Virus record (IMG/VR): IMGVR_UViG_3300009784_000001
Coordinates: 54,418 to 118,417 of that record
DNA from: a virus
Taxonomy: Duplodnaviria > Heunggongvirae > Uroviricota > Caudoviricetes
Direction: 5' to 3' (one strand)
DNA: 64,000 nucleotides
The stretch's first letter is position 1. Each line of letters starts with the position of its first letter. Shown piece by piece: positions 1 to 64,000 of the stretch. Below the pieces are notes generated by a model. The model worked only from the letters and a program-made list of their open reading frames with translations, did no database searches and had not been told where the DNA came from. A program made the translations under genes and the position numbers.

Positions 1-41
1 AATTGGCATACCTACAATTAATAAGGTGAAAATCCTTATCC

Positions 42-689
42 CTATCCAATATTTTCTTTTAATGATTTTTTTAACGTTTTTTCATCCAATGTTTCAGGCA
101 ATTTATCTAATGAATAACACCCAACAATTTTAACAGGTTTATATTCATTATCAAAAGCCACAGGTTCATTATTTTGTAAATAATAAAACCTATCTTTTTC
201 AGTTAATTTTCGTTTGTTAAATCCTTTATAGATTTCAAAAACATTCTTATCCAAATCAATTACATAAGCCCATTCACAAAATAAACTATCACCAAAAAAC
301 TTTTCGTCATTCAATAACCCTTCAATTTCAAAACCACCTTTCTTAAATTCATAAGGTTCACCTGTTTTTTCATTATATCTTGTTTCAATAAACCATCCAT
401 CATTGTAAATATAATTCAAAACATCAGAATCACACAAAAGATAATCATATTTTGCTCTATTTAATGTTTTATTTTTATCATTTATTTCCTTATTAATTTC
501 TTCTTTTCTTTTATCAGATAACCAACTAGGAAGATTATTAATCTTTTCAGAGAATTTTTGAATATCAATATTTTTCAAAAAATTCATAACACCTTCTCCT
601 ACCCCTGTAGGATAACCATCAAATTGACAATATTGAGCAACCTTAAATTCGCCATTCTTAACAACTCCAACACAACTTCTTGTACTCAT
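42..689 (-). CDS. hypothetical protein (215 aa)
   Basis: Track ORF with an ATG start (cat at 687-689). No recognisable motif. Confidence 0.5.
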   Translation of the reverse strand: MSTRSCVGVVKNGEFKVAQYCQFDGYPTGVGEGVMNFLKNIDIQKFSEKINNLPSWLSDKRKEEINKEINDKNKTLNRAKYDYLLCDSDVLNYIYNDGWFIETRYNEKTGEPYEFKKGGFEIEGLLNDEKFFGDSLFCEWAYVIDLDKNVFEIYKGFNKRKLTEKDRFYYLQNNEPVAFDNEYKPVKIVGCYSLDKLPETLDEKTLKKSLKENIG

Positions 690-766
690 TGATTATTATT
701 TTTAATTTGTTATTAATTTATAAAACAAAGATAAGGTAATTTTTTCAAACTACCTAATCTTTTATA

Positions 767-1123
767 TTAAAAATTGTTAAATAAAGGAATTACTTTACAA
801 TTTAACATTTCTTCCACTGCCTCCTTATCCCTACGATCTTCCCAATAAATTGAAAAATCTAACTCCTGGTCAATATCAATATTATATTTATCAGCTTCTT
901 TCCAATCCCAAAAGCAAAGGGCTTGCCCTGTTTCTTCATTTTCCAAAGTCCATTCAACCCTTACTTTCATATCAGTATCCTTTGTAGTTATTTCACCACT
1001 ATTCAAGGCTTCAGGAAGGTTAAACTGTTCCTTACCAAAAACTTCTCTCATTTTCCTAACAGTAGAGGTTACAGTTCCCATTTTGTGGGAAGAAACAAAC
1101 TTGCTATTTTTAATGTATTTCAT
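767..1123 (-). CDS. hypothetical protein (118 aa)
   Basis: Track ORF with an ATG start, packed against its neighbours. Confidence 0.5.
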   Translation of the reverse strand: MKYIKNSKFVSSHKMGTVTSTVRKMREVFGKEQFNLPEALNSGEITTKDTDMKVRVEWTLENEETGQALCFWDWKEADKYNIDIDQELDFSIYWEDRRDKEAVEEMLNCKVIPLFNNF

Positions 1124-1126
1124 TTT

Positions 1127-1480
1127 TTAATCCCCCTTATAATTTTCCAAATATTTAATAGCTTCATCCACATTGACAAATTCCAAATCATGGTAATTTT
1201 GATACAAGGGAATATCAATATTATATTTTTTAATGTATCTTACCACATCAATATCTTCTTTGAACAATTTTTGCTCTTCTCCCCAGAAAAATTTCTTAAA
1301 ACCATTTGCAAATCTTTTATTTGCTTTTTCAAACTCAGGAGTGAAATAAAACATTTTACGAATATGCCCAAATTTCAAATGAATATAGGAATTATTATCC
1401 CCATAAAAATCAATGGTAGGTTCTTTCTTATAATGAATGTCTGTACCATTTTCCAATGTTTCTACTACTACATTTTCCAT
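1127..1480 (-). CDS. hypothetical protein (117 aa)
   Basis: Track ORF. Early promoter box at 1512-1568 lies upstream. Confidence 0.5.
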   Translation of the reverse strand: MENVVVETLENGTDIHYKKEPTIDFYGDNNSYIHLKFGHIRKMFYFTPEFEKANKRFANGFKKFFWGEEQKLFKEDIDVVRYIKKYNIDIPLYQNYHDLEFVNVDEAIKYLENYKGD

Positions 1481-1511
1481 TTTATTTAATTTTTTGTTAT
1501 TAATATTGTAT

Positions 1512-1568
1512 TACAAAGATAAAAATTTATTCTGATATAACCAAAGAATAAATGTTAATAATTCTTAA
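1512..1568 (-). promoter_or_regulatory. Bacteroidota-type early promoter (-7 TATCTTTGTA, -33 TTTG, upstream TTAACAATTATTAAC-like box)
   Basis: Plus strand shows tacaaagata at 1512-1521 and atgttaataattcttaa at 1552-1568, so the minus strand reads TAnnTTTG. The same arrangement recurs before about 28 genes. Confidence 0.6.
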
Positions 1569-1822
1569 ATTACAACTTTTTTTCTATCATTATAAATTGA
1601 TTCTATCCAACTATTAGTAGAAGAATAATTAAGCCCTTTAACTACTACTTTCAAAGCCCATTCAAAAGCATTATTCAATTGTTCTTCTGTTTTGCAGGAA
1701 TAAAGTACATCAATTATTTTCTCATTCCTTGTTTGTGTATCTATTAATTGAGGAGCAATTCTTTTTTTAATAGCACCTGGCAAAAATACAGTTAATATTT
1801 TTATTTTATTATCTTTTTTCAT
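1565..1822 (-). CDS. hypothetical protein (85 aa)
   Basis: Track ORF with an ATG start. Confidence 0.45.
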   Translation of the reverse strand: MKKDNKIKILTVFLPGAIKKRIAPQLIDTQTRNEKIIDVLYSCKTEEQLNNAFEWALKVVVKGLNYSSTNSWIESIYNDRKKVVI

Positions 1823-1826
1823 TCCT

Positions 1827-2114
1827 TTAATTTTTCAAAGTTCCTACAATTTCAGTTCCTAAATCATACAAGGTATCAATACATAAAGTATCAACATATA
1901 TTTCTTCTCCTTCACTTGTAATTACAGCAGGATAAGGATCATCAAAAATTACATTTACTATTTGAAAAACTTTATCTTCACTCAACTTTTTGCCCTTTAC
2001 CTTCAAGGTAATATTTTTCTTTTCCTTTATTACTTCTTCAATACTTGATAACAATTCCATTTGTAAATCATCAAGTGCTTCAAGTTTATTATTTAATACA
2101 TTTATCTTATTCAT
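1827..2114 (-). CDS. hypothetical protein (95 aa)
   Basis: Track ORF with an ATG start. Confidence 0.45.
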   Translation of the reverse strand: MNKINVLNNKLEALDDLQMELLSSIEEVIKEKKNITLKVKGKKLSEDKVFQIVNVIFDDPYPAVITSEGEEIYVDTLCIDTLYDLGTEIVGTLKN

Positions 2115-2229
2115 TTTACTTAATTTTTATTTTATTGTAAAAATATAAAAAATAGGGATTTTGTGGGTCTTCTTTTTAATCTTTCCTGCTTGGCAGCCCA
2201 CAGCACTGAAAGTTCCCTAATGTTTTTTT

Positions 2230-2493
2230 TTAATCTATGGAAGGGAATTTATTGATACCATTCCTATCACATATTTCTTCCAAAATATCTTCAAATGCAC
2301 CTTTATGAAAACGATTTTTTCTGTCCCCACCATCCAAATAATTCAAATGTTTCCCTGTAGTAGTTCCCCACCGATTTTCAGATACATATAACTTTCCATT
2401 TTCCATTACTGCAACAATGGTAGAATAAGAAAACCAAAATCCTATTCTATTCACCTCAATCTTTCTAAAATTCACTCTTGAAATACCACTCAT
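2230..2493 (-). CDS. hypothetical protein, start corrected to Met20 of the track ORF
   Basis: The track start at 2550 is TTG, and the N-terminus IIPYLCIE is the translated promoter box. The first ATG is at 2493. Confidence 0.45.
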   Translation of the reverse strand: MSGISRVNFRKIEVNRIGFWFSYSTIVAVMENGKLYVSENRWGTTTGKHLNYLDGGDRKNRFHKGAFEDILEEICDRNGINKFPSID

Positions 2494-2525
2494 TTTATTT
2501 AATTTTTTATTTGTTTTAACTTCAA

Positions 2526-2583
2526 TACAAAGATAAGGAATTATTACCAATCTACCAAACTTTCTAAGTTAATAAATGTTAAT
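2526..2583 (-). promoter_or_regulatory. early promoter (same class)
   Basis: Plus strand shows tacaaagata at 2526-2535 and gttaataaatgttaat at 2568-2583. Confidence 0.6.
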
Positions 2584-2768
2584 TATTCAGCAATTCTACC
2601 AAAATATTTTATTAAACAATTTATATATTCTAATTTTTCATTCCAATAATTGACTTGCCCTTTACAAGGCTTTACCTTCTTAACATCCATTGTACGCAAA
2701 AAATCTAATGTTTTACATAAAGATCCTTCAAATTCAAGTATTATAATATTTTGTTCTTCGTTTGTCAT
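2583..2768 (-). CDS. hypothetical protein (61 aa)
   Basis: Track ORF. Confidence 0.4.
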   Translation of the reverse strand: MTNEEQNIIILEFEGSLCKTLDFLRTMDVKKVKPCKGQVNYWNEKLEYINCLIKYFGRIAE

Positions 2769-2938
2769 ATTATAATATTTTATTTAATATTTTTTGTGCT
2801 ACCCATATCATTGAAAGTAGAAATAATGTTACCCATATTCCTAAAGAATATATTGCCCATATTACTATCCCAATAAAGAAAAAAGTTATTAACAATAATA
2901 AAACATCATATCTAAACCACAACCACCAATTTTTCATA

Positions 2939-3427
2939 TTACCAATCTTTTAATAAACCTTTCAAATTATCTTTTGTTTCAATTATTTCAATTTCAATAT
3001 TCCCATTTTTTGATACCTTATTCAATTCTTCTTTGAGTTTATCTATAAATTCTCCACCCTTACCAATTAAAATTCCAGGACGAGCAGTAAATATATAAAC
3101 TGTATTCCCTACACATTTAACACCATCCACTGAATTATAAATGTAAGCAGTTTCCAGTCCATAAAAATCTTCTTCCAATTTCTTAATTACATCCATTACA
3201 GAAACAACAATTTCAGGGTACATAGTTTCACATGCCATTCCAATAGCCGTATCCAACATTTCTTTTTGCAAATTCTTTGAAAACTCCTTCTGTTCAAAAT
3301 CTGTTAAATGTTCCTGTATTACTTTTATAGTATATTCCATTCCTTTATTATAACCAATCAGAACAGCAGCTTGGATAATTTCTCCAATCCTATCAGGATT
3401 CAATATCATTATATCATTTATTTTCAT
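2939..3427 (-). CDS. KH-domain-like RNA-binding protein (putative)
   Basis: [11 protein letters not shown] matches the GxxG loop of a KH fold. The track start at 3433 is TTG; the ATG is at 3427. Confidence 0.45.
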
Positions 3428-3440
3428 ACTCAATTGCGTA

Positions 3441-3857
3441 TTATATATTATAATTTTGTCCGTTCACTGTTAAAATTTCTGAATAACCCCTTATACCATC
3501 TGTATCAGTTCTTATACAATCATCAAATAAACATAATACAGTTCCCTCTTTTTCTTCATTACAAAAATAACCAACTTTGTCACCTTGTTTAATGCCATAC
3601 TGTTTCGATAATTCTATTTGTTCATCATCCACAACCCAACACCTTACAACTTCAAGGAAAAATCCATCAATCAAATAAGATATACCAAATTTGGTAGCAT
3701 AGCTTAAAGAAGAAAGTTTATCAGAATAAACTCCTTTTATTTCACCTAATTTGTATTCCCATAATTGAGTTTCTTTATTAAAACAAGGATATACAGCTTG
3801 TTTCCCTATATTTTGTAAATATACTCTATTTTTACTGTTTTTTGCTAATTTTCTCAT
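3441..3857 (-). CDS. hypothetical protein (138 aa)
   Basis: Track ORF. Confidence 0.5.
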
Positions 3858-4156
3858 GCTTCAATTGCTTCATAAAGATTAACCAATTCATCCAAACTCA
3901 ATTCAATTACCAAGTATTCATCCACTGTTGTTTCACTATAAACAAGTTCGCCATTATCATTGAAATATACATAATTTGGATATATAAATTCATTTCCTTC
4001 ATTTTCAATTACATAATTTTGAATATTTCCATTCAAACGCAAGAAACAATCATCCCCACTACCCATTCGATGCAATATCATTGAAATATCCCTTACTATC
4101 TCATCATGCATCTTTTCCATTTCTTTCTTAATGTCTGTTAAATCTACTGTTTTCAT
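3854..4156 (-). CDS. hypothetical acidic protein (100 aa)
   Basis: Track ORF whose stop overlaps the next gene's start by 4 nt. Confidence 0.5.
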   Translation of the reverse strand: MKTVDLTDIKKEMEKMHDEIVRDISMILHRMGSGDDCFLRLNGNIQNYVIENEGNEFIYPNYVYFNDNGELVYSETTVDEYLVIELSLDELVNLYEAIEA

Positions 4157-4227
4157 TTTATTATTATTTGATATTACAAAAGTACAAAAATTCTACTAAT
4201 CTACAAAATAATTAAAGTTAATAAATC

Positions 4228-4476
4228 TTAATTTTTTTGATATTTAGGAGGTAACTGACTTATATAAGTATAAGCAATTTTACTAATATGTTTTCTATTA
4301 ATTTCAAGATGCTTATTATCCGTCCCTAACAAATTGCTAATTGAATCATCTTTGAAACGACTTTGTTTTCTAAAACAATTCATATACATATTAGGTAAAG
4401 TAGAATAACATATATTCAATAAAATTAAACCATCATTGTTTAACCTTTTTATCTTTTCAAATTCTTTCTTTGTCAT
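4228..4476 (-). CDS. hypothetical protein (82 aa)
   Basis: Track ORF. Confidence 0.4.
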   Translation of the reverse strand: MTKKEFEKIKRLNNDGLILLNICYSTLPNMYMNCFRKQSRFKDDSISNLLGTDNKHLEINRKHISKIAYTYISQLPPKYQKN

Positions 4477-4488
4477 TGTTATATTCTA

Positions 4489-4713
4489 TTAAGCTAAAAC
4501 ACAATTATCATCATTTAACCATTGAATAAAGTCTGTTTTCTTCTCTAAATATTTAATGAAAGCTGCCCTTGCAAAAGCCTCTCCCCTATAATATTCAATT
4601 TTATCACATAAGAAATCAATAATTGCATCTTTTTCATCATCTTTTCTTATCTGTGCTTTTATACCTCCAACCATCGTAGAAGCAAAATTTCTTGCTATAT
4701 CACCATTTGTCAT
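4489..4713 (-). CDS. hypothetical protein (74 aa)
   Basis: Track ORF. Promoter at 4738-4794 lies upstream. Confidence 0.45.
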   Translation of the reverse strand: MTNGDIARNFASTMVGGIKAQIRKDDEKDAIIDFLCDKIEYYRGEAFARAAFIKYLEKKTDFIQWLNDDNCVLA

Positions 4714-4737
4714 ATTTTATCTTATTTTTAATTTCAA

Positions 4738-4794
4738 TACAAAGATAAGAAATTATTCCCAGACTACCAAAAATGAAAAGTTAATAATTGTTAA
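4738..4794 (-). promoter_or_regulatory. early promoter (same class)
   Basis: Plus strand shows tacaaagata at 4738-4747 and gttaataattgttaa at 4780-4794. Confidence 0.6.
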
Positions 4795-4871
4795 AATTTA
4801 TATCTTGTCTAATCTTAAATTATATAATAATCAATAAAACTATTTTAACTTGTCTAAAATATGTTAAAAAA

Positions 4872-4899
4872 AGATAGGTAGCTACTTCATTCTACCTAT
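4872..4899 (-). terminator. intrinsic terminator hairpin (GATAGGTAG / CTACCTATC)
   Basis: A 9-bp perfect stem is followed on the minus strand by UUUUUUUAACAU. It forms part of the repeated intergenic cassette. Confidence 0.55.
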
Positions 4900-4933
4900 C
4901 TTCCCATCAAACAAACAAAATTAAATAAGATTA

Positions 4934-5311
4934 TTAAATAGTATTTTTAATCATTTCAATTGCATTACCTAAACTTTTTGCACAATCTTCCCAATAATTC
5001 ATTGCCAAGACTGGCTCAAAAATAATTTTACCTTTCCCATTGCTATATGAACGTTTACTAATGATGCTTTTCATTACTTTCATATTGAAAATTTTATCTC
5101 CTTCTTTTACAATAAGAGGATTAAAACTATTAATACCTACAGAAGTCCCATTAATACCTTTTCCTTCTTCTGTTAAAACATAATCATCACTTACCGATGT
5201 GGCAACAATTTCATTTTCATTGCTTTCTTTGAATTTCTGTTCAAACATTTCTTTCCTTTGTTGCATATCTTGCAAAACTTCTTCCCAATTAACTTTTGAT
5301 GAATCTTCCAT
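4934..5311 (-). CDS. hypothetical protein (125 aa)
   Basis: Track ORF. Confidence 0.5.
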   Translation of the reverse strand: MEDSSKVNWEEVLQDMQQRKEMFEQKFKESNENEIVATSVSDDYVLTEEGKGINGTSVGINSFNPLIVKEGDKIFNMKVMKSIISKRSYSNGKGKIIFEPVLAMNYWEDCAKSLGNAIEMIKNTI

Positions 5312-5375
5312 ATTGTTTATTTTTTTTTATACTATAAAGATAAGAAATCTATTTCAATTTTCCAAAGAAATAATG

Positions 5376-5672
5376 TTAAAATTTATCAAAGTTTGCAAAT
5401 CTATTCAAATAATCTAATCCTGCTGCCAATTTATTGAAATCCCCTTTGAAAATAATATTCCCAAAATTATCCTGGATTTCAATTAATCCTTCATTTTCAC
5501 GCCGTTTATAAGTATCCCCAAATCCCTCAAATACATCAAAGGTAAATTGTACATTCCTTCCATTATTGTCATTTGTTAAATTTACTCTTACTCTGCCTAC
5601 ATTACTCCTTATATTTTCATTTACTTTCCCTTTAACTCCCTGAACTGCTACACTTAATCTATTTGTTGCCAT
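5376..5672 (-). CDS. hypothetical protein (98 aa)
   Basis: Track ORF. Promoter at 5700-5756 lies upstream. Confidence 0.45.
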   Translation of the reverse strand: MATNRLSVAVQGVKGKVNENIRSNVGRVRVNLTNDNNGRNVQFTFDVFEGFGDTYKRRENEGLIEIQDNFGNIIFKGDFNKLAAGLDYLNRFANFDKF

Positions 5673-5699
5673 GTTATCTAATATTTAATTATTTGTTAT

Positions 5700-5756
5700 C
5701 ACAAAGATATGAAAAATTATCTAATCTATAAAGAAAAAAATGTTAATTAATCTTAA
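5700..5756 (-). promoter_or_regulatory. early promoter (same class)
   Basis: Plus strand shows cacaaagata at 5700-5709 and atgttaattaatcttaa at 5740-5756. Confidence 0.6.
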
Positions 5757-5766
5757 TATTATTTTG

Positions 5767-5780
5767 TACTCATTTGAGTA
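5767..5780. repeat. TACTCA-TT-TGAGTA inverted repeat, copy 1 of 6
   Basis: Exact 14-mer found 6 nt 3' of the stop codon of gene 5787-6029. Confidence 0.7.
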
Positions 5781-5786
5781 TATATA

Positions 5787-6029
5787 TTAAAATTCTTTTA
5801 CATCAAAACTGTCAATTACAACAATCTCCCCTATTTTATAAGGCTTCAAATAATTATCCCTGTAAGACTTCCAATAGGAATTGTTAAATTTATTTAAAGC
5901 CTTATCCATCCTTATTTGTTTATTTCTGTTGGATGGATAGTATTTTAACAACTTCCCTACCCTTGTGCAAATAACTGCAAAGTCCTCTTTGAAATATAAA
6001 ATTGTTGCTTTTTGTCCTATGTATTCCAT
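5787..6029 (-). CDS. hypothetical protein (80 aa)
   Basis: Track ORF. Confidence 0.45.
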   Translation of the reverse strand: MEYIGQKATILYFKEDFAVICTRVGKLLKYYPSNRNKQIRMDKALNKFNNSYWKSYRDNYLKPYKIGEIVVIDSFDVKEF

Positions 6030-6517
6030 TATTCTTTAATTTGAAATAGACAATCTATATATAATTTGCTTTCTTCTGCTGTATAAACTCCCATATCTAC
6101 CAAACATTGTGTAGAATAAGCTGCAAATACTATTCCACTCCAATCAAAATCTACACAATGAATGCCATCTTGTACTGTTAAAAATTGATATTTTTTAAGA
6201 AATTCCCAATAGGACAATTTTTTTGCTTTCTCATATTCAGCCCATCTCTTTTGTCTTTCATCCCATAGAAGATTATCATATCCCCCTCTTTTGATAAGAA
6301 AATTATAAGCCTGGTCATCAGCATAGGAAGACCAAAAATCAGTTTTAACACTTACTCGGCTACCTTGAAAACTATACAATTTATTGATAGCTCTTTTACA
6401 TTGATTAAGAAAACCATCCCAACCTTCAACACTTTGAGAATGGGTCGTGTAAATGTCCCTTTTCTCAAAATCTTTCATAAATTGTTTGCATTCCTTATCT
6501 GTCATATTGGCTATCAT
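6029..6517 (-). CDS. hypothetical protein (162 aa)
   Basis: Track ORF. Promoter at 6527-6583 lies upstream. Confidence 0.5.
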   Translation of the reverse strand: MIANMTDKECKQFMKDFEKRDIYTTHSQSVEGWDGFLNQCKRAINKLYSFQGSRVSVKTDFWSSYADDQAYNFLIKRGGYDNLLWDERQKRWAEYEKAKKLSYWEFLKKYQFLTVQDGIHCVDFDWSGIVFAAYSTQCLVDMGVYTAEESKLYIDCLFQIKE

Positions 6518-6526
6518 CTTTAATAT

Positions 6527-6583
6527 TACAAAGGTAAGAAAAAATTCCTACCTTTGCAAATATTTAATGTTAAATAATCTTAA
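6527..6583 (-). promoter_or_regulatory. early promoter (same class, TACCTTTG variant)
   Basis: Plus strand shows tacaaaggta at 6527-6536 and atgttaaataatcttaa at 6567-6583. Confidence 0.6.
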
Positions 6584-7152
6584 TCTTCAAAACAAAATGA
6601 GCTATCCTTAAAATATTCCCATTCATTAATTTCACTCATTTCAATAAAATTTTCTTCACTGAAATAATAATCATAATCCGCTTGAATAGCTTTTTGCCCA
6701 CTCTGGTAACATTCTCTAACAAGTTCCCCATAAGTCAAAGGACTATTTTTATAATCATTTAACCACTCCCAAAAAGGATCTAAAAAGACATCATCCATGC
6801 AGTATCCTGTCAATGGACAACTATATCTTTTTACATTGCTATTTTTATTTGTATATTCCTCTCCTTTGGTAAACTTTGAAATAACATCATTTACTTTCAA
6901 AAAGCTGTACAACTCTTCTCCTGTCAATTCTTCAATTTCTGTCAAGTTATAAACTCCATAAGTTACTGCAATTTCATCCCTTCTTAACCATATATAAGGT
7001 AAAGCATCTATGAAGGCTTTTATTGTTGCTTCATTATCCCTATTATCATAACTTTCATCTTTTTGAAAATTATAATGTGCCTTTTCAAAAGCCTTTGGAA
7101 ATAATTCCTTTAATTCTTTTGCTGTGTAAGCTGTTTTTTCTATTATTCTCAT
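6580..7152 (-). CDS. hypothetical protein (190 aa)
   Basis: Track ORF. Promoter at 7183-7239 lies upstream. Confidence 0.5.
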   Translation of the reverse strand: MRIIEKTAYTAKELKELFPKAFEKAHYNFQKDESYDNRDNEATIKAFIDALPYIWLRRDEIAVTYGVYNLTEIEELTGEELYSFLKVNDVISKFTKGEEYTNKNSNVKRYSCPLTGYCMDDVFLDPFWEWLNDYKNSPLTYGELVRECYQSGQKAIQADYDYYFSEENFIEMSEINEWEYFKDSSFCFED

Positions 7153-7182
7153 CTTATCTAATATTTAATTGTTGTTTGATAA

Positions 7183-7239
7183 AACAAAGGTACAAAATTA
7201 TATTGATACTACAAAAAAATTAATGTTAATAATTGTTAA
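7183..7239 (-). promoter_or_regulatory. early promoter (same class)
   Basis: Plus strand shows aacaaaggta at 7183-7192 and gttaataattgttaa at 7225-7239. Confidence 0.6.
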
Positions 7240-7598
7240 TTCGTTTTGCTTCTGATTCTATCAAATTCAACAATTTCATTAAAATTATTACCATCAATAT
7301 GTGGATATTTTATTTTTAAAACATCAATATCAACCATCAAATTATTCATTTCTTCATCAGAAAAGGAAGAAATTAATGCCAAATGTTTACTATCCCATTT
7401 CTTATAAAATTCATAAGCAGCACTATTTTTTGGCAATAACCTTTCCTGTGCCTGACCTCCCCCTGCATAATCAGTCCTTCTGTAATTTAATTGATTAGCA
7501 ACTGTGGAAAAATATTCGTCACTATTTTTTCTGTAAGACTGCCCTCCTACTTCCACTTCAAAAAATATCCTTTTCTTTACTCTAAAACTTACTGTCAT
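7236..7598 (-). CDS. hypothetical protein (120 aa)
   Basis: Track ORF. Promoter at 7635-7695 lies upstream. Confidence 0.5.
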   Translation of the reverse strand: MTVSFRVKKRIFFEVEVGGQSYRKNSDEYFSTVANQLNYRRTDYAGGGQAQERLLPKNSAAYEFYKKWDSKHLALISSFSDEEMNNLMVDIDVLKIKYPHIDGNNFNEIVEFDRIRSKTN

Positions 7599-7634
7599 AT
7601 TACCTAATTTTTATTTGTTTATTTTGTTAAGCAA

Positions 7635-7695
7635 TACAAAGATACAAAATCTTTTCCAATCCACAAAAGAAATAAAGTTAATAAAAGTTAAAAAT
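7635..7695 (-). promoter_or_regulatory. early promoter (same class)
   Basis: Plus strand shows tacaaagata at 7635-7644 and aagttaataaaagttaaaaa at 7676-7695. Confidence 0.6.
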
Positions 7696-7767
7696 TTTTC
7701 ATATTATATAATATTAAAATTTATTCAAAATTTATTATAGATATTTTAACATTCTTAAGAACTACAT

Positions 7768-7808
7768 AAAAAAACCGACCAAAAATAAACATTTCGATCG
7801 GCGGTTTT
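7768..7808 (-). terminator. putative intrinsic terminator
   Basis: On the minus-strand RNA, CCGAUC...GGUCGG forms a 6-bp stem followed by UUUUUUU (the plus-strand A-run at 7768-7775). It closes the ORF-free region. Confidence 0.45.
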
Positions 7809-8312
7809 ATCCTTTTATGATATAACTTTGCCTTCTACTACCTCATTATACTGGCAACAAAATTATAGTGCGACTCATAAAAGTTTCTTGGAATAAAACA
7901 GGAGGTTTATTATCTTTTCTTATCCCTCAAATTGCAGACGTTTCTTTATGATCCCGCCAAAAACACTTCACTTAATTTGCAATTACCTAATCAAATGATG
8001 GTTGTCAATTTCTTTTAATTGTTATGGATATTAATCATTATCATATGTGCCAAACTTTCAATACCCAATTAAAATTTCCCTTAATCTTCAACCAAATTCA
8101 AACACTGCCATCAGGTAGGCAACTAACAACCTTTGAACTTACAAGGCGTTCCAACTCTTTTATTTCACGACTTGGACTAATCGTGCCTTATCCAAATTAA
8201 TAACCCATTTTGTAAAACCCTAAAAACAACCAATGGAAATTTCAAATTATGGACTAACCACTTGGAGTTTTTGTTAAAATAACTTTGAATAAATTTTTTG
8301 CGCTGGTGTAAA
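7776..8312 (-). ncRNA. candidate non-coding RNA of about 530 nt, class unknown
   Basis: No ORF longer than 14 codons on the minus strand. A canonical early promoter (8320-8376) points into the region and a terminator sits at its far end. GC content is visibly higher than in the flanks, and there are local hairpins such as CACGAUUAGUCCAAGUCGUG. Confidence 0.35.
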
Positions 8313-8319
8313 ATCGTAA

Positions 8320-8376
8320 TACAAAGATATAATTTTATTTTTATATAACCAAACCTTTTATGTTAAAAATTCTTAC
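8320..8376 (-). promoter_or_regulatory. early-type promoter driving the ORF-free region
   Basis: Plus strand shows tacaaagata at 8320-8329 and tatgttaaaaattcttac at 8359-8376. The downstream side has no ORF. Confidence 0.55.
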
Positions 8377-8582
8377 TCCATTACCCATATAACCCCTTTT
8401 TCACTCCCTCTAAAAACATTTGAACAGGCAATAGGTTTATTTTCTATCTTATCAGAAAAATAACATCCACTTGCATCTGCTCTCAAAAAACAACAACCTT
8501 TACAAATGTTGCTTTCTGTTTCTATTGCTTTAACTTTTCCTGCAATAAACATTGTATTCTCATCAATTTTAATTACTTCCAT
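8373..8582 (-). CDS. small Cys-rich protein (69 aa)
   Basis: Track ORF carrying CKGCC and CS motifs. Confidence 0.45.
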   Translation of the reverse strand: MEVIKIDENTMFIAGKVKAIETESNICKGCCFLRADASGCYFSDKIENKPIACSNVFRGSEKGVIWVME

Positions 8583-8601
8583 ACATATAAACTATTTTAA
8601 T

Positions 8602-8615
8602 ACTCATTTGAGTAT
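8602..8615. repeat. TACTCA-TT-TGAGTA inverted repeat, copy 2
   Basis: Exact 14-mer found 6 nt 3' of the stop of gene 8621-8824. Confidence 0.7.
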
Positions 8616-8620
8616 GTTTG

Positions 8621-8824
8621 TTAAACTTTATAATATTCATCAGTTTTCAAAAATTGATTCCAATCATTTTGTGCCCAGAAACAGACCGCTCCTGCAAATT
8701 CTTGTTTTGAAAAAGGCAATGTCCTGTATTTCCATTCTGTTTTACCATTATATTGGACATATATTGTGAATGTTCTATTCCGCTTGTTTGAAGAAATTTT
8801 CAATATTTTACCTTTTACTTTCAT
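8621..8824 (-). CDS. small protein, family A (paralog of 14627-14833)
   Basis: The NRTFTI...YKYRT.PFS...DW..F....D.YY pattern is shared with the protein at 14627-14833. Confidence 0.5.
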   Translation of the reverse strand: MKVKGKILKISSNKRNRTFTIYVQYNGKTEWKYRTLPFSKQEFAGAVCFWAQNDWNQFLKTDEYYKV

Positions 8825-8827
8825 AAA

Positions 8828-9025
8828 TTAAAAAAATTTGCTTCTATCACCCAAAATATCAATTATTTCTTTATGACTTTTTCCATAAATGTTAATAGTT
8901 TTAACATCTGCATCTCCACCATTTCCATATCTATCAATTATATCCATTTCAAATTCATTCCAATTCAAAATGTCATAATCACTTTTCCTTTCAATATATG
9001 CTATTGCTAAATTATCTAATTTCAT
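8828..9025 (-). CDS. hypothetical protein (65 aa)
   Basis: Track ORF. Confidence 0.4.
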   Translation of the reverse strand: MKLDNLAIAYIERKSDYDILNWNEFEMDIIDRYGNGGDADVKTINIYGKSHKEIIDILGDRSKFF

Positions 9026-9027
9026 AA

Positions 9028-9237
9028 TTATCTTGTATATGGATATTTGTTTCTTATCAATTCTTTGAACATTCTTTTAGCTTCTGCAACACTATAACCA
9101 ATATATCTTTCTGTTACAGTAGTCCCAAACATAGTGTCCCAGCTTAAACTAAAACCATCAACCCTATGTAAGATTAAATAAATAGGACTTCCTTTCCAAT
9201 TCTTTTCAATGTTGTTATAACCAAATGTAAGTTTCAT
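9028..9237 (-). CDS. hypothetical protein (69 aa)
   Basis: Track ORF. Promoter box at about 9267-9324 lies upstream. Confidence 0.45.
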   Translation of the reverse strand: MKLTFGYNNIEKNWKGSPIYLILHRVDGFSLSWDTMFGTTVTERYIGYSVAEAKRMFKELIRNKYPYTR

Positions 9238-9325
9238 ATTATATAAGTTTTATTGTTTGTTTGTACTACAAAGGTAAGGAAAAAACTCCAGACTACAAAA
9301 TTTCTGGAGTTAATAAATGTTATTT

Positions 9326-9517
9326 TTACTTATAACCTATAACTCTCAATAATTTAGAAATTTCTTTATCTTCCAGAAGAAGGTAGTTTTCTTCTTTTAA
9401 TCTTAATTTTATAAAATCAAAATTACTTTTAATCCCTAATCTATTTAATGTTTCACTGTTACAATGATTACATTCATCTTGAAATTCTTTAATTTTTTCC
9501 CAGCTTGCTTTTTTCAT
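9326..9517 (-). CDS. hypothetical protein (63 aa)
   Basis: Track ORF. Confidence 0.4.
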   Translation of the reverse strand: MKKASWEKIKEFQDECNHCNSETLNRLGIKSNFDFIKLRLKEENYLLLEDKEISKLLRVIGYK

Positions 9518-9529
9518 ATTATCTAATAT

Positions 9530-9958
9530 TTAATATTTCAAATTTCTACATATCGGACCCATCCCTAATTCAATACTTTCAGGATCAGTTAATTCTCTAT
9601 CACATTTTGAACACCTACCACTGTGAAATAAACTCATTTCACTGTGAGGACTATATCTGTTAATGTATCTGTCAATAATAAATTGAAATGTTTTATAAGA
9701 TACTGCATCTTTTCCTACCCTGCTTTTTGCAGTTAAAATCAACTCCCATTTACCAAAATATTTTTTTAATATACCAATGTAAAGAAAAGTATCAGAAGAA
9801 TTTTTAACAGAAATAAAATAACTATTCTTATTATTGCTTGTTTCCTTTACCTTATAAGTAAAATGTTTTCCAGAACGCTCTGACCTTACTGTTAAAATGG
9901 CTCGCCCACCCAAAATAAAGTCCTTTTCAAACCCTTTCTTTAATTGATGCTGTTCCAT
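9530..9958 (-). CDS. hypothetical protein with C-terminal zinc ribbon
   Basis: CSKCD...GPIC motif. Promoter at about 9979-10038 lies upstream. Confidence 0.5.
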   Translation of the reverse strand: MEQHQLKKGFEKDFILGGRAILTVRSERSGKHFTYKVKETSNNKNSYFISVKNSSDTFLYIGILKKYFGKWELILTAKSRVGKDAVSYKTFQFIIDRYINRYSPHSEMSLFHSGRCSKCDRELTDPESIELGMGPICRNLKY

Positions 9959-10155
9959 TACTTATCTATTATTTATATTGCAAAGATACAAAAAATTATC
10001 TAATCTAAAAAATATATTTTGCTAATAAATGTTAAAAATTTGATAACCAGATATTGTTAAATCTTATTGAAAGTTATTACAAATATTTTAACTTATCTAA
10101 TTTTTGTTAAAAAAATTGTGTGCTACTTTTATAACACACAATTCATTTATGTTAA

Positions 10156-10401
10156 TTACCGTTTCGATACTGTGATAACATTATGACCACAATGCACAGA
10201 ATTATCAAAATATCTGTCCTTTAATATCACAATTCCTAAATCAATCTGATCTTCCAGAGAAGGCACTCTTTGCTCATTTGTTAATCGGAAATTCATATCC
10301 TTTACCCTGTTCCTGAAAAAATTGTAAGATATAATTTCAGGCTCTTGTAAAATTCTCATTATCCCTTCTTGCTCCAATAAACTAAAATACTTCGTTTTCA
10401 T
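10156..10401 (-). CDS. hypothetical protein (81 aa)
   Basis: Track ORF. Promoter at about 10438-10496. Confidence 0.4.
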   Translation of the reverse strand: MKTKYFSLLEQEGIMRILQEPEIISYNFFRNRVKDMNFRLTNEQRVPSLEDQIDLGIVILKDRYFDNSVHCGHNVITVSKR

Positions 10402-10490
10402 TTTATATAAGTTTTATTTGTTTGTATATAATCACATAACAAAGATAGTAAATATTATCTAATCTGCAAAATTATTTGTGTTAAAAAATG

Positions 10491-10721
10491 TTACATTTCA
10501 GAAATATATTGTTCAACTCCACAATCACTAAAATCTAATGTAATAGGATCCCCTGCACCTACAACATCAAACCAATATATATCCATAGGGACTAATTCTA
10601 AACCATTTCTACCAAGTTCCATTTTTGTTTCTTTCCTAAGAAATTTTACTGTCAAGGGAAAATCATCATACCCATCAAAATAATCATATTCTTTCCCTAT
10701 TATTAAATCTTTTGTTTTCAT
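10491..10721 (-). CDS. hypothetical protein (76 aa)
   Basis: Track ORF. Confidence 0.4.
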   Translation of the reverse strand: MKTKDLIIGKEYDYFDGYDDFPLTVKFLRKETKMELGRNGLELVPMDIYWFDVVGAGDPITLDFSDCGVEQYISEM

Positions 10722-10755
10722 TTTTCCTATTTGTTTATAATGTAAAAATAATAAA

Positions 10756-10989
10756 CTATTTAGTTATACTCTTTTGAGTGTTTCTCTTCCCTTTCTTACT
10801 CTTACGTTTTCCCTTTGAATTATATTTTATTATTTCCCCTTGCTTTGTTAATTCTCTTTTCTTTTCAGGTATGTAATTCCCCTTTGAAATATTCGCTTTC
10901 CTTTCTCCTGCCATGTAATATTCATTATCACCATTCAAAATTCCTGCACAATGCAATTGCATCATATATTGAGCCAATAACCCATCCAT
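10756..10989 (-). CDS. hypothetical Lys-rich protein (77 aa)
   Basis: Track ORF. A variant inverted repeat TACTCTTTTGAGTG lies inside its 3' end at 10767-10780. Confidence 0.35.
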   Translation of the reverse strand: MDGLLAQYMMQLHCAGILNGDNEYYMAGERKANISKGNYIPEKKRELTKQGEIIKYNSKGKRKSKKGKRNTQKSITK

Positions 10990-11009
10990 ATTTATAATGT
11001 TAATAAAAA

Positions 11010-11246
11010 TTAAATATCACTTAAAGTCCTTTCACCCATCGGAACACTTTCCATCTTATTAATTTCTTCAATCGTTAAACCATTAATAAATTGCTTTGTA
11101 CCTTTCAAATTACTGAAAAACATTGCATATTTATCATACCTTTTTGTTTCCTTATTCCAAAACTTTATCCCAGAAACAATCCCTGCTTTATAACTAATCA
11201 CTTCATAATTCCCTACTATACGTTTCATATTATATAAAATTAACAA
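11010..11246 (-). CDS. hypothetical protein (78 aa)
   Basis: Track ORF. Confidence 0.4.
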   Translation of the reverse strand: MLILYNMKRIVGNYEVISYKAGIVSGIKFWNKETKRYDKYAMFFSNLKGTKQFINGLTIEEINKMESVPMGERTLSDI

Positions 11247-11497
11247 GTATATATAATAAAATGTTGTTTCCTTTTATCCATATCAAAATATTTCTTCAAA
11301 TCATTCCACGCCCCTGGCGTCCCATATGCTACTTTTGAAAATAAAGTATCTTTATCCATTATTGTTATATTGAAAATCCCTGCCTCTCCTTTTGATAACA
11401 TTCCATAAATATCTTTTTCCCATAAGTACATACTATTGTTATCCATTTGACAACCAGCCTTCTCAAACATTTGCTTTACTTCTAAAATCTTATCCAT
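11240..11497 (-). CDS. hypothetical protein, start corrected
   Basis: The track start at 11524 is TTG (MYII is the translated promoter box). The first ATG is at 11497, and the promoter box is at 11520-11529. Confidence 0.45.
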   Translation of the reverse strand: MDKILEVKQMFEKAGCQMDNNSMYLWEKDIYGMLSKGEAGIFNITIMDKDTLFSKVAYGTPGAWNDLKKYFDMDKRKQHFIIYTC

Positions 11498-11656
11498 CTT
11501 GTTTTCTTGTTTAATTATATACAAAGATACAAAAAATAATTTATATAATAATAAAAAACCATCTTAATAAAAATTAAAAAATGTTAAAATTTTCCCCCTG
11601 AATATATCTTAAATTATATAATCAATTAATATACATATTTTAACTTTATTAATAAG

Positions 11657-11682
11657 TATTAAAAAAAGGGACTTATGCCCCT
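11657..11682 (-). terminator. intrinsic terminator
   Basis: The minus-strand RNA reads AAAAGGGGCAUAAGUCCCUUUUUU, a stem followed by a U-run, at the stop of gene 11673-12098. Confidence 0.5.
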
Positions 11683-12098
11683 TTTAATATTAAGTGTGTT
11701 TTTAATCGCTTCATTTGCCGCTCCATATCATGGATGTTTTTTAATTCATTCCAATTTGGCTCATGTACTAAACGGAATTTAACTATCCCTGTATCAATAT
11801 TCCATTTGTAATCAATCATATCACTCAAATTTGCAAAATCATACCCCATTTCATTCAATATACCAAGCTCAAAACCAATCCCAACAAAATGTTGCCATAA
11901 GATAAAATTATAAGCTGAGTCCAATGTAGGCTCAATTTCATTATCATTTATAGCTTCACCAAGCAAAAACCAATCCAAATCAAATCGCTCTGCAAATTTA
12001 AGAAAAGATGTAATTTTATAGGAGGCAAAACCCCCAACTCCAAAATATCCCTCTAATAAATAATTAATATTACTCCTTTTCATATCATTTCCTCCCAT
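11673..12098 (-). CDS. hypothetical protein (141 aa)
   Basis: Track ORF. Confidence 0.5.
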   Translation of the reverse strand: MGGNDMKRSNINYLLEGYFGVGGFASYKITSFLKFAERFDLDWFLLGEAINDNEIEPTLDSAYNFILWQHFVGIGFELGILNEMGYDFANLSDMIDYKWNIDTGIVKFRLVHEPNWNELKNIHDMERQMKRLKTHLILKGA

Positions 12099-12241
12099 CT
12101 GTTTTTTCTGTTATATGCCTTTTTGCTTTTATGTACCCTGTTATAAGACTTAAAGCTACCACCAAATTCTTCAATCTCCATTTCCCTTGAGATTCGTTTG
12201 TTCATTAACATTATTTGCTCCTTTGTAATCCTTGCTTTCAT
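12080..12241 (-). CDS. small basic protein (53 aa), not in the ORF track
   Basis: Read here as ATG at 12241-12239 through to TGA at 12082-12080, giving MKARITKEQIMLMNKRISREMEIEEFGGSFKSYNRVHKSKKAYNRKNRWEEMI. A canonical promoter box (caaaggta) sits at about 12272-12320, and the ORF overlaps the next gene's start. Confidence 0.35.
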   Translation of the reverse strand: MKARITKEQIMLMNKRISREMEIEEFGGSFKSYNRVHKSKKAYNRKNRWEEMI

Positions 12242-12323
12242 TGCTTTAATCTTTGTTTATTTGTTTGTAGTGCAAAGGTAATGAAATTAATTGATATATA
12301 CAAATTATTAATGTTAATAAAAC

Positions 12324-12512
12324 TTAAATTTTTGAATATACCCATCCAATTAAATCCAATATCCCTATAACAAATTCTCTTATTGTTTCTGTATCTGTAA
12401 AATAATAATATACTGTTACTTTATTATTTACTACTGAATAAGATGAAATTTCAATACTGTTATCAATTAAATTTTCTCTTATGTAATCTATTAATAATTT
12501 TTCACTAAACAT
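12324..12512 (-). CDS. hypothetical protein (62 aa)
   Basis: Track ORF. Confidence 0.35.
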   Translation of the reverse strand: MFSEKLLIDYIRENLIDNSIEISSYSVVNNKVTVYYYFTDTETIREFVIGILDLIGWVYSKI

Positions 12513-12519
12513 ATCTTTC

Positions 12520-12696
12520 TTAATTATAAAGTGTAACGTTCTTTTCTTCTTTATTGCTATTTAATTGCTCAATTTTGCTAATCCTTATTGCAAAAGGTAA
12601 AACATATTCCTTCGCTTTTTCCTTTGTTTCTGCTGTTACTATCTGCCACGACTTCCTTCGCTCCTCATCAATATATGTAATAAAATAATCATTCAT
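12520..12696 (-). CDS. hypothetical protein, start corrected
   Basis: The track start at 12729 is TTG inside the promoter box. The ATG is at 12696. Confidence 0.4.
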   Translation of the reverse strand: MNDYFITYIDEERRKSWQIVTAETKEKAKEYVLPFAIRISKIEQLNSNKEEKNVTLYN

Positions 12697-12976
12697 ATTG
12701 TATAAGTTTTTATTATTTTTATATAACAAAGATAATATTTTTTATTGAATCTGCAAAATTTCTGAAGTTAATAAAAATTAATAAATGTTAAAACTTGAAA
12801 TCGTTCTTTTATGTTAATTTAATTCCTTTTAGAAAAAATTGAATTGATTTTCAATGAATTTTGTATGTTACTGAAAATGAGGGGCAAAAAATTTCAAATC
12901 ATTAAGTTTATTTTTTTGAAATCTTGTCCCTCTATTTTTCAAAATTGTTGTATGTGTAAAAAATTTTTCAAAAAAA

Positions 12977-12990
12977 TACTCATTTGAGTA
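12977..12990. repeat. TACTCA-TT-TGAGTA inverted repeat, copy 3
   Basis: Exact 14-mer about 40 nt 3' of the stop of gene 13029-13337. Confidence 0.7.
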
Positions 12991-13028
12991 TTCTTATCAA
13001 TAATTGATACAACAACAATAATTGATAA

Positions 13029-13337
13029 TCAATAAGTTTCTTCACAATACCATTTCACAATTTGTGGAAGGTCATCAATATTGTCAAATTCTGTATAAGG
13101 TAAAGTTGCTGTGTAAAGTGTAAATCCCATTTTGGGAAAATTATTTTCCTGTGAAAAAGGAATAAAATAAAATCTGTTATTAAGTTTTTGAATAAAATAT
13201 CCATCCCAATCCCCAGCGGAGGAAGATGTATTTGTTAATTCAACTTTTACTACTGACTTGTAACCTTTCAAAAGTTTTTCAGCACCATACCAATTATCTT
13301 TAACCTTTAATTCTTTGTTTGTTAATAAATTTTTCAT
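13029..13337 (-). CDS. hypothetical protein (102 aa)
   Basis: Track ORF. Confidence 0.5.
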   Translation of the reverse strand: MKNLLTNKELKVKDNWYGAEKLLKGYKSVVKVELTNTSSSAGDWDGYFIQKLNNRFYFIPFSQENNFPKMGFTLYTATLPYTEFDNIDDLPQIVKWYCEETY

Positions 13338-13351
13338 ATTTTTTTATTTTA

Positions 13352-13630
13352 TTAAAATTCAATTTTACAATTATATTCGCTTATTAATTTAGTAATTAAT
13401 TTATTATAATCCCAATCATATAGATTTTCGGATATAGTTATTTTTATTTTTTGATATTCCACTATTTGAAAATGAAGGTAGCCATATTGAACACCTTGCA
13501 AATATCCATAGCCATGTTCCTTTTGTAAATGTAGGATAGGAAACATTTTTGTTTCACTATATATTCTATCCATTAATTGAGAAATAGTATTTTTACCATT
13601 GTAATAAACTACATAATATTTTGTTTCCAT
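13352..13630 (-). CDS. hypothetical protein (92 aa)
   Basis: Track ORF. Promoter at about 13645-13700. Confidence 0.45.
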   Translation of the reverse strand: METKYYVVYYNGKNTISQLMDRIYSETKMFPILHLQKEHGYGYLQGVQYGYLHFQIVEYQKIKITISENLYDWDYNKLITKLISEYNCKIEF

Positions 13631-13904
13631 AACTTAATTATTTATAGAACAAAGATACAAATTTATTTTCATGTAACAACAAAGAATAAAGTTAATAATT
13701 ATTAAAATATGTTAATTTTTTTGGGATTATTGAAATATTAAAATAACATTATAAATCAATAAAACTATTTTAACTTTGTTAATTTTTTAACAAAATGATA
13801 GTAAGAAAAAAAAATTCCCATAGGAAAAAAATTATAATATGATTTTTACCTATTAAAATGATAATATTAAATATTAAAGATATTTTAACATTTCATTTAA
13901 TAAT

Positions 13905-13938
13905 AAAGAAAAAGGTCATTTTCACAAACAACCTTTTC
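13905..13938 (-). terminator. intrinsic terminator
   Basis: Stem AAAAGGT/ACCTTTT. On the minus strand it is followed by a U-run, 3' of gene 13958-14350. Confidence 0.45.
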
Positions 13939-13957
13939 CTAATTATTTGTAGTGATA

Positions 13958-14350
13958 TTAATTTATTTCCTGTAATTGTTCCAAACAGTCCCCAAACAAT
14001 CTCTCTACTGCTTTCCATTCTTTGCAGACTGCAAGGTACACTTTATAATCAGAACGGCTATCCATACAGTAACCAAAGTTATCACAAAAGGTTTCAAAGT
14101 CTTCTGGATCGTAGTGTGTTAATCCTGCAAGGATATCATACATTGTTGGGGACGTGTTTCCTTTTGCAAGGCATTGCCCAAATTTGAAACGATATTTTTC
14201 TCTGTTCCGTTCCAAAGTACAATTAAAAACATATCTGTATGTACCATCTTCTTTATCATCTTTGAAAAAGGAGGCATAGATAGATTTTCCTATTTTCAAA
14301 GTAACATTAAATTTCTTTGCAAATTTTTCTGCCTGTTTTTGATAATTCAT
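13958..14350 (-). CDS. hypothetical protein (130 aa)
   Basis: Track ORF. Confidence 0.5.
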   Translation of the reverse strand: MNYQKQAEKFAKKFNVTLKIGKSIYASFFKDDKEDGTYRYVFNCTLERNREKYRFKFGQCLAKGNTSPTMYDILAGLTHYDPEDFETFCDNFGYCMDSRSDYKVYLAVCKEWKAVERLFGDCLEQLQEIN

Positions 14351-14352
14351 TT

Positions 14353-14538
14353 TTATTTCAAATTAAATTGTTTAACAACATGATCCAAAGCGTTATTATA
14401 TATGCCACTTTCAATAAGATAAGCTCCAATTTCATTTCCAATTTCTTCCATTTTATTATCTGAAATGGAATTTGCATTTACTCCCAGTTCTTCTAAATCT
14501 ATCCTTTGTAAGGCAATTGTCCAAAAACATCTTTTCAT
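14353..14538 (-). CDS. hypothetical protein (61 aa)
   Basis: Track ORF. Confidence 0.4.
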   Translation of the reverse strand: MKRCFWTIALQRIDLEELGVNANSISDNKMEEIGNEIGAYLIESGIYNNALDHVVKQFNLK

Positions 14539-14626
14539 ATTATTTAATTTTTATTATTTGTTTGATAACACAAAGATAAGAAATTAATTTGATATTACCT
14601 AATTTATAATGTTAATAATTGTTAAA

Positions 14627-14833
14627 TTAAATTGGATAATAATCATCTGTATAACGCATAAAATCTACCCAATCATCACTTAACCAATTTTGAGCCTCTT
14701 CAAAATTACTTTGGGAAAAAGGCACTGTTCTATATTTATAAGTTTCTTGACCCTTTTGCATAGAAACAATTGTAAATGTTCTATTTTTCTTATTTGAATA
14801 AATTCTCCAATACAAACCATCAAAAACTTTCAT
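14627..14833 (-). CDS. small protein, family A (paralog of 8621-8824)
   Basis: Carries the shared NRTFTI/YKYRTVPFS/DW..F motifs. Confidence 0.5.
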   Translation of the reverse strand: MKVFDGLYWRIYSNKKNRTFTIVSMQKGQETYKYRTVPFSQSNFEEAQNWLSDDWVDFMRYTDDYYPI

Positions 14834-15011
14834 ATTATATAAGTTTAATTATTTACATAACAAAGATACAATTTTTATTTCATATAATTTAATTTATAAA
14901 GTTAATAATTTTTAATAAATGTTAAAAATAAAATTATATAATATCTTAAATTATATAATCAATTAATATATATATTTTAACTTATTTAATTTATGTTAAA
15001 AAAATGATGAT

Positions 15012-15038
15012 AACCTTTTTCACAAAAAGTTATCACCC
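15012..15038 (-). terminator. intrinsic terminator (12-bp perfect stem)
   Basis: Hairpin GATAACCTTTTT-CAC-AAAAAGGTTATC, followed on the minus strand by AUCAUCAUUUUUUU. Confidence 0.55.
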
Positions 15039-15264
15039 CACTATAAAATAATTAACTTACACGACTTATATTTTTTCAGCATATCGGCAACTGTGCTACT
15101 TACACCATAAATCAGGCTGTAATCTGAACCTGTTCCGCATCTGCTCTGTTTCTTTATATAAAAACTTAAAGGAATATAACATCATTCTTTTTACTTATCC
15201 CTGCCCATTTTAACAGCGTTAAAATTGATGTTTGCACTTGATAAAACCTTTAAATTATTTTGTT

Positions 15265-15504
15265 TTATAAATTGAAATATATATCAGGGTTATTTGACAC
15301 ATTATAGATATAAGAACCTTTCTTAATCAACAATGCACCTTTCCCATAGAATTGTTTCTTCATTCCTTTAACACTTCCAGACTTATCAAAATTTGGAAAT
15401 TCACTTAAATCTATTTGAGAAAAAGTAGGTAATATTTTAACAGGAAAATTCTGTGCGTCCCTTGCAAAAGGGTTATAAGGTATATTAATTGTTTTCATAT
15501 TCAT
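15265..15504 (-). CDS. hypothetical protein (79 aa)
   Basis: Track ORF. Confidence 0.4.
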   Translation of the reverse strand: MNMKTINIPYNPFARDAQNFPVKILPTFSQIDLSEFPNFDKSGSVKGMKKQFYGKGALLIKKGSYIYNVSNNPDIYFNL

Positions 15505-15667
15505 AATATTTACATTTATCTACTACTGTATTTTTTTCTATTGAAGAAGAACCCTTTTTATCTCTTTTAACAATGCAAAAACAATTAGTTGGCTCTGAAA
15601 AAATTGAATAAGTCATTCCCAATCTAAAATTTTTACATTCAATACATTTTATTTTTGTTATACTCAT
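15485..15667 (-). CDS. small Cys-containing protein (60 aa)
   Basis: Track ORF. Its ATG lies inside inverted-repeat copy 4. Confidence 0.4.
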   Translation of the reverse strand: MSITKIKCIECKNFRLGMTYSIFSEPTNCFCIVKRDKKGSSSIEKNTVVDKCKYYEYENN

Positions 15668-15674
15668 TTGAGTA
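15661..15674. repeat. TACTCA-TT-TGAGTA inverted repeat, copy 4
   Basis: Exact 14-mer directly 3' of the stop of gene 15680-15913. Confidence 0.7.
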
Positions 15675-15679
15675 TATTA

Positions 15680-15913
15680 TTAAAATGTTATTCTATTTTC
15701 TCTAAAGTACTTTTTGAAATTCGCCTTTACTTCTAACATAGTTACATGCTCCATATAAAACTTTCTACATAATTCTGTTTTTCCTCTCAAAGCTATATAA
15801 CCAATTACACTTTGTTCGTCCGTTCTGTACATTTCCAAATCAAACATTTTTTTATTTGGAATATCAACATCAAACACTTCAACTTTTTTAACAAAATTTT
15901 TTAAGTTAGGCAT
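15680..15913 (-). CDS. hypothetical protein (77 aa)
   Basis: Track ORF. Confidence 0.45.
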   Translation of the reverse strand: MPNLKNFVKKVEVFDVDIPNKKMFDLEMYRTDEQSVIGYIALRGKTELCRKFYMEHVTMLEVKANFKKYFRENRITF

Positions 15914-15920
15914 AATTGTA

Positions 15921-16166
15921 TTACTTTAATAAATCAGTTAATTTTGCTTCAAATTCTTTTTTTGTTACTTCTTCACCATTTACTTTATAGCTTTTCCAGG
16001 GTGATGGATTAGCATGTCTGTAATAATGTTTTGCAGTTTTGTATTCAAATTCATTTTCCTGTAAATTCAGGGTATATTTTGTCCCTGCACTCCCAGCGAA
16101 ACCCCAAGCGTTTGTGCTGTCAAACTTTTCTTTTGTTGCTAATTCTTTGAATCGTATCCAGTTCAT
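15921..16166 (-). CDS. hypothetical protein (81 aa)
   Basis: Track ORF. Confidence 0.45.
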   Translation of the reverse strand: MNWIRFKELATKEKFDSTNAWGFAGSAGTKYTLNLQENEFEYKTAKHYYRHANPSPWKSYKVNGEEVTKKEFEAKLTDLLK

Positions 16167-16251
16167 ATTCGTTTTATTTAATCAGTTAATTATTATAATA
16201 CAAAAGTAAGAAAAAATTATGTAATATCAAAATATTTCAAGTTAATAATTG

Positions 16252-16572
16252 TTAAAACCACTTTTTCAAATCTTTCTTTTTGCAATTTTGAGTAATTTGT
16301 GTATCTACTTTAATGTAATAACCAAAATTGTTATAAATGTTTTTGAAAGTATTAAAACCATCAAAATTCACGTTCAATTGTTTTGCTATTTCTCTAATTG
16401 CATCATATTCCGCTTGATTTCCATACCCATAGCGGAAATCCATATAGAATTCTTCTGCATTGTCCATTCCAAAATTTAACATTACTCTTGCAGCGTAATA
16501 GGTATTGCCATAAGTCTTATCACGCCATTCCCTACTTGAAATTATTACTGATCTTAATTCATTTGCTTTCAT
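16252..16572 (-). CDS. hypothetical protein (106 aa)
   Basis: Track ORF. Confidence 0.5.
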   Translation of the reverse strand: MKANELRSVIISSREWRDKTYGNTYYAARVMLNFGMDNAEEFYMDFRYGYGNQAEYDAIREIAKQLNVNFDGFNTFKNIYNNFGYYIKVDTQITQNCKKKDLKKWF

Positions 16573-16771
16573 TTTATTTACTTATTAATTATTTTATACA
16601 ACAAAGATACAAAAAATATTTTATATAACAATAAAGAATTATGTTAATAATTGTTAAAAAACTATGCAATTTAGTAATCTTAAAAAATATAATAAATGAT
16701 ATAGATATTTTAACTTTTCTAAAAAATGTTAAAAAAAGAGAACTTTCTCGTTCCCTCTTTTCAATATAAAT

Positions 16772-17296
16772 TTATTTTGTCATATAAAATTCCCACAAAT
16801 CCAGGTATTCTGTTCCCACTTCCTTTGCATCCGCTTCATTTTGCAAGTGTAGGCGAGAGGCGCAACCCGCATACGTACACGCATCCTGATAACCCGCATC
16901 ACAGAACCGAAAAGGAGAATCCAGAAAAAACCAAGGATACCATTTTCTTTCATCTTCGTCCTCCCAATTTGGGAACCATCCTTCATTCTTCGCTTCTACA
17001 ACTATTTCTAAAGCCCTTAGTACTGTTGCCCTATTGAGAGCCAAAACTTCAATTTGGTATTCAATATCATTCAAATAATTTTCTCCTTGAGCATCCTTTA
17101 ACATTTGCAAACGTTTTTCATAAAAATTCATAAACTTGCTAAAGCTCCTGCCCAATTTCTCAAAAGCCCATTTTGTTTTGATTAAACAAGGCAATTCTGA
17201 CAGTACCAAATCAGGAAAATTTTGTTCCAAAAATAACTTAAAATCCCCTACTGCTGTAGGATAAAATTTCTTTGCTTGTTCTAATGTAAAATTCAT
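16772..17296 (-). CDS. hypothetical protein, start corrected
   Basis: The track start at 17323 is TTG (MYII is the translated promoter box). The ATG is at 17296. Confidence 0.5.
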   Translation of the reverse strand: MNFTLEQAKKFYPTAVGDFKLFLEQNFPDLVLSELPCLIKTKWAFEKLGRSFSKFMNFYEKRLQMLKDAQGENYLNDIEYQIEVLALNRATVLRALEIVVEAKNEGWFPNWEDEDERKWYPWFFLDSPFRFCDAGYQDACTYAGCASRLHLQNEADAKEVGTEYLDLWEFYMTK

Positions 17297-17361
17297 ATTA
17301 TTTAATTTATTTATGATATACAAAGATAAGATAATTTATTGATATATACAAATTATATAAG

Positions 17362-17583
17362 TTAAAAATTGTTAATATTTTTATTTATATAAGCAATAAC
17401 TTTATACACAGGACGCAAGGATAATAGAAACAAGCCAAATACTGTAACAGCAGTCCAAATTGCAATGTATAAAACGTTCCATTCACAGATATTGACTAAT
17501 ACAGCCAATAAACCTATAATAATCATTCCTATTGAAATAATTGCACCTATCCATGCAAATATACTAAAACCTTTGAATTTCAT
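17362..17583 (-). CDS. small membrane protein (73 aa)
   Basis: Hydrophobic throughout. Confidence 0.45.
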   Translation of the reverse strand: MKFKGFSIFAWIGAIISIGMIIIGLLAVLVNICEWNVLYIAIWTAVTVFGLFLLSLRPVYKVIAYINKNINNF

Positions 17584-17598
17584 ATTTTATATAATTTT

Positions 17599-17874
17599 TT
17601 ATTTTAAATATTGCACACTATATTTATTACAACAAGCTAAAGGATTATTCAAAGTACCACGTATATGCTTTGCAGGAGCACTACAGCTTGCAGCTTTATA
17701 TATATTGCCTTCAAAATCTATAAAAGCATAAACAGACTTGGAGCCCCACATGTTTAAATATATTTTGAAATATTTTTTTCCTTTTTCAAATCCATAGTAG
17801 AAATTATCACCTTCCCCAAATTTTTTATTCAAAAGATTTTTTAACTCTACAATTTTCAAATTTATATTTTCCAT
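17599..17874 (-). CDS. hypothetical protein (91 aa)
   Basis: Track ORF. Confidence 0.45.
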   Translation of the reverse strand: MENINLKIVELKNLLNKKFGEGDNFYYGFEKGKKYFKIYLNMWGSKSVYAFIDFEGNIYKAASCSAPAKHIRGTLNNPLACCNKYSVQYLK

Positions 17875-18033
17875 ACTGTAATTATTTTATATAACAAAGA
17901 TACAAAAAAGTTTTTATATTATCTAATTTATAAAGTTAATAATTGTTAAATATTTTTACTGAAATTAAGAAAGTTAAAATACTTATATTATTAATAGAAT
18001 ATATTTTAACTTTTCACATTACATAAAAAAATT

Positions 18034-18097
18034 AAGGTAGTTCCGAAGCGAATTCCCCAATCTATTATGGGACTTGTATCAAGCGCAGAACTACCTT
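18034..18097 (-). terminator. intrinsic terminator (AAGGTAGTTC / GAACTACCTT stem)
   Basis: A 10-bp stem encloses a loop of about 44 nt, with a plus-strand A-run at 18025-18030 giving the U-run on the minus strand. It lies 3' of gene 18254-18601. Confidence 0.45.
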
Positions 18098-18253
18098 GTT
18101 ATTATTTAATATTATTATATTTTATCAAAATTATTATTGCGGAGGAAATCTTATTCTTTTCATATTTTATTCAATCTATTATATTATTAAATTATTTTTT
18201 ATATAAATTATTTATCGGCTGTCCCCTTATTTTTATCATATTTTCATTCAATT

Positions 18254-18601
18254 TCAAAGTAAAACTCCTGTATTTTGTTCCCAGCTTTGAGTACCTTCAG
18301 AATCTTTATTTATAATCTTTTCGATTTTCAACAAAGCATTTTTGAATAATTCACCCTTTGTAAAATTGCCCCTTGCTTTTTCTCCATTGTGTTTAATACC
18401 ACTTCTCACACCTCCACCCATGTAGTTTCTATACGCCCCAAACTTTGCCACAGGATAACCTAAAATATTGCCACAAATACCCAGTGACCAATTTCTACTA
18501 CCATCAAAGAAGACTGAGCCTTCAGGAACATTTAATTTGTTTTCAAGTGTTTCGATTACTTCTTCAATACTGTTTTCTCTTTTGAATCTGTAAGTTTTCA
18601 T
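18254..18601 (-). CDS. hypothetical protein (115 aa)
   Basis: Track ORF. Confidence 0.5.
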   Translation of the reverse strand: MKTYRFKRENSIEEVIETLENKLNVPEGSVFFDGSRNWSLGICGNILGYPVAKFGAYRNYMGGGVRSGIKHNGEKARGNFTKGELFKNALLKIEKIINKDSEGTQSWEQNTGVLL

Positions 18602-18687
18602 TTTATCTAATCTTTAATATTTGTTTTATTGTATTACAAAGGTAAGAAATTAATTTGAATTACACAATTTTTCAATGTTAATAATTG

Positions 18688-18849
18688 TTAATTTTCAAAT
18701 GTTACATCATCACTCCAATATTCACCTGCTCCATAAGGGCAAGCATTTGCTTCTTCTTGTGCTTCTGTTTCATCACCATATACCCCTCTAAAATTCCAAT
18801 TATTTTCAGGGTCATTATAACCAACTATATAAACTGTTCTTTGTATCAT
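18688..18849 (-). CDS. small acidic protein (53 aa), not in the ORF track
   Basis: Read as ATG at 18849 through to TAA, giving MIQRTVYIVGYNDPENNWNFRGVYGDETEAQEEANACPYGAGEYWSDDVTFEN. A promoter box lies at about 18880-18940. The plus-strand track ORF 18685-18891 is judged spurious. Confidence 0.4.
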   Translation of the reverse strand: MIQRTVYIVGYNDPENNWNFRGVYGDETEAQEEANACPYGAGEYWSDDVTFEN

Positions 18850-19080
18850 ATAATTTTATCTTATTTAATTTATATAATAATACAAAGATAAACATTTTAT
18901 TCCAGATAATCATACATAATGATGTTAATAATTGTTAAAATTTATACATAATATAATCTTAAAAAATATCTTATTTATTAAATATATTTTAACATTTAAC
19001 AATTGTATATAAAAAAAAATAGCTTTCAATACTTTCACTCTGTCCAGCATTAAAAACTATATTTGATTTTATTTAATATG

Positions 19081-19094
19081 TACTCATTTGAGTA
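19081..19094. repeat. TACTCA-TT-TGAGTA inverted repeat, copy 5
   Basis: Exact 14-mer about 58 nt 3' of the stop of gene 19152-19760. Confidence 0.7.
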
Positions 19095-19151
19095 TGCTGT
19101 AAGTATCCTTTCAAAGGTATGACACAAACATACTTTCATAAGTACAAAGTA

Positions 19152-19760
19152 TCAATCCATTCTATAACTTACATTTACATTTTTTATTCCATTTTGCCTG
19201 CAAAAATCAGCCACAAGATGCCAATAACAAAATTGCATTGATAGATCCTGCATCCATATTGCTCCAAAACCAGCACCCATTTTTGTTAATTTATTAATTA
19301 ATTCCGTTCCAAGTTTTTTTGCAACCATGTCTCTCACTTTGGTATCATTTTTGTTTGCAATGGAATTAATTTCAGATGCTTTTTTTGAATTTTTATTATA
19401 TATCATCCACACTTGAGCGCATCCATAACCAAAAAATACATATCTTTTACCATCATCTTTAACAAGTTTTGTATCATTTCCAATAACACTTTTTACCTTA
19501 TAAACTTCAGTATAAAAAGTATCTACAAATTTATCAAGGTTATCTTTCATGTATTGCATAAATTCACTTTCAATTCCTTTGTTTGCTTTTGGCTCTTTTT
19601 TAACAATTACCTTTGTTGTAACTGTTTTATTTTTATTAATACTTTTTCTAATAAGGATGGAGGCTTTTTTCTTTGTAATTCCATCATTAGAATAATCAAC
19701 ACCAGTGTGTTGCAGTAAAACTCTCAATTGTGCCTCTGTAGCAAAATCATTAATATACAT
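19152..19760 (-). CDS. hypothetical protein (202 aa)
   Basis: Track ORF with an ATG start. Confidence 0.5.
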   Translation of the reverse strand: MYINDFATEAQLRVLLQHTGVDYSNDGITKKKASILIRKSINKNKTVTTKVIVKKEPKANKGIESEFMQYMKDNLDKFVDTFYTEVYKVKSVIGNDTKLVKDDGKRYVFFGYGCAQVWMIYNKNSKKASEINSIANKNDTKVRDMVAKKLGTELINKLTKMGAGFGAIWMQDLSMQFCYWHLVADFCRQNGIKNVNVSYRMD

Positions 19761-19971
19761 ATTATTCGTGTTTCAATTATCTTATAGAACAAAGATACAA
19801 AATTATATTAATATACCAAAGAACATGATGTTAATAAAAATTAAAAAATATTAAAAAAATTATATAATTTGTAATATTAAAATATATCTATTATTTATTA
19901 TAACTATTTTAACTTATTTAAAATATGTTAAAAAAATGTAGTCATCTTTTGAATAACTACACTTTCATTTT

Positions 19972-20382
19972 TTATTTTCCATTATTTGGAAGGTTCGCAG
20001 GATACAAATAAAATGTAAGGTTCGCATCCACAAATTCATTCAAAAAATCAAGTTCTTCACAATTCAAAGTGCCAGCACTACTCATCAAAACATATTCATT
20101 TTCGCAAACAAATTCGCATCCTTCTTCAATAGCTTTTATTTGCTTTTTTGTAACCCAGGCAGAGCCAACCAGAGCATCATCACTATCATGCCCCTCATCC
20201 CTACAACTGTTTACCCAAGGAGCTAAAATACTTTCATAATGACTTTCAAAGTTTCCAATAGTTTCATTTACATCATCCCAATTCACTTCACATTCATTTG
20301 CCTCAGCATTTGCTTCAATAATATCTGAGCTACTTGTGGATAACGCCCATCCAATCTGATATAACTTCGGTTCCTTTTTCAT
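19972..20382 (-). CDS. hypothetical acidic protein (136 aa)
   Basis: Track ORF. Confidence 0.5.
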   Translation of the reverse strand: MKKEPKLYQIGWALSTSSSDIIEANAEANECEVNWDDVNETIGNFESHYESILAPWVNSCRDEGHDSDDALVGSAWVTKKQIKAIEEGCEFVCENEYVLMSSAGTLNCEELDFLNEFVDANLTFYLYPANLPNNGK

Positions 20383-20465
20383 ATTATATAATTTTTATTA
20401 TTACAAAGGTATAAAATTTTTTTGATATATAGAAGAAAATTATGTTAATAATTGTTAATTCGCTA

Positions 20466-20479
20466 TACTCATTTGAGTA
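20466..20479. repeat. TACTCA-TT-TGAGTA inverted repeat, copy 6
   Basis: Exact 14-mer overlapping the stop codon of gene 20469-20762. Confidence 0.7.
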
Positions 20480-20762
20480 CATTTTCCTTATTCAATAGTT
20501 CAACCATTCCCTTACTATCTATTCCATGAGTACATCCAATTTTACGAGGAAATAAAATAGTATAATTTAATAGATCTTCAACCTTCCAATTCATTCGCTT
20601 TATAAAGTCCATCCACACTTTCCTTGAGCAAATGTTATTTTCTATTTTATAAACTTTACCTTCTGTTTCCGCTTTTATAGAATCCTCCATAGACAATTTA
20701 TTGAAGGTATCATTGTCCATTTTTATGACTAATATTTTACAAAATTTGCTTGGATATTTCAT
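20469..20762 (-). CDS. hypothetical protein (97 aa)
   Basis: Track ORF. Confidence 0.45.
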   Translation of the reverse strand: MKYPSKFCKILVIKMDNDTFNKLSMEDSIKAETEGKVYKIENNICSRKVWMDFIKRMNWKVEDLLNYTILFPRKIGCTHGIDSKGMVELLNKENVLK

Positions 20763-20763
20763 A

Positions 20764-20997
20764 TTATTTATGCAATTTATTCATTATACTATTGTATATA
20801 AGTTTCTTCGATCCCCATTTACAAGTCCTATTAAACTTTGGACTATCACGTTTCAACAAGGCACAAAAAACCTCAAAAGTAAACTCATTTCGAGCATCCA
20901 AATTGCATAAGTTTACAAAGCCATACATTTCAATAAACGTATCTGAAAAATTTATATTATTCATATCTGTAAGTTTATATATCATTTTATAATACAC
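20764..20997 (-). CDS. hypothetical protein (77 aa)
   Basis: Track ORF. This is the last early promoter, at about 21000-21060. Confidence 0.4.
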   Translation of the reverse strand: MYYKMIYKLTDMNNINFSDTFIEMYGFVNLCNLDARNEFTFEVFCALLKRDSPKFNRTCKWGSKKLIYNSIMNKLHK

Positions 20998-21129
20998 AAA
21001 GATAATGTTTTATTTTGATATAACAACTAAAAATAATGTTAAAAAAATATAATTTTTTATCAATTAATTGTTAAAATATCTTTATTCAAAATTAAATATT
21101 TTTAACAATTCATTAACATTATTTAACTT

Positions 21130-21170
21130 AATAAATCTTAGATAATCCAAATTTTTTTCGTACCTTTGTT
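21130..21170 (+). promoter_or_regulatory. plus-strand host-type promoter (TACCTTTG at 21161-21168)
   Basis: The -7 box reads in plus orientation about 30 nt before the ATG at 21200. A GTTAAAATA box in plus orientation sits at 21070-21078, making this a divergent promoter region. Confidence 0.5.
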
Positions 21171-21199
21171 ATATCAAAATAACATTAATACATAATAAA

Positions 21200-21517
21200 A
21201 TGAATACAATTAATTTCAACACAGGAAAATTTGAGTTTGCAGGATATAGTTTCGATGCAGATCGTAGGGTCTTAACAAGCGAAAGCAAAGTAAATAAACT
21301 AACTACAAAGGAGGCAAACCTTCTTCAGGCACTTGTGGAACGTAAAAATGATGTGCTTACAAGGGACGAAGCCCTACTAGCAATTTGGGGTGATAATAAT
21401 TTTTTCAATTCTAGAAGCATGGACGTTTATGTTTGCAAGCTCAAAAAATTATTTGAAGGTAGTAAAGTGATGATTCTAAATATTCATGGGACAGGATACA
21501 AAATGATGGCAGACTAA
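21200..21517 (+). CDS. winged-helix transcriptional regulator (OmpR/PhoB C-terminal DNA-binding domain only)
   Basis: LTTKEANLLQALVERKNDVLTRDEALLAIWG...MDVYVCKLKKLF...GTGYKM matches the trans_reg_C pattern. It is the only early-region gene on the plus strand. Confidence 0.65.
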   Translation: MNTINFNTGKFEFAGYSFDADRRVLTSESKVNKLTTKEANLLQALVERKNDVLTRDEALLAIWGDNNFFNSRSMDVYVCKLKKLFEGSKVMILNIHGTGYKMMAD

Positions 21518-21730
21518 CTGCCATTATGTCAGGGGTGAGCTACACATCCCCCCTCAAGGGGGAGGGGGGAGGAGAGGGGTAGCCTTTAGAGGCAAACGCT
21601 TCATTAAATATATCCCTTTAAAAATTCTAGAAAAATAAAAATTGATTTTTCAAAAAATGACTTCTCCAAAAATAAAAAACTATGCCAAAAAAATTCCAGA
21701 AAAAAATTTATCCTTTTTCAAAAACTGGTT

Positions 21731-21952
21731 TCACATCTCTGGATACAATATTCTTATCAAACTTTTGATTATTCCAAAAATTGGCATAAGTAATATACTA
21801 ATTATGCAGATAGTTACAATAATCATACCAATATTATATTCAATATCTTTCACTTTTCCAAAGATAGTAGATAAATCTTGTATAAACAATATAAGTAATC
21901 TAATACCAGCTATTATCAATATAATTCCAACAATATAGAAAATAATATTCAT
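21731..21952 (-). CDS. small membrane protein (73 aa)
   Basis: Hydrophobic. The 4-nt overlap with 21949-22146 favours the minus strand over track ORF 21642-21938 on the plus strand. Confidence 0.4.
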   Translation of the reverse strand: MNIIFYIVGIILIIAGIRLLILFIQDLSTIFGKVKDIEYNIGMIIVTICIISILLMPIFGIIKSLIRILYPEM

Positions 21953-22146
21953 AATTCATTATTTAATTTTTTAATGGCATTATATTCTCTTTTTCCACAA
22001 GTAAAAATAACTCGTTCACCAACACTATATTGTTTATGATCTTCATCCCAATCAATCACATCACTTATAGCAAAAAGAATATCTTTTAACACTGACCATT
22101 CAGTATAAGTAAAATCTTTTGTGATATTTCTACTTTTTGATTTCAT
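21949..22146 (-). CDS. hypothetical protein (65 aa)
   Basis: Track ORF. Confidence 0.4.
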   Translation of the reverse strand: MKSKSRNITKDFTYTEWSVLKDILFAISDVIDWDEDHKQYSVGERVIFTCGKREYNAIKKLNNEL

Positions 22147-22261
22147 ATTGTTTAATTTTTAATTCATAATATAATTCCAGATATAATATAAACAAATAAA
22201 AATCATAAACAAGTAAGCGCCAATCTCAAGATAATATTTTGTTTGATACCAGATATAACTT

Positions 22262-22615
22262 TCAAATTTCATTTTCATTTAATTTTAATGATTTAAAGAA
22301 ATCTTCTTTTGTTCCAATATTGAATTTAATTCTTTCTTCATTTGTTAATGATCTAATATCTCCACATATTTTGCATTCCATATGGGCAAATTCTCTTGGA
22401 TATACTTGTTGCAATTCATATTGATGATCTGATTCATCATTTAAGCAGGGAGCTTTGAAAACATCATAATAAAAACATATTGTGGTTTCATAGATAAAGG
22501 TTTTACCACAATTTTCACATTCTTGGTTGTGTTTTTCATCTTCTGTATAACCTTGACCATCATCATGGTTTATATTTTGTTCAAATCCACAGTAGGGACA
22601 TTCAATATCTTTCAT
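22262..22615 (-). CDS. zinc-finger protein (117 aa)
   Basis: CPYCG...CENCG...CKICG motifs. Confidence 0.5.
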   Translation of the reverse strand: MKDIECPYCGFEQNINHDDGQGYTEDEKHNQECENCGKTFIYETTICFYYDVFKAPCLNDESDHQYELQQVYPREFAHMECKICGDIRSLTNEERIKFNIGTKEDFFKSLKLNENEI

Positions 22616-22657
22616 ATTTTTTTAATTATTATATATTTATACTTAAATAAATTAATT

Positions 22658-22954
22658 ATGGAAAACATATTTCAATTTTTCAATATGGGTCTGATGATCT
22701 CAATTATTATTGTTACCTATGCTGTATTTAAAATCCTTGAATCTTTTAATATATCATGGAAAACTTGGATCAAAAGAATTATTACTATCGTTATTTCTTT
22801 ATTACTTAGTGTATTCTATTATTGTATCCTTCATTTGAAACTGGATGAAATAATTCCTACTTATTTAATAAGCGTTGTACTGTATGATTATTTGATAAAG
22901 GAAATATTAAGCAAGATAAAGGGGGGTAGTGAAGAAAAAGAGATAGATGCTTAA
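22658..22954 (+). CDS. membrane protein (about 98 aa), start moved to an internal ATG
   Basis: Hydrophobic ORF in the same frame as track ORF 22523-22954. The upstream part overlaps gene 22262-22615, so the ATG at 22658 is preferred. Confidence 0.4.
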   Translation: MENIFQFFNMGLMISIIIVTYAVFKILESFNISWKTWIKRIITIVISLLLSVFYYCILHLKLDEIIPTYLISVVLYDYLIKEILSKIKGGSEEKEIDA

Positions 22955-23307
22955 TTTATCATTGAATTTATTATTTCATATCCACATTTCACTACGTTCA
23001 TAAAATCTTTAAAATCATCTACATTTAATTGGAGTGGTCTATCACTGCACCATTCGAGTTGGCAATCTTCTTTTCCAATATTAAAATGAGCAATTAAGAG
23101 AGAATTTTCAAGTTTTTCAAAACAGGAAGAATGGATAGAAACACAACTATCTATATTTGATTTATAGAAATCATTATTAACTTTAACAAATTCAGACTGT
23201 TTATTATACAGTTCATTTGGAAAATATTGAAGGATTTCATATCTTTCTTGAAGATATTTTATTCCGATGTTATTAATTCTTATTTCAAATTTATTTATTT
23301 CATTCAT
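22951..23307 (-). CDS. hypothetical protein (118 aa)
   Basis: Track ORF. Confidence 0.45.
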   Translation of the reverse strand: MNEINKFEIRINNIGIKYLQERYEILQYFPNELYNKQSEFVKVNNDFYKSNIDSCVSIHSSCFEKLENSLLIAHFNIGKEDCQLEWCSDRPLQLNVDDFKDFMNVVKCGYEIINSMIN

Positions 23308-23548
23308 AATTTAGAGTAGATTTTACATTATTTATTGGGATTGTATCTATTTTTATTTCTGTTGGGGAATATATTATTGTTTTAATTACTTTATATTTTT
23401 TTGTTTTTTCCATTTGTATTTGGTAATTAATAGTTTTAGGTGGAATTTGGGGTATAATTGGGGAAGACAAGGAAATTAGCCATGTCATTCCAAGTATAAA
23501 GATAAATAAGCCAATCACTATAAAAAACAAGTATTTTTGAGATTTCAT
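23300..23548 (-). CDS. membrane-anchored protein (82 aa)
   Basis: N-terminal transmembrane segment. Confidence 0.4.
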   Translation of the reverse strand: MKSQKYLFFIVIGLFIFILGMTWLISLSSPIIPQIPPKTINYQIQMEKTKKYKVIKTIIYSPTEIKIDTIPINNVKSTLNYE

Positions 23549-23561
23549 ATTACATAATTTT

Positions 23562-24050
23562 TTAATAATTTTTCCAATTAGGAATTATTTCATTTAATTT
23601 TTTGTCCCATGGTTTGTCAATAAGAAATTCAGATTTCCATGTTGATTTATTATTTTGATCGGTCCATTCCCATTGACATTCAGCTTCCACAATATCAGGG
23701 CAGTTACGTTCATAGTTTTTATAATAATATAAGTACCACAGCATTTGTTCCCAGTAATCATCGTCCAGCATATTATTTCCTATTGGATTTGATAGCCATA
23801 TAAATAATTGCCAGTTACCAAAGAGTATTAGATTGAAAGCTGGGGCAAACTCAAATCTTGGGGTATCATATTTATCTTTCCAATAGAGGTCATAATGATA
23901 AATTTTAATAAAACATTTTGATTTATAGACAGGGAGTCCTGTTGCCCATTTTCCGAAATAGACATTTACTTTTGGCTTTTTGAATACATTTCTTGCGAGC
24001 CAATAAGTTTTATACATATTTGGTATATACCAAGGAATTTTATTTTTCAT
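23562..24050 (-). CDS. hypothetical protein (162 aa)
   Basis: Trp- and Tyr-rich ORF. Confidence 0.5.
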   Translation of the reverse strand: MKNKIPWYIPNMYKTYWLARNVFKKPKVNVYFGKWATGLPVYKSKCFIKIYHYDLYWKDKYDTPRFEFAPAFNLILFGNWQLFIWLSNPIGNNMLDDDYWEQMLWYLYYYKNYERNCPDIVEAECQWEWTDQNNKSTWKSEFLIDKPWDKKLNEIIPNWKNY

Positions 24051-24289
24051 GAAAGTATATGTTCTTTAATATGTTCGATTGCATCATCTGTTGTTTTAAA
24101 AATATACTTTTCTTCCACATTGCTTACTATATGAGAAGAATTACCAAATCTATATTCCAAATTATATGAAACAAAAGTGGTACGGCATTCTATTCTAACA
24201 TTTGTACTATAAATTCTATAAGGAGTTATATGATGATCAATAACAGAATATACTTTATCATCATAATTAAATTTAGTTTCAATTATCAT
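24047..24289 (-). CDS. small protein, family B (tandem paralog)
   Basis: MIIETKFNYDDKVYSVI compared with MTIETKFNKGDTIYTII in the next gene. Confidence 0.45.
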   Translation of the reverse strand: MIIETKFNYDDKVYSVIDHHITPYRIYSTNVRIECRTTFVSYNLEYRFGNSSHIVSNVEEKYIFKTTDDAIEHIKEHILS

Positions 24290-24528
24290 ATTTTTTGATT
24301 TATTAAAGATTGGATTAAATTATCTTTTGTTTTGAACAATCTTTCTTCTTTTATATTTTTGAAAGGGGTATCAATATCATCTTCTACTAAATTATAGAAA
24401 ATATTAGGTAATTTATCATCTTTATTAAATTCAATACTTATTCCAGTGATTTTACCTTTGAATAATTCTGAATTAGCTATGATTGTATAGATAGTATCTC
24501 CCTTATTAAATTTAGTTTCTATTGTCAT
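24286..24528 (-). CDS. small protein, family B (tandem paralog)
   Basis: See the previous entry. Confidence 0.45.
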   Translation of the reverse strand: MTIETKFNKGDTIYTIIANSELFKGKITGISIEFNKDDKLPNIFYNLVEDDIDTPFKNIKEERLFKTKDNLIQSLINQKI

Positions 24529-24868
24529 TTTTATAATATTCTATTTTTGTTTTTTGTATTTTTGTTGGTAAGAATTTAGAATTTAATGACCAGCGAAAGC
24601 ATCTCCAATGATAACAATGTTCTTCCACTTCATAATCAGGGTTAAATTGTTTTGTATTTGAAGTTAATTCAAAATTTGTTAAAATAGCAAAAGTTCGTGC
24701 CTGCCCTTTTACTTCATATACACAAGGTATTTTTGTATGAATAATTGTTAATATATCCCCTATTTTTAAGTTATAAGATTCACTACCTTGGTAGGGTTCA
24801 ATATAACTTATATTTTGTTCAGTTACTTTAATTGTAGGTAATTGTTTTCTATAATCTTCAAAATTCAT
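24512..24868 (-). CDS. hypothetical protein (118 aa)
   Basis: Track ORF. Confidence 0.45.
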   Translation of the reverse strand: MNFEDYRKQLPTIKVTEQNISYIEPYQGSESYNLKIGDILTIIHTKIPCVYEVKGQARTFAILTNFELTSNTKQFNPDYEVEEHCYHWRCFRWSLNSKFLPTKIQKTKIEYYKNDNRN

Positions 24869-24873
24869 ATTAT

Positions 24874-25137
24874 TTAATTTATTATATTAGAAAATAAAGA
24901 AGGGAAATTTTCTTTAGTATATTTTTCTGTACATTCTTTTGAAATGTTATGCAGATAGTTTTCAGCCTCTTCTGCTGTTTCAAAATGCCCATTAAAATCG
25001 AGCATAAGTTTATGTATAGCTCCATTTCTTGTCATATACATTAGTCCTCCATATAAATCATTTTCATCTTTAAATGATTGTATTAAGATATTATTTGGAT
25101 AATTTCCTGCAATTTCCAATGCTGTTAATAGTGTCAT
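24874..25137 (-). CDS. hypothetical protein (87 aa)
   Basis: Track ORF. Confidence 0.4.
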   Translation of the reverse strand: MTLLTALEIAGNYPNNILIQSFKDENDLYGGLMYMTRNGAIHKLMLDFNGHFETAEEAENYLHNISKECTEKYTKENFPSLFSNIIN

Positions 25138-25824
25138 TTATTTTAAGAACATATTTAAATTTTTATATATTACGCATTGTCTTTTATCAGATAGAATACC
25201 AAGATTAATTTTATCCATTATTTTAATGATATTATTATCTTTCATATATTGTTCAGAGAATGTTTGTTTTTCTGGATTACAGCATGGGTTAGTATATAAA
25301 TAATACCAATAGGGATACCAAGTATCTACTTCTTCCAAGTTGACATGAGCGTGAACGCAAGTTATATTAACTGGTTTTGAATTTATTGTTTCATAATCTC
25401 CCCAGTCAATTAGATTTATATCATCCAATATTGTATCTTGGAATTTCTTTTTAATTGGGATAATTCCTCTTATTGGTCTATTTGAAAATTTTTCCAACCA
25501 TTTATTAAATTTATCAATATTAAGAGCTGGATCAATAGATACATTATTTGTTTTGGATAGGAAAGCGAATATAGCTGCTGTTCTTGTATAGCCACCATCT
25601 CCGATATGTAACCAATTAAAATTACTGATTTGGCATATTTTCTTCATACAAGAAAAAGCAGCATAAGATTCTGTAATTTCTTTTGAAGGAGATTCAGCAT
25701 CTTTAAAACGCCACATTAGTTCTTCATATGAATTACTTCTTAATATTTTATCAAGATATTTTGTATGTGGCAAATTTATGATTGCATGATTTGAAGTATA
25801 TTCTGTTGTTATATTATTATTCAT
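25138..25824 (-). CDS. hypothetical protein (228 aa)
   Basis: Track ORF. Confidence 0.5.
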   Translation of the reverse strand: MNNNITTEYTSNHAIINLPHTKYLDKILRSNSYEELMWRFKDAESPSKEITESYAAFSCMKKICQISNFNWLHIGDGGYTRTAAIFAFLSKTNNVSIDPALNIDKFNKWLEKFSNRPIRGIIPIKKKFQDTILDDINLIDWGDYETINSKPVNITCVHAHVNLEEVDTWYPYWYYLYTNPCCNPEKQTFSEQYMKDNNIIKIMDKINLGILSDKRQCVIYKNLNMFLK

Positions 25825-26054
25825 AATTGTTGATATACTACTGTTTCTTTAATCATTTTATTTCCACCTTGAAAATAAACAAGATTATTCATTGCTTCTT
25901 CAAAAGTAGAAAATGAATCTATGCAAGCTGCTCCATCCCAACTATTAATCCATGCATCAACCCACCACCATCTAAATAAGAAATGTTTTTGTTGAATAGT
26001 ATATGATTTTGTTCCTGATGGATTTATTTTTTCTACAATTCTATATTTTGTCAT
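25821..26054 (-). CDS. hypothetical protein (77 aa)
   Basis: Track ORF. Confidence 0.4.
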   Translation of the reverse strand: MTKYRIVEKINPSGTKSYTIQQKHFLFRWWWVDAWINSWDGAACIDSFSTFEEAMNNLVYFQGGNKMIKETVVYQQL

Positions 26055-26061
26055 ATAATAT

Positions 26062-26259
26062 TTAATGATTTAATAAAATAGTTATGATTATTCCACCACT
26101 AAAACTTGTTAGTATAATAAGCAATATACTAAGCATTAAAATAATATCAAAAGTATGTTGTTTCATTTTATGAATAAATGGAAAAAAAGATAAAGCAAAG
26201 AGTACTGATAATATTATATTAAGTAAGAACATAAAGAATATAGCTTCAATAAATAACAT
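26062..26259 (-). CDS. small membrane protein (65 aa)
   Basis: Two hydrophobic segments, as in a holin-like protein. Confidence 0.35.
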   Translation of the reverse strand: MLFIEAIFFMFLLNIILSVLFALSFFPFIHKMKQHTFDIILMLSILLIILTSFSGGIIITILLNH

Positions 26260-26284
26260 ATTATATATTAATTAAAAATTTTTA

Positions 26285-26518
26285 TTAGTCAAATCCTTCT
26301 TTTTTATTTTCTATATAATCACTTATTAGTCCAAAGATTATTATAAGTACTATTCCTATCAAAACGGAAAGAAATCCATATAGGATAAAAGAATGTGCTT
26401 CTTTTATTGTATTAGCTGTAAATACAAATATTAATAAACCACCTGCAAGAAAAGATAATCCTCCACAGATAAGTAGCATTACAAGTCCATCTACAAGTTT
26501 ATCAATAATTTCTGGCAT
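26285..26518 (-). CDS. small membrane protein (77 aa)
   Basis: Two transmembrane segments. Confidence 0.4.
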   Translation of the reverse strand: MPEIIDKLVDGLVMLLICGGLSFLAGGLLIFVFTANTIKEAHSFILYGFLSVLIGIVLIIIFGLISDYIENKKEGFD

Positions 26519-26520
26519 TT

Positions 26521-26988
26521 TTAATTATCTATATAGGGTTTATATTCCCTTGGTAAAGGAGTAGTAGTACCTTGTGGAAGTGTTCCTATATTACAGAATC
26601 TATAATTAAATTTAGCCATATTTGCATTATATTGAGAAGCTAAATCATTATAACTTGCTTTTACTCCCAGATATTCAGACTGCCATATATTATATTGTTC
26701 TGTATCTGATCTTGACCATTGTTGTCCATTAGAATATCTCTTTTCAATAGATTTAAATCTTTGTTCATAAGCTCCAAGTGTAGCTATTTTTGAATCCAAG
26801 GATGCAGAAGCATCTTTGAACCATTCATATTTTTGTAAGAGGACAGAGGGACTGTATTGTTCTTCAACAGTTTTAGCTGCATCATCAGCCATGTGATTAG
26901 CAACTCCACAAGCTCTAAATCCTATTCCAACAAGGAATAATAGCACTAATGCTACTATTCCCAAGGCTATCCAACCTACTATTTTCAT
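26521..26988 (-). CDS. N-terminally membrane-anchored protein (155 aa)
   Basis: One transmembrane segment followed by a soluble domain. Its stop overlaps the start of 26988-27521. Confidence 0.45.
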   Translation of the reverse strand: MKIVGWIALGIVALVLLFLVGIGFRACGVANHMADDAAKTVEEQYSPSVLLQKYEWFKDASASLDSKIATLGAYEQRFKSIEKRYSNGQQWSRSDTEQYNIWQSEYLGVKASYNDLASQYNANMAKFNYRFCNIGTLPQGTTTPLPREYKPYIDN

Positions 26989-27521
26989 TATTTATTTTCC
27001 TCCATATTTAATACTATGGACTTAACAGCCAATGGTTCAGAAGATATATGAAGAATCATTCCACCAGTTACATATTGTTGATGATACACGCCTTTAGAAT
27101 CCCACCAATATAGATAGTCCATTGAAGTTCCATAAGTACCATCATCTTGTATTACATCAGGGTAGTACCATTGATAATCAGATTGACCACCACTTCTTGC
27201 TCTCATTGTAGGGGTTAATCTTTTACCAGAACTTGTTACTTTTCCTTTTACAGTTGAATAAATCAACACTTGACCTGAATAAGCACTGATGATATACAAA
27301 TGTTTAATTGAACCTGGTTCATTATCTGCTTTTAATCTTGCAGCGATATTATTTTGTTCAACTGTTCTACCGTTCATATCAGTAGGAACTGATGCTTGCA
27401 CTTCTTGGACACCTGATTTAGAAGTTTGTTCTTTTACAGCACCACTATCATCACATTCACCTGAGCTTAATGTTATAAATAAGAACATTAAACCAAAACT
27501 TAACCATAGAAATCTTTTCAT
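26988..27521 (-). CDS. secreted protein with signal peptide (177 aa)
   Basis: N-terminus MKRFLWLSFGLMFLFITLSSGEC. Confidence 0.45.
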   Translation of the reverse strand: MKRFLWLSFGLMFLFITLSSGECDDSGAVKEQTSKSGVQEVQASVPTDMNGRTVEQNNIAARLKADNEPGSIKHLYIISAYSGQVLIYSTVKGKVTSSGKRLTPTMRARSGGQSDYQWYYPDVIQDDGTYGTSMDYLYWWDSKGVYHQQYVTGGMILHISSEPLAVKSIVLNMEENK

Positions 27522-27616
27522 TTTTTTTTATTTATTAAATTAATTTTTTTATTGTAACACAAAGATAAAATTTATTTTTTATATAACAAAATTTTTTATA
27601 TTAAAAAAATTTAAAT

Positions 27617-28513
27617 TCAATTGAATAAAGAAAGATTTTCTTTAAATACAGGGTATTCTTCTGCTGTGGGGGAATATATTAATGTTTTAAATTCTTTACC
27701 AGCAATATATGCGTTCCATGCTTTGATAAGAAGGGCATGTTTAAGTCTGAATGTTTCACTATATTTTTTATTAAGAGAATGATAATTAAGCCTTTCTCTT
27801 AATACATCTATCATAGAATTATTATTTTCTTCTTCCAAAAATAATTTTTTAAAGAAGTCAATAACAAAATCTTTAGAATATTTTTTATTTTTTATAAGAT
27901 AAATTATATCTCCACCTATATCACTTTTATTAAATAATTTATTTTTTTTATAATAGTAGCTAGCAAGAGCAGTAACTTCATTATACAGATCAGGGGTTGT
28001 ATAATATTCATCTAAAGCATCTCTTCTTAAGATTTTTCGTTTATTAAAGTTATTTACTCTATCAATATAATGGTTAACAATAGAGGAAGCAGCAGAATAG
28101 TTTGGAATGTTAGCTACAGCAAAAACATCTCTGGTACTTCTATTTTTTCCTGTATCAAAGGTATCAAATGTACTTTTATCAATATTATACATTACAGACA
28201 TTTCAATAGGAATATTAGCATCTATTATTGCATTTAATCTTGTAAAGCCATTAAGTAGTTCTTTTTCTTTTGAAAACTGTATAGCTTCTCCATTAATTAC
28301 CCATTTTCCATTTCTCATAGCATCACTATATATTTTCACATATTTACGTGAAACTGGCCTGTTGATATATCTACCATTACCTCTTTCTTTTTCTCTTGCT
28401 AAAATAAATTTAGCATTTTCTGGTGTAATTTTCATTACTTTGTGCTTGACATCTGTTTTGACTTCTTGTCCTTCTTTATACTCTTCCATATTATTAATTA
28501 TTATTATTTTCAA
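27617..28513 (-). CDS. ParB/Srx-like nuclease-domain protein (putative)
   Basis: The N-terminal stretch KITPENAKFIL...YSDAMRNGKW...NGFTRLNAI resembles a ParB N-terminal fold. The match is weak. Confidence 0.35.
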   Translation of the reverse strand: MKIIIINNMEEYKEGQEVKTDVKHKVMKITPENAKFILAREKERGNGRYINRPVSRKYVKIYSDAMRNGKWVINGEAIQFSKEKELLNGFTRLNAIIDANIPIEMSVMYNIDKSTFDTFDTGKNRSTRDVFAVANIPNYSAASSIVNHYIDRVNNFNKRKILRRDALDEYYTTPDLYNEVTALASYYYKKNKLFNKSDIGGDIIYLIKNKKYSKDFVIDFFKKLFLEEENNNSMIDVLRERLNYHSLNKKYSETFRLKHALLIKAWNAYIAGKEFKTLIYSPTAEEYPVFKENLSLFN

Positions 28514-28892
28514 TTAAGTTCTCATCATTAATATTTTTTTCATTGGATTGATTAATTTTTTTCATCCAAGTAATAAAGATATATTCGCCAGTAATTTTTT
28601 CGTTCAATTCATTATTTAGCAAGAGTACGTTATAGCCAAGATTTTCAAAATATTGAATTATATTTTCGATTAGCACATTTTCATCTTCCAAATCATGAAT
28701 TAAGGAATATTTTTTTATTTGAGTTTTGAAGTGAATTGTTTTATTAATATCACTGATTACTCTTTTAGTATTTTTATTTATATTTTCATTACTTCCAAAT
28801 TTAGAGGAAGTATATGCATCATTAGCAGAAATAACATTTTTACTGATTAATTTTTCCCACCAGCTAAATACAAGTTCATTAATTTTTTTCAT
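28494..28892 (-). CDS. hypothetical protein (132 aa)
   Basis: Track ORF. Confidence 0.45.
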   Translation of the reverse strand: MKKINELVFSWWEKLISKNVISANDAYTSSKFGSNENINKNTKRVISDINKTIHFKTQIKKYSLIHDLEDENVLIENIIQYFENLGYNVLLLNNELNEKITGEYIFITWMKKINQSNEKNINDENLIENNNN

Positions 28893-29046
28893 TTTTGTTA
28901 TTTAAATTATTAGAATGTTCTATAAATTTTTCAGCAAAATAAAAAGAGAGATTGACTGCTTCTTGTTTACCATATTCTTGCAAGAGATATGGATTTTGCA
29001 ATACGCTTTGTAGCAATTGAAATGCTATTTTATTAACATCATACAT
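28879..29046 (-). CDS. small protein (55 aa), not in the ORF track
   Basis: Read as ATG at 29046 through to TAA at 28879, giving MYDVNKIAFQLLQSVLQNPYLLQEYGKQEAVNLSFYFAEKFIEHSNNLNNKNEKN. A promoter box lies at about 29071-29120, and the ORF overlaps the next gene's start. Confidence 0.35.
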   Translation of the reverse strand: MYDVNKIAFQLLQSVLQNPYLLQEYGKQEAVNLSFYFAEKFIEHSNNLNNKNEKN

Positions 29047-29105
29047 ATTATTTTATTTTTTAATTTATGATACAAAGATAATAATAATTTTTGTAACAAA
29101 AAAAC

Positions 29106-29390
29106 TTATAATGTTAAAAAATCTAAACATTTTTGTATTACTTCAATTTTATTGTCATCTACTTCTTTTTCCCATATAACTAAAATATCATATCCTCTTT
29201 CTCTAATAGCCTCATGTTTTAATTTATCTTTTTTTCTAATTTCATTTATACTTAATTTATTATGAGGATTAATCCAATTTTCATTATATATCTCTGGATT
29301 TCCATGCCAATAATTTCCATTATATTCAATACATTTTTTATTCAAAGTATCTACAAAGTCATAAGAATATAAAATTTTATCTTTAGACAT
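29106..29390 (-). CDS. Vsr-like (very-short-patch-repair family, PD-(D/E)xK fold) endonuclease homolog
   Basis: IEYNGNYWHGNP...SINEIRKKDKLKHEAIRERGYDILVIWE aligns with Vsr FVDGCFWHGH...RDRRD...GWRVLIVWE. The same frame stays open upstream as far as 29525. Confidence 0.6.
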   Translation of the reverse strand: MSKDKILYSYDFVDTLNKKCIEYNGNYWHGNPEIYNENWINPHNKLSINEIRKKDKLKHEAIRERGYDILVIWEKEVDDNKIEVIQKCLDFLTL

Positions 29391-29517
29391 TACACAAAAT
29401 TCTTTTGTTAAAGGAGAAAAATATAAATGTTCTTTTCTATTTAATTGTTCATATAATTCTTTAAAAAAAATATTAGCTTTATTAGAAGCATAGGGAAAAT
29501 GTTTGGTGATGGTTAGA

Positions 29518-30744
29518 TTATTTTTTTAACTCTATCAAATATTTCATATCACATTGGTTTATATTATATACAACATATTCTGAATTAATTAAATCTGCTC
29601 CACCATGTGCATATACAGAATGAAAAGGTTTAATATTATTTTCATTAAAATTATAACATTCAGAAGTGTGTTTATATATATGCTTTTGATTTCCAAGGTT
29701 AACTCTAAACAAAGCCATATATGCCTTATTATCATTTCCATTTACCCAATATGAACCAGATAATGATGTATAACCAATTGATTTTCTTGCTTTATCAGCA
29801 AAATAAATCCCTTGTGAGCCAAACATTCCACCTGTTATAATAGCACCTGCTGGCCTAATAAGTAAACCACTTTGTAATAATGAAAACCAGTTTTGATTAC
29901 GACTACCATGAAAAAATAGTAATTCATTTTTAATATCCATTGAATTGAATTTTTCATCATATCTTTTTTGGGTTTGTTTATTGATTACTTTAAATATGTT
30001 CCCCATAAGATTGGATGAATCTCCCATTAAAGTTTTGATTGATTGAAGTATTTTTTTATCTTCAATATATTCAACAGTTAATCCTAATTGTTCCAACAAA
30101 TTTTGTTTATTGTTATTATTTTCATTTGTTTTTTCAACTTGAATTGTTGTAACTTGACCTGCTAATGTATCAAGCAATTTTTGTTCGTTATCAATTATCT
30201 TTTCTATTTCAGTTTTATTATTTGATTGAAATAAAAAATCTCGAACATCCCCCATTCTTCTTGGGATAGTTGTATATATTTCAAGTAATAATTTATTTAG
30301 TTCATTATAATTTACTTGATGCTTATAAGCAGATGTTAATTTATCAATTAGTTCTTGAGCAGTATCAATCATTTTTTGAGTTACACTGTTGGCTGATACT
30401 TTGTAGTTTTTTTGGATTGTTTTCTTTGCCCAAGATTGAAGTTCAGAGATAAGATTTTTAACTTTGATATTATCTGATATAAAAATATCTTTATTATTAT
30501 CTGATATAATAGGTTCTTCAACAGCAATTAAATCAGTAATATCTTTATATCCTTTTCGTATTTTTTCTTTATATTTTGATTCCCATTCATGGATGGGATA
30601 GGAGGTATATTGTTTGGAAGAATCCACTCTACCATATTCAACATCAATTTGATTAGTAGAAGTATTTTCAGTCATTTTGTAATATTTATTATGATTCCCC
30701 TTAATTCCTTCAACCAATACTAAATAAGCATATTTACTACTCAT
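29518..30744 (-). CDS. poly(ADP-ribose) polymerase-like ADP-ribosyltransferase (WGR domain plus PARP catalytic domain)
   Basis: The catalytic region FFHGSRNQNWFSLLQSGLLIRP...GGMFGSQGIYFADKARKS...YVVYNINQCDMKYLIELK aligns with PARP1 [22 protein letters not shown]...GYMFGKGIYFAD..SKS...EYIVYDIAQVNLKYLLKLK, including the H-Y-E triad. The N-terminus is WGR-like. Confidence 0.8.
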   Translation of the reverse strand: MSSKYAYLVLVEGIKGNHNKYYKMTENTSTNQIDVEYGRVDSSKQYTSYPIHEWESKYKEKIRKGYKDITDLIAVEEPIISDNNKDIFISDNIKVKNLISELQSWAKKTIQKNYKVSANSVTQKMIDTAQELIDKLTSAYKHQVNYNELNKLLLEIYTTIPRRMGDVRDFLFQSNNKTEIEKIIDNEQKLLDTLAGQVTTIQVEKTNENNNNKQNLLEQLGLTVEYIEDKKILQSIKTLMGDSSNLMGNIFKVINKQTQKRYDEKFNSMDIKNELLFFHGSRNQNWFSLLQSGLLIRPAGAIITGGMFGSQGIYFADKARKSIGYTSLSGSYWVNGNDNKAYMALFRVNLGNQKHIYKHTSECYNFNENNIKPFHSVYAHGGADLINSEYVVYNINQCDMKYLIELKK

Positions 30745-30827
30745 AATTCTTTTATTTTTAGCCCATTAAATGATTTGTTTAATTTCATATTATAAAGTAA
30801 AACACGATATGTTATATTATATTTTTA

Positions 30828-31004
30828 TTAATAAACATTAAAATCTGTTCTTTCGCTTCTATGATCCATTATTTTTCCTTTTGCATAAACACAACGAGTT
30901 TGGCAATTATTACAACTATCTTCTTTTATAAATGCTTGCATCCATCTGCAATAATATTTATATTGTAGTGCATTTTTTCTTCTTTCATCCCAATAATCAT
31001 CCAT
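30828..31004 (-). CDS. small Cys-rich protein (58 aa), not in the ORF track
   Basis: The ATG at 31004 abuts the Nudix stop. Sequence MDDYWDERRKNALQYKYYCRWMQAFIKEDSCNNCQTRCVYAKGKIMDHRSERTDFNVY has a C..C...C..C spacing. Confidence 0.35.
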   Translation of the reverse strand: MDDYWDERRKNALQYKYYCRWMQAFIKEDSCNNCQTRCVYAKGKIMDHRSERTDFNVY

Positions 31005-31571
31005 TTAAGAAAATGTTTTAATTAAATCATCATGGTTAAAAGCCCATTCTCGATTATCTATATTTGAATAATCATAATCAAATTCATGACCCATAAGAAT
31101 TAAAGGGATTTCTATCCATTCAACTTTTTCTATTTCTTTTCCTTCATTTTCAGGAAATTTAGTTCTTGTTAATCTTGGATCATCTTTTGAATTAATTTCA
31201 TTATATTCTCCACGAAAAGCATTATAAGAACTAGGGCTATAAGTAAATAATAAAGAAACATTTTGTCTATTTGAAGAAGGGTTTGAATCTATTCTTGCTA
31301 ATTCCCATTTATTTGAATCAGTTTTAATACCAGTTTCTTCATCTACTTCTCTTGTAATAGCTTCTTCAACAGTTTCATTAAAATCAAGATAGCCACAAGG
31401 TAAACTCCATTTTCCAGCTTCATCTTGACCATCATTTCCTCTTTTAACTGCCAGAAGAAAAAGTGAACTTGTTTTTTCTTCAATGAATGAAAAGATACCC
31501 ACGACCGCTACTGATCGTGAGTACCATAATGTTTCTCCTGTTTTAGGATGTTTAAATGAAAAATTATTCAT
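31005..31571 (-). CDS. Nudix hydrolase
   Basis: Nudix box GKWSLPCGYLDFNETVEEAITREVDEETGI, matching GX5EX7REUXEEXGU. Confidence 0.8.
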   Translation of the reverse strand: MNNFSFKHPKTGETLWYSRSVAVVGIFSFIEEKTSSLFLLAVKRGNDGQDEAGKWSLPCGYLDFNETVEEAITREVDEETGIKTDSNKWELARIDSNPSSNRQNVSLLFTYSPSSYNAFRGEYNEINSKDDPRLTRTKFPENEGKEIEKVEWIEIPLILMGHEFDYDYSNIDNREWAFNHDDLIKTFS

Positions 31572-31574
31572 GAT

Positions 31575-32417
31575 TTATTTTTTTAGAGACCAAATAGGAG
31601 AAACATTAGCATTTTGTCCGCCAATTAAGAAGTCAATATTAAAGTTACCATTTTTAGCTTTAGCCATTTCAATTAACTCTTTGTTGATTTCAAGTGAACG
31701 TAATTGAATAAATTCTTTTACTGTTAGGTTTAGATTGACCATATATGCTTTATCAGCTAATGCACGAGATTTTTCTGCACCTTGTCTTGAATCTTCACTT
31801 TCTTTACGTCTATCTTGGGTTTGTTTAGCTTGGATGGCTGCTCCTGTTTTGTTCATTTCTTCTATTACATCCGCATTAGGAATTGCTCTACTTGTTATTA
31901 CTTCTGCTAATTTAACTGGTAAGCCTTTTTCCTTTAATAAAGCTGTTATATTTGTAAAAATATTATTATTAATAGTATCATAAACTTGTCTATCAGAAGT
32001 TAAACGAAACATATCATATTTGCATACTTCATTTCTAATTTCTTGACGAGCTGGTTGTTGAACGTTATTTGCATACCAATTAGGACCAAAGTGTAATACG
32101 ATTTGAGGAGATTGCCCTTTTTCCATTTGTAAAATTAAGAAACAATCAAGACTGATTGGAGTATTATTACTTGTGATCATATCTTCAAAAGACTCTTTGT
32201 ATTGAACAGGAGAAGTTTTGAAAACGTCCAAATGAGTTGACCATGCATAATATTCACTTCCTTGTGTCATAGGAGAGGTATCTACACCCCCTGTACCAAA
32301 AATATAAGGTTGTTTTGTAAACACGCCTTCCTCATCCCCTTTCAAAGTGGCACGACTACAGCCGCTTAATAGAACAATGGATATAAAAATCCACATAAAT
32401 TTAATTACATTTTTCAT
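31575..32417 (-). CDS. lipoprotein with an SPFH/band-7-like C-terminal region (putative)
   Basis: Lipobox LLSGCS after the signal peptide. The C-terminal half is coiled-coil, rich in Ala, Glu and Gln. Confidence 0.45.
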   Translation of the reverse strand: MKNVIKFMWIFISIVLLSGCSRATLKGDEEGVFTKQPYIFGTGGVDTSPMTQGSEYYAWSTHLDVFKTSPVQYKESFEDMITSNNTPISLDCFLILQMEKGQSPQIVLHFGPNWYANNVQQPARQEIRNEVCKYDMFRLTSDRQVYDTINNNIFTNITALLKEKGLPVKLAEVITSRAIPNADVIEEMNKTGAAIQAKQTQDRRKESEDSRQGAEKSRALADKAYMVNLNLTVKEFIQLRSLEINKELIEMAKAKNGNFNIDFLIGGQNANVSPIWSLKK

Positions 32418-32439
32418 TTTTTTTTAATTTAATATTATT

Positions 32440-32931
32440 TTATAACTCAAAAGCTGAATCATCTTCTCCAAGTAATATTTTTAATGCTTCCATATATTTT
32501 GTAGTCCTTACTAAATCTTCCATTGTTAATTCTTTTGGTTTCATTCTAGTAAGATTTGCATTATCCATAATATCTGCTATTTTCACTCTGATAGCAATGC
32601 TATTTGTACTTTCTTTTATATGTTTAATATATTCACCATAATAAGCATTATCTTTTGTCAAAATCCTTATAGCATCTATACATTCATCAGGAATACCTTC
32701 ATTTTTCAAATCCAATAAAGTAACATTACATTCTTCTATCACATCATGTAATAGAGCAACTATTTTTTCATTGTCATTATCTAATGACATTGCTACTCTT
32801 AATGGATGTTGATAATAATCTATACCATTTTTATCTGTTTGCCCATCATGATATTTTTTAGATAACTCAAGGGACAAACAGACTAATGGATTAGTAGTAT
32901 TTAATAATATTTCACAATTATCATTTCCCAT
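32440..32931 (-). CDS. RelA/SpoT-family HD-domain hydrolase (small alarmone hydrolase-like)
   Basis: Diagnostic motifs are YYQHPLRVA, IVALLHDVIEE and KIADIMDNANLTRM. Confidence 0.7.
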   Translation of the reverse strand: MGNDNCEILLNTTNPLVCLSLELSKKYHDGQTDKNGIDYYQHPLRVAMSLDNDNEKIVALLHDVIEECNVTLLDLKNEGIPDECIDAIRILTKDNAYYGEYIKHIKESTNSIAIRVKIADIMDNANLTRMKPKELTMEDLVRTTKYMEALKILLGEDDSAFEL

Positions 32932-32942
32932 TTTTATTTTTT

Positions 32943-33455
32943 TTAGAAAGCTAAACCAAGACTTAAACCTAAACCTATTTTATTGATATTCATTTGTTCA
33001 AAGGTACGTTCCCAATAAACACAAGGTTCAACAAAAATATCTTTTGTTACAAACAAAGTGTAGCCACAATCAATTCTTAAACCATTTTCATAAGAAGTAT
33101 TTTTAGCAGTAAAACCTTCATACCATGCTCCTAAAAACCAGGAGACATTGGGGAAATACTGCCTAATTCCTACAGTATAGTTAAATGTGTTATAAGTATC
33201 ATTATTGTCAGCTTTTTCTAACCCCCACCCTAATCCTGCATTAAGGCAAAAATCATTAAAAAGAAAATAATAACCACTAAATCCAAGATCAAGAGAATTA
33301 ATTTTATAATTACCAAGACCTGTTGATAAATCAAAATTACTAAAATTTGCTACAATTCCCTTTGCACCTTGTGGGCAACATTTGGTACATTCTTGAGCAG
33401 ATATTGTCCAGCTCAACATTAATAAACTAAGTACTACTAAAACCTTTTTTCTCAT
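32943..33455 (-). CDS. outer-membrane beta-barrel protein (putative)
   Basis: Signal peptide MRKKVLVVLSLLMLSWTISAQ, alternating aromatic beta-strands, and a C-terminal LGLSLGLAF ending in Phe. Confidence 0.45.
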   Translation of the reverse strand: MRKKVLVVLSLLMLSWTISAQECTKCCPQGAKGIVANFSNFDLSTGLGNYKINSLDLGFSGYYFLFNDFCLNAGLGWGLEKADNNDTYNTFNYTVGIRQYFPNVSWFLGAWYEGFTAKNTSYENGLRIDCGYTLFVTKDIFVEPCVYWERTFEQMNINKIGLGLSLGLAF

Positions 33456-33460
33456 TTTTT

Positions 33461-34114
33461 TTAATTTATAATTTTTGTATCAAAATATTTCAAGTTTTCC
33501 GAATTTGGATGATCACCAAATTCAGTTTCTACACGCCAGACATAATATCGAGCTTGATTAGGAGTTAAATCCTTTTTTTCTAAATCTGCGCCACCTATAA
33601 CATATACTTTTTCTTCATTTCCCAAATCGCAAGATACAGTATATAGCATATCATCAAGTTGATCAAGAGTACTAACTGTTAATAATATTTCTTCTCCTGA
33701 TTTATCTACTATTACTTCAAACATATCAGAGCTTATTTGAGTGATATCAACAACTTTTCCTTTAACTGATTTATTGAAGAATGTATTTTTTACATTACTA
33801 TTATTTAATAAAAAGTCTTGTGCTGCTGAAGGGCAAGCTCTTGGTCTATCAAGAATACCACCATCATCAATTTCAATATCTATTGAATAATTGAAATATA
33901 CAAAATGGTCATCTTCAAATCTTCTATGTGTATTGGAATTCCATTCTAAATAATTTTCTCTGATAATGGTAGAAACTTCTTTCTGGGTAACCCAGAAACC
34001 TTGGTCTCTTAATTCTTCTTTTACTTCTAAAGTAGTTGTTTCTTCATTGGTATCAAGCAATGATTCAAACACTTCTTTAACATCATACTCTGTAACATAG
34101 TTTCTTTTTTCCAT
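33461..34114 (-). CDS. hypothetical protein (217 aa)
   Basis: Track ORF. A promoter box lies at about 34150. Confidence 0.5.
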   Translation of the reverse strand: MEKRNYVTEYDVKEVFESLLDTNEETTTLEVKEELRDQGFWVTQKEVSTIIRENYLEWNSNTHRRFEDDHFVYFNYSIDIEIDDGGILDRPRACPSAAQDFLLNNSNVKNTFFNKSVKGKVVDITQISSDMFEVIVDKSGEEILLTVSTLDQLDDMLYTVSCDLGNEEKVYVIGGADLEKKDLTPNQARYYVWRVETEFGDHPNSENLKYFDTKIIN

Positions 34115-34199
34115 ATTATTTATTTTTTAATATTTTATTTAATTCAAAAACAAAGGTAAGAATAATATTTAATATAGCCAAATTATTTTATGTTAAAAA

Positions 34200-34733
34200 T
34201 TAAAAACTATCAGTAACTTGACCATACATATCTGAATTGTAATATCCTTTTCCTCCCATAACAGGTTTAATTTTAGGGCTTTTAATGTTTCTTACAGGAT
34301 TTTTTAATTGTAGCCTTAAATCTTCAATTGTAGCATTTGCTTTTTCAAGTTTTTCTGTAAGCATGATAATTACTTTTTTATCTGTTTCTTCATCTTTAAC
34401 TTCTTCTCTTGATAAAATTGGAACTACTGTAACTGGTTTTACAGTTTCAGGATTTTCTATTTCATTTTCAACAAGTTTTACTTTATCATAACCTTCTATT
34501 TCTATAGAAAAAGAGGGTTGAGTTTCATCCCACACATCTATATTATATAATTCTTTTAATAATCCAAAAAATAAATCTTTTTTCCTAAATTCATCTGACT
34601 TTAAGACAATTTCATTTTCTTCATTTATATCTGTGTCAAATGTTCCAGTTCTTTCTATAATTTCAGAAGTGTTTTCTAATTCAGCATCCATAGCTTCTCT
34701 TATTTCTTTATCAATTCTTGTTTTCTTTGCCAT
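34200..34733 (-). CDS. hypothetical acidic protein (177 aa)
   Basis: Track ORF. Confidence 0.5.
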   Translation of the reverse strand: MAKKTRIDKEIREAMDAELENTSEIIERTGTFDTDINEENEIVLKSDEFRKKDLFFGLLKELYNIDVWDETQPSFSIEIEGYDKVKLVENEIENPETVKPVTVVPILSREEVKDEETDKKVIIMLTEKLEKANATIEDLRLQLKNPVRNIKSPKIKPVMGGKGYYNSDMYGQVTDSF

Positions 34734-34751
34734 ATATTTTTTATTTAATTT

Positions 34752-35105
34752 TTATTTATAATCATAATAATCATCATAACGATCTCCATTTATAACATTC
34801 TTATATCCTATTACATCATAAAACTTGTTTGCTAATTCAATTCTAAAATTTGTATTTAATATATTAAAATCTGTTTTATCAAATATTTTGAAAGGTATAT
34901 TTTCATCACCACATATCTTTCTAATCATATATAATAAATTTCTTCCTCTTTGTTTATCAGAAAAAAATATAATATTTATATCATTTTTAAATGAATCCAA
35001 TTGAGCAAAACCTATCAATAGATAAACAAAATAGGTTGTTCTTCCACTTCCTTTTCTTAAACTGTTGTTGTGATGATGAGTATGTAGTCTATCTAAATCA
35101 AGCAT
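34752..35105 (-). CDS. hypothetical protein (117 aa)
   Basis: Track ORF. Confidence 0.4.
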   Translation of the reverse strand: MLDLDRLHTHHHNNSLRKGSGRTTYFVYLLIGFAQLDSFKNDINIIFFSDKQRGRNLLYMIRKICGDENIPFKIFDKTDFNILNTNFRIELANKFYDVIGYKNVINGDRYDDYYDYK

Positions 35106-35919
35106 TTTCTGATAAGAATTTAAGTTCTTTCATTATATTTTTAACTTTGATAATTAAATCTTCAATCGTACCATCATTTTCAATAATATAGTCAAATCCA
35201 TTATAATCATCCAATGCAACTTCTGATTCATGAGAACCACCATTCATACCAGGTCTATTAATTCTAATAATTAGTCCACCCTTATCTTTTATCCCTTTAA
35301 CCTCGTTTGGAAATCTAACATCACTTATTAACCAATAATCTCCTTCTTTATAATCACTCAATGTACTAATTACCCAAGTATTAGGATTAACTAAATTTCT
35401 AAAACAATCTGTCCCAATGACTTGTAACATTTCACGATAAGTAGGAATATATTTTTCTATAATAGAAGTATATCCCATCATTGAAAGAAACATTTCGCCA
35501 TTATAATAATGTTTATCTACATATTCATCAATATTCATTAACTTATAAGTTCTATCTTCTTTTATAAGTTTAGTAACAGCCCATTCTTCTGGAAGTTTAC
35601 TTGATTTAAATTCATTATTTTCCAAATCAGAAAGTTTACAGCCAGTTATCAATGCAACAACTTCTTTTAATTTTCTAGCAAATAATCTTTTTTCCCATTT
35701 TGTTATGGAATTAATATTTGTATTTCCTGTTAAAAAATCATCCAAACTTTCTTTTTCTAAATAATGTTTGACAAAATTAACATCATTTGTTATATTATGT
35801 TTTGCCAATCCATCTTTGTTTGGAGATTGTAAGATATTATTATATATGTCTAATAATTTCCATATTTTAACAACTGAATCTTTTCCACTTTGCAATTTTC
35901 CAGAAATTCCCAGTATCAT
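35098..35919 (-). CDS. deoxynucleoside monophosphate kinase (T4 gp1-like)
   Basis: P-loop ILGISGKLQSGKDS. LQVIGTDCFRNLVNPNTWV, IRINRPG and ENDGTIEDLIIKVKNI parallel T4 gp1 LMQALGTDLIVNNFDRMYWV, IHVVRPG and TNDGSLEELFSKIKNT. Confidence 0.8.
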   Translation of the reverse strand: MILGISGKLQSGKDSVVKIWKLLDIYNNILQSPNKDGLAKHNITNDVNFVKHYLEKESLDDFLTGNTNINSITKWEKRLFARKLKEVVALITGCKLSDLENNEFKSSKLPEEWAVTKLIKEDRTYKLMNIDEYVDKHYYNGEMFLSMMGYTSIIEKYIPTYREMLQVIGTDCFRNLVNPNTWVISTLSDYKEGDYWLISDVRFPNEVKGIKDKGGLIIRINRPGMNGGSHESEVALDDYNGFDYIIENDGTIEDLIIKVKNIMKELKFLSENA

Positions 35920-36158
35920 ACTAAATTCATTTTAACTAATAATTTATGTTTACTTTCTATTTCAAGAATATATTCTATAATAGTTTCAGCACTTGTAAGC
36001 ATACCATTGATAATATAATATATTTCATTTTTATTATATTTATCAACAAGTACTTTTTGTAAACCTTGTTCATCTCTACCATAGGCAGCAACAACAAGTT
36101 TTTCAAAAGTATCTGAATCCTCATTATACAATTTCAGTAGTTTCTTTTTCATTAACAA
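35916..36158 (-). CDS. hypothetical protein (80 aa)
   Basis: Track ORF with overlapping start and stop. Confidence 0.4.
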   Translation of the reverse strand: MLMKKKLLKLYNEDSDTFEKLVVAAYGRDEQGLQKVLVDKYNKNEIYYIINGMLTSAETIIEYILEIESKHKLLVKMNLV

Positions 36159-36411
36159 ATTCTTTTAATTTATTTTCGCTGATAAATCCTACATGTCGTT
36201 TTAATTCATTATCATTTTCATCAACCAGTAGAATGGTAGGAACTCCTCTTATATTATATTTTTCAGCTATTTCAAAGTTATCATCAACATCTACTTGTTC
36301 AAATGTTAGATTTTCAGAAGTTAATTCATTAGCAACTTTTTCAAAAATAGGTGCTAACATTCCACAAGGGGAACACCATTGTGCTCCAAACTTAATGATC
36401 GTTTTTTTCAT
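36124..36411 (-). CDS. trxA: thioredoxin
   Basis: Active site WCSPC, the cis-Pro motif VPT, and a size of 95 aa. Confidence 0.85.
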   Translation of the reverse strand: MKKTIIKFGAQWCSPCGMLAPIFEKVANELTSENLTFEQVDVDDNFEIAEKYNIRGVPTILLVDENDNELKRHVGFISENKLKEFVNEKETTEIV

Positions 36412-36491
36412 ATTTTACTTTATTTAATATTTTATTCATTTCTTCTTCTACATTATCATTAAATATAATAGTAAATAAAAACTAACACTAT

Positions 36492-37082
36492 TCAGCATTT
36501 ATTTTTATAATTTCCTATTGTATTTTTATATTTTTCAGGATTAAAAAAATACTTTACATTCATCGTAAATATATACCATTTGTACCATATTTTAGATTCA
36601 TACCATTTCTTCAATTTATCATACAATTCATTTAATTTCAAACAAAATCTTATGAATTTATTTACTTTTACTGAATCATATATTTCTTCCCAATTATCAG
36701 GATAGTATCCCTGTTCAATTGCACATTTTTTACAAATTGTTCTTATCCAGCCATAAGGGTTATTAATATCTTTTTTTCCTACATTAAAAGGAGAACCACA
36801 GTATTCACAAATGTGCTTACTTGCTTTTTCTCTCATTTTAATATCTTCATCAAATTCTTCAGGTAATCCAGTTGTATAGATATTCAGATATCCCCATTTT
36901 TCTTTAATTTGAGTAATTTTTAACTTTTCTTCTTCTGATTTATCTTTATTAAAATCATTTATTTTATGTAAAAATACTCTTACTAAACCAGCCCAACCAG
37001 AGTTATCTGATAAACCCTCTGTTCCGAATAAAGAGGCAGGATGACCAGGTAATGTTCTTATATTTTCAAATTTTTCTTCCAT
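36492..37082 (-). CDS. hypothetical protein with zinc ribbon (196 aa)
   Basis: CEYCG...CKKC motif. Confidence 0.5.
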   Translation of the reverse strand: MEEKFENIRTLPGHPASLFGTEGLSDNSGWAGLVRVFLHKINDFNKDKSEEEKLKITQIKEKWGYLNIYTTGLPEEFDEDIKMREKASKHICEYCGSPFNVGKKDINNPYGWIRTICKKCAIEQGYYPDNWEEIYDSVKVNKFIRFCLKLNELYDKLKKWYESKIWYKWYIFTMNVKYFFNPEKYKNTIGNYKNKC

Positions 37083-37339
37083 ACTCTATCATAAAAAAAG
37101 TCTTTTATTATAAAAACTATGAAAATAATTGCAGCAACAATAGTTGTTATCCACCATAAAATCATATTTTTAGGAAAAACAAAATCTGATATTACGATCA
37201 AAAAAAGTAGTATCATAACTGCTCCCCATTCTGTTAAATTATTGTTTTCCATAATTATTTTCGTGTTATAAAGCAAAATAATGAAGTGAAGAATGTTATA
37301 AACATTATCCATAATGCTGGGCAAAATATGTGACACCAT
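37058..37339 (-). CDS. membrane protein (93 aa)
   Basis: Hydrophobic. Confidence 0.35.
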   Translation of the reverse strand: MVSHILPSIMDNVYNILHFIILLYNTKIIMENNNLTEWGAVMILLFLIVISDFVFPKNMILWWITTIVAAIIFIVFIIKDFFYDRVWKKNLKI

Positions 37340-37430
37340 TTATAAGCTACTGCAAACATACATATAAATATAGAAATTAAACATATTATTGTACTAGGAA
37401 CATATACCCAAAACCAGTCAAATTTTTTCA

Positions 37431-37616
37431 TTATTTTTCTATCATTTGAAAATATTTATATTCTCCAACGCCAGGGAATCCTCCCAATGTTTCACATATT
37501 GCATTATCACAAAGATAATATAATGAGCAAGATATACACATTCTATCTTTTTCTTCAGAAGGAATAGGAAGTAGTTTATGTGTTATATTATTTATAGTTA
37601 TTTCAACATCTTTCAT
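37431..37616 (-). CDS. small Cys-rich protein (61 aa)
   Basis: Track ORF. Confidence 0.35.
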   Translation of the reverse strand: MKDVEITINNITHKLLPIPSEEKDRMCISCSLYYLCDNAICETLGGFPGVGEYKYFQMIEK

Positions 37617-37945
37617 ATTTTACCAAATAAAAACATTTTATCCATACTGAATGTATTCTTATCATCAGGAACAAGAGGTACAATAGGAACTCTGATTTTA
37701 TTGAAATAATTTTTCATTTCTTCATCTGTCATATATTCTCCATTATCCTTTATAATTCCACATTTTGGATTATCATAATTAAGCATCATAACACATTCAT
37801 TAATACCATTTTCATGATAATGATAAGTAATAAAATCAACATCATGGTTTGCCCATTTTCCTGTATCTGTATTATATGATTCAACAAACACAGGAATATT
37901 TTGTGGCATTTTCTTTAACTTATTGATTAGTTCCTTTGTGGTCAT
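37613..37945 (-). CDS. hypothetical protein (110 aa)
   Basis: Track ORF. Confidence 0.45.
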   Translation of the reverse strand: MTTKELINKLKKMPQNIPVFVESYNTDTGKWANHDVDFITYHYHENGINECVMMLNYDNPKCGIIKDNGEYMTDEEMKNYFNKIRVPIVPLVPDDKNTFSMDKMFLFGKI

Positions 37946-38274
37946 TCTCCAGTTACTTCAATTTTTTGATAATATTTTGCATTAACTTCTTTATTTAATA
38001 CATCTTTATTTTTAACATCAACAATAGGAGTACTATTTTCTATAATAATAGGAACAGAAACATAATTTTTATTATTATTTTTCCAATCATCAATTTGTTT
38101 AATTTCTTGTCTTAACCATTTTTCAATATCAGTATCTTCTACAAAAAATATATCTCCTTGAACATATTTCAAGATATAGTTATCTAATAATTGAAGAAAT
38201 CTTTGATCTGGATAATATTTCCAAAGTACTTTAATCAAATCTAATATTTTTTCTATTCTTCCTGGATTTCTCAT
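37942..38274 (-). CDS. hypothetical protein (110 aa)
   Basis: Track ORF. Confidence 0.45.
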   Translation of the reverse strand: MRNPGRIEKILDLIKVLWKYYPDQRFLQLLDNYILKYVQGDIFFVEDTDIEKWLRQEIKQIDDWKNNNKNYVSVPIIIENSTPIVDVKNKDVLNKEVNAKYYQKIEVTGE

Positions 38275-38359
38275 TTTAATAATTTTTTTCTATTATTCCA
38301 AAGAAACAACAAAAAAAGTATAAATAAAATTGTCAATATAGTATATGCAATCATTTTAA

Positions 38360-38569
38360 TTATAAATTATTAAATTCTTTTTGTGTTTCTATTAATTCAG
38401 TCTCTAATTTCACTTTTAATTTAGCTTTTATATCAAGAGGCATACAATAATCATAATTTAATCCTGCTATCTTATATATAACTTTTTCATTGAATAGATT
38501 TAACTGTTCTTTCAAACAACGAATATTTCCAGCTAATTCATGAGCTTTATTTAATTTTTCTTCTGTCAC
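38360..38569 (-). CDS. hypothetical coiled-coil protein (69 aa)
   Basis: Track ORF. Confidence 0.4.
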   Translation of the reverse strand: MTEEKLNKAHELAGNIRCLKEQLNLFNEKVIYKIAGLNYDYCMPLDIKAKLKVKLETELIETQKEFNNL

Positions 38570-38571
38570 TT

Positions 38572-39534
38572 TTACTTGTTTAATGGAATTAAATTCAACA
38601 TATATTTTTTTCCTTCTTCACTGTTCATCAGTGGAGCATCATCAATAATCCATTTATTTCTAATAATATCTTCTTTTTGATAATCAAAAAATGTTTCTAT
38701 CAATGGTGTCTTAATAACTGTAGAATATGGTAATAACACTGAATACTGATTATTTATAGTTTGAAAATCTGTATGAATTTCTTTGCCATTAACAAATTTC
38801 TTTTTTGTAATTAATCTACCTCTTTTTTGACCAATAGGATAATCATTCCAATTGATATTTTTCTCTTGAAATAGTAATTCTTGCATTTGATCAGTATTTT
38901 TCTTATGTAATTCTTTTGGTGAAAAATAAGTTTGAGCAGCCATTGAAATGCTATTTCTTACACAATCTAACTGGCGAAATAAGAACCAGGAAAAAGCATC
39001 ATTTTGTGTGGGTACAACAAATGCCCTACAATCAAACTCAGCTAACTTGAAATCTCTGATTTGATCATAAATTGTTAAATCCTTATCAACTTCAACACCA
39101 TCTATTGTTTGTTTATATTGTTCTCCAAACTCATCACAAAATCCTTCACATTTTTGATTTTCCAATTTTCTAACCATTCTTAATTGATTGAATTTGGAAG
39201 CTGCCATTGAAGCTGCAAGAGAGTTAATCTTACATAATCTGTAATCAAACCATGCTTGTTTTTCTCTTGTATCATAATCACAAACAAAAATACTTATTTC
39301 ATCAGATTGAACAAATGCAAATAATGCTCCTGAAATATTGGAACATAGATATTTTGCAGTTTCATTCATATCTTCGATGAAACCTGTATCAAATGGTTTT
39401 TCAAGTTTATTCTTAAATTGATGGGAAAAGGAACGACCATCTAACACCATAATAACATATGATTTTACTGGTAGTTTATAATCACATAAACCTCTATAGT
39501 ATAACATTCTATCTTCTAATTTATTCCATTTCAT
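38572..39534 (-). CDS. Thg1-like protein (tRNA-His guanylyltransferase / 3'-5' nucleotidyltransferase family)
   Basis: LPVKSYVIMVLDGRSFSHQF...EKPFD...SDEISIFV aligns with yeast Thg1 LPQCYIVVRIDGKKFHEF...AKPNDE...ESDEYSFIL. There is a C-terminal extension of about 80 aa. Confidence 0.8.
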   Translation of the reverse strand: MKWNKLEDRMLYYRGLCDYKLPVKSYVIMVLDGRSFSHQFKNKLEKPFDTGFIEDMNETAKYLCSNISGALFAFVQSDEISIFVCDYDTREKQAWFDYRLCKINSLAASMAASKFNQLRMVRKLENQKCEGFCDEFGEQYKQTIDGVEVDKDLTIYDQIRDFKLAEFDCRAFVVPTQNDAFSWFLFRQLDCVRNSISMAAQTYFSPKELHKKNTDQMQELLFQEKNINWNDYPIGQKRGRLITKKKFVNGKEIHTDFQTINNQYSVLLPYSTVIKTPLIETFFDYQKEDIIRNKWIIDDAPLMNSEEGKKYMLNLIPLNK

Positions 39535-40474
39535 ATTTTGTCCAACCTCTATACTTTTTAATCTTATTATTTTTTAATTTTAACAAATAATCATATCCCA
39601 AATCATTTTCCTTTGCAAAGCCCTTCAAATCCAAAATGTGATGAATTTTTTCATCAGGAGATTTTAAATCACATTCACCTCTATTTTTTTTTACATATAT
39701 ACCATTCTTTTTACAATAGTACAAAACTAATCCACTATCCAAATTTAATTTTAAACCTATATTATTTACATTTTCACCATCCTTGTGCATTTCTAATATA
39801 GTTGGGATTAAATATTTATGATCTTTGAAACCATTTTTTTCAATATTTTTATTTTTATATGGATATACAACCCATTTATGCTTATAATCTTCAAAAGGAC
39901 ATTTGCCAATATCTTTTAAAAATTTTTCAACATTTCTTCTTGGAATATTAATAATAGGTTTTTTTTCATTAAATCCTATTTTTGCTTCATATTCTTTTAA
40001 TTGTTTAATTAATATGTTTTCTATCTCTTCACAACAAAAAGAATTTGTTGATAATTTTATATTATTTGTTACACATTCATTTTCTCTATTATCTATTGAA
40101 CCATCTCCTAGATACCATATCAAATTACATAATTTATCAAGTTTTAAATCTAAGGGAACCATTTTTTTATCATTAGGATACCATTTTTCTTTCAATTCAT
40201 ACCAGAATAAATTTGATTTTGCTGATAATCTAAATTCTTTATAAATTTTATTTGTTCTTTTATCATAATATTCATAACTTTGAGGATGATTATCACACCA
40301 TACATATTCTGGTAATAATTTTTTGATAAACATTATAAATTCTAAAGAAGAACTGTTTAAGAAAAAATTAAAACTTTTTTTATTAATTCCTCCATCACTT
40401 AATAATAAACCATTTATAACTGACATTTCTTTTTCATTAAAAGAAAATTTTTCATATTTCCATTTTTTATTCAT
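39521..40474 (-). CDS. LAGLIDADG homing endonuclease (double-motif, free-standing)
   Basis: Motif 1 INGLLLSDGGI and motif 2 LIWYLGDGSI sit about 100 aa apart. The ORF overlaps the Thg1-like start by 14 nt. Confidence 0.7.
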   Translation of the reverse strand: MNKKWKYEKFSFNEKEMSVINGLLLSDGGINKKSFNFFLNSSSLEFIMFIKKLLPEYVWCDNHPQSYEYYDKRTNKIYKEFRLSAKSNLFWYELKEKWYPNDKKMVPLDLKLDKLCNLIWYLGDGSIDNRENECVTNNIKLSTNSFCCEEIENILIKQLKEYEAKIGFNEKKPIINIPRRNVEKFLKDIGKCPFEDYKHKWVVYPYKNKNIEKNGFKDHKYLIPTILEMHKDGENVNNIGLKLNLDSGLVLYYCKKNGIYVKKNRGECDLKSPDEKIHHILDLKGFAKENDLGYDYLLKLKNNKIKKYRGWTKYEME

Positions 40475-40522
40475 ATTCTTTTTATTATAAATATTCTGGA
40501 AATGAGATAATTTTCTAATAAA

Positions 40523-40690
40523 TTAATCTTCATTAGTTTTTTTAGTTCTTGATAAAAATACCCAAGCTAATGCTGGAGCAAATAATATAGATGAAATTAT
40601 TAAATTAACTTCATTTTCAGGATATATTATAGCTATAAGCCAATATATAAACACCAATACAAGTGCTATAATACTTAATTTTTTATTCAT
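40523..40690 (-). CDS. small membrane protein (55 aa), not in the ORF track
   Basis: ATG at 40690 and a promoter box at about 40700-40740. Sequence MNKKLSIIALVLVFIYWLIAIIYPENEVNLIISSILFAPALAWVFLSRTKKTNED. Confidence 0.35.
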   Translation of the reverse strand: MNKKLSIIALVLVFIYWLIAIIYPENEVNLIISSILFAPALAWVFLSRTKKTNED

Positions 40691-40742
40691 TTTTCTTTAT
40701 TTTTATAAAACAAAGATACAAAACATTTTTTAATTTTCAAAA

Positions 40743-40925
40743 TTAATACAACAATAATTCTTCTTCAGTTAGTTCTTCAACATAAGTATTATTTTTTGTT
40801 GAAGTAGAAGTATTTTCCTCATCTACAAAGTCATTATGCAAAAATCTTACATTTTCTTTGAGATAAACCACTTTTCCAACTTTTCTAATAATATCTTCAT
40901 CTTTCAATTTATCAGATAATTTCAT
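40743..40925 (-). CDS. hypothetical acidic protein (60 aa)
   Basis: Track ORF. Confidence 0.35.
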   Translation of the reverse strand: MKLSDKLKDEDIIRKVGKVVYLKENVRFLHNDFVDEENTSTSTKNNTYVEELTEEELLLY

Positions 40926-40953
40926 ATAATTTATAATTTTTACATTATAAATA

Positions 40954-41166
40954 TCAGAATGGAGTGATAGGAGAATTATCAGCCTCTAATTTATTTGTTT
41001 TTGTATTAAAAACTATCCCTGTATTATGTGAAATGGCTTCATTTGGATGTTTGGAAGCATATCTTAAAGCCTTAATATTATAATAAGTTTCACCAAGTTT
41101 ACCAATCGCCCAACAAAGAAGAATTGTAACTATTATTGTTACTACTAATACTATAATAATTTTCAT
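40954..41166 (-). CDS. small membrane protein (70 aa)
   Basis: N-terminal transmembrane segment. Overlaps the ClpX-like stop. Confidence 0.4.
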   Translation of the reverse strand: MKIIIVLVVTIIVTILLCWAIGKLGETYYNIKALRYASKHPNEAISHNTGIVFNTKTNKLEADNSPITPF

Positions 41167-42266
41167 ATTATTTGATTTTTACTTATTACATATTCTTTGG
41201 TTACATTTACTTTTTTAATTCCTTTTTCTGGAATTTCAAAAGCATAATCCTGTAATATTTTTTCAAGAATATTTCTTAAACTTCTTGCCCCTGTCTTTAA
41301 GTTTATAGCTATTTTAGCTATTTCGGTAAGTGCATCTTCATCAAATGAAAGAGAACAATCATCCATTGAAAATAATTGTTTGAATTGCTTTATAATAGCG
41401 TTCTTTGGTTTAATTAAAATATTAACAAGCATTTCTTCTGTTAATGGATTTGTATTTGTCATAATTGGAAATCTACCAATTAATTCAGGAATTAAACCAA
41501 ATGATCTTAAATCATCTGGAATTGCATATTTAAGAATTTCATTTTCATTGATATTTTTCCTTTCATTAGAAACATTAAATCCTACTTTATTAACATTTAA
41601 TCGTTTTTTTATTTTTTTATCAATACCTTCAAATGCTCCCATTCCAATGAACAGCACATTTTTTGTATTAAATGAAATTGTAGGTTTATCAGGATGTTTT
41701 CTTTGACCATCTGTTTGAATTTCTACTATACTATCTTCCAATAATTTTAATAATCCTTGTTGAACTCCTTCACCAGAAACATCACGAGTGACTGATGGAT
41801 TTTCAGATTTTCTTCCTATCTTATCAATTTCATCTAAGCATATTATGGACATTTCAGCTTGTTTAAGATTACCATTTGCAGCTTTTAATGCACCAACCAA
41901 AACAGTTTCAATATCTGATCCAACATAACCACTTTCAGTTAATGTTGTGCAATCAGCAATATAACAGGGAACATTTAAGAATTTAGCAATTGTTTTTACT
42001 ATATAACTTTTTCCTGTTCCAGTTTCCCCTAAAATAATCACATTTGATTTATCAATTTCAATAGTATCATTTTCCATATCATTATTATTGATAATTCTTT
42101 TATAATGATTATAAACTGCTGTACATAGTACTCGTTTTGTTTCTTCTTGCCCAATGACATATTGATCAAGATATTCTTTTAATTGATGTGGTTTAATTGC
42201 ATTTAATATTGGGACATTATTATCAATCAAATCCTTATATATATCTATTCTATTTAAATTATTCAT
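41163..42266 (-). CDS. ClpX-like AAA+ ATPase (no N-terminal zinc-binding domain)
   Basis: YVIGQEETKRVLCTAVYNHYKRI, the Walker A motif GETGTGKS, TLTESGYVGSD, an IGF-like VGF loop and the sensor LIGRFP all parallel E. coli ClpX. Confidence 0.8.
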   Translation of the reverse strand: MNNLNRIDIYKDLIDNNVPILNAIKPHQLKEYLDQYVIGQEETKRVLCTAVYNHYKRIINNNDMENDTIEIDKSNVIILGETGTGKSYIVKTIAKFLNVPCYIADCTTLTESGYVGSDIETVLVGALKAANGNLKQAEMSIICLDEIDKIGRKSENPSVTRDVSGEGVQQGLLKLLEDSIVEIQTDGQRKHPDKPTISFNTKNVLFIGMGAFEGIDKKIKKRLNVNKVGFNVSNERKNINENEILKYAIPDDLRSFGLIPELIGRFPIMTNTNPLTEEMLVNILIKPKNAIIKQFKQLFSMDDCSLSFDEDALTEIAKIAINLKTGARSLRNILEKILQDYAFEIPEKGIKKVNVTKEYVISKNQII

Positions 42267-42463
42267 ATTGTAGTCATTATTAATAAATTATTAATAAAAA
42301 TAAACAAAAATATTATAAATAACAATATCATAGCTATATTAAATAATTTATTTCTTAATTTTTCATTTTTTATAAAAAAAGAAATAGCATAAAGTAAAGT
42401 ACTTAATATTGTTGAAATTAATGTTATTAATAATATTTTATCCATATATGTTATATTATTCAA
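42263..42463 (-). CDS. small membrane protein (66 aa)
   Basis: Hydrophobic. Confidence 0.35.
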   Translation of the reverse strand: MNNITYMDKILLITLISTILSTLLYAISFFIKNEKLRNKLFNIAMILLFIIFLFIFINNLLIMTTI

Positions 42464-43217
42464 ATTGATATTTCATTCCGCCACCGAAACAGTGTGTGGT
42501 TTTATCACAAGCAATAATCTTATTTTTATGAAAAACATATCCTCTTGCACAAACATTTATAACTTCTGCACTTCCTATCAGCCCATCTTTATCAATATAT
42601 TTTTGGATATTGCATCTATTTGACCAGGAGGGAGAACCATCTTCATTGAAGAAACCATATAAATCTCTTCTATCTTCTCCACCACAATCAAATTGATATT
42701 TAATTTCTTCAAATAGATTTGAAAATAAACTGATAGCAATTCTTTTATCATCTTCTGTATTATCAAATGGGACTTGACCAAGAATATGATATAAACATCC
42801 CAATGTTTTTAATTTATCCAATGCTGACATTGTATTTCCAAACAATATATAATCAACATTATTTTGTGTAAGATTTTTTATGATTTTACTTCCTAAAGAA
42901 AAGGGGGGATTATCAAATACCAATGTTTTATTTGATGTAACTTTATTATAAAATTCTTTATCTTTTTTCCATTGAAAGAAATCATTCAGGTCTAATTCTT
43001 TATTATAACAACTATGAGGAGTAAGAAGAATTTTATCTTTTCCATATTTACCTGCTATTGATTGATAAATGGGAGTTTCATAAATTACATTAAATGGTAG
43101 CCATATATAATCATATTGAGAAAATATATATTCATATCTATCTCTGAGTTTATCACAAGTTATTTTTCTTGTGTAAATTTCATCTCCACTTCTATTTTTT
43201 ATTGAAGGTTTTTGCAT
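42456..43217 (-). CDS. putative adenine-specific methyltransferase (NPPF motif)
   Basis: VFDNPPFSLG resembles a motif IV NPPF/Y. No clear motif I was found, so the call is tentative. Confidence 0.4.
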   Translation of the reverse strand: MQKPSIKNRSGDEIYTRKITCDKLRDRYEYIFSQYDYIWLPFNVIYETPIYQSIAGKYGKDKILLTPHSCYNKELDLNDFFQWKKDKEFYNKVTSNKTLVFDNPPFSLGSKIIKNLTQNNVDYILFGNTMSALDKLKTLGCLYHILGQVPFDNTEDDKRIAISLFSNLFEEIKYQFDCGGEDRRDLYGFFNEDGSPSWSNRCNIQKYIDKDGLIGSAEVINVCARGYVFHKNKIIACDKTTHCFGGGMKYQFE

Positions 43218-43220
43218 ATT

Positions 43221-44210
43221 TTAATAAATTATATATTTTTTATCTGATAACAATCCTGGATTAATATTAATTACGCTTTCATTTTTATTTTCTCTTTTTT
43301 CATCATAGTAATATCCAGCAGTTTTACCTATTCTATGAATATAATCATTAACTAATTTATGCCCCATTCTTAAATAAGTTTCTCTAAAAGTATTTAAATC
43401 TGTTATTTCATTAAAAGGCTTTGTTAAATAGGGAATAAATTTTTGCCACTTTCCAATTTCTAATTTAGATAATTCTCCTAAAGAAGAAAGGGCTTGTTCA
43501 TATTTTTTATAAGCAGTTGTTTCTTTTATATCTTTATTAAAGTTTTGCTGTTGCGAATTCATACCTCTTAATTGTCCATAAACAGAAGCTACATGAGCAT
43601 TTTTTTCACTTCTAATGAATAACAAATAACTTACAAAACAAAAGTGAACAATATCCATATCATTGGAATTTATACCTTGATTGATTGCTGCTGTATTAAA
43701 TTCTTTATGACTTTGAAAAAATGTTGAAACTTGTTTATTATTAGATGGATCTGAATTTTTCTTTAAACGAATATATGTTTCATATAAATGTGTTAATTCA
43801 TGATATAGGACTGAATAAAATTGTTCTTTAATTAATCCTCCATTGTAAGAAGTTGTATTTACATTTATTATTCCTGCATTTAATTTACCATTATTATCAA
43901 TTATCTGTTTATTACCACTTAGATGATCACCCGTTCCAACCATTCCTGGTTTAGTATTAATAAAATCATAAACTTTTACTGTTAATTGTAAAGTTTCTAT
44001 AAATTGAATTCCTTTTAATAAATCAAAAGGAATGAGTATTTCGTAAAAATTACCTACTGTTTTATTACCATCACCAAATTGCTTTGGCACTTGCCTTTTC
44101 ATTTGATTTTGTACATAAGTAAAAAGAGTAGATATTAAATTATTATATTTCAATATTTCATTTGGTATTCCTCTATTTTCAACTAATTTTATTACACTTT
44201 CTTTTGACAT
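43221..44210 (-). CDS. hypothetical protein with an HExxH motif (possible metallopeptidase)
   Basis: LYHELTHLYE. Confidence 0.4.
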   Translation of the reverse strand: MSKESVIKLVENRGIPNEILKYNNLISTLFTYVQNQMKRQVPKQFGDGNKTVGNFYEILIPFDLLKGIQFIETLQLTVKVYDFINTKPGMVGTGDHLSGNKQIIDNNGKLNAGIINVNTTSYNGGLIKEQFYSVLYHELTHLYETYIRLKKNSDPSNNKQVSTFFQSHKEFNTAAINQGINSNDMDIVHFCFVSYLLFIRSEKNAHVASVYGQLRGMNSQQQNFNKDIKETTAYKKYEQALSSLGELSKLEIGKWQKFIPYLTKPFNEITDLNTFRETYLRMGHKLVNDYIHRIGKTAGYYYDEKRENKNESVININPGLLSDKKYIIY

Positions 44211-44224
44211 ACTTTATTTTTGTA

Positions 44225-44659
44225 TTATAATAATTTTAATTCTTTTGTAAACTCATCAATATCTTCATTCCACCAGGGCCCTATACCAACACAAGTTTTG
44301 GTTTTAATTCCATGAAATTCTGTTAATCCAGCATCTTCAATCATAACACAAGGTATTTCAGGTTTTTCAGAAGTTATTTTATTATATAGATTTACTAATT
44401 CTTCTTCTGATTCTACATATAAACATATTTTAGTAAATATACCATTTAACCATTTATCTAATACTCCATCTTTTTCAAATCTTGTTTCGTAGCAAGTCAT
44501 TACAGGAGCTTTGGTAAAATTAGGGGTATAATCATATTTATTAAATAACTGTAATAAGGCTCCTAAACTCGCATGAGAACCTTGGGCAATTAATTTGCCT
44601 TTCCTCATATTGAGGTCTTTTCTAACTACTATAACTTGTTTAACATTTTCCATATTCAT
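44225..44659 (-). CDS. peptidyl-tRNA hydrolase, PTH2 family
   Basis: VVRKDLNMRKGKLIAQGSHASLGA compares with archaeal and eukaryotic PTH2 VVRTDLKMGKGKIAAQCSHA. Confidence 0.8.
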   Translation of the reverse strand: MNMENVKQVIVVRKDLNMRKGKLIAQGSHASLGALLQLFNKYDYTPNFTKAPVMTCYETRFEKDGVLDKWLNGIFTKICLYVESEEELVNLYNKITSEKPEIPCVMIEDAGLTEFHGIKTKTCVGIGPWWNEDIDEFTKELKLL

Positions 44660-44816
44660 TTAATTTATTGATTTATAAGATGAACATCTATCAACACGAT
44701 AAAAAAAAAGTCTTTCTATGCCATGAATTCTACAATATTTACAGTTTTCTTTATTTACATATACGCCAAAATTTATATATTCGCCTGCAAACATACAATC
44801 TAAACATAATATTTTT

Positions 44817-45569
44817 TTATTCTCTTTTGTATTCATTTATTCTTTTTTCTGCAATACAAAAATAATCATAATCCATTTCAATTCCAATAAAATCTCTATT
44901 TAATTCTTTACAAGCTACCCCTGTCGTCCCTGAACCCATACAAAAATCCAAAACAGTATCCCCTTCATTAGTGAACAAAGATACAATTCTTTCCATTAAT
45001 TTCAAAGGTTTTTGTGTTGGATGAGCAACTTTTTCTTTTGAATTATGTGGTAAAGCAGGAATATCCATCCAAACATCGGATAAAGTAATCCCCTCTTTCA
45101 AAATACCTTCGGTATATTCTTTTCTGTCTGTTTCGGGTTTTATTTTTATATTATTAAAAACAGGATTATCTCCTCTTGAATAATAACAAATTGGTTCATA
45201 TCCAGAAGCTAATGCTTTTCCTCTTGTATTATTAAATCCTCTTTTTCTTGCCCATATAATAATACGTTTTTCATCAAAATACTCATCCAGTCTTTTACAT
45301 ATATATTTATTATATTGTCTTGAAGTAAATAAAATAATATTTGCATTATCTTTTAACAATTGAGGAAAACATCTAATAATTAGAGTTATCCAATCAAGAT
45401 AAGATTCCAAATTTGCCCATTGGTTATCCCATTTATTTTTTATTACTTCAAAATATGGTAAATCTGCAATAATACAATCAATAGAATTTGGTATTATTAA
45501 TTTTCCATCAAATTTATCATTTATAAGAACATCAAAAATATCTTCATTATATAATTCAATTTTACTCAT
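44817..45569 (-). CDS. DNA methyltransferase, beta-class (N4-cytosine or N6-adenine)
   Basis: N-terminal DLPYFE (a DPPY-like motif IV) and C-terminal motif I VLDFCMGSGTTGVACKELNRDFIGIE. Confidence 0.75.
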   Translation of the reverse strand: MSKIELYNEDIFDVLINDKFDGKLIIPNSIDCIIADLPYFEVIKNKWDNQWANLESYLDWITLIIRCFPQLLKDNANIILFTSRQYNKYICKRLDEYFDEKRIIIWARKRGFNNTRGKALASGYEPICYYSRGDNPVFNNIKIKPETDRKEYTEGILKEGITLSDVWMDIPALPHNSKEKVAHPTQKPLKLMERIVSLFTNEGDTVLDFCMGSGTTGVACKELNRDFIGIEMDYDYFCIAEKRINEYKRE

Positions 45570-45954
45570 TTCTTATCAAACATTTATTTAAATTAAGTTT
45601 TGGCTTAATATTAGTATTATAATAATCTATCATTTCTTCATCAGATAAAAAGTATATTTCTTTTGCATCTTTCCCATCAGAAAAATATAAATAAATTACT
45701 GGTTTTTCATATATTTTTGTTTTATCTTCTGGATCAATCATATATTTTCCATGAGAATAAGTGTTAATTTTTTCAGGCTCAACATGTGCAAATCCTAATT
45801 CCCATTTATCATTAAAATAAGAATTACTCCATCTCTTTTTTTTAAAGAAAATACCAGTTATTATGAGTTCTTTTTCAACATATTCAAATCTATCTACATA
45901 TTCTCTTTTAAAAAGAAAAATCCTTGTTACTTGTTCTAAATTATATATTTTCAT
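45562..45954 (-). CDS. hypothetical protein (130 aa)
   Basis: Track ORF. Confidence 0.45.
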   Translation of the reverse strand: MKIYNLEQVTRIFLFKREYVDRFEYVEKELIITGIFFKKKRWSNSYFNDKWELGFAHVEPEKINTYSHGKYMIDPEDKTKIYEKPVIYLYFSDGKDAKEIYFLSDEEMIDYYNTNIKPKLNLNKCLIRNE

Positions 45955-46016
45955 GTTTATTCTACTTTAATATTACATAATTACCACATAAAGGTAACTA
46001 AACATTTTTTAGGTAA

Positions 46017-46346
46017 TTATTTTATCAATTTACATAAATCCACAACTAATTCTTCTTCATAACCAAAATATCCACTTTCATCTCGTTTCATCATAGATAT
46101 TGCAATGTGAATCATCTCATGTTTTATATAATCATTCAAATTACATAACTCCCCTCTAACCACCATATTATACTTTCCAATATATGCTATTTTTAGTTCT
46201 GGATATATTAAACATTCTGATTCCAATCCATCTTCTTTATATTGTATATCCCAATCTTTTAATATTGTATATTTGGATTGCCAGTATTCTATTAAATCAC
46301 CAATTTCATTCATCATCTTCATTATTATAAAAATGTTCTTCAGCAT
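46017..46346 (-). CDS. hypothetical protein (109 aa)
   Basis: Track ORF. Confidence 0.4.
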   Translation of the reverse strand: MLKNIFIIMKMMNEIGDLIEYWQSKYTILKDWDIQYKEDGLESECLIYPELKIAYIGKYNMVVRGELCNLNDYIKHEMIHIAISMMKRDESGYFGYEEELVVDLCKLIK

Positions 46347-46480
46347 AATTTTTTAAAAAATCTTCTCCTTTATTCAAAGTTTCTAATTCAATTAATGCTG
46401 ATAATAGATTCTTATCTCCTTTTGATTCTTTATATAACTCTGCCCCTCTATAAAGAATATTTCTAAAAGCATTCATATAT

Positions 46481-46915
46481 TTAATTAATTTTATATTGTA
46501 AAATAAGTGTCACAAAGATACCATTTTTTCCTTTATTATCAAAATCTTTCCAATATCCAATAGATATTTCAAACATGCTTTTTTCGTTAAAAGAGAAATC
46601 TTTTCCCCAATAAACAGTAGAAGTTTTAATAAAATCATAATCAATTCCAATAAAAGAATTGTTTTTATACCAATTTTTATCTATTTCTATTTTACTTACA
46701 TTATCACTTCTTATCATATATTGAAACGTAAATGTTTTATAATTAATAGCAGAAGCTAAAAAAGCATATTTGGATAATGTATTATTATTTAAATTTTTAT
46801 ATTCCAAATTATAATCTGTTCCAACTCCAATAAAGAAATCAGCTTTCATTTTATCTTGAGCATGAATTATTTCAAAACATAAAGATAATAATATAAGTAA
46901 TATACTTCTTTTCAT
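46481..46915 (-). CDS. secreted protein (144 aa)
   Basis: Signal peptide MKRSILLILLSLCFEIIHAQ. A promoter box (gatacaaagata) lies at 46929-46940. Confidence 0.45.
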   Translation of the reverse strand: MKRSILLILLSLCFEIIHAQDKMKADFFIGVGTDYNLEYKNLNNNTLSKYAFLASAINYKTFTFQYMIRSDNVSKIEIDKNWYKNNSFIGIDYDFIKTSTVYWGKDFSFNEKSMFEISIGYWKDFDNKGKNGIFVTLILQYKIN

Positions 46916-47009
46916 TTAATTTTATTAAAAATGATACAAAGATATGAAAAAAAAATGAATATACAAAATTTTTTATTTTACTATATATTTATGAGTAAAT
47001 ATTATTATA

Positions 47010-48548
47010 ATGAATATACCAACAAATTTAAAAGTTATACAAAGTGGCAATATGCCCAATTCTACTACTTTAACCTCTGGACAAATAGCATTTGGAAAAA
47101 TAGGGGGGGGGGGTAATATAAGATTGTTTATGAATGATGGTTCTGCTATAACAGAACTATCAGATATTTTTGTTCCTTATGGAAATAAATTAAGTTCTTC
47201 TTCTCCTTTACCTATTGGCCCTAATAGTACTGTTAATGGCTTTGGAGGAATTGCAATAGGTTATAACTCAAGTGCAGCAGGAGGTTTATTAAGTACTGGC
47301 CCAATTGCAATAGGTTTTAATGCAGTTTCATCTATTAATTCAATAGCAATAGGGTACTTTGCTAATGCAGCAGCAAATACTTCAGTTGTTATAGGTTTTA
47401 ATGCAAGTCAAGATGCTACAAGTCAACCAGGAAATTCAGTTATAATTGGAAGTGGAGCACATGGCTATGCCACTCTTTATAATTCTGGAAATAGTAGTTT
47501 TAGTGGGCAGGGAGTTATAATAGGATCTAATGCAAGTGGAACATGGAAAAATGTAACAGTTATTGGCTATGGAGCGAAAGCTGATCCTACTGCAAATACA
47601 AGTTTACCAATTATTAATGCAAATGGAGCAGATTATGCTCTTTCTATTGGCGCTTGGACAAATGCTTTAGCTAGTGGAGCGATAGCTGTTGGTGGAACTG
47701 CTAATGCAGATGGCAGTATATGTATTGGAAGTGCATGTGATGAAGTTAATGGAATTGCAATAGGAAATTCCTCTCGTGTTATGTCAGGTGCAAATAGTGG
47801 AATTTCAATAGGATATTATTCAAATGCAATTTCACCTAATACAGTGGCAATAGGAAGTTTTGCAATTGCTGGACTAAACGCTTCTTATGGAATAGCTATT
47901 GGAAGAGGAGCACTTCTTCAAAATAGTAATTCAGGAATAGCTATTGGGCTAAATAGTGGTGCAGTTAATTCATCTGCACTTGTTTTAGGTACTCAAAGTA
48001 GTGCTAATGGATTACAAGCATTAGCTATTGGTACAGGTACACAAGCTATTGGTTTAAATACAATAGCAATAGGAACTAGTGTAGTAGCAAATAATACAGG
48101 ATGTATTGCGATAGGAGCAGGAGCAGTTGTGTCCAGTGCAAATACAATGCAGTTAGGAAGTTCAGCTCTTGTAACTGTTTATCGAGGAGCAGGAACAGCT
48201 ACAGCATTTAATACAACATCAGATGAACGTATCAAAGAAAACATAGTTGAAGCAAACACAACAATATGTTTAAGTGATGCCAACAGGTTAAAAGTCAAAC
48301 GATTTTCATATAAAGATTTTGTAAATAGTACTGGTGATAAAACTGTAACTGGGTTTATAGCGCAGGATTTTAGGGAGGTATTTCCAAAGCAAGTAAGTGA
48401 GGTGAAGAAAGTGTATCAAGTTGAAGGAAAAGAAGATGTTGTATTTGAAGATTTGTTAAGCATTGATACATCGCAGGTTATTTATACATTGGTAGGAGCT
48501 ATTCAGGAACTGACGAAACGGATAGAACAATTAGAAAACAAATCATAA
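47010..48548 (+). CDS. tail fibre protein with Gly/Ala/Ser-rich IAIG repeats and a C-terminal intramolecular-chaperone (peptidase S74-like) domain
   Basis: Repeats are of the AIGxN/SIAIGY type. The C-terminal TSDERIKENIVE matches the S...DxRxK autoprocessing signature. The gene is on the plus strand and contains a G11 tract at 47103-47113. Confidence 0.7.
   Translation: MNIPTNLKVIQSGNMPNSTTLTSGQIAFGKIGGGGNIRLFMNDGSAITELSDIFVPYGNKLSSSSPLPIGPNSTVNGFGGIAIGYNSSAAGGLLSTGPIAIGFNAVSSINSIAIGYFANAAANTSVVIGFNASQDATSQPGNSVIIGSGAHGYATLYNSGNSSFSGQGVIIGSNASGTWKNVTVIGYGAKADPTANTSLPIINANGADYALSIGAWTNALASGAIAVGGTANADGSICIGSACDEVNGIAIGNSSRVMSGANSGISIGYYSNAISPNTVAIGSFAIAGLNASYGIAIGRGALLQNSNSGIAIGLNSGAVNSSALVLGTQSSANGLQALAIGTGTQAIGLNTIAIGTSVVANNTGCIAIGAGAVVSSANTMQLGSSALVTVYRGAGTATAFNTTSDERIKENIVEANTTICLSDANRLKVKRFSYKDFVNSTGDKTVTGFIAQDFREVFPKQVSEVKKVYQVEGKEDVVFEDLLSIDTSQVIYTLVGAIQELTKRIEQLENKS
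47103..47113 (+). repeat. G11 homopolymeric tract inside the tail-fibre ORF (encodes GGGG)
   Basis: Eleven consecutive G in a very AT-rich genome, 94 nt into the ORF. The upstream alternative-frame ORF 46931-47116 ends in this tract. Confidence 0.9.
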
Positions 48549-48557
48549 TTAATAAAA

Positions 48558-48598
48558 AAATCCCAATCTTTCGGTTGGGATTTTCTATTATATTTTTT
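48558..48598 (+). terminator. bidirectional intrinsic terminator
   Basis: Stem AATCCCAA/TTGGGATT with T-runs on both sides, directly after the tail-fibre stop. Confidence 0.6.
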
Positions 48599-48889
48599 TT
48601 TATTTTTATGAGGTCTATCATAAGATATAAAGCCAATATGAGTTTCAAGTTCTATTTCTCTTGAAACTTTTTTGTTCATTTTCAATATGTCTTGTTTTGT
48701 AATTTTCATATTATATTTTTAATATATTGTCTAATTTTATGATTTAAACTTCCACGAGATACTGTTGTGTTCATTTCTTCCCACCAGTTAATATGTCCCT
48801 CTTTCTTCAATCTACCATGTATGTAATCTTGTTTAGAAGGAAAATTAATTTTTTTAACACGCCCAAACGGTTTCATATTTATTTATTTG

Positions 48890-49120
48890 TTAAAAATTAT
48901 CACTACCATCACCACCATCACAAAATATTCCAAAAACTGTGTCAAATTCATCATTATTCCAAGTATCATTAATTCTTAAAGATAAACTACCAGAAGCACC
49001 AAATAAACTTATTCTACCTTGTTTATCAGCATATTTTTCAAGCCTTTTCAATGCTTTATAATATAACTCTTCATTATAAGTTAATTCAAATTCTTCTCCT
49101 CTGTTTGTTTTTACTACCAT
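48890..49120 (-). CDS. hypothetical protein (76 aa)
   Basis: Track ORF. Confidence 0.4.
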   Translation of the reverse strand: MVVKTNRGEEFELTYNEELYYKALKRLEKYADKQGRISLFGASGSLSLRINDTWNNDEFDTVFGIFCDGGDGSDNF

Positions 49121-49452
49121 AAATCTTCTGATGTTAATCTACCTCCCAATAAAGGTTTAGTAAGTTGTCCATTTTTAATAACTAATTCAAGTGCTTCTTT
49201 TCTATTTAAGAATCTATTTTTGTTGGTTATGAATCCATCTTCCCACTTTGATTTCATATACTTTTCTACTGTTTCTCTCCCAAAAATTTCCCATATACAA
49301 TGATGTCTCCATCCAGAAACTACATAACCTGTGTTAATATTAAATGGTTTATATTGATAGGTTTTTTCATCATCAATATAAATAGCAGCAGCCATTACAT
49401 ATTCCCTTTCACCATTATTCAAATGAGCTTCTAATCTTTCTTTATCAATCAT
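49114..49452 (-). CDS. hypothetical protein (112 aa)
   Basis: Track ORF. Confidence 0.45.
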   Translation of the reverse strand: MIDKERLEAHLNNGEREYVMAAAIYIDDEKTYQYKPFNINTGYVVSGWRHHCIWEIFGRETVEKYMKSKWEDGFITNKNRFLNRKEALELVIKNGQLTKPLLGGRLTSEDLW

Positions 49453-49718
49453 TCTGTAATATAAATTATATCCTTTTCATCAACTTCAATTAGAAATAGA
49501 AAACCTAATTCATCACGCAATTTAGAAAAAGGGTATTCTTCTAATAATTGTTTTTCTTTTTCATGAGTCAATTTAATAGGAACAGCATTTTCCACATCTC
49601 TATACCACCAGAAAGTAACAGGAAATAATCTATCTGGTTTTTCACTTTTAATATAATGCCATGGTTTTTCTAAAAAAACTTCTCTCCTATCAGGAGTCCA
49701 TGCATACCAAACTTTCAT
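49449..49718 (-). CDS. hypothetical protein (89 aa)
   Basis: Track ORF. Confidence 0.45.
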   Translation of the reverse strand: MKVWYAWTPDRREVFLEKPWHYIKSEKPDRLFPVTFWWYRDVENAVPIKLTHEKEKQLLEEYPFSKLRDELGFLFLIEVDEKDIIYITE

Positions 49719-49936
49719 TCTTCTTCAATTTTATTATTTTTTCTTCTTTGACTTGCATTGAAATACAATAATCTTTTCAATTTTGATTCATGTTCTTTTA
49801 ATGCAAATCCATGATAACTCCAAGCATTTTTTTCTTTCTTTTTCTTGTTTTGTGCGCTCATTTTTTTTTAATTTAATAATGATTACAAAGATACAAAATA
49901 AATTTTACATTAGAAAATAAATAATGTTAAAAAATC

Positions 49937-50491
49937 TTATAAATCAATAGAGGTAGCAGTAGAAAAAGATTTATCAAATAATGTATTTAATCTATTTGTT
50001 ACTTTTTCATCATTAAAACAACATTTCGCTTTAAAAGGATAATTTATATCATATTCTATTCTATAGATATTATCATCTCCTGTTGAAAAATTTATTTCAT
50101 ATCTTAATTTTGGTTCTCCATATTCCAATGTTGCTTTTTCATCTGTTTTTTTAATTTCATATTTTTTTTTATCTATTGAACGTAACGTTTTGAATATTTC
50201 CTTTTCATTTAATTCTTTACTATTAGGTATTGTTTTAAGCAAAAATTTTACATATCCTTTTTTAAGAAAATATTTTAAGGCTTTAATATATTCATCAGAA
50301 TTTGATAAATCATCACATAAATTATAAGTAAAAATACGAATTAACCCATAACTTGATTTTTCAAACATAGCTTTAAAGAAAGCAAGTGCATGGCTTCCAG
50401 CAGAATTTTCAAAAGATTTGAGAGATTGAATTGTGACAAGATATTTTACAGCATCATAAAATTCTGAATCTATTTTGAATGGTTTGTTCAT
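49937..50491 (-). CDS. hypothetical protein (184 aa)
   Basis: Track ORF. Confidence 0.45.
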   Translation of the reverse strand: MNKPFKIDSEFYDAVKYLVTIQSLKSFENSAGSHALAFFKAMFEKSSYGLIRIFTYNLCDDLSNSDEYIKALKYFLKKGYVKFLLKTIPNSKELNEKEIFKTLRSIDKKKYEIKKTDEKATLEYGEPKLRYEINFSTGDDNIYRIEYDINYPFKAKCCFNDEKVTNRLNTLFDKSFSTATSIDL

Positions 50492-50494
50492 AAC

Positions 50495-50998
50495 TTATCT
50501 ATCTGTACATGTATATTTTAATACAACTCTATTATAAGTATAATTACCTCTTGCGACATTTGTTGTAGTTGTGATTTGTTGCCTTCCAACATATATTCTT
50601 ATACCAATATCGTTACTAGCTACATTTGAAACTGTTGAACTAGGCAAAGGTAAAGTATTATTAGTACTTGGATTAAAAGAAAATGCTCTATATATCCATA
50701 TTTTATCTACATTTGGAATGTTATGATTATAATTATTAGTGGCTGTTGTAGAAAAAGCATTAGTAGGCAATTGTATCATTTGTTTATAAATTTTGTGATA
50801 TTGATTATCATCTATATCAAAAAAATCTACACCTGTATACTTTTCAGTAAGTATAAAATCTGGAAGCGCACATAATTCTTTATCTCCTAAATACATTACA
50901 TTTTCATCAGTAGTTATATAAAGAGTGTTTTCATCTTTATTAAAAATACTATCATAAGTTGCTTTTAATCCTTTTAAAAATTTTAACACAGGAAACAT
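50495..50998 (-). CDS. family C protein (tandem paralog, 167 aa)
   Basis: Shares the LKFLKGLKA.YD.I..KD.N..YITTDE...YLGDK and C-terminal RYTCTDR patterns with 51012-51515. Confidence 0.5.
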   Translation of the reverse strand: MFPVLKFLKGLKATYDSIFNKDENTLYITTDENVMYLGDKELCALPDFILTEKYTGVDFFDIDDNQYHKIYKQMIQLPTNAFSTTATNNYNHNIPNVDKIWIYRAFSFNPSTNNTLPLPSSTVSNVASNDIGIRIYVGRQQITTTTNVARGNYTYNRVVLKYTCTDR

Positions 50999-51011
50999 AC
51001 ATATTTAAATT

Positions 51012-51515
51012 TTATCTATCTGTACAAGTATATCTTAGTACAATCATATTATAATTATTATCTACTCTTATACTTCCACTTTGGGTTACTATATTTGTTA
51101 AATTTACTTGGACAGTAATACCATTTGCAAGAGTAGCTGCTTGAAATGGTAAAGGTAATGATTGACCTGCATTGGCAGGAGTTGCTCCACCAGTAAGTTG
51201 TATAGTAAATCCTTCATGAACCCATACTTTATTTATATTTGATATATTATGAGGTGTTGAAAGAGCAGCAATAGCAGCAAATGCAGTACTTGGTAATTGT
51301 ACCATTTTCTGATATATTTTATGTAATTGCCCATCATCTGTATCATAGAAATAAAAACCAGTAAATTCTTCATTTAATGTGTAATTTGGAGAACGACCTA
51401 TTTTTTTATCCCCTAGATAAATTAAGCCTTCATCAGTAGTTATATAAATAGAATTAGGATCTTTTGAAACAATAGCATCATAAGCAGCCTTTAATCCTTT
51501 AAAAAATTTTAACAT
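51012..51515 (-). CDS. family C protein (tandem paralog, 167 aa)
   Basis: See the previous entry. Confidence 0.5.
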   Translation of the reverse strand: MLKFFKGLKAAYDAIVSKDPNSIYITTDEGLIYLGDKKIGRSPNYTLNEEFTGFYFYDTDDGQLHKIYQKMVQLPSTAFAAIAALSTPHNISNINKVWVHEGFTIQLTGGATPANAGQSLPLPFQAATLANGITVQVNLTNIVTQSGSIRVDNNYNMIVLRYTCTDR

Positions 51516-51551
51516 AAATCAAAAATATTTTCTTATAAATATTTATAAATC

Positions 51552-52781
51552 TTATTTTATGTAATTTATTAATTCATTAACATCAAAAAATACATTTTCT
51601 TTTTGATATATATTACTAAATAAGGGATTGTTATAATATTCATCTTTAAATTCATTTCTATTAACAAAATATAATAAATGGATATTATTTTCTTTGGATA
51701 AATTATACTTTTCAATATCTCTTTTTATCACTTCATTTAATTTATTTCCAAAATAATTTATTTTGTAAAGATGTTGTCCACCTTGACATTCAATTAATAT
51801 ATTTTTTCGAGGTAAATAAAAATCAAATTTAAACCTTTTGGCAAAACAAAGTATTTTTTTATTGCATTCTTCAATATATTCTATTTTATTTTGTTCTAAT
51901 TCTATTCTAATTTTTGTTTGTAATTTTGATGTTTTACATTTTAAACATCCATGATAATTTAAATGTCCTCTTGGAACTTGCCAAAATTCCCCATGTTCTG
52001 GGCAAATTATGCAAACAGGAGTAGAATCATTAATATAATTAACTTTGGAATAATTATACCTATCTCCATGAATTTTTTTAGCATCCTGTATAAATTGTTC
52101 AGTTGTTTTTCTTTTTTCTATCCCTCTATAAATAGATTCAATTTGTCTTGGTATTCTGCCTTTATAATGATGACTTGCAAATTCCCAAAATTCACCAAAT
52201 TCTTTTCCTGTATTTGGATTTATAGTATGATCAATAATACATATTTTTTTATCACTTCCTTTATATATTAATTTACTATAATCAAAACGATTTTTATGAA
52301 TTTCATTACATTTTTTAATAAATTCTTTTTGAGCTATACGTTTATTTATTCCTCTTTTTATATAAGAGCTTTTTTCATTTTCACTTCCACGTAAATGACT
52401 ATTAGGAGTTTGCCAAAATTCGCCAAATTCTTTTCCTGTATTTGGATTTATAGTATGATCAATAATACATATTTTAGTAGATGCGCTAATATATTCTATT
52501 TTGGAATAATCATACCTATCTCCATGAATTTTTTTAGCATCTTGTATAAATTGTTCAGTTGTTTTTCTTTGTTTATTATGTTTTATATCATTCATACATT
52601 TTAAACAATTCCTTCCTTCTAAATGACGGGAAGGAGTTTGCCAAAATTCTCCATGTTGGGAACAAATAATACAAACTTTTGTTTTATTATTTATGTATTC
52701 AACTTTACTATAATTATACTTATCCCCATGTATTTGTTTAGCCTTTTGAATAAATTGTTCTGTTGTTAAAGATTTAGACAT
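51552..52781 (-). CDS. repeat-containing putative endonuclease (4 zinc-binding repeats of about 65 aa plus a C-terminal PD-(D/E)xK-like domain)
   Basis: Four repeats of TTEQFIQ.AK.IHGD.Y.YSK..Y......K.CIIC..HGEFWQ.P..HL.G..C.KC. The C-terminus FDFYLPRKNILIECQGGQH resembles a DUF559/Vsr-like nuclease core. Confidence 0.45.
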   Translation of the reverse strand: MSKSLTTEQFIQKAKQIHGDKYNYSKVEYINNKTKVCIICSQHGEFWQTPSRHLEGRNCLKCMNDIKHNKQRKTTEQFIQDAKKIHGDRYDYSKIEYISASTKICIIDHTINPNTGKEFGEFWQTPNSHLRGSENEKSSYIKRGINKRIAQKEFIKKCNEIHKNRFDYSKLIYKGSDKKICIIDHTINPNTGKEFGEFWEFASHHYKGRIPRQIESIYRGIEKRKTTEQFIQDAKKIHGDRYNYSKVNYINDSTPVCIICPEHGEFWQVPRGHLNYHGCLKCKTSKLQTKIRIELEQNKIEYIEECNKKILCFAKRFKFDFYLPRKNILIECQGGQHLYKINYFGNKLNEVIKRDIEKYNLSKENNIHLLYFVNRNEFKDEYYNNPLFSNIYQKENVFFDVNELINYIK

Positions 52782-52864
52782 ACTTATAATTTAAATATAA
52801 ATAGTATGATTATTATAAAAATAACATTTAGACTAAACAGAAAATAAACAATTAAAACACCACC

Positions 52865-55800
52865 TTATGAACAAGCTGACCATCCGCAATTAGTACATTT
52901 TTTACATCCATTTTCATATATAATAGAATTTGTTAATCCACATTCAGGACAAGTTTCATTAATATTACCTTCTTTTTTCTCTAAATATCTATTTAAGATT
53001 CTTGCACAAACACTGCTGAATGAAGTAATACTATCATCATACTTTTTGAAGGTTTTAATAATATATTCAAGTCCTATTCCATGCCTTAATTCTAATGAAG
53101 TACGAGTACAATGCCTTTTTTCTTCTTCACTGTTAAATTCTGTTAAGTTAGGAATTGTGATAAATTCTGAATCAAATTTATATAAGTTCTTTTTTATTTT
53201 TGTTATTGTACCTCTATGTTCTTTTATTTTATTAAAGGAGGTTTTTAATTCAATATTTTCAAGTGTTGGGATGAAACAAAATAATTCATAAGGCATTTCG
53301 CAATATAAACCAATGATAATAATATAATTTTGACCTTTATATTTTATTTTATAAAAATCACTAGTTAATGTTTTTGGACGTTTAGGAGCATTATGTGTTG
53401 CAAAGTCTTTACAAGGATCGTCATTTTTTTTATCTGTTGCCACTAAAACACCACTTCGAGAACCTTCTCTATATATTGTACAACCTTTTAAGTTATATTT
53501 GAATACATTTTTATAAATTTCATCTACTTCTTTAATAGTTACATTTTGAGGAAGATTAATTGTAGATGAAATGGAAGAAGTTATAAATTCTTGTATTAAT
53601 CCTTGTATTTTAACTCTTTCAACCCAATTAATATCATTTGCAGTTTGTTTATAGTATGGTGATTCTTCATAAACTCTTTGCCAATCTGTATTTTCCCACC
53701 CATTATATTCATTTAAACCTCTACTAGCAAGAAAATATTCTTTTAATTTTGGATGAACAACAACAAATTCCTTAAATCCTTTACCATTTTCATCAATGTA
53801 ATCGGCAGTTTCTCCTGGGGTTAATACTCTTCTTCTTACATAAAATGGTAAAAATAATGGTTCAATACCAGAAGTAGTTTGAGTCATTACTGATACTGTG
53901 CCAGTTGGGGCTAATGTACTAATTCCCGAATTTCTTCTTCCATATTTTAGCATTCTTATAGTTTGAGAAGGAAATTCATCAATAATAAATTGATACCATT
54001 CATTATTTCCTATTAAATCAATATATGTATTTTCACTATCTGAAACTTCATGAAACTCTTTATTTTTATCCCATAATGGAAATGTACCTTTCAAAATAGC
54101 TAAATCAATAGAAGCATCCAATTCATTTTCAAGTTTTAATTTCATCACCTTTTGAAGTATGTCAAAATCTCCATAAGGCTTATTTAACGCTGCAAACATA
54201 TCACCTAAAGCTGTGTAACCAGTTCCTGTTCTTCTACCTAAAGAACCTATATTTTTTATTTCTTCCCACAATTTAATTTCAAGTTTTTTACTCTTTGAAC
54301 TTTTTGATAAAAGTAATAAAATTCTATCAACTGCTTCAATTTCTAAGTCAACAATTAAATCAGTCATAACTTGAATTTCATAAAAAATCTCTTTCATCAA
54401 ATCCTTGTCAATAGAACTATTTTCTGTAAAGGGGGAAGATACCATTGAGTAAAGATTAGTAGCCATTAAACGACATGAATCTTTTGGAGCCAAACTTAAT
54501 TCACCACATGGATTTGTAGATACGGCTTTGAGTTCTTTATATATTGATGTGGGGTCATAATTTATCATTCTATCCCAATTTAAAAATCCTGGTTCGGCAT
54601 GATTTCTATTGGAATAAACAAATTCATCCCATATTTCTTTTGCTTTTACCATTTTTATATAACCTTTATGAGTACCATCAATATTAACCAGATTGTATAA
54701 GTGATTATATAAAAAGTAATCTTTTTTAATATGTTCTATATTATATTTCAAAACTTCTTCATCAATTTTTAAATCACAAGGAAATCTCAATATATAATCT
54801 TCATCATTTTCAAGTGCTTGCATAAATTCATCATTAAATTTAATAGATATGTTAGCATTTGTTATAGCATTTGTATTTTGTTTACATTTAATAAAATCTA
54901 ATATATCAGGATGATTGATATCCATTGAAATCATCATAGCCATTTTACGACTTGATTGCCCTATAATTTTGCCTATTACATCATATATTTGCATCCAATC
55001 AACAGGACCAGAAGAAATTTTTGCTGAATTATTAACAGCAGCATTATTGGGTCTTAAATTTGAAATGTCAATACCACAATTATGAATGTTAACAAACCCA
55101 AAATTACTACCACAATAATAATTATTATTATCTTCAACAACTATATCTATATATTTATATTTTATATTATTATCTTCTATTATAGATTTTACTTGAGTTC
55201 TCGATAGTATTTCAAATAATTTAGAATTATTAATTAAACCAATTTTATTAAACAAATATAATGCAGCTTTTCCACATGATCTTTCTTTATTTAAATTAAT
55301 TCTGTTAGCTTTAAATAAATTATATTCTCTTTTATTAAGTCCCAAAGAAGATATTTTTACATTATTTATTAATTCTATCTCTTCATTAAGAAGTTTTATT
55401 TTCCCAGATTGATGCCTATAACTTCTTTCTTTCATCCTATTTAATTTATCTGGATGAATTACATAATTCATTATTTCAGTATATATATCAGAATCTTTAT
55501 AGATATGTAATCTATATAAATTATTTTCATTATTTTTTTTAGGATATCTAATATTTACACTATATCTTTGACCAATTGAAGATAAATAAAATGATATATC
55601 ATCAATAGCATTTTTTGAAGTTATATCAATATCAATTTTACCTTCCTTTCTAATATGACCATCAGAATCAATTAAGCCAGCAAGAAATGGTATCCACAAA
55701 TTATTTTTATTTATAAAATTTGGAACACTCCAAGTATATGTTTTTTTATTAATTTGATTATCTAAAAAATTATCTATAATATAAACACCATCTATACTTG

Positions 55801-56851
55801 AAACTCTAAATTCCCAACATTCGCTTTTATAAGATTTTCTTTTAACTTTTGTAACTAATGATATATTTTCATTATTAATCATTTTTGAAAAAATACTCCT
55901 ATATTTTTCAATAATCTCTTTATTGTTTCCAATAATACTAAAAACACCAGCATAATATCCATATTGTTTTGGAATAGTTAGTCTAGCTGAACCATCACCC
56001 ATATGACAACCAATCCACCAACCAATTTCATCATAATTATTTAAAATATGCTTATATGATTTACCAGAAATAGTTTTATTAAATGTTTTGTCTAATAAAC
56101 CGCTATTATAATTTTCATATCCATATTCCTTTTCTTTTAATACTAATAATGGATGTTTTTTTGATGTTTTTAAATTAATACCATTATTATATTGTATATC
56201 TATTTGTTCATTTTGTAAAACTTCTGTATAAAATTTATCTGTAATTTTTTTCCATTCATCAATTTTAGCATTAATATTAAAACTTAAAACCATATCACCA
56301 ATATTTACATCTTTTATTGGTATAATACCTTTATCTTTCACTAAAATTTTTGAATTTTCTTCAACACAACCCCCACGGCGTTTTCCTACTTGCCCCATTT
56401 CCATAACAGAAATTAGAATATCCTCAATAGAATCTTCTACTGCATCAACTACAAAACAATTGGAAATTGAAGTAGGAGAATTTGTTCCTAAGTTTTCCAT
56501 TATTGAACCACCTGGAATTATATATCTATATCCTTTCAAATAAAAATAAAAATGTTCCTCTAATTCTTCTAATGTTGCATTTTTTAATTTATCAAAACGT
56601 TTTTTTCCAGTATCAGATAATAATTCATATTTGGTTTTATCTATTTTTTGAAAATAATTAAATTCTATTCTTGCAAATTCTTTAGCATATCTTCTATGAC
56701 TATCATCAGGAGTTAATTCACATAAATTTTTATTTTCATCTTTTAAACAATACTTTTTAATCCATGTAGTTGTAGCTAATTCATCATTGTTAAAGTACTT
56801 GAGGGTGGCATTGTAAACCTCATCATAACTATAATTTTTATTTTCGATCAT
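52865..56851 (-). CDS. ribonucleotide reductase large subunit, class II-like, interrupted by an intein
   Basis: Active-site STNPCGELSL, finger loop SGPVDWM and a C-terminal Cys cluster. There is no ATP cone. The track start at 56857 is TTG; the ATG is at 56851. Confidence 0.85.
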   Translation of the reverse strand: MIENKNYSYDEVYNATLKYFNNDELATTTWIKKYCLKDENKNLCELTPDDSHRRYAKEFARIEFNYFQKIDKTKYELLSDTGKKRFDKLKNATLEELEEHFYFYLKGYRYIIPGGSIMENLGTNSPTSISNCFVVDAVEDSIEDILISVMEMGQVGKRRGGCVEENSKILVKDKGIIPIKDVNIGDMVLSFNINAKIDEWKKITDKFYTEVLQNEQIDIQYNNGINLKTSKKHPLLVLKEKEYGYENYNSGLLDKTFNKTISGKSYKHILNNYDEIGWWIGCHMGDGSARLTIPKQYGYYAGVFSIIGNNKEIIEKYRSIFSKMINNENISLVTKVKRKSYKSECWEFRVSSIDGVYIIDNFLDNQINKKTYTWSVPNFINKNNLWIPFLAGLIDSDGHIRKEGKIDIDITSKNAIDDISFYLSSIGQRYSVNIRYPKKNNENNLYRLHIYKDSDIYTEIMNYVIHPDKLNRMKERSYRHQSGKIKLLNEEIELINNVKISSLGLNKREYNLFKANRINLNKERSCGKAALYLFNKIGLINNSKLFEILSRTQVKSIIEDNNIKYKYIDIVVEDNNNYYCGSNFGFVNIHNCGIDISNLRPNNAAVNNSAKISSGPVDWMQIYDVIGKIIGQSSRKMAMMISMDINHPDILDFIKCKQNTNAITNANISIKFNDEFMQALENDEDYILRFPCDLKIDEEVLKYNIEHIKKDYFLYNHLYNLVNIDGTHKGYIKMVKAKEIWDEFVYSNRNHAEPGFLNWDRMINYDPTSIYKELKAVSTNPCGELSLAPKDSCRLMATNLYSMVSSPFTENSSIDKDLMKEIFYEIQVMTDLIVDLEIEAVDRILLLLSKSSKSKKLEIKLWEEIKNIGSLGRRTGTGYTALGDMFAALNKPYGDFDILQKVMKLKLENELDASIDLAILKGTFPLWDKNKEFHEVSDSENTYIDLIGNNEWYQFIIDEFPSQTIRMLKYGRRNSGISTLAPTGTVSVMTQTTSGIEPLFLPFYVRRRVLTPGETADYIDENGKGFKEFVVVHPKLKEYFLASRGLNEYNGWENTDWQRVYEESPYYKQTANDINWVERVKIQGLIQEFITSSISSTINLPQNVTIKEVDEIYKNVFKYNLKGCTIYREGSRSGVLVATDKKNDDPCKDFATHNAPKRPKTLTSDFYKIKYKGQNYIIIIGLYCEMPYELFCFIPTLENIELKTSFNKIKEHRGTITKIKKNLYKFDSEFITIPNLTEFNSEEEKRHCTRTSLELRHGIGLEYIIKTFKKYDDSITSFSSVCARILNRYLEKKEGNINETCPECGLTNSIIYENGCKKCTNCGWSACS
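55079..56368 (-). mobile_element. intein (430 aa) with a double-motif LAGLIDADG homing endonuclease, inside the RNR gene
   Basis: Begins CVEENSKILVKDKG and ends VNIHN followed by a +1 Cys. HE motifs are GWWIGCHMGDGS and FLAGLIDSDGHI. Codons at both junctions were checked on the sequence: Cys is tgt at 56368-56366 and Asn is aat at 55081-55079. Confidence 0.85.
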
Positions 56852-56985
56852 AAACAATATTTGTAAATTTTATTTTTTGGTAAGAAATAAATACTATCAA
56901 ATGTACCAAAATAATCTGATTTTTTTTAATTTTATTTTAAAACTCTGTTAAACAAAAGTATATTTTTTAAAATAAAAACACAACA

Positions 56986-57369
56986 TTATATTACTAAATT
57001 TTTGGAAAGATTTCCCTGTAAAGTAATTTTATTGTTATACCAATCCATGATTAGCTGTTTAAGAAAAGCATCACGTTTTTCTCCTTTATCAATTTTATCT
57101 TTAACCTTTGGCTCCAATCTATAAAATAAATCTTGTGGAGTTATATTTGTAACTATTACATCTTTTCCATCATCACCTTTGGATTTTACTCCAATTACTT
57201 TTTTATTTGTAAATTTACCATCAGGAGTTATTTCAGTCTGTTCTCCTTTTTCATAATGCTGGTCAAGAAAATTTTTCAAATCAAGAACAATATCTAATTG
57301 AGTTTGCTCCACAATCATATAAGATATGAGTTTTTTAGATTGATTTTCTGTAAGTATAATAGTTTTCAC
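56986..57369 (-). CDS. hypothetical protein (127 aa)
   Basis: Track ORF. Confidence 0.45.
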   Translation of the reverse strand: MKTIILTENQSKKLISYMIVEQTQLDIVLDLKNFLDQHYEKGEQTEITPDGKFTNKKVIGVKSKGDDGKDVIVTNITPQDLFYRLEPKVKDKIDKGEKRDAFLKQLIMDWYNNKITLQGNLSKNLVI

Positions 57370-57380
57370 TTAATTCATAT

Positions 57381-57412
57381 TTTGATATAAATATCTTTTT
57401 CTATATCTTTGT
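57381..57412 (+). promoter_or_regulatory. plus-strand Bacteroidota-type promoter for the Dam methylase gene
   Basis: TTTG at 57381-57384, a 20-nt spacer, then TATCTTTG at 57405-57412. The ATG follows 21 nt downstream. Confidence 0.55.
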
Positions 57413-57432
57413 ATCAACAAATATATAAAAAT

Positions 57433-58326
57433 ATGAGCAAATTTCAAAATCCAATAAAGTGGTCAGGTTCAAAATCATCCTTATCAAAACAAATAGTGGA
57501 ACAAATTCCATATAGTGTAAATGGAACTTATTATGAACCATTTTGTGGTAGTTGCAGCGTCTTATTTGAAATATTAACAAATCTCAAACAAGGATATTTA
57601 AGAAATAGAATAACAAAATATCAATGTTCTGATATAAATAAAGATTTAATTGATTTATGGAATGCTATAAAAGAAAAACCATTATATTTACATCATTGGT
57701 ATTCAAGTTTTTGGGATAACTTCAATTATAATTATAGTTCTATTCCATTGCCTACAGATAAATTATATCAAAATAGAAAAGACAATTTTAATGTTGTAAG
57801 AGGTTTATATAATAGAATAGATGGAGATTGGAGTGAACAGAAATATGTTTTATTATTATTTCTCACTAGAACGGCATTTAATGGTTTATTACGATTTAAT
57901 AATAAAGGTGAATATAATAGCACTTGTCATTTTTCAAGGCCAGGTATTCATCCTGATAAAATGAAAGAAATACTTTTTAATGCTTCTGATATATTAAATG
58001 CTTTTAATGTAGAATTTAAACATATAAATTATGTTGATATTAAGCCAGAAGAAAATGATTTTGTATTTCTTGACCCTCCTTATTCAGACAGTGATAAAAA
58101 GAAAATGTATTATGGCACAATTGATGAGAGAGAATTAATTGATTACTGCAATAATTTACCTTGTAGTTATGGTTTAACTTACAATGGTGATAGAGGAAAT
58201 AACAAAGGAAAAAGATTAGCATTAAATGATACCAAAGAAGTACTTTTAGAAGCTAAAAACAGCAGTTACAGTAAAATGAATGGTGAAATAATTAAAGTTA
58301 AAGAAATTTTATATATTAAAGATTAA
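57433..58326 (+). CDS. dam: DNA adenine methyltransferase, Dam family (D12 class)
   Basis: KWSGSK (Dam KWAGGK), EPFCGSCSV (EPFVGAGSV), LFLTRTAFNGLLRFN and DPPY (FLDPPYSD). The track start at 57409 is TTG inside the promoter box; the ATG is at 57433. Confidence 0.85.
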   Translation: MSKFQNPIKWSGSKSSLSKQIVEQIPYSVNGTYYEPFCGSCSVLFEILTNLKQGYLRNRITKYQCSDINKDLIDLWNAIKEKPLYLHHWYSSFWDNFNYNYSSIPLPTDKLYQNRKDNFNVVRGLYNRIDGDWSEQKYVLLLFLTRTAFNGLLRFNNKGEYNSTCHFSRPGIHPDKMKEILFNASDILNAFNVEFKHINYVDIKPEENDFVFLDPPYSDSDKKKMYYGTIDERELIDYCNNLPCSYGLTYNGDRGNNKGKRLALNDTKEVLLEAKNSSYSKMNGEIIKVKEILYIKD

Positions 58327-58331
58327 AAAAC

Positions 58332-58661
58332 ATGAAAGAAAAAGTAATTACAAAAGAAAAATTGATTTCTAAATTAAGAAGTAAACTCAACAGAAGAGGT
58401 GGTGGATGGTTTTATTCCAAAAAACAAGATTTATTTTTAGAATCTCCTGATAATCATCAACGTTCTAATGATTGGGGTAAACAAAGAGTTATTGGATGTC
58501 ATTATTATGGTGATAGCATTTTAGTTTATTTAGGAAATTGTGATGGAGAAATGTCAGCATATAATAAAACATCACCAACAGAAGAATTAATGACAGCAAA
58601 TAAAATTGGTATACATAGATTTTCCAAAGATGCTGTACAGAAAATTTATGACAATATTTAA
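58332..58661 (+). CDS. hypothetical protein (109 aa)
   Basis: Track ORF co-oriented with dam and followed by a terminator. Confidence 0.45.
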   Translation: MKEKVITKEKLISKLRSKLNRRGGGWFYSKKQDLFLESPDNHQRSNDWGKQRVIGCHYYGDSILVYLGNCDGEMSAYNKTSPTEELMTANKIGIHRFSKDAVQKIYDNI

Positions 58662-58667
58662 AATAGA

Positions 58668-58696
58668 AAAGCCTCCTAAAAAGAGGCTTTTATTTT
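58668..58696 (+). terminator. intrinsic terminator
   Basis: AAAGCCTCCTAAAAAGAGGCTTTTATTTTG: an 8-bp stem followed by a T-run. Confidence 0.65.
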
Positions 58697-58882
58697 GCAA
58701 TATCATTTGTTTTTAAGGAATATTTTATTCCATAATAAGGAACAAAGCAAATTATAAAATTTTTTATTGTAAAATTAACTTGCCTATACATTTGTATGGC
58801 TGTTGATATAATGAAATTAAAAACTATTAATAATAACAATATTTTTAACATAACTTAATAATTTGATAATAAATATTCTTAT

Positions 58883-59419
58883 TTATATTTTACCCCACAC
58901 TTCAAAACTATATGGAATTTCTGTATCATTATCAATATATACAGGAGGCTCTATTGGTTCAAATCCTGTTTCAGGAAACTTAAAGAAAGCATCTGCTTCA
59001 AATGTTGAATGTATTTTTGTTAAATAAATTCTATCTACATAAGGTAAAAATAAATTATAAATTTGTTCTCCACCAATTACCCACACATCTTTCATATTAT
59101 TAATAAGAGGTCTATTAATTCCTAATCTATAAGAAAATATCAATCCATCAAAATCTGTTGGGAAAGAATTTTTATCTAAATAGCCCAAAAAATTACCATC
59201 TTCTTCGTAAATTGATGTTCCTGAATTAGATAAAACAATATTTCTTCTATTAGGTAATGGTTTTTTAGGTAAACTATCCCAAGTTTTTCTTCCCATTATT
59301 ACAACTCCATTAGTTGTTAATTCTTTGAATCTCTTCAAATCGGCTTTTATTGGATATAAAAGATTACCTTTATATCCAATTCCTGAATTTAAATCTGTTG
59401 CTACTATTAAGTTAATCAT
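58883..59419 (-). CDS. folA: dihydrofolate reductase
   Basis: MINLIVATDLNSGIGYKGNLLY..ADLKRFKELT.GVVIMGRKTWDSLP...LPNRRNIVLS and the VIGG..IY motif. Confidence 0.9.
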   Translation of the reverse strand: MINLIVATDLNSGIGYKGNLLYPIKADLKRFKELTTNGVVIMGRKTWDSLPKKPLPNRRNIVLSNSGTSIYEEDGNFLGYLDKNSFPTDFDGLIFSYRLGINRPLINNMKDVWVIGGEQIYNLFLPYVDRIYLTKIHSTFEADAFFKFPETGFEPIEPPVYIDNDTEIPYSFEVWGKI

Positions 59420-59612
59420 CTTTGAATTTATCTTTTAATATTTGACAATTATCACATTCATCATAAGTTACTCCTCTTTTATGGATTGCACACCATGTAT
59501 CACCACATACATCAGAACTCCAATTATCAAAGCCACAAAGAGGCATTGAGCCATCTTTACTCCAACCCTTTTCACCTCTCCTTGTTTTAATTTGTATTGT
59601 TTCTATGTGCAT
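59412..59612 (-). CDS. small Cys-rich protein (66 aa)
   Basis: Track ORF lying between the DHFR and VWA genes. Confidence 0.35.
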   Translation of the reverse strand: MHIETIQIKTRRGEKGWSKDGSMPLCGFDNWSSDVCGDTWCAIHKRGVTYDECDNCQILKDKFKDD

Positions 59613-59617
59613 ATATT

Positions 59618-60247
59618 TTAACCAACATTTTCAAGTGATTGTTCCATAAATGAATCAGCATCAGCCATACTTGCAGAGCATCTGTATTTTGTTGCAACAT
59701 CACAAACATAATGTAATGTTGAGCTAGTATTACTACCATAAGCTGCCATGTGTCTAATACCCATATCAACTCCATCAGTACATTTTGATAAATCATCACC
59801 AAGATAAATAAATGACCAGTTATATACAGTTTCTTGATGTTCAATCATTTCTTTTATTTGTGATAATGAAAACTCAGAAGAAGAATTTTCTTCTCCATCA
59901 GTAATTATAACAACAAGTACTTTTGAAGGTCTATTTTCTTCATTGATTTTAGATAATTCTTCACCTGTTTCATTAATAGCTTTTCCTATTGCATCAAAAA
60001 GTGCCGTTCCACCAGCAGGATTATAATCTCTTTCAGTTATAGTTTTTAATTCATCTTTAGGCTGATTAACCCATATTCTTCTAACATCATTGCTGAATGT
60101 ATATAAAGATGCCATTATATCTCCATCAGGCAAATTCTTTTGAGCTTCTACAAACTCGTTAAAACTACCAATAACATCTTTTTTTCGTGGAGACATTGAA
60201 CCACTTTCATCTATTACAAATGTAATTGCACAAAACTTTTCTTTCAT
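59618..60247 (-). CDS. von Willebrand factor A (VWA) domain protein
   Basis: MIDAS motif VIDESGSM at the start of a Rossmann-like alpha/beta pattern. Confidence 0.6.
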   Translation of the reverse strand: MKEKFCAITFVIDESGSMSPRKKDVIGSFNEFVEAQKNLPDGDIMASLYTFSNDVRRIWVNQPKDELKTITERDYNPAGGTALFDAIGKAINETGEELSKINEENRPSKVLVVIITDGEENSSSEFSLSQIKEMIEHQETVYNWSFIYLGDDLSKCTDGVDMGIRHMAAYGSNTSSTLHYVCDVATKYRCSASMADADSFMEQSLENVG

Positions 60248-60253
60248 ATTATT

Positions 60254-61933
60254 TTAATTTAATTTTAATTCTTCAAATGTTGTTGTTATTTCAGGCTTAT
60301 TTAATCCTGTTGATAATGGAAATTTAATTGTTGGATAAGGATTATAATCATTAATTAAAAATGATTTTGAAGATAATAAAGTAAATAACTCTGTTAATTC
60401 TTCACTCTCATATATTTTTTTATCTTTAAGTTTATTTTCAACAATTTCTAAAAATTTATTTGTATTCTTATCTCCATAATTCCAATCTAACCAAGGTAAT
60501 TTTCTTGGTTCTCTTTGTAATTGTTCTAAACATCCTTCAATTTGATTTTCATATAGATGACAAGAATTACCATGCCATTTAAATTTACCTGGCTTATAGC
60601 CTGTAATTTTAGCTAATATATGTAGTAAAAAGGCGTAACTTGCTATATTAAATGGCAACCCTAAAGCCCAATCTACGCTGCGTTGTACCATTAATAAATC
60701 TAAAAATTCTCCTTTTCTAATATTGGTAGAAAATAAAATATGACAAGGAGGTAAACAAACTTCATTATTTTCTAAAACCATTGGATCCCAGGACAAAACT
60801 TGTTGGTATCTAGAATTTGGATTTGATAATATCAAATTAATTAAATTTTTAATTTGATCAATACCATTATCTATATTTTTTCTAACTAATGTAAATCCTT
60901 TATATGATTTATCATTACCACTTAACAAACTATAAAAAGAATCTTCGTTCAAATTATTTTTTTTAACAAATAAAGGAACATTATCTATTAAATATTCAAA
61001 GCCATCTTTATTTTTAATAATATATTTTTTATGTTGAGTAGATATATTTTCCATTTTAGTGGCAAATTTACATGTTGTTTTAGAATACAATAAACCATTT
61101 CCATTAATATCTTTATCTAATTCATATAATTTCCATTGTTTTATTTTTAATTCATAGTTTGGTATATCTTTAATATCCTCCAAAAAATATTCAAAACATT
61201 TCCATCTATTGGATACTCTTACTCCTCTTCCCCCATAATTTTTATATCCAATATTATTTTCATTATAACATCTATCAATCATATGTTCCCATATTTTTTT
61301 AAATTTTATTGTCAAAATATCTTTTTTATTATATATACCAGTACAAGCCACATTTAAATATTTTGGAAAATAAGGATCATAAATACTTCTATCTTTTATA
61401 TGTTCTTCTCTAATAGCTGTTTTATATCCAGTATTTAAAAAATAAATTTCAAATATTTTATGCCTATTTTCTAAATAACATAAATTAGATCTTACAAAAT
61501 CTCCATAATTTTTACTATGGTATATTTCCAAATTCATATTTTCTGGAATGTCATTCAATTTAATAGTAAATGGTTTTTTATCAGGATAACCTATTATTTT
61601 TTTTGCACCAAAACTGCGCCAAAAATAGGGATAAGATTTCCCTAAAATAGTTGCACTTTCTTTATCCCATCTTTTAACATCATCATCCCATATATGACAA
61701 TTATTTTCATGTAAATATTCTAATGTTACTTTCCCTTTTAGAAAAAAAATTAATTCACTAATTATGCCTTTTGTATACATTTTTTTTGTTGTAAGTAAAG
61801 GAAATCCATCATTCATATCAAATTCTAAATCCAAAACAAAAAGTTCACGTGTTCTTGGCATGTTTTCTCTAGCTGGATCTTTAATATCGCCATTTACCAG
61901 AATTTCTTTCATTAAATCTAAATATTGTTTCAT
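60254..61933 (-). CDS. thyA: thymidylate synthase (ThyA family) with a large in-frame insertion
   Basis: N-terminus MKQYLDLMKEIL...FPLLTTKK and C-terminal LPPCHILF...QRSVDWALGLPFNIASYAFLLH...REPRKLP. A conserved Asn in PFN indicates uracil specificity. The protein is 559 aa against about 264 aa for the E. coli enzyme. Confidence 0.85.
   Translation of the reverse strand: MKQYLDLMKEILVNGDIKDPARENMPRTRELFVLDLEFDMNDGFPLLTTKKMYTKGIISELIFFLKGKVTLEYLHENNCHIWDDDVKRWDKESATILGKSYPYFWRSFGAKKIIGYPDKKPFTIKLNDIPENMNLEIYHSKNYGDFVRSNLCYLENRHKIFEIYFLNTGYKTAIREEHIKDRSIYDPYFPKYLNVACTGIYNKKDILTIKFKKIWEHMIDRCYNENNIGYKNYGGRGVRVSNRWKCFEYFLEDIKDIPNYELKIKQWKLYELDKDINGNGLLYSKTTCKFATKMENISTQHKKYIIKNKDGFEYLIDNVPLFVKKNNLNEDSFYSLLSGNDKSYKGFTLVRKNIDNGIDQIKNLINLILSNPNSRYQQVLSWDPMVLENNEVCLPPCHILFSTNIRKGEFLDLLMVQRSVDWALGLPFNIASYAFLLHILAKITGYKPGKFKWHGNSCHLYENQIEGCLEQLQREPRKLPWLDWNYGDKNTNKFLEIVENKLKDKKIYESEELTELFTLLSSKSFLINDYNPYPTIKFPLSTGLNKPEITTTFEELKLN
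60863..61603 (-). other. in-frame inserted domain of about 247 aa within thyA carrying an HNH-family homing-endonuclease-like module
   Basis: WEHMIDRCYNENNIGYKNYGGRGVRVSNRW ... ELDKDINGNGLLYSKTTCKFATKMEN matches the W..M..RC.N...Y.NYGGRGI.V / LDRID..G.Y..NC.W pattern of phage HNH-type endonucleases. It sits in the ThyA small-domain variable loop, after YPYFWRSFGA. There are no intein splice motifs. Confidence 0.55.
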
Positions 61934-62026
61934 AATTTATCTAATTTTTCTTTTATTTCTTTAATTAGTATCCACAAACCTACTATACAATCAAGTATAA
62001 TAGGAATAATTATAATTTTCATTTTT

Positions 62027-62221
62027 TTAATTTAAATTAGTTATTGTTACATAAAAAGCATCTCCCATTTCATCAATTTCTTTTTGTGGATAACCATTGG
62101 CAACACAAAATTGTGTTATATCTTCTCCCCATTCACCTGGATAAAATTCTTTGGGAAAACCATATAAGTATCCGCTAGGAGGATCTACTAAAAATCTGTC
62201 ATTATTTTTTTCTCTTGCCAT
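62027..62221 (-). CDS. hypothetical protein (64 aa)
   Basis: Track ORF. Confidence 0.4.
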   Translation of the reverse strand: MAREKNNDRFLVDPPSGYLYGFPKEFYPGEWGEDITQFCVANGYPQKEIDEMGDAFYVTITNLN

Positions 62222-62224
62222 TTT

Positions 62225-62734
62225 TTAATCATTTAGTGTTTTCAAATACTCATTTTCTTTAATGATTGCTTTATCAAATATTTCTTTTCCATATTTTTCA
62301 ACCAATTCAATATCAGTAATATTTCCATTAATCATAAGATTGAAACAATCATTTACCTTTTCTTCATCTGTTAATTTAGCAATTTTTTCAGATTCATCCA
62401 ATTTCATAAATTGTATTTTCTGTTCTTGCAATTTATTCAAATCAGTATCATCAAGTTTAGTTGCAGGATAATTTTTTATATATCTATGAAATGCTTTCCC
62501 ATTAGATTTTTCCAATAAATTCTCACCTAAGATTGCATTCTTAAAATTAACATAATCATTAACATCAACATTATCATATCGGTAGGTTCTTCCTTTACCA
62601 AAAACAATTGTTAATGTTTTTAATCTATTATTAGGATGGTCCTCACACATACTATATTCAATATTACTACTTTGGTAATATACATGGTCATAACCAATAC
62701 CATCTTTCTGAATGTATTTTTTATAAATTATCAT
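62225..62734 (-). CDS. hypothetical protein (169 aa)
   Basis: Track ORF. Confidence 0.45.
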   Translation of the reverse strand: MIIYKKYIQKDGIGYDHVYYQSSNIEYSMCEDHPNNRLKTLTIVFGKGRTYRYDNVDVNDYVNFKNAILGENLLEKSNGKAFHRYIKNYPATKLDDTDLNKLQEQKIQFMKLDESEKIAKLTDEEKVNDCFNLMINGNITDIELVEKYGKEIFDKAIIKENEYLKTLND

Positions 62735-62753
62735 ATACTTTTTTTTATTCTTT

Positions 62754-62954
62754 TTATGTAAATTGCCTGTTAATTTTAGGAAACATTATTACTAATTTCA
62801 TTTTACCTTTTTTTTCAAGTTTATCAACAATTTTCTTTTGTTTATCATTGCATCTATACAACCAGTTTCCAAATAACATTTTTCCTTCTGAAATTTGTTC
62901 CAAAAATTCTTTTTCTGTATATGGCGAATAATGTTGTCCTATTAAATTTATCAT
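62754..62954 (-). CDS. hypothetical protein (66 aa)
   Basis: Track ORF. Confidence 0.4.
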   Translation of the reverse strand: MINLIGQHYSPYTEKEFLEQISEGKMLFGNWLYRCNDKQKKIVDKLEKKGKMKLVIMFPKINRQFT

Positions 62955-62955
62955 T

Positions 62956-63708
62956 TTATTTAATCAATTTTTCTTCTGTTAAAAATTTATTTATCATTTC
63001 ATTAGCTCCTTTAACATCCAATTTAGTATCATTACACCATAGCAAATAATCAAGATCAACATTTTTTACTTCCTGTAATGTTTTACCTTTATATTTCCCA
63101 AATGTCATTGTTAATGTTTCTGTTTTTGGAACAGTTTTATTATATTCTTCTTCTGTAAATTTATATTCAAAACATTTTTGGGCAGCGAGATAATCACATA
63201 TATGCAATAATTTTTCTGCTTCTGTTTTAGGTAATCTTTCTCCCCATTGTCCCATATGAGTTTCAACAGAAAATAACAAGTATCTTTCTATGTCAGTTGT
63301 GGTATCATATTCATATGGTATATCTAATTCATCCAAACATTTTTTAAGAAATCTGACAGCAAATTGTGGGTGATCATCTACTGTATGACCAGTTTTATTA
63401 TCTCCCTTTTTAATCATATCATGTGCAATAGCAGCAATCAATAATAAATCTTTTTCACTATCAGTGAAATCAAACATTTTAAGATTGGATAACATAATCA
63501 TTATTTTTGCTACTACCTTTGTATGTCTAATCAATCCACCTGGTCCTAAACTTAAAGGGGGATGATATTTACCAGATGTTGAAGCAGGCATATCAAAAAA
63601 ATATGTAGGGGCTTCTTCCAAGATTTTTTCTAATAATAATTTATATTCTGGATTTTTAATTAAACTTAATTCTTCACTGAAAATATTCAGTCTTTCATTT
63701 TTATTCAT
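62956..63708 (-). CDS. HD-domain phosphohydrolase
   Basis: H...LIRHTKVVAKIM and IAAIAHDMIKK form the HD motif. The C-terminus carries FGKYKGKTLQEV..DYLLWC. Confidence 0.6.
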   Translation of the reverse strand: MNKNERLNIFSEELSLIKNPEYKLLLEKILEEAPTYFFDMPASTSGKYHPPLSLGPGGLIRHTKVVAKIMIMLSNLKMFDFTDSEKDLLLIAAIAHDMIKKGDNKTGHTVDDHPQFAVRFLKKCLDELDIPYEYDTTTDIERYLLFSVETHMGQWGERLPKTEAEKLLHICDYLAAQKCFEYKFTEEEYNKTVPKTETLTMTFGKYKGKTLQEVKNVDLDYLLWCNDTKLDVKGANEMINKFLTEEKLIK

Positions 63709-63887
63709 TTTCTTATTTTATATTTTTTATTTAATTTATTTTCTGCATAATGTTTTGCTCCCCTCTGATTCATTCCATTATTCATAGCTTCTTTATAATA
63801 GATTATATATTGTATTAACATTATAATATTTAATATAAAAAATGCAAGAAGCAGTACTAATACTACAAAAAATATTATTTTAATCAT
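63705..63887 (-). CDS. small membrane protein (60 aa)
   Basis: Hydrophobic N-terminus. Confidence 0.35.
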   Translation of the reverse strand: MIKIIFFVVLVLLLAFFILNIIMLIQYIIYYKEAMNNGMNQRGAKHYAENKLNKKYKIRK

Positions 63888-64000
63888 AACATATAATCTA
63901 AAATTGGATATTTTATAAGTAATTCTGAATGTAATCCTCTATAATATATAGGAGAAAACACTATTAAACAAGCAACAATTATTCCAGTACAATGTAGGAA

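Follow-up and report, generated by a model that had tools for sequence, protein, structure and literature searches.

The window considered here, the whole 64,000-nucleotide stretch of DNA that was analysed, carries on its minus strand a gene for a protein of the Thg1 family and, directly upstream of it, a gene for a LAGLIDADG endonuclease. Both reading frames, of 320 and 317 aa respectively, and their 14-nt overlap are as the first-pass annotation had reported them. The layout of the locus is as follows.

38572..39534, minus strand: gene for a Thg1-like protein (TLP-type 3'-5' nucleotidyltransferase), 320 aa, assigned from Pfam, PHROG, PDB and fold matches
39521..40474, minus strand: gene for a free-standing LAGLIDADG homing endonuclease, 317 aa, assigned from Pfam, PHROG 11023 and fold matches
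39521..39534, minus strand: 14-nt overlap of endonuclease stop and Thg1 start (…GGTTGGACAAAATATGAAATGGAATAA…), from the ORF coordinates
39442..39534, minus strand: Thg1 codons 1-31, the segment that moves with the endonuclease in relatives and may do so in the window
40523..40690, minus strand: 55-aa hydrophobic ORF, GC 22.6%, absent from locus L006 and matching no family

The two genes are similarly tightly packed in relatives: 5 nt separate them in L008, and in L009 they overlap by 4 nt. In the closest syntenic relative, L006, comparison by tblastx and blastn shows ClpX, a small ORF and then Thg1, with no endonuclease; relative to it the window has some 1.09 kb of extra DNA, to which the 55-aa ORF may belong. 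A scan of the window for promoters and terminators returned no more matches than did shuffled sequences, and is uninformative because the DNA is so AT-rich. Elsewhere in the window an 18-kb stretch has no ORF of 200 aa or more and contains many small genes. Stop-codon recoding in the window was considered and rejected, as freeing either TAG or TGA hardly lengthens the ORFs.

The family assignment of the downstream gene made at first pass, conserved core included, stands: the 320-aa ORF matches Pfam Thg1 (PF04446) with 73.3 bits against a cut-off of 29.2 in a profile search and PHROG 4717 with E=8e-65, and contains both VLDGRSF (with D32) and SDEISIF (with D78 and E79). In a phmmer search its closest solved structure is BtTLP (4KGK, E=5e-43), while eukaryotic Thg1 proteins from Candida, human and yeast match more weakly (E=1.7e-8 to 4e-7). 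Foldseek produces the same order, with TLPs above eukaryotic Thg1: the AF2 model (pTM 0.80) retrieves 4kgm and 4kgk at the top, with a TM score of 0.88 over the target, and all 32 matches at E<=1e-3 are Thg1 or TLP structures, the predicted fold being the polymerase-palm-like one of Thg1. Sequence and model together place the window protein in the TLP subclass, of bacterial and archaeal type, and not with eukaryotic Thg1. The NCBIfam models match neither this protein nor the endonuclease, and neither has a paralog within the window. The features of the Thg1 gene discussed below are these.

39439..39441, minus strand: codon of catalytic Asp32 (BtTLP D30), invariant in the alignment and mapped to BtTLP
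39298..39306, minus strand: codons of S77, D78 and E79, the second carboxylate motif (BtTLP D75 and E76, with S74 a possible equivalent of S77), invariant in the alignment
39493-39495, minus strand: codon of R14, which with V30 replaces the canonical E/R pair
39445-39447, minus strand: codon of V30
39061..39177, minus strand: internal insertion 1 (aa ~120-158), lineage-specific loop, pLDDT 53-72
38683..38793, minus strand: internal insertion 2 (aa ~248-284), variable loop in the 20-sequence alignment

The catalytic core looks intact at the level of sequence. D32, S77, D78 and E79 are invariant in an alignment of 20 Thg1 sequences, and the phmmer alignment maps D32, D78 and E79 onto D30, D75 and E76 of BtTLP, the active-site carboxylates equivalent to D29, D76 and E77 of hTHG1 (PMC3701042). 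The BtTLP pair E12/R28 (E13/R27 in ScThg1) is absent, its positions being occupied by R14 and V30. This pair covaries across the family, 61 sequences having E/R and 32 combining R with a hydrophobic residue; the swap is a clade-level variant, not decay. Since this Thg1 clade lacks the canonical pair, its chemistry or substrate could differ from those of the TLPs studied so far. The 'C-terminal extension of about 80 aa' of the first-pass annotation was misplaced: the extra residues, about 75 in number, form two internal loops. Insertion 1 lies in the gap between two BtTLP-matched stretches and is common to P0002-P0005; insertion 2 is probably disordered, with pLDDT below 50 for residues 263-286 of the AlphaFold model. 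The C-terminal end itself (R292, W295, DAP, IP) is conserved in every homolog and lines up with the BtTLP C-terminus.

By analogy with characterised TLPs, the protein would add templated nucleotides to tRNA 5' ends, in repair or maturation, during infection by a jumbo phage of ~360 kb. Such genes had been called rare in phages; in fact there are 156 phage records in GenBank and 552 IMG/VR contigs, the family has its own PHROG (4717), and Thg1 in jumbo phages was already described by Iyer et al. 2021 (PMC7824862). The same paper had proposed that jumbo phages carry a tRNA and translation maintenance toolkit to counter host nucleases, so that the corresponding idea for the window, of Thg1 acting along with a PTH2 peptidyl-tRNA hydrolase, is not new; nor does linkage at the locus support it. 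The PTH2 gene is real (44225..44659, minus strand; PF01981, 111.9 bits) and lies 4.7 kb from Thg1, separated from it by unrelated genes. None of the eight other Thg1 neighbourhoods for which gene families were listed (L003, L005, L007, L008, L009, L197, L198 and L006, the last of them short) has it. The window has no tRNA genes and its available annotation no RNA ligase, CCA-adding enzyme or kinase. Among 60 phage Thg1 loci, 8 have a tRNA gene within 3.5 kb, in no case for tRNA-His. A repair-like cluster is seen in L005 only. Conserved linkage of Thg1 with PTH2, RNA ligase, CCA-adding enzyme or tRNA genes was not found, and any linkage to tRNA or repair genes is weak. As phage TLPs have been catalogued before and their role is an inferred one, the window Thg1 gene contributes little by itself.

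The upstream gene encodes a predicted monomeric, I-SceI-like LAGLIDADG homing endonuclease, as judged from sequence and model. The 317-aa ORF matches Pfam LAGLIDADG_2 (PF03161) with 64.8 bits against a cut-off of 25, and its AF2 model, of pLDDT 93, retrieves I-SceI and I-WcaI as the top Foldseek matches (TM 0.73-0.75, rmsd 2.5 A), in keeping with the pseudo-dimeric alpha-beta-beta-alpha-beta-beta-alpha core of such enzymes. Its parts are as follows.

39920..40423, minus strand: two-motif LAGLIDADG nuclease core (aa 18-185), from the family alignment
40394-40396, minus strand: codon of catalytic Asp27
40103-40105, minus strand: codon of catalytic Asp124
39524..39829, minus strand: C-terminal tail (aa 216-317) with HTH-like and NUMOD-like modules, from the family alignment

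An alignment of 32 family members has G22, D27, W120, G123, D124 and G125 as invariant residues; the window enzyme keeps all 19 invariant family positions and, at 317 aa, falls within the family range of 311-327. A conserved linker, PYKNKNIEKNG, precedes the modules of the tail, which is confidently modelled by AF2. The window tail has no Pfam match of its own; it aligns with those of members that do, namely P0147 (I-HmuI_NUMOD-like, 27.7 bits) and P0131 (HTH_38), and is predicted to be DNA-binding. With a GC content of 21.7%, against 26.2% for the whole window, the endonuclease gene is lower than its neighbours. Its nearest relative is 48% identical. A distant relative in Bacillus phage phiNIT1 sits within a split DNA polymerase gene.

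The window endonuclease is free-standing and is borne by neither an intron nor an intein: it has its own start and stop, and the adjoining Thg1 gene is uninterrupted. Rfam matched no group I intron or other structured RNA in the window, nor in any of five related loci, and Pfam no Hint or intein domain. A group I intron-encoded enzyme was rejected on the same grounds, namely the lack of an Rfam intron, the contiguity of the window Thg1 and the fact that in relatives the 5' end of the gene is duplicated, not spliced. Neither are the apparently missing N-termini of some Thg1 genes upstream exons, since their codons lie directly upstream, in another frame or behind a single stop.

The endonuclease and Thg1 genes are associated well beyond the window. 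Among close endonuclease ORFs, 39 of the 41 that are distinct and evaluable have Thg1 directly downstream on the same strand, the two others being L036 and L073, while Thg1 is downstream of only 3 of 35 distant relatives. This argues for an endonuclease clade specific to the 5' end of phage Thg1 genes, a lineage that we regard as previously undescribed: a literature text search found no publication in which 'LAGLIDADG' and 'Thg1' occur together, and 'Thg1-like' with 'phage' gave irrelevant matches only. Seen from the Thg1 side, the distribution is patchy. The endonuclease is present at 4 of 80 IMG/VR Thg1 loci (2 distinct genomes) and at 6 of 76 close relatives of the L032 Thg1, and on the Thg1 tree carrier alleles stand beside non-carrier sisters at 8 or more separate points. 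Four syntenic pairs pair a filled with an empty site (window/L006, L009/L125, L064/L136 and L033/L202), and Thg1 is retained in every empty one. The suggestion that a selfish endonuclease had homed in next to Thg1 is thereby strengthened, through the 39/41 adjacency, the patchiness and the lack of the enzyme in L006, and the comparison of relatives that had been proposed as a check reveals a presence/absence polymorphism, in L006 against the window and in the three other pairs.

Sequence identity among relatives points to movement of the endonuclease together with a flank. The enzyme can be 99-100% identical where the adjoining Thg1 cores are only 75-78% so; the reverse, with Thg1 87% and the endonuclease 52% identical, is also seen. 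Over 946 pairs the divergences of the two genes correlate (Spearman 0.86), so that much of their history is co-inheritance on which transfers are superimposed. In otherwise unalignable genomes a block of ~1.2 kb is shared with just 1-4 mismatches, its end lying 12-27 nt beyond the Asp codon; it is within Thg1, at that codon, that identity falls abruptly from 100% to 82-90%. Cassette junctions lie 0-7 codons from the catalytic Asp codon in L009 and the L031-34 group. L009, L031-34, L097, L099 and L101 have a second copy of the Thg1 5' end on the upstream side of the endonuclease, and, compared with the empty allele L202, an insert of 1,206 nt replaces 22 nt. This defines a candidate target for the sister subclade, positions 2977-2998 of L202 (CGTTGCCCAGTTATATGTCGGA) and the adjoining Asp codon; the candidate target of L033 type reads CGTTGCCCAGTTATATGTCGGA|TTGATGG, and the CGTCTTTGAC allele is its predicted resistant form. 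Degraded endonuclease copies are found in L030, L079, L018 and L085, as a homing cycle predicts.

The window itself contains the right half only of such a cassette: a complete Thg1 start, overlapped by the 3' end of the endonuclease gene. Searched by HMM, the DNA upstream of its endonuclease holds no remnant of an old Thg1 5' end, and Smith-Waterman scores there are within shuffle distributions; there is no frameshift junction in the window either. With neither a remnant nor a near-identical relative, its target site and any recent mobility are extrapolated from L009 and the sister subclade. Spread with a co-converted flank is shown by sequence comparison for relatives and, for the window copy, indirectly suggested: its nearest endonucleases lie beside distant Thg1s, and its nearest Thg1s have no endonuclease.

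In one set of relatives the junction between cassette and gene has an unusual form. The sequence CUU UGA C is found there in L017, L031-34, L067, L097, L099 and L101, with CUU UGA U in L018 and either CUU UAG CUA or CUU UAA CUG at the same place in sister alleles. CUU UGA C is confined to carrier alleles, where 4 of 6 have it as compared with none of 70 non-carriers, and the CTT codon is kept across cassettes whose endonucleases are 37-67% identical. We consider CUU UGA C a candidate +1 frameshift site like that of prfB, with no SD-like stimulator upstream. Reassignment of a single codon does not account for the in-frame stops, since all three, TAG, TAA and TGA, are found at that one position. 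The dN/dS values of the frameshifted Thg1 bodies, 0.12-0.30, are no proof of current function, because the spread of the cassette is recent and the genes may have diverged before it invaded; a better argument is that cassettes which have diverged deeply still keep the slippery codon.

Taken together, the sequence comparisons make it probable that the locus combines a useful Thg1-family gene with a homing endonuclease parasitic on that gene. In relatives, as the comparisons show, the element is a cassette of ~1.0-1.2 kb, made up of the endonuclease gene and a replacement for the first ~30 Thg1 codons, that sits in the DNA encoding the catalytic 'xDG(R/K)xF' motif in place of ~22 nt of the empty allele and leaves the old Thg1 5' end upstream as a remnant, which serves as the left homology arm. 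During co-infection the enzyme would cut endonuclease-free Thg1 alleles at that site, and recombinational repair would copy the cassette into the cut allele. Provided by the cassette with a new start and N-terminus, Thg1 would remain functional.

Might the LAGLIDADG protein instead be an immobile, domesticated partner of Thg1, a maturase- or WhiA-like DNA- or RNA-binding regulator translationally coupled to it? The strict adjacency, the tight stop/start coupling and the overall correlation of endonuclease and Thg1 divergence would fit, and the LAGLIDADG folds retrieved by Foldseek do include WhiA and the bI3 maturase. The best matches in fold, however, are to two active nucleases, I-SceI and I-WcaI, and not to WhiA; both catalytic Asp residues are invariant in the 32 members; and only ~5-8% of Thg1 genes have the endonuclease at all. 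Given also the 100%-identical copies across otherwise unrelated genomes, the empty sites in syntenic relatives and the decaying copies, we hold domestication to be very improbable. Equally small is the probability that we attach to a two-gene mobile island, with Thg1 as cargo and the resident Thg1 not a target. It would explain why in L031-34 the flanks are unalignable on both sides while endonuclease and Thg1 are conserved, and it suits the wide differences among Thg1 neighbourhoods in phages, but the drop in identity comes at the Asp codon inside Thg1, not at the gene end, the resident 5' end has left a remnant ahead of the endonuclease gene, and Thg1 occupies the same place without the enzyme in the comparisons of the window with L006, L009 with L125 and L033 with L202.

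A further reading confines itself to the window, where the adjacency could be a decayed, immobile relic, the endonuclease being inactive, or its targets extinct, and kept by drift beside an ordinary auxiliary Thg1 gene. The lack of an old 5' end remnant, the mere 48% identity of the nearest endonuclease relative and the fact that no conversion tract is demonstrable for this copy are all compatible with a relic. Set against them, the ORF is of full length for its family, with both catalytic Asp residues and every one of the 19 invariant positions, and gives a confident model (pLDDT 93), so that this reading too is unlikely, if slightly less so than the previous two. The preferred reading of a parasitic homing endonuclease can be taken further, tentatively and with less than even confidence, to intron- and intein-free homing at the Thg1 catalytic codons, in which the element brings its own 5' end and the recoded joint (CUU UGA C or CUU UAG CUA) confers both self-immunity and full-length Thg1. 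In the subclade concerned the joint would work by a +1 frameshift like that of prfB where it reads CUU UGA C, and by a Leu-to-Leu hop where it reads CUU UAG CUA; it would destroy the endonuclease recognition sequence, giving immunity from self-cleavage, and would still let ribosomes produce the whole of Thg1. The window copy would be an older member of the lineage with its upstream remnant eroded.

The value of the locus lies in the endonuclease more than in the Thg1 gene. Here is a natural I-SceI-like family with modular DNA-binding tails and a well-delimited candidate target, one encoding a polymerase-like active site, together with dozens of natural filled and empty sites from which specificity might be read, of use both to homing biology and to meganuclease engineering. 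The design of the cassette would represent a third route to harmlessness besides introns and inteins, namely an own copy of the gene end, and the linked CUU UGA C sites offer a case in which programmed recoding connected with a mobile element can be tested directly. If this is true, translational recoding takes the role that splicing has for intron- and intein-borne endonucleases. For annotation, the cassette would account for some of the phage Thg1 genes that look frameshifted or truncated.

Comparison with known systems brings out what is shared and what is peculiar. BtTLP of Bacillus thuringiensis (4KGK/4KGM; Hyde et al. 2013, PMC3701042) resembles the window Thg1 in fold (TM 0.88), in sequence (E=5e-43), in the three metal-site carboxylates, in the Ser that precedes and in a conserved Lys-Pro-Phe-Asp stretch. 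The window protein differs in its two lineage-specific loops, ~75 aa in total, and in having R14/V30 for E12/R28, the latter a salt-bridged pair at the nucleotidyl-transfer site of BtTLP. Like the phage genes annotated as 'tRNA-His guanylyltransferase' (PHROG 4717; PMC7824862), it belongs to a group found sporadically in large phages.

The endonuclease shares with I-SceI and I-WcaI the core fold, the Pfam LAGLIDADG_2 domain and two LAGLIDADG motifs, each with its Asp. Those are monomeric two-motif enzymes of mitochondrial group I introns, whereas the window enzyme is free-standing, phage-hosted and extended by a tail of ~100 aa, HTH- and NUMOD-like, of a kind seen in phage HNH and GIY-YIG endonucleases. 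In its way of life it resembles the free-standing Seg and Mob endonucleases of T4, for which intronless homing has been described (PMC2988022; for mobE, PMC2790892). As with these, the gene adjoins conserved genes, is present or absent among relatives with identity tracts and empty sites to match, and appears to spread with flanking DNA through gene conversion. The Seg and Mob enzymes are of GIY-YIG or HNH type, not LAGLIDADG, and the element of the window's relatives differs further in lying inside its target gene, carrying a replacement 5' end and leaving a remnant upstream.

A parallel to the cassette is seen in mitochondrial free-standing endonuclease genes that bring along a substitute for one terminus of a gene, as Paquin et al. 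reportedly described in 1994 for the Allomyces atp6 hybrid gene; a related case is that of integrative elements which make good the tRNA gene they enter. There as here, the mobile element comes with its own copy of one end of its target, so that the gene is left whole, while the original end persists as a remnant. Here, in contrast, the end concerned is not the 3' but the 5' one and includes a new start codon; the host is a phage and the target Thg1; and the junction in one subclade of Thg1 cassettes needs translational recoding. For the recoding, the programmed +1 frameshift site of prfB (RF2), CUU UGA C (PMC13245932), provides the model. The relatives have the identical CUU UGA followed by C, at which slippage of tRNA-Leu to UUU would put GAC (Asp) in frame; they differ from prfB in having no SD-like stimulator and in placing the site at the junction of a homing cassette with its target gene.

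Judged by its sequence relationships, the window's endonuclease belongs to a LAGLIDADG lineage, not described before, whose members are specific to the Thg1 genes of phages. These are the features concerned:

39521..40474, minus strand: LAGLIDADG endonuclease ORF, 317 aa (LAGLIDADG_2, PF03161, 64.8 bits; PHROG 11023)
38572..39534, minus strand: Thg1-like ORF, 320 aa (PF04446, 73.3 bits against a cut-off of 29.2; PHROG 4717)
44225..44659: PTH2, presence confirmed

The first-pass annotation was largely right here. The two minus-strand ORFs are arranged head to tail and share 14 nt, and the 320-aa ORF matches PHROG 4717, 'tRNA-His guanylyltransferase', at E = 8e-65. The window is a portion of a metagenomic contig of 359,962 bp (ENA ERZ27257292), its genes also occurring on a 71.6-kb Logan contig, and its source is a jumbo phage with a GC content of about 26%. 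A DNA-level search of deposited phages found none closely related; by Thg1 protein similarity, the Lak megaphages come nearest among deposited phages (40-47% identity).

Some other features of the window may be recorded. Across the 18 kb from 689 to 19152, translation with table 11 gives no ORF that reaches 200 aa; the region is densely filled by small genes lacking Pfam matches, and tests for TAG or TGA reassignment as the cause were negative. A 408-aa PARP-domain protein (29518-30744, minus strand) is encoded in a block shared with NUDIX, Band_7, DNMK kinase and thioredoxin genes. At 41163-42266 (minus strand) lies a ClpX equivalog (NF003745, 469 bits) which, since the match begins at profile position 58, seemingly lacks the N-terminal zinc-binding domain. 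No ClpP partner for it appears in the window's annotation.

The association of endonuclease and Thg1 extends well beyond the window. The first two homologues examined, which share 47% and 42% identity with the window's endonuclease, are also encoded directly upstream of Thg1, in neighbourhoods that are otherwise dissimilar. We fetched and HMM-scanned 106 loci with endonuclease relatives, taking as close those scoring at least 240. Of the 41 evaluable distinct close endonuclease ORFs, 39 are followed directly by a same-strand Thg1 gene, as are 3/35 distant relatives. Among Thg1 genes the endonuclease is patchy: it occurs in 4 of the 80 best IMG/VR Thg1 loci, representing two distinct genomes, and in six of 76 close relatives of the Thg1 of L032 (L-numbers denote viral loci fetched for comparison). 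A tree built from 111 Thg1 cores places carriers of the endonuclease beside non-carrier sisters at eight or more points, and one large clade is nearly all carriers. The earlier remark that an endonuclease had homed in next to Thg1 was thus correct and, given this clade-wide pairing, understated. A close endonuclease relative (L036 3992-5286, a locus on a 364.7-kb contig; HMM score 385) is followed by an unrelated 118-aa gene rather than Thg1, and may be a case of retargeting.

Comparison of relatives reveals how the element is built. In some genome pairs the endonucleases are 99-100% identical while the Thg1 cores are only 75-78% identical; in others the reverse holds (Thg1 87%, endonuclease 52%). 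DNA identity profiles of L032 against L031, L033, L099 and L034 have flanks at random level around a near-identical block of about 1.2 kb. It takes in the endonuclease gene together with the initial ~30 codons of Thg1, and past it the remainder of Thg1 is 82-90% identical. The block (positions 3805-5018) contains 1-4 mismatches, and mismatches return 12-27 nt past the codon for the catalytic Asp. In several carriers the N-terminal codons of Thg1 are present twice, the extra copy lying just upstream of the endonuclease: L009, a member of the window's own subfamily, and L031-34, L097, L099 and L101. This remnant matches, in the L031 group, the N-terminus of the nearest non-carriers, with homology ending seven codons before the Asp; in L009 it ends 1-2 codons before. 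Alignment of filled and empty alleles (L033 790-3117 with L202 1-2328 at 92% identity; 3711-3810 with 2877-2976; 5017-5942 with 2999-3942) places a 1,206-nt cassette, comprising the endonuclease gene and a replacement Thg1 5' end, where the empty allele has 22 nt (CGTTGCCCAGTTATATGTCGGA). The same junctions are found in L032, L034 and L101, L009 compared with L125 has the 5' duplication within a syntenic context, and L064 and L136 form a further filled/empty pair. At the level of sequence, these comparisons demonstrate both the anatomy of the cassette and its horizontal spread. We infer that the endonuclease would cleave a region of ~22 bp at the catalytic-motif codons, the upstream remnant and the Thg1 body serving as two putative homology arms. 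Beside Thg1 in four loci the endonuclease is reduced to fragments with frame breaks (L030 3068-3930; L079 4091-4420; L018 3657-3959; L085 140-538), and these decaying copies round out the picture of a homing cycle.

In a subclade of gut phages, the 5' segment of the cassette joins the Thg1 body out of frame, at CGT CTT T|GAC GG. Frame 0 here reads Arg-Leu-stop, and a +1 slip on CUU UGA C would give Arg-Leu-Asp-Gly, the consensus catalytic motif; prfB has the same shifty stop, CUU UGA followed by C at +4 (PMC13245932). Sister alleles have CTT TAG CTA GAC or CTT TAA CTG GAT, where a Leu-to-Leu hop would yield the same peptide. The endonuclease-linked Thg1 alleles of this subclade lose their frame one codon short of the catalytic Asp, at either a CUU UGA C +1 site or a CUU-stop-CUN site (L014 4869-4886; L017 5104-5121; L025 4848-4865; L030 3921-3938; L031 3060-3077; L032-34 and L101 5004-5021; L067 1208-1225; L069 3149-3166), and recoding at both types would restore R-L-D-G. 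Among relatives of the L032 Thg1, the +1 site is confined to carriers (4/6, against 0/70 non-carriers).

Thg1 reading frame and endonuclease presence in 76 classifiable relatives of the L032 Thg1, taken irrespective of endonuclease
In frame at the site: endonuclease present 2, absent 68
CGT CTT T GAC frameshift: endonuclease present 4, absent 0
Broken elsewhere in the gene: endonuclease present 0, absent 2

In 13 of 14 alleles the downstream frame runs on without a stop for 226-269 aa, and dN/dS is 0.12-0.30, a value that we do not count as proof of current function because the cassettes spread recently and the divergence may predate their invasion. The frameshift site is kept in cassettes whose endonucleases are just 37-67% identical, all the 5' segments still encode a Thg1-like N-terminus ending exactly at that site, and the Leu codon is CTT in 8/8 alleles. 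Such retention across diverged cassettes is firmer evidence for recoding than dN/dS, and we consider it fairly likely that the joint undergoes programmed recoding. The extra base or bases there might plausibly shield the carrier allele from self-cleavage. The window's Thg1 is in frame at the corresponding site (ATT ATG GTG TTA GAT GGT).

As to the window's own copy, no endonuclease accompanies any of the three closest Thg1s (core identity 68%, 58% and 56%), and the nearest endonucleases (45-48%) adjoin Thg1s just 41-43% identical to the window's. The closest relative, L006, is syntenic, with a ClpX-like ATPase, a small ORF and Thg1 in that order. It lacks about 1.09 kb of the window, corresponding to a 55-aa ORF and the endonuclease; the right-hand junction coincides exactly with the Thg1 ATG. 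Of the L009-type arrangement the window has the right-hand half: the stop codon of the endonuclease gene overlaps the start of a complete Thg1. No older Thg1 5' remnant was found upstream by HMM, and local alignment scores fell within shuffle distributions. The insertion history and target site of this copy are therefore putative, extrapolated from relatives. As the endonuclease ORF is not truncated and none of the residues invariant in the family has been lost, it is predicted to be still active or only recently idle.

The neighbouring 320-aa protein is a Thg1-family member of the TLP type. Its best solved relative is BtTLP of Bacillus thuringiensis (4KGK; E = 5e-43), eukaryotic Thg1 structures reaching only about 1e-8 to 4e-7. 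An AlphaFold model built from 20 homologues (pTM 0.80) superposes on BtTLP (TM 0.88 over the target). Foldseek's 32 significant matches are all Thg1/TLP structures. D32, S77, D78 and E79 are invariant in the homologue alignment, and the metal-site carboxylates correspond by pairwise alignment to BtTLP D30, D75 and E76 (Hyde et al., PMC3701042). With a Pfam match above cut-off and invariant carboxylates, both the Thg1 fold and the catalytic Asp/Glu residues of the original assignment hold up. The C-terminal extension of ~80 aa proposed earlier does not: the end of the protein (R292, W295, DAP, IP) is conserved in all homologues and aligns with that of BtTLP, the additional ~75 residues forming two variable loops within the protein (aa ~120-158 and ~248-284), both modelled at low confidence. 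In BtTLP, E12 and R28 are a salt-bridged pair at the nucleotidyl-transfer site (PMC3701042). These positions are occupied in the window by R14 and V30 (codons 39493-39495 and 39445-39447), and they covary across 111 phage Thg1 sequences (E/R in 61, R plus a hydrophobic residue in 32), of which 110 keep the catalytic Asp. The change looks like a concerted swap within a jumbo-phage clade.

Thg1 was described initially as rare in phages, which proved mistaken: it is contained in 156 GenBank phage records by tblastn, including Bacillus, Lak, Mycobacterium and Caulobacter phages, and in 552 IMG/VR contigs counted by a two-pattern scan. Its predicted role, inferred from the family, is templated 3'-5' addition at tRNA 5' ends, for which genomic context provides little support. 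No tRNA genes were found in the window, and its available annotation has no RNA ligase, CCA-adding enzyme or kinase. A tRNA gene lies within 3.5 kb in just 8/60 phage Thg1 loci, tRNA-His in none of the eight. The suggestion of a tRNA toolkit formed by Thg1 and PTH2 is reasonable but already published, both being among the jumbo-phage RNA-repair genes listed by Iyer et al. 2021 (PMC7824862), and is not strengthened by the window locus; their linkage is absent from the other Thg1 neighbourhoods examined. The sole repair-like neighbourhood seen is L005 1-6861, from a 388-kb contig. There, genes for a CCA-adding enzyme and an RlaP nucleotidyltransferase, together with a weak RNA-ligase match, precede Thg1, and RNase T is encoded close by. 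ARAGORN reports, some 230 nt upstream of Thg1 in three viral contigs that are related, a tRNA-like gene of 95 nt whose anticodon has four bases, acaa (L153 3176-3270; L154 677-771; L157 662-756). In L198, a locus on a 276-kb contig, a gene for a 374-aa GIY-YIG protein (8265-9389) about 460 nt downstream of Thg1 may represent a second endonuclease type.

The close endonuclease clade has no members in 50,697 deposited phage genomes, which gave 13 distant matches, one of which, in Bacillus phage phiNIT1, sits within a split DNA polymerase gene. An Rfam search of the window found no intron. Elsewhere in the window, two genes appear interrupted. The ribonucleotide reductase large subunit (52865-56857, minus strand; 1330 aa) has a LAGLIDADG_3/Hom_end domain at aa ~390-458, separating the N-terminal domain from the barrel, a probable intein that carries a homing endonuclease of its own. 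In the thymidylate synthase (60254-61933, minus strand; 559 aa) a split Pfam match, the best stretch being aa 353-540 to profile 104-264, suggests a ~250-aa insertion, intein or other element.

The endonuclease gene, at 21.7% GC against 26.2% across the window, is richer in AT than the genes around it. A common architecture of about 310-325 aa is seen in 32 family members, with invariant G22 and D27 in motif 1, W120, G123, D124 and G125 in motif 2, and a conserved linker, PYKNKNIEKNG, before the C-terminal tail. Some tails match Pfam I-HmuI_NUMOD-like and HTH_38; the window's tail has no Pfam match, yet aligns with those that do. Our literature search found no paper treating LAGLIDADG together with Thg1. 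As reconstructed here, the mode of insertion, a cassette replacing the end of a gene with, in one subclade, a putative recoding joint, is new within free-standing homing. The core of the endonuclease's AlphaFold model (pLDDT 93) superposes on I-SceI and I-WcaI with TM of 0.73-0.75 and an rmsd of 2.5 Å.

Follow-up and report, generated by a model that had tools for sequence, protein, structure and literature searches.

A Jumbo-Phage ClpX That Lacks the Zinc-Binding Domain and Keeps the AAA+ Motor and the ClpP-Docking Loop

We found that a 64-kb stretch of phage DNA (the window; positions below are counted from its first nucleotide) encodes a ClpX ortholog without the N-terminal C4 zinc-binding domain (ZBD), and that this protein belongs to a ClpX lineage present, in the sets that we examined, only on phage or viral contigs. 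The lineage is without the adaptor- and substrate-recognition domain and keeps the motor and the docking loop, and this is what is new. Genes for ClpX, ClpP, ClpA and ClpS in jumbo phages are already known and have been noted in the literature, although none has been characterised. The reading that we favor, with a probability of about 0.6, is that the protein is a functional unfoldase of a jumbo phage of ~360 kb and 26% GC, that its virus-specific lineage lost the ZBD once and kept everything else, and that it would act by the mechanism proposed below. The phage probably infects a member of the Bacteroidota.

Identity of the ClpX Gene

The clpX open reading frame lies at 41163–42266 on the minus strand, starts with ATG and encodes 367 residues; public gene callers predict the identical protein on the 359,962-bp contig from which the window is taken. 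Because the GC content of the gene (26.4%) matches that of the window (26.2%), clpX appears to be an old resident gene. A megablast search with the 12 kb around clpX gave no match among GenBank phages.

The protein passes the cutoffs of both NCBIfam ClpX equivalogs (NF003745, 468.9 bits against a cutoff of 359; TIGR00382, 436.8 bits against 370.75). Its top sequence match in the PDB is Listeria ClpX (6sfw, 2.7e-103), and HslU chains score far lower than ClpX chains. An AF2 model (pLDDT 84, pTM 0.83) was compared with the PDB by using Foldseek, and all of the best 50 matches were ClpX chains (TM 0.71–0.84), as expected for a ClpX fold with large and small AAA+ domains. A preliminary description of this DNA had called the gene a ClpX homolog and had named a closer relationship to HslU, or to another unfoldase without a ClpP-binding loop, as the finding that would overturn this assignment. 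HslU, like ClpX, is a single-ring AAA+ unfoldase, and the two fall in the same clade; it shows partial profile similarity to the protein, but the score against the HslU equivalog TIGR00390 (190.6 bits, in a match split into three fragments) is far under the cutoff of 362.45, and the RKH and IGF-type loops of ClpX are present; we therefore rejected an HslU identity. We also rejected an identity with the class I Hsp100 proteins ClpA, ClpC and ClpB. The double-ring unfoldases ClpC and ClpA are fellow members of the Clp/Hsp100 superfamily with a ClpP-docking [IV]-G-[FL] loop, but class I proteins contain two tandem AAA+ modules and an N-domain, whereas the phage protein has a single module, and the ClpA, ClpB and ClpV profiles match only residues ~230–340 (the C-terminal lid). 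We conclude that the protein is a ClpX ortholog, and that it is a ZBD-less variant rather than a canonical full-length member of the family.

Alignment with E. coli ClpX (residues 67–403, 46.5% identity) located the functional motifs, which are listed here with the gene and one neighbor discussed below.

41163–42266, minus strand: clpX, ZBD-less, AAA+ module only, 367 residues (open reading frame, NCBIfam, PDB matches, AF2 and Foldseek)
42195–42266, minus strand: N-terminal leader, residues 1–24, replacing the ~60-residue zinc-binding domain and linker (profile start, upstream stops)
42006–42029, minus strand: Walker A, GETGTGKS, residues 80–87; K86 corresponds to E. coli K125 (alignment)
41919–41930, minus strand: pore-1 loop, GYVG, residues 113–116; Y114 and V115 correspond to E. 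coli Y153 and V154 (alignment; invariant in the ZBD-less clade)
41823–41840, minus strand: Walker B, CLDEID, with LDEID at residues 144–148; D145 and E146 correspond to E. coli D184 and E185 (alignment)
41694–41702, minus strand: RKH loop; R189, K190 and H191 correspond to E. coli R228, K229 and H230 (alignment; clade conservation)
41577–41585, minus strand: ClpP-docking tripeptide, VGF, residues 228–230; corresponds to E. coli I268, G269 and F270 (aligned on the Listeria and E. coli IGF)
41472–41474, minus strand: arginine finger, R265; corresponds to E. coli R307 (alignment; clade-invariant)
41274–41291, minus strand: sensor-2 motif, GARSLR, residues 326–331; R328 corresponds to E. coli R370 (alignment)
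44225–44659, minus strand: PTH2 peptidyl-tRNA hydrolase, a possible functional associate (Pfam PTH2, 2.6e-32)

The set of AAA+ ClpX signatures that the preliminary description had reported is thus complete. The closest cellular proteins are the ClpXs of Bacteroidota (Bacteroidales, Marinilabiliales and Flavobacteriales), which are 53–55% identical to the phage protein over the whole AAA+ module and have the same Walker, pore-1, RKH, sensor and arginine-finger residues and a docking loop of the VGF/VGY type. The phage ClpX differs from bacterial ClpX in being phage-encoded, in lacking the C4 ZBD, and in not adjoining clpP.

Loss of the Zinc-Binding Domain

Several observations bear out the earlier remark that the protein has no N-terminal C4 zinc finger. 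The NCBIfam profile aligns only from its position 58 onward, at residue 22 of the protein, and PF06689 (the C4 ZBD) gives no match in the protein. An N-terminal extension hidden by TAG recoding, of the kind seen in Lak phages, was considered and rejected: the seven nearest in-frame stops upstream of clpX are TAA or TGA and never TAG, and TAG terminates just 2 of the 76 long minus-strand open reading frames. The ClpX zinc-finger family has no match among the open reading frames of the window. A detached ZBD encoded by a small open reading frame was likewise rejected, as the sole nearby candidate with a C-x2-C...C-x2-C pattern (44660–44836) has no Pfam match at E ≤ 10. The window's remaining CxxC pairs are unrelated. 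Judged from the reading frame and the profile matches, the absence of the domain is real, and no extension is hidden. The leader that takes its place is poorly conserved within the clade (0.24) and is modeled with pLDDT below 50 at residues 1–5 and 15–21; a φ-Y-K...N-P-x-L-N motif within it is common only to the window ClpX and sequences P0002–P0006 and P0008.

In domain content, the protein is essentially equivalent to E. coli ClpX-ΔN, in which the AAA+ module starts at about residue 62 and with which most ClpXP structures have been determined. ClpX-ΔN binds ClpP and degrades ssrA-tagged substrates, for which the N-domain is dispensable (PMC7112951). In contrast to this construct, the phage protein is natural and has its own leader of ~24 residues.

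The ZBD-less architecture is not simply the phage form of ClpX, a possibility that we rejected because the ClpXs of Lak-B2, Lak-A1, Atu_ph07 and phage G, and those of all 17 first-pass IMG/VR loci, keep the ZBD. Of the 80 viral ClpXs in IMG/VR that are closest to the window protein, 61 also have the domain, as do all 80 of the closest cellular ClpXs, among which the ZBD-less lineage is missing. The ClpXs of phage G (gp258), Atu_ph07 (gp2) and Lak megaphages are phage-encoded and 44–53% identical to the window protein, but fall outside the ZBD-less group in a ClpX tree; the Lak-A1 gene carries an intein-like insertion. In this tree, built by neighbor joining on simple distances rather than by maximum likelihood, all 25 ZBD-less sequences group together with a bootstrap value of 97/100. 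Their monophyly points to a single loss, and we consider it probable that the ZBD was lost once, in a virus-specific lineage that kept everything else.

Wherever the surroundings of ZBD-less clpX genes were examined, they were those of jumbo phages, with markers such as a T4-type portal, terminase, DNMK and NUDIX proteins. Within the clade, the Walker A and B motifs, GYVG, RKH-P, sensor-2 and the glycine of the [VI]G[FY] tripeptide are conserved; R189 and P192 are invariant, and H191 is conserved in at least 90% of members. The gene might be suspected of being a decaying or truncated, nonfunctional fragment, given that its product is ~50 residues shorter than canonical ClpX. The conservation pattern effectively refutes this: the reading frame is intact, every motif is present, the AF2 model is confident, the same architecture occurs in at least 25 diverged sequences, and one cluster of ZBD-less ClpX, from a sister lineage, was seen on 936 contigs.

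The same conservation makes it very improbable that the protein is a decoy whose ZBD-less subunits occupy host ClpP or coassemble with host ClpX, thereby blunting adaptor-dependent proteolysis and protecting phage proteins from ClpXP. Its identity to Bacteroidota ClpX and their common type of docking loop would suit such a role, and mixed rings short of ZBDs would be expected to be adaptor-deficient, but apparent purifying selection has conserved the ATPase and pore-loop residues in full, which a protein acting only as a decoy could do without, and the hetero-oligomers that this role calls for are hypothetical.

ClpP Docking and the Source of ClpP

The tripeptide of the phage protein aligns on the IGF of other ClpXs, as the preliminary description had proposed; its wording, “IGF-like,” was less apt, because VGF is itself a common native form. 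Among 124 aligned ClpXs, we counted VGY in 43, VGF in 41, IGY in 26, IGF in 10, LGF in 3 and FGF in 1, and VGF and VGY are the commonest native forms in ClpX of the Bacteroidota type. As these forms are native to the closest ClpXs, the loop should be compatible with a Bacteroidota-type ClpP. Within the ZBD-less clade, G229 is invariant, and residue 228 is V or I and residue 230 is F or Y in all 22 members, which span 50–83% identity. The loop would be of no use to a protein that acted independently of ClpP, and its conservation makes a ClpP-coupled role likely for the window ClpX.

This bears on the idea that the ClpX ring is a chaperone or translocase that remodels phage proteins (in virion assembly, protein packaging or the turnover of replication complexes) without proteolysis. 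Unless ClpP is bound, it is hard to see why the pattern of the tripeptide would persist across all 22 members. MuA, the classical remodeling substrate, is partly ZBD-dependent, and the ZBD is missing here. On the other hand, ZBD-less viral loci show no genomic coupling of clpX to clpP, and chaperone activity has been suggested in general terms for the ClpX and ClpA of jumbo phages (PMC7824862; PMC6102473). ClpX has also been detected in phage G particles, but it was found there together with ClpP (PMC12484599), and on balance we regard a ClpP-independent role as improbable.

The ClpP that the phage ClpX would use may come from the phage itself or from the host. We found no ClpP by tblastn in the window or in the 10 kb on either side of it (~84 of the ~360 kb of the contig), nor near ZBD-less ClpX in the loci of the clade. 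Protein searches seeded with the Lak ClpP and a sister-lineage ClpP returned none on the 359,962-bp contig among the best 120 of 8000 matches, which were mostly Bacteroidales ClpP. When JGI metagenomes were scanned with a ClpP pattern biased toward AT-rich codons, marine Bacteroidota and Lak-type loci dominated among the matches listed. A clpP gene occurs within 3 kb of clpX in none of 16 ZBD-less viral loci, compared with 70 of 80 bacterial loci, and the window phage also differs in this respect from phage G, in which clpP and clpX are adjacent.

The preliminary description had suggested that there is no phage ClpP and that the ZBD-less ClpX captures host ClpP and directs it at host defence or regulatory proteins, or at phage proteins that need remodeling. 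The search results over ~84 kb, the absence of clpP within 3 kb of clpX in the ZBD-less viral loci, and a docking loop that is intact and of the host type are all consistent with capture, and a review of jumbo phages has proposed that a phage ClpS redirects host ClpAP (PMC7824862). However, the named huge phages with ClpX carry other Clp components too (PMC7824862; PMC6102473; PMC12484599), and every one of them also encodes a true ClpP. Furthermore, distance alone is uninformative: in the sister lineage, a ZBD-less ClpX and a phage ClpP are found on the same contigs (3300045988_177171 and _175545), ~130 kb apart, and this ClpP is a true one with intact Ser, His and Asp motifs. ClpP may not be universal even in the sister lineage, since its ClpP cluster (L124 type) was seen on 24 contigs, the longest of 65 kb, compared with the 936 contigs of the sister ClpX cluster. 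Nevertheless, the example suggests that a phage ClpP encoded in the ~276 kb outside the searched region is about as likely a partner as host ClpP. Loss of the ZBD, moreover, takes away rather than adds a specificity domain, and any defence-protein substrate is hypothetical; we consider host-ClpP capture for such targets unlikely, though the strongest of the alternatives to the functional unfoldase that we favor.

Gene Neighborhood and Proposed Function

The preliminary description placed clpX at the head of a host-manipulation module (41163–45954) containing two methyltransferases, an HExxH protein and PTH2. Every one of them lies on the minus strand, and clpX is the 3′-most of those named; it does not head the cluster. 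Nor is the module conserved, as PTH2 alone among the neighbors is found again next to ZBD-less ClpX in relatives. One methyltransferase stands (N6_N4_Mtase, 1.5e-46), but the second, a 253-residue protein with an N-P-P-F motif, has no significant family match. A permissive Pfam scan found nothing significant for this protein or for the HExxH protein, whose best matches were to M91 (E = 0.019) and SprT-like (E = 0.059), neither of them significant. The HExxH protein, the 253-residue protein and the small membrane open reading frames have no counterparts beside ClpX even in a relative with 83% identity. A scan for sigma-70 promoters and terminators around clpX gave 46 promoter-like sites where 60.8 were expected and was uninformative.

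PTH2 homologues lie within one or two genes of ClpX in L031 (82%), L027 (61%) and the IMG/VR loci L152–L155 (61%), and in none of 64 viral loci whose ClpX is not ZBD-less. The link is one of synteny among related phages and may be no more than inherited gene order. The contig also encodes, ~22 kb from clpX, a ClpC-like unfoldase of 833 residues that recurs in relatives and has a docking loop of the IGF type (QIGFN, aligned on YVGFN of Bacillus subtilis ClpC); several ZBD-less ClpX lineages co-occur with such an unfoldase. A Thg1-like tRNA enzyme is also present in the phage.

Under the reading that we favor, the window ClpX would form a hexamer, dock on ClpP through its VGF loops, and feed it substrates that are read directly by the axial pore and the RKH loops, namely those with C-terminal degrons of the ssrA type, in the manner of laboratory ClpX-ΔN. 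ZBDs mediate the recognition of adaptors and substrates (PMC9035409), and the phage ClpX would be blind to the adaptors and substrates that depend on them. Without a ZBD, the phage would gain proteolytic capacity beyond the steering of host adaptors and anti-adaptors. More speculatively, with PTH2 recurring close by and a Thg1-like enzyme and a ClpC-like unfoldase also present, the phage ClpX may serve translation and protein quality control in the infected cell rather than act as a dedicated anti-defence weapon. The system is not novel in kind, and what is already known of ClpX leads directly to the function that is most likely for it.

A bolder extension, which we put forward only tentatively and think rather unlikely, is that ZBD-less ClpXs are virus-specific unfoldases, occurring widely in jumbo phages of the gut and elsewhere, that were selected because host adaptors cannot steer them, and that together with the ClpC-like unfoldase and host or phage ClpP they make up a phage-controlled proteolysis that rewires host proteostasis. 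If this were so, products of stalled translation might be cleared alongside PTH2, for example, or particular host proteins removed by way of a degron read by the pore.

In the ZBD-less lineage, nature has in effect repeated the laboratory ClpX-ΔN experiment, and the prediction is a proteolysis that is independent of adaptors and reads pore degrons only. Its members are carried by very abundant gut jumbo phages, and the lineage offers a handle on how giant phages use proteostasis machinery of their own.

Identity of the protein and its N terminus

A 367-aa open reading frame with an ATG start occupies exactly the coordinates given in the preliminary description (41163-42266; minus strand), and public gene callers predict an identical protein on a 359,962-bp ENA contig and a 71,578-bp Logan contig. 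On its curated family scores the protein is ClpX: it reached 468.9 bits with NCBIfam NF003745 (cutoff 359) and 436.8 bits with TIGR00382 (cutoff 370.75), and the HslU model matched it in three fragments at 190.6 (cutoff 362.45). The best match among solved structures was Listeria ClpX (6sfw, 2.7e-103), followed by ClpX of M. tuberculosis, P. aeruginosa, E. coli, H. pylori, Neisseria and human mitochondria, with HslU weaker by about sixty orders of magnitude. The clade alignment gave an AlphaFold2 model (mean pLDDT 84, pTM 0.83) in which uncertainty was confined to the leader at the N terminus, the IGF loop and the pore loops. The best 50 Foldseek matches of this model in the PDB were all ClpX chains (TM 0.71-0.84). 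The protein is 46.5% identical to E. coli ClpX across E. coli residues 67-403. Because of these scores, structure matches and mapped residues, we conclude that it is not closer to HslU or to another unfoldase without a ClpP-binding loop, as the preliminary description had allowed.

Residues of E. coli ClpX and their counterparts in the window ClpX
K125: K86
Y153/V154: Y114/V115
D184/E185: D145/E146
R228-K229-H230: R189-K190-H191
I268-G269-F270: V228-G229-F230
R307: R265
R370: R328

The VGF tripeptide does occupy the ClpP-docking IGF position. We aligned 124 ClpXs, consisting of the top 120 database homologues and the proteins of E. coli, Lak-B2, phage G and Atu_ph07. The tripeptide was VGY in 43, VGF in 41, IGY in 26, IGF in 10, LGF in 3 and FGF in 1; judged from this alignment, VGF is an ordinary, Bacteroidota-type form of the loop. 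Its conservation argues for a ClpP-coupled function and against a ClpP-independent chaperone or translocase, which we regard as improbable.

The absence of the N-terminal zinc-binding domain (ZBD) is real. The ClpX profile alignment starts at model position 58, corresponding to query residue 22, and PF06689, present in ordinary bacterial homologues, is missing. As related huge phages recode TAG, we checked the upstream frame: the seven closest in-frame stops are TAA or TGA, so that no recoded N-terminal extension is possible, and TAG terminates just 2 of the 76 long minus-strand ORFs of the window. A small ORF at 44660-44836 with a C-x2-C...C-x2-C pattern was rejected as a detached ZBD, having no Pfam match at E<=10.

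A virus-specific lineage of ClpX

ClpX, ClpA, ClpP and ClpS have already been recorded in jumbo phages (PMC7824862; PMC6102473), and particles of phage G have been found to contain the ClpP and ClpX proteins (PMC12484599). A tblastn search turned up 177 phage records with ClpX, among them those of every one of the 15 Lak megaphages, of phage G (gp258), Atu_ph07 and Phosso, and of an uncultured phage of 636 kb. Such counts are inflated by apparently misfiled bacterial clpP-clpX fragments, which several short "phage" records resemble (Listeria, Staphylococcus, Enterococcus and MT83xxxx "Bacteriophage sp."), as does OR845177.1 ("Escherichia phage EC22.5-2", 3,046 bp), whose ClpP, adjoining clpX, is 100% identical to that of E. 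coli. When the loci were translated, ClpX of Lak-B2, Lak-A1, Atu_ph07 and phage G retained the C-x2-C...C-x2-C domain, whereas the window ClpX lacks it; the ZBD was also kept in 17/17 IMG/VR relatives found with a single-protein query. The Lak-A1 ClpX (MK250016.1, open frame 2782-4998) is interrupted within its Walker B box (FLDE/CFDGNTEV...~313 aa...VTVTGN/CDKIARK, compared with an uninterrupted FLDEIDKIARK in Lak-B2). The insertion has Cys as its first residue, Asn as its last (with Cys next) and a LAGLIDADG-like segment inside. It resembles an intein placed in a catalytic motif of the AAA+ type.

In a search of 5.8 billion proteins, PF06689 was missing from the 17 nearest relatives (55-83% identity, 350-388 aa) other than the homologue P0010. 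The next tier consisted mainly of full-length Bacteroidales and Marinilabiliales ClpX (53-56%), with five more ZBD-less sequences interleaved. All six ZBD-less members whose context was examined had phage-like surroundings, comprising a T4-type portal and large terminase at locus L027 and DNMK, NUDIX, thioredoxin, PTH2 and DNA methylases at the others. One member of a homologue cluster of 152 sequences (P0014), labelled "protein of unknown function (DUF815) [Bacteriophage sp.]" in GenBank, was seen on 936 contigs, the longest of 360-464 kb. In size, GC and abundance, we infer, the phages that carry it fit the "Jug" gut phages, which have genomes of 360-402 kb at 27-30% GC, Bacteroides/Phocaeicola hosts and CLP_protease among their frequent domains (PMC12880540).

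A profile-guided scan of IMG/VR yielded at least 590 viral ClpX stretches. The best 80, which were ranked by similarity to the ZBD-less alignment and so give no estimate of overall frequency, comprised 61 with a ZBD, about 16 truly without one (on contigs of 28-44% GC) and 3 with a degenerate half-ZBD. By comparison, the best 80 cellular ClpXs, from one genome per GTDB species, were at most 55% identical to the query; all 80 had a ZBD, and 70 of their loci had clpP within 3 kb. A neighbour-joining tree of 76 AAA+ modules placed all 25 ZBD-less sequences in one group (bootstrap 97/100). The half-ZBD forms (L204, L209 and L225), in which just the second C-x2-C is left (e.g., YICNDC), fell outside it, near phage G, and may represent independent erosion of the domain. 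What is new, we conclude, is a virus-specific, single-origin loss of the ZBD; neither the VGF loop nor the neighbourhood of the gene is novel.

The ZBD-less clade shows little or no variation in Walker A/B, GYVG, R189, P192, sensor-2, the Arg finger or G229 of the docking tripeptide. Its N-terminal leader is unconserved (0.24), except that the sub-branch to which the window ClpX belongs shares a short motif. That the protein is a decoy or dominant-negative form seems very unlikely, and that it is a dead fragment more unlikely still.

Gene neighbourhood

The window is 26% GC, its genes are nearly all co-directional, and its DNA has no nucleotide-level match among GenBank phages. The clpX gene matches the window in GC (26.4% and 26.2%) and is therefore long resident. 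Phage or jumbo-phage genes in the window encode dNMP kinase, NUDIX, thioredoxin, a T4_Y16D-like protein, PTH2 and DHFR, in addition to several of the following (L030 is the flank of the same contig beyond position 64000).

Features of the region
38572-39534, minus: Thg1-like tRNA-His guanylyltransferase (Pfam 2.3e-20, PHROG 8.3e-65)
39521-40474, minus: free-standing LAGLIDADG homing endonuclease, flanked by a 55-aa ORF and the Thg1-like gene
40954-41166, minus: small hydrophobic ORF, 70 aa
42263-42463, minus: small hydrophobic ORF, 66 aa, uncalled by public gene callers
47010-48548, plus: 512-aa Gly/Ala/Ser-rich repeat protein, the only sizeable plus-strand gene
52865-56857, minus: ribonucleotide reductase large subunit, 1330 aa
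60254-61933, minus: thymidylate synthase (ThyA) ORF, 559 aa
L030 1-5862, minus: very large protein, 2,171 aa called, running off the fetched locus
L030 7146-9647, minus: 833-aa double-AAA+ protein

The preliminary description had ClpX heading a putative host-manipulation module (41163-45954) with two methyltransferases, an HExxH protein and PTH2. These genes all lie on the minus strand, so that ClpX is transcribed last of them. PTH2 is confirmed (Pfam 2.6e-32), and one methyltransferase stands, as an N6/N4 DNA methylase (1.5e-46); the other, a 253-aa protein with an N-P-P-F motif, has no methyltransferase family match, its sole match being to an unannotated PHROG (3.9e-6). The HExxH protein gave sub-threshold zincin hints only. 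At L031, whose ClpX is 83% identical to that of the window, other genes lie between PTH2 and ClpX. Only PTH2 recurs beside ClpX (L031, L027 and L152-L155, and 0/64 other viral loci), and thus the cluster is ordinary, variable phage gene order rather than a module. Thioredoxin and DNMK recur further downstream. The PTH2-ClpX association is a possible exception that fits a theme of translation and protein quality control; it may also be just inherited synteny. The 66- and 70-aa ORFs overlap the clpX start and stop, respectively, by 4 nt each (ATGA), and neither is conserved beside ClpX in relatives.

The LAGLIDADG gene, whose 3' end overlaps the Thg1 gene start (39521-39534), is probably a recent mobile insertion, because it is missing at the same position in L031. 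The Thg1-like protein is 81% identical to its L031 counterpart, and the window that carries its gene has no tRNA genes. Hom_end and LAGLIDADG_3 matches indicate that the ribonucleotide reductase is probably intein-interrupted; relatives have intein-bearing UvrD (L031) and ClpC-like (L026) genes, and inteins and homing endonucleases seem to be plentiful in this phage group. The thymidylate synthase ORF, about double the normal length, therefore contains an extra domain or insertion; VWA and DHFR genes come after it. The plus-strand product carries a Peptidase_S74 (intramolecular chaperone) domain at its C terminus, shows faint similarity to YadA heads and is probably a tail fibre or spike. The very large L030 protein has ART-PolyVal and InPase domains and belongs to the polyvalent type that large phages and conjugative elements carry.

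Candidate ClpP partners and a second unfoldase

We found no ClpP in the 64-kb window (best tblastn E-value 4.5) or in its 10-kb flanks. Two ClpP-seeded protein searches and a codon-biased metagenome pattern scan for this phage were dominated by Bacteroidota and Lak ClpPs. A true ClpP, 46-64% identical to that of E. coli, accompanies ClpX in every named huge phage that encodes the unfoldase, and the two genes adjoin each other in phage G. Contig IMGVR_UViG_3300045988_177171, of the ZBD-less sister lineage, encodes a ZBD-less ClpX (L154) and, about 130 kb away, a ClpP of 226 aa (L124). The Ser, His and Asp motifs of this ClpP are intact, and it shares 60.5% identity with Lak ClpP and about 65% with that of Muribaculaceae; the L124-type motif also occurs on contig _175545 (379,916 bp), where the ClpX of L152 is encoded.

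The 833-aa protein lies just past the high-coordinate edge of the window, about 22 kb from clpX. It matches B. subtilis ClpC best in the PDB (1.8e-147), has QIGFN aligned where ClpC has its YVGFN ClpP-docking loop, and falls under the NCBIfam ClpA and ClpB cutoffs. Its D1 Walker B is FFDD, not hhhhDE, and its D2 pore loop is SYVG. Homologues occur near ZBD-less ClpX at L026 (intein-bearing), L028, L164 and L166. Two unfoldases with predicted ClpP-docking loops add weight to the idea that a Clp protease system operates in this phage group.

The ZBD of ClpX is needed for adaptors and some substrates (PMC9035409). A ClpX without it would be blind to adaptors, its choice of substrates would be driven by degrons read by the pore, and the unfolded substrates would be fed into ClpP, of phage or host, during infection. 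We put the probability of this reading at about 0.6, and consider strict hijacking of host ClpP directed at host proteins unlikely. The source of ClpP decides whether such a phage hijacks the protease of its host or brings its own.

What the first reader, a model, noticed from the sequence alone, without database searches (positions are those of the whole stretch)
47010..47116. G11 homopolymer 94 nt into the tail-fibre ORF, a possible phase-variation or slippage switch
Eleven consecutive G occur at 47103-47113, encoding GGGG, in a strongly AT-biased genome. Such a tract is very unlikely by chance and is a classic slipped-strand mispairing substrate. As G11 it keeps the long tail-fibre frame open. 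G10 or G12 would truncate the fibre after about 35 residues, or link it to the upstream alternative frame that ends exactly in the tract (46931-47116). This could generate an ON/OFF or N-terminal-variant receptor-binding protein within a phage population. It is also a likely hotspot for sequencing error.
Basis: seen in the sequence. Interest (0 to 1): 0.65.

Follow-up and report, generated by a model that had tools for sequence, protein, structure and literature searches.

The report
PolyG on/off switches in phage fibres
A run of eleven G's near the start of a phage fibre gene is real, and the same run sits at the same spot in two sister genes of this 360-kb phage and in a related termite-gut phage, where its length breaks the reading frame, so it most likely works as a slippage switch that turns individual fibres on or off.

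Summary
G11 lies at 47103-47113, 94 nt into a 512-aa fibre ORF, in 26% GC DNA where about 1e-4 such runs are expected. Homologues without the run read through this site in the same frame and with the same length, so G11 is the in-frame ON state.

The window comes from a 359,962-bp T4-like jumbo phage contig. Two sister genes on that contig carry an uninterrupted G run at the same codons of the same N-terminal domain. Their lengths, G13 and G9, break the frame. A relative from a termite-gut virome has G9, also out of frame. All three out-of-frame bodies stay open for 155-803 codons (chance 5e-7 to 2e-30). A fourth sister gene has the run interrupted (GGGGGAGGA).

In about 125 kb of the genome that I read, the only G/C runs of 7 or more are these three. 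GGG makes up 11% of glycine codons. The run encodes a hairpin turn that varies freely across the family.

Best reading: slipped-strand contingency switches on fibre genes, as shown for Campylobacter phages. This is a new member of a known kind. No reads were available, so switching within a population is not shown. The N-terminal-variant idea is not supported.

The parts
47103..47113 (+). G11 homopolymer, the proposed slippage switch. It is in frame here (ON) and encodes G32-G35.
   Evidence: The homologous tracts are G13 (L012 10112-10124), G9 (L017 7573-7581) and G9 (L010 3600-3608).
47010..48548 (+). Fibre gene, 512 aa. It is the only clear + strand gene in a long block of - strand genes.
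   Evidence: Pfam Peptidase_S74 scores 46.7 bits (cut-off 22) and YadA_head 25.5 bits (cut-off 25). PHROG tail fiber families. PDB sequence hits to the MYRF intramolecular chaperone domain (7dc3), YadA (1p9h) and the Ata adhesin (3wp8).
47010..47174 (+). Conserved N-terminal domain (PTNLKV...L.sGq[IM]AFGK-loop-IRLF.ND...EL), shared by at least four genes of this phage. It is the presumed virion-docking module, and the tract encodes the turn of its beta-hairpin.
   Evidence: Alignments A2, A3 and A4. A profile search gave 234 family members. The loop varies in sequence and length. The AF2 model has strands 26-30 and 37-42 with pLDDT 77-86 over residues 11-50.
47114..47121 (+). Stop codons met at once in both shifted frames: TAA 47114-47116 after a +1 change (G12), and GTA ATA TAA ending at 47121 after a -1 change (G10).
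   Evidence: The same G-run followed by TAA[TC] is present at all four tracts.
48219..48545 (+). C-terminal Peptidase_S74 intramolecular-chaperone domain (residues 404-512, motif TSDERIKEN). It is 86% identical to the paralogue, against 45% for the middle repeats.
46985..46993 (+). ATATTTATG, 17 nt upstream of the ATG. It matches a motif (ATATTTATR) found 16-30 nt upstream of the prohead protease, gp23 and the other fibre genes, and is a putative late promoter.
   Evidence: The motif is enriched in the head module L012 (12 matches against 4.2 expected) but not in the window overall.
48555..48586 (.). 12-bp terminator-like hairpin directly after the fibre stop codon, readable on both strands.

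Best explanation
The G11 run is one of a set of slipped-strand contingency switches built into the fibre genes of an uncultivated 360-kb T4-like jumbo phage.

At least four genes of this phage share one N-terminal domain, presumably the part that docks the fibre on the virion. They carry different distal parts. In three of them, the codons for the turn of a beta-hairpin in that domain are an uninterrupted G run: G11 here, G13 in the 843-aa paralogue in the head-gene cluster, and G9 in a 192-aa paralogue near the DNA polymerase.

During replication, polymerase slippage adds or removes a G. Lengths of 8, 11 or 14 keep the frame and only change the number of glycines in a tolerant loop. All other lengths stop translation within two codons of the run's end, giving a 34-43 residue peptide. 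Each fibre would therefore be switched ON or OFF heritably, reversibly and independently, so one genome yields a mixed population of virions with different fibre sets. In the assembled majority genotype this gene is ON and the other two are OFF.

Shown: the tracts, their homologous position, their different lengths, the frame consequences, the intact bodies of the OFF alleles, and the rarity of such runs and of GGG codons.

Inferred: that length varies within populations at a high rate, that the proteins are receptor-binding or adhesive fibres, and that switching is selected as bet-hedging.
For: (1) Frame and length across the tract are validated by tract-less homologues from the same sample (P0014/L003: FGKINGTGNIRLF).

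(2) The paralogue has G13. Its ORF ends as ...GEMVFGKIGGGGVM*, while the next frame reads GGGGNVRLFVNWDGTAVSELP... and stays open for 803 codons to the Peptidase_S74 end (chance 2e-30).

(3) A third paralogue has G9...GQMAFGKIGGG*, with the body NIRLFVNDGSGV... open for 155 codons.

(4) Contig LSPZ01000050.1 from a Coptotermes formosanus gut virome (MiSeq, SPAdes) has G9 at the same codons, with the body open for 254 codons.

(5) About 125 kb of the contig was read. The G/C run-length counts over the first ~104 kb are 123 runs of 4, 17 of 5 and 6 of 6, and then only G11 and G13. The further 20.8 kb of L017 has a single run of 6 or more, the G9. All three long runs lie in this loop.

(6) GGG makes up 11% of glycine codons, so three in a row has P about 0.0014. 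At conserved flanking residues, about 40% of codons differ synonymously between paralogues, yet the run persists.

(7) Interrupted versions exist in a fourth paralogue (P0142, GTT GGG GGA GGA) and in P0131 (ATA GGG GGA GGA). A stable encoding of the same loop is therefore available.

(8) Among 100 family representatives with the motif, the only three truncated at the loop are the three poly-G ones.

(9) The three tract lengths are the same in the ENA and JGI assemblies, and in Logan for G11.

(10) Precedent: Campylobacter Fletchervirus phages express receptor-binding proteins phase-variably through polyG tracts (Sorensen et al. 2021 Cell Rep 35:109214, as described in PMC8713573 and PMC10579305). 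Mononucleotide repeats in T2 and T4 behave as reversible contingency loci (PMC12633550).
Against: No reads were available, so length heterogeneity within a population, the defining behaviour, is not shown. Every assembly of this sample gives a single length per tract.

Three of four uninterrupted tracts are out of frame. That fits random slippage, where one length in three is in frame. It would also fit recoding at the RNA or ribosome level, or a systematic length error at long G runs.

The termite virome DNA was amplified before sequencing.

The fibre or receptor-binding role rests on domain homology only. The host is unknown. Only about 35% of the genome was inspected.
Confidence: 0.7

Rival explanations
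1. Recoding rather than DNA switching. The runs are decoded by transcriptional slippage (RNA polymerase adding or dropping G on a 9-13 nt homopolymer) or by ribosomal frameshifting. Out-of-frame alleles would then still yield some full-length fibre, and tract length would set the amount rather than ON or OFF.
For: Three of four tracts are out of frame, yet their bodies are intact. Both G9 alleles read GGG GGG GGG TAA, a stop directly after a slippery run. A run as long as the RNA-DNA hybrid permits realignment (established knowledge, mainly for A/T runs).
Against: The shift needed differs between alleles: none for G11, -1 or +2 for G13, +1 or -2 for G9. Programmed sites keep one direction. No downstream structure is shared. 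There is a hairpin after the window tract (z -3.6), a different one in the paralogue and L010, and none in the L017 G9 gene (z +0.7). All begin 17 nt or more after the run, too far for a -1 stimulator. DNA slippage at such runs is unavoidable in any case, so this can add to the DNA switch but not replace it.
Confidence: 0.15
2. Non-adaptive mutational hotspot. A glycine-rich, permissive loop allowed G runs to expand by slippage. The frameshifted copies are simply broken or dispensable genes, and the mutability is a hazard rather than a selected switch.
For: The loop tolerates any sequence and length. Most tract alleles are OFF. In coliphages, simple repeats are under-represented in tail-fibre genes (0.77x, PMC12633550), which shows that they are normally a liability.
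Against: The OFF bodies show no decay: no stops in 155-803 codons. The run is kept in three paralogues and one relative despite about 40% synonymous divergence at neighbouring conserved codons and a strong preference for GGA and GGT. Interrupted encodings exist in the family, so purging would take a single synonymous change.
Confidence: 0.12
3. Sequencing or assembly length error. The runs are real, but all are in frame in the phage, and G13 and G9 are miscounts of G11/G14 and G8/G11.
For: Long G homopolymers are error-prone. All data here are short-read assemblies, and one dataset was amplified. Logan has no contig carrying the 43-aa OFF peptide of the G13 gene.
Against: The ENA (MEGAHIT) and JGI assemblies give the same products at all three tracts, and Logan agrees on G11. 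G9 was obtained independently on MiSeq with SPAdes in another study. G13 would need a 2-nt error to reach G11, or a 1-nt error to reach G14. Homopolymers of 9 are usually called correctly by Illumina consensus (own knowledge).
Confidence: 0.08

Closest known systems
PolyG-tract phase-variable receptor-binding proteins of Campylobacter Fletchervirus phages (Sorensen et al. 2021, Cell Rep 35:109214; described in PMC8713573 and PMC10579305)
   Same: Both are low-GC myovirus-type phages with several receptor-binding or fibre genes. Some of those genes carry an intragenic polyG tract whose length sets ON or OFF, giving phenotypically mixed phage populations.
   Different: There is no sequence relationship. 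The phage collection gave no nucleotide match, and no Campylobacter phage appears among the listed fibre or gp23 hits. This is a 360-kb uncultivated phage whose only traceable relative comes from a termite-gut virome, and it has a different fibre family (YadA-like repeats plus Peptidase_S74). The tract sits at one conserved hairpin turn of a shared N-terminal domain in all copies. Switching has not been shown experimentally.
Bacterial contingency loci (homopolymeric tracts in surface-structure genes of Campylobacter, Haemophilus and Neisseria; e.g. PMC5808241 and PMC2831843)
   Same: Both have a mononucleotide repeat early in an ORF and frameshift-based ON/OFF. The target is a surface or interaction protein. 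The repeat is far longer than composition predicts.
   Different: The repeat is carried by a virus and replicated by a phage-encoded family B DNA polymerase (L017 4072-7398). There are several copies at homologous sites of paralogues.
Phage contingency loci in T2 and T4 (A-run repeats in agt and rIIA; Gomez, Barrick and Waters 2025 preprint, PMC12633550)
   Same: Both are T4-type phages in which homopolymer slippage gives reversible frameshifts. Revertants arise at about 1,000- to 10,000-fold the rate of point-mutation controls.
   Different: Those are A runs of 6-9, typical of the genome's composition, in defence-related or accessory genes. Here the runs are G runs of 9-13 in a 26% GC genome and lie in fibre genes. 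That study found fibre genes depleted of repeats.
Other phage tropism switches: Bordetella BPP-1 diversity-generating retroelement (Mtd) and the Mu G / P1 C invertible segments (cited in PMC10579305)
   Same: The outcome is the same: one genome produces virions with alternative host-recognition proteins.
   Different: The mechanisms are different (reverse-transcriptase mutagenesis, site-specific inversion). No retroelement or invertase was noted next to the fibre genes in the gene tables, and I did not search for one.
Programmed -1 frameshift sites in phage tail genes (lambda G/GT type)
   Same: Both have a slippery run inside a structural gene, with two reading frames in play.
   Different: The direction of shift is not conserved, no stimulatory structure is conserved, and the shifted frames terminate at once instead of extending the protein.

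Membership tests
Repeat-mediated contingency (phase-variable) locus | Uninterrupted mononucleotide repeat of about 8 nt or more inside, or just upstream of, an ORF | tested here: met
   G11 at 47103-47113, starting at nt 94 of the ORF. Sister tracts are G13, G9 and G9.
Repeat-mediated contingency (phase-variable) locus | A change of one repeat unit shifts the frame and truncates the product | tested here: met
   Simulation of G7-G15 at three loci gives the full product only at G8, G11 and G14, and 34-43 aa otherwise.
Repeat-mediated contingency (phase-variable) locus | Repeat number differs among alleles, paralogues or related genomes, with in-frame and out-of-frame states and otherwise intact genes | tested here: met
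   Lengths are 11 (ON) and 13, 9, 9 (OFF). OFF bodies are open for 803, 155 and 254 codons, with chance 2e-30 to 5e-7.
Repeat-mediated contingency (phase-variable) locus | Repeat far in excess of what composition and codon usage predict | tested here: met
   Expected about 1e-4 per window. GGG is 11% of glycine codons. The only G/C runs of 7 or more in about 125 kb are the three tracts.
Repeat-mediated contingency (phase-variable) locus | High-frequency, reversible length variation within a population | not testable with these tools
   No reads were accessible, and the assemblies give one length per tract.
Campylobacter phage polyG receptor-binding protein system (Fletchervirus) | Homology of the phage or of the receptor-binding protein genes to Fletchervirus or Firehammervirus | tested here: not met
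   No megablast match in the phage collection. Listed tblastn hits for the fibre and for gp23 are to other phage groups. No phage record matches the N-terminal domain.
Campylobacter phage polyG receptor-binding protein system (Fletchervirus) | PolyG tract inside receptor-binding or fibre genes, with several such genes per genome | tested here: met
   Three tract-bearing genes and one interrupted paralogue on one contig. The fibre role itself is inferred from domains.
Peptidase_S74 (intramolecular chaperone) fibre or spike proteins | C-terminal S74 domain above Pfam's gathering score | tested here: met
   46.7 bits against a cut-off of 22, residues 404-462, profile positions 1-57 of 58. PDB sequence hit to the MYRF intramolecular chaperone domain 7dc3, E 6e-8.
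Peptidase_S74 (intramolecular chaperone) fibre or spike proteins | Autocleavage Ser with Lys five residues downstream | tested here: inconclusive
   The motif S-D-E-R-I-K is present at the start of the domain. Its correspondence to the catalytic dyad of endosialidase rests on my own knowledge and was not aligned here.
YadA-like head repeat (left-handed beta-roll) adhesins | YadA_head repeats above threshold | tested here: inconclusive
   PF05658 scores 25.5 bits against a cut-off of 25. Weak PDB sequence hits to YadA 1p9h and Ata 3wp8. No membrane anchor domain was found.
Programmed ribosomal frameshift site | One conserved shift direction and a conserved stimulatory structure 5-9 nt downstream | tested here: not met
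   The required shifts differ between alleles. Downstream hairpins are not conserved and lie 17 nt or more away.
T4-like phage | gp23-type capsid protein, gp20-type portal and gp21-type prohead protease in one head module | tested here: met
   PF07068, PF07230 and PF03420 on the same contig. gp23 is 35-41% identical to T4-type capsid proteins.

The most novel reading that the evidence does not exclude
The shared N-terminal docking domain with a built-in polyG switch is a portable module. One jumbo phage carries at least three independently switchable fibre genes, plus a fourth with the run locked by GGA interruptions, and all would compete for the same virion site. A single genome could then produce up to eight fibre combinations. 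This would be the first combinatorial contingency system described outside Campylobacter phages, and in an uncultivated gut jumbo phage. Tract-bearing and locked versions would represent evolutionary gain and loss of switchability.
Probability: 0.4. Interest if true: 0.75.

Novelty: new member of a known kind. Interest (0 to 1): 0.62.

Why it matters
PolyG phase variation of phage host-recognition proteins has been demonstrated only in Campylobacter phages, and a 2025 preprint still describes contingency loci as new for phages.

Here the same design appears in an unrelated, uncultivated 360-kb phage. The switch is placed at one conserved structural loop and copied across paralogues. This suggests that stochastic fibre switching is a more general phage strategy and that it can be recognised from sequence alone.

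There is also a practical consequence. Gene callers split the OFF alleles into a 36-43 aa stub and an N-terminally truncated protein, as with the 634-aa call for an 843-aa gene. Such switches are therefore hidden in metagenome annotations, and fibre repertoires are under-counted.

Tried and rejected
(1) Alternative N-terminus from ORF 46931-47116. The arithmetic is right for G10 and G13, but the frame is not conserved. The paralogue and L010 have no ATG in it. The ORF would start 16 nt from the divergent upstream gene, and the conserved start is MNIPTNLKV at 47010.

(2) Poly-G read-tail artefact. Rejected because the run is internal, matches the homologue in length, and recurs in MiSeq data.

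(3) Frameshift-stimulating or terminator hairpin after the tract. It is present in the window (47135-47162, z -3.6) but is not homologous in the paralogue or L010 and is absent in the L017 G9 gene.

(4) Close relatives with other tract lengths. Exact flank patterns and a degenerate FGKI+G8 pattern found nothing in IMG/VR. Protein-based scans of IMG/VR found only distant C-terminal matches or nothing. The GenBank phage collection has no match to the locus or to the N-terminal domain.

(5) A full-length ON version of the G9 gene (P0184) in another assembly. None is in the protein collection.

(6) Solved structures for the N-terminal domain. None were found by sequence.

(7) Other simple repeats in the window. 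Tandem Repeats Finder found nothing comparable.

(8) My first attempt to stitch the loci into contig coordinates was off by one base. This produced a flood of conflict messages. The run-length counts from that call are unaffected apart from possible effects at the joins.

Full report
**Observation**

The sequence shows eleven G at window 47103-47113 on the + strand. They begin at nt 94 of ORF 47010-48548 (512 aa) and are read ATA GGG GGG GGG GGT (I31, G32-G35). The window is 26.2% GC, and G is 10.2% of the + strand. No other G or C run exceeds 6. The expected number of runs this long is about 1e-4. Changing the run length in silico gives the full protein at G8, G11 and G14, and a 34-37 aa stub at every other length from 7 to 15. 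The stop codons lie within eight bases after the run. The observation and its arithmetic are correct.

**What the gene is**

The product has a C-terminal Peptidase_S74 intramolecular-chaperone domain (46.7 bits against a cut-off of 22) and YadA-head-like repeats (25.5 against 25). It matches PHROG tail-fibre families. By sequence it also matches the MYRF chaperone domain, the YadA head and the Ata adhesin among solved structures.

It is the only clear + strand gene in a long block of - strand genes. That block includes a peptidyl-tRNA hydrolase, a DNA methylase, ribonucleotide reductase and thymidylate synthase. The exact protein lies on a 359,962-bp MEGAHIT contig, ena:ERZ27257292:k141_1583612. 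That contig encodes a T4-type portal, prohead protease and gp23 capsid protein. Its gp23 is at most 41% identical to any phage in GenBank. This is an uncultivated T4-like jumbo phage, and it has no nucleotide match in the phage collection.

**Is G11 the right length?**

A homologue from the same sample (P0014, loci L003 and L004) has the same N-terminus (MNIPTNLKVI...GEMAFGKINGTGNIRLFVND). It reads AAC GGG ACA GGA where the window has GGG GGG GGG GGT. Frame and length are thus conserved on both sides of the run. An independent Logan assembly (L008) is identical over 3.5 kb and also has G11. G11 is therefore the in-frame ON state and not a frame-breaking error.

**The decisive finding: sister tracts**

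The 39%-identical paralogue P0002 was called as a 634-aa protein between the portal and the prohead protease. It is in fact preceded by a G13 run at L001 5483-5495, which is L012 10112-10124. Upstream of that run lies a 43-aa ORF, MAQINVPTNLKVTGPSTIQANINTTSLLKGEMVFGKIGGGGVM*. From the run onward, the next frame reads GGGGNVRLFVNWDGTAVSELP... and stays open for 803 codons to the S74 end. At G11 the gene would encode 843 aa.

A profile of the N-terminal domain, searched against 1.84 billion representatives, returned 234 members. Two of them are stubs that end in poly-glycine.

- P0182 belongs to LSPZ01000050.1, a 26-kb contig of a Coptotermes formosanus gut virome (MiSeq, SPAdes; PMC5759034). 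It has G9 at L010 3600-3608, reads ...GEMAFGKIGGG*, and its body is open for 254 codons.
- P0184 lies on a 359,943-bp JGI contig, the same phage. I found it in the ENA contig at L017 7471-7584 with G9 at 7573-7581. Its body, NIRLFVNDGSGVKEING..., is open for 155 codons.

A fourth paralogue on the contig, P0142, is the positional counterpart of the L010 gene. It encodes the loop as GTT GGG GGA GGA, an interrupted run. P0131, on a bacterial-looking contig, does the same.

**Why this is not chance or decay**

- I read about 125 kb of the 360 kb (window, L012, L013, L014, L017). Over the first ~104 kb the G/C run-length counts are 123 runs of 4, 17 of 5 and 6 of 6, and then only G11 and G13. L017 adds 20.8 kb whose only run of 6 or more is the G9. 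All three long runs lie at the same loop.
- GGG is 11% of glycine codons, so three in a row has P about 0.0014.
- Between paralogues, about 40% of the codons for conserved flanking residues differ synonymously, yet the run persists.
- The out-of-frame bodies have chance probabilities of staying open of 2e-30, 5e-7 and 2e-9. The off-frames of the window gene itself contain 46-51 stops.
- Among 100 family representatives carrying the GE[ML]AFG motif, only the three poly-G genes are truncated at the loop.

**Why the site tolerates a switch**

The run encodes the turn between two strands, residues 26-30 and 37-42, in an AF2 model with pLDDT 77-86 there. Across the family this turn varies freely in sequence and length: INGTG, VPSGSKD, VPGSGK, AIGTATVATG, VGGVA and others. 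In-frame length changes would only add or remove a glycine.

The window protein and the 843-aa paralogue share the N-terminal domain (38 of 56 residues identical) and the C-terminal chaperone (102 of 119). Their middle repeats are 45% identical. This is the pattern expected of alternative fibres that dock in the same place and bind different things. That last step is inference.

**Mechanism**

The best-supported reading is slipped-strand mispairing during phage DNA replication, giving heritable and reversible ON/OFF states for each fibre gene. The phage encodes its own family B polymerase (L017 4072-7398). Homopolymer slippage in T4-type phages is classical knowledge (the Streisinger model, from my own knowledge). 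It was recently quantified for A runs in T2 and T4, where reversion was about 1,000- to 10,000-fold that of point mutations (PMC12633550). In the majority genotype of this sample, the window gene is ON and the G13 and G9 genes are OFF. The same products appear in the ENA and JGI assemblies.

**Rivals**

- Recoding by transcriptional slippage or ribosomal frameshifting could make the OFF alleles leaky. However, the required shift differs between alleles (none, -1 or +2, +1 or -2), and no downstream structure is conserved. At most this adds to a DNA switch.
- A non-adaptive hotspot is argued against by the intact OFF bodies, the retention of the run against codon preference, and the existence of interrupted encodings.
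- Miscounted lengths cannot be excluded without reads. They are made less likely by concordant assemblers and by an independent MiSeq dataset.

**Comparison with what is known**

The closest system is the polyG-controlled receptor-binding proteins of Campylobacter Fletchervirus phages (Sorensen et al. 2021, as described in PMC8713573, PMC10579305 and PMC10877375). The present case works like it but is not a member of that lineage. It meets every testable criterion of a repeat-mediated contingency locus. The one criterion left is variation within a population, which needs reads. I rate it a new member of a known kind. Its notable features are the placement of the switch at one conserved hairpin turn of a shared domain, its presence in three paralogues of one jumbo phage, and a relative from a termite-gut virome. 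The N-terminal-variant idea is not.

**Limits**

The host is unknown. A termite-gut origin for the window's own sample is only inferred from its relative. The fibre role and docking site are inferred from domains. Only about 35% of the genome was seen.

Noticed in passing
window 46985-46993; L012 7953, 9977, 12622, 15281, 17384, 19734; L003, L010, L011 and L017 upstream of the fibre genes: The motif ATATTTATR lies 16-30 nt upstream of the start codons of the gene after the portal, the prohead protease, gp23, a GIY-YIG gene and most of the fibre-family genes; the L017 G9 gene has the variant ATATTTATT. It is enriched in the head module (12 matches against 4.2 expected) but not in the window overall. 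It is probably this phage's late promoter, which would make the isolated + strand fibre gene a late gene.
   Followed up: partly
L012 10001-12534 (same as L001 5372-7905): Public gene calls split the 843-aa paralogue into a 43-aa ORF and a 634-aa protein that starts at an internal ATG, leaving 168 codons uncalled. The L017 G9 gene is likewise called only as an 88-aa C-terminal fragment. Poly-G OFF alleles are therefore invisible in the annotations.
   Followed up: yes
window 47135-47162: An 11-bp hairpin followed by GATATTTTTG lies 22 nt after the tract (fold z-score -3.6) and was flagged as terminator-like. It could in principle terminate transcription when translation stops at the tract. However, the paralogue and L010 have a different hairpin, and the L017 G9 gene has none.
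   Followed up: partly
window 52865-56857 and 60254-61933: The ribonucleotide reductase large subunit is 1330 aa and has LAGLIDADG/Hom_end hits, so it looks intein-containing. Thymidylate synthase is 559 aa with an HNH endonuclease inserted. Free-standing HNH and GIY-YIG genes lie nearby. The genome is rich in homing elements.
   Followed up: no
window 52044-52653: A 228-nt unit is repeated 2.7 times (67% matches) inside the 409-aa HNH endonuclease gene 51552-52781.
   Followed up: no
L018/L019 3001-4902: A 633-aa protein (P0131) has the same phage-fibre N-terminal domain, with an interrupted GGGGGAGGA loop, and beta-propeller-like repeats. It lies on 34% GC contigs next to mreB, mreC and rlmN, in a bacterial context. 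It may be a prophage remnant or a clue to the host.
   Followed up: no
L014 1-5862: A gene of more than 2171 aa on the same contig has ART-PolyVal and InPase domains, so it is a giant polyvalent protein. An 833-aa ClpB-like AAA+ protein lies next to it.
   Followed up: no
window, whole: Composition is strongly strand-asymmetric on the + strand (T 40%, A 34%, C 16%, G 10%), in line with nearly all genes lying on the - strand. No tRNA genes were found in the 64 kb.
   Followed up: no
L015 1859-2754: Another family member (P0121) appears split into two frames about 100 codons in, with no homopolymer at the break. This could be an assembly error or a pseudogene. It shows that not every broken family member is explained by poly-G.
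   Followed up: no
window 48555-48586: A 12-bp hairpin directly after the fibre stop codon is terminator-like on both strands. It lies inside the 3' end of the called convergent 68-aa ORF 48503-48709, which casts doubt on that ORF call.
   Followed up: no
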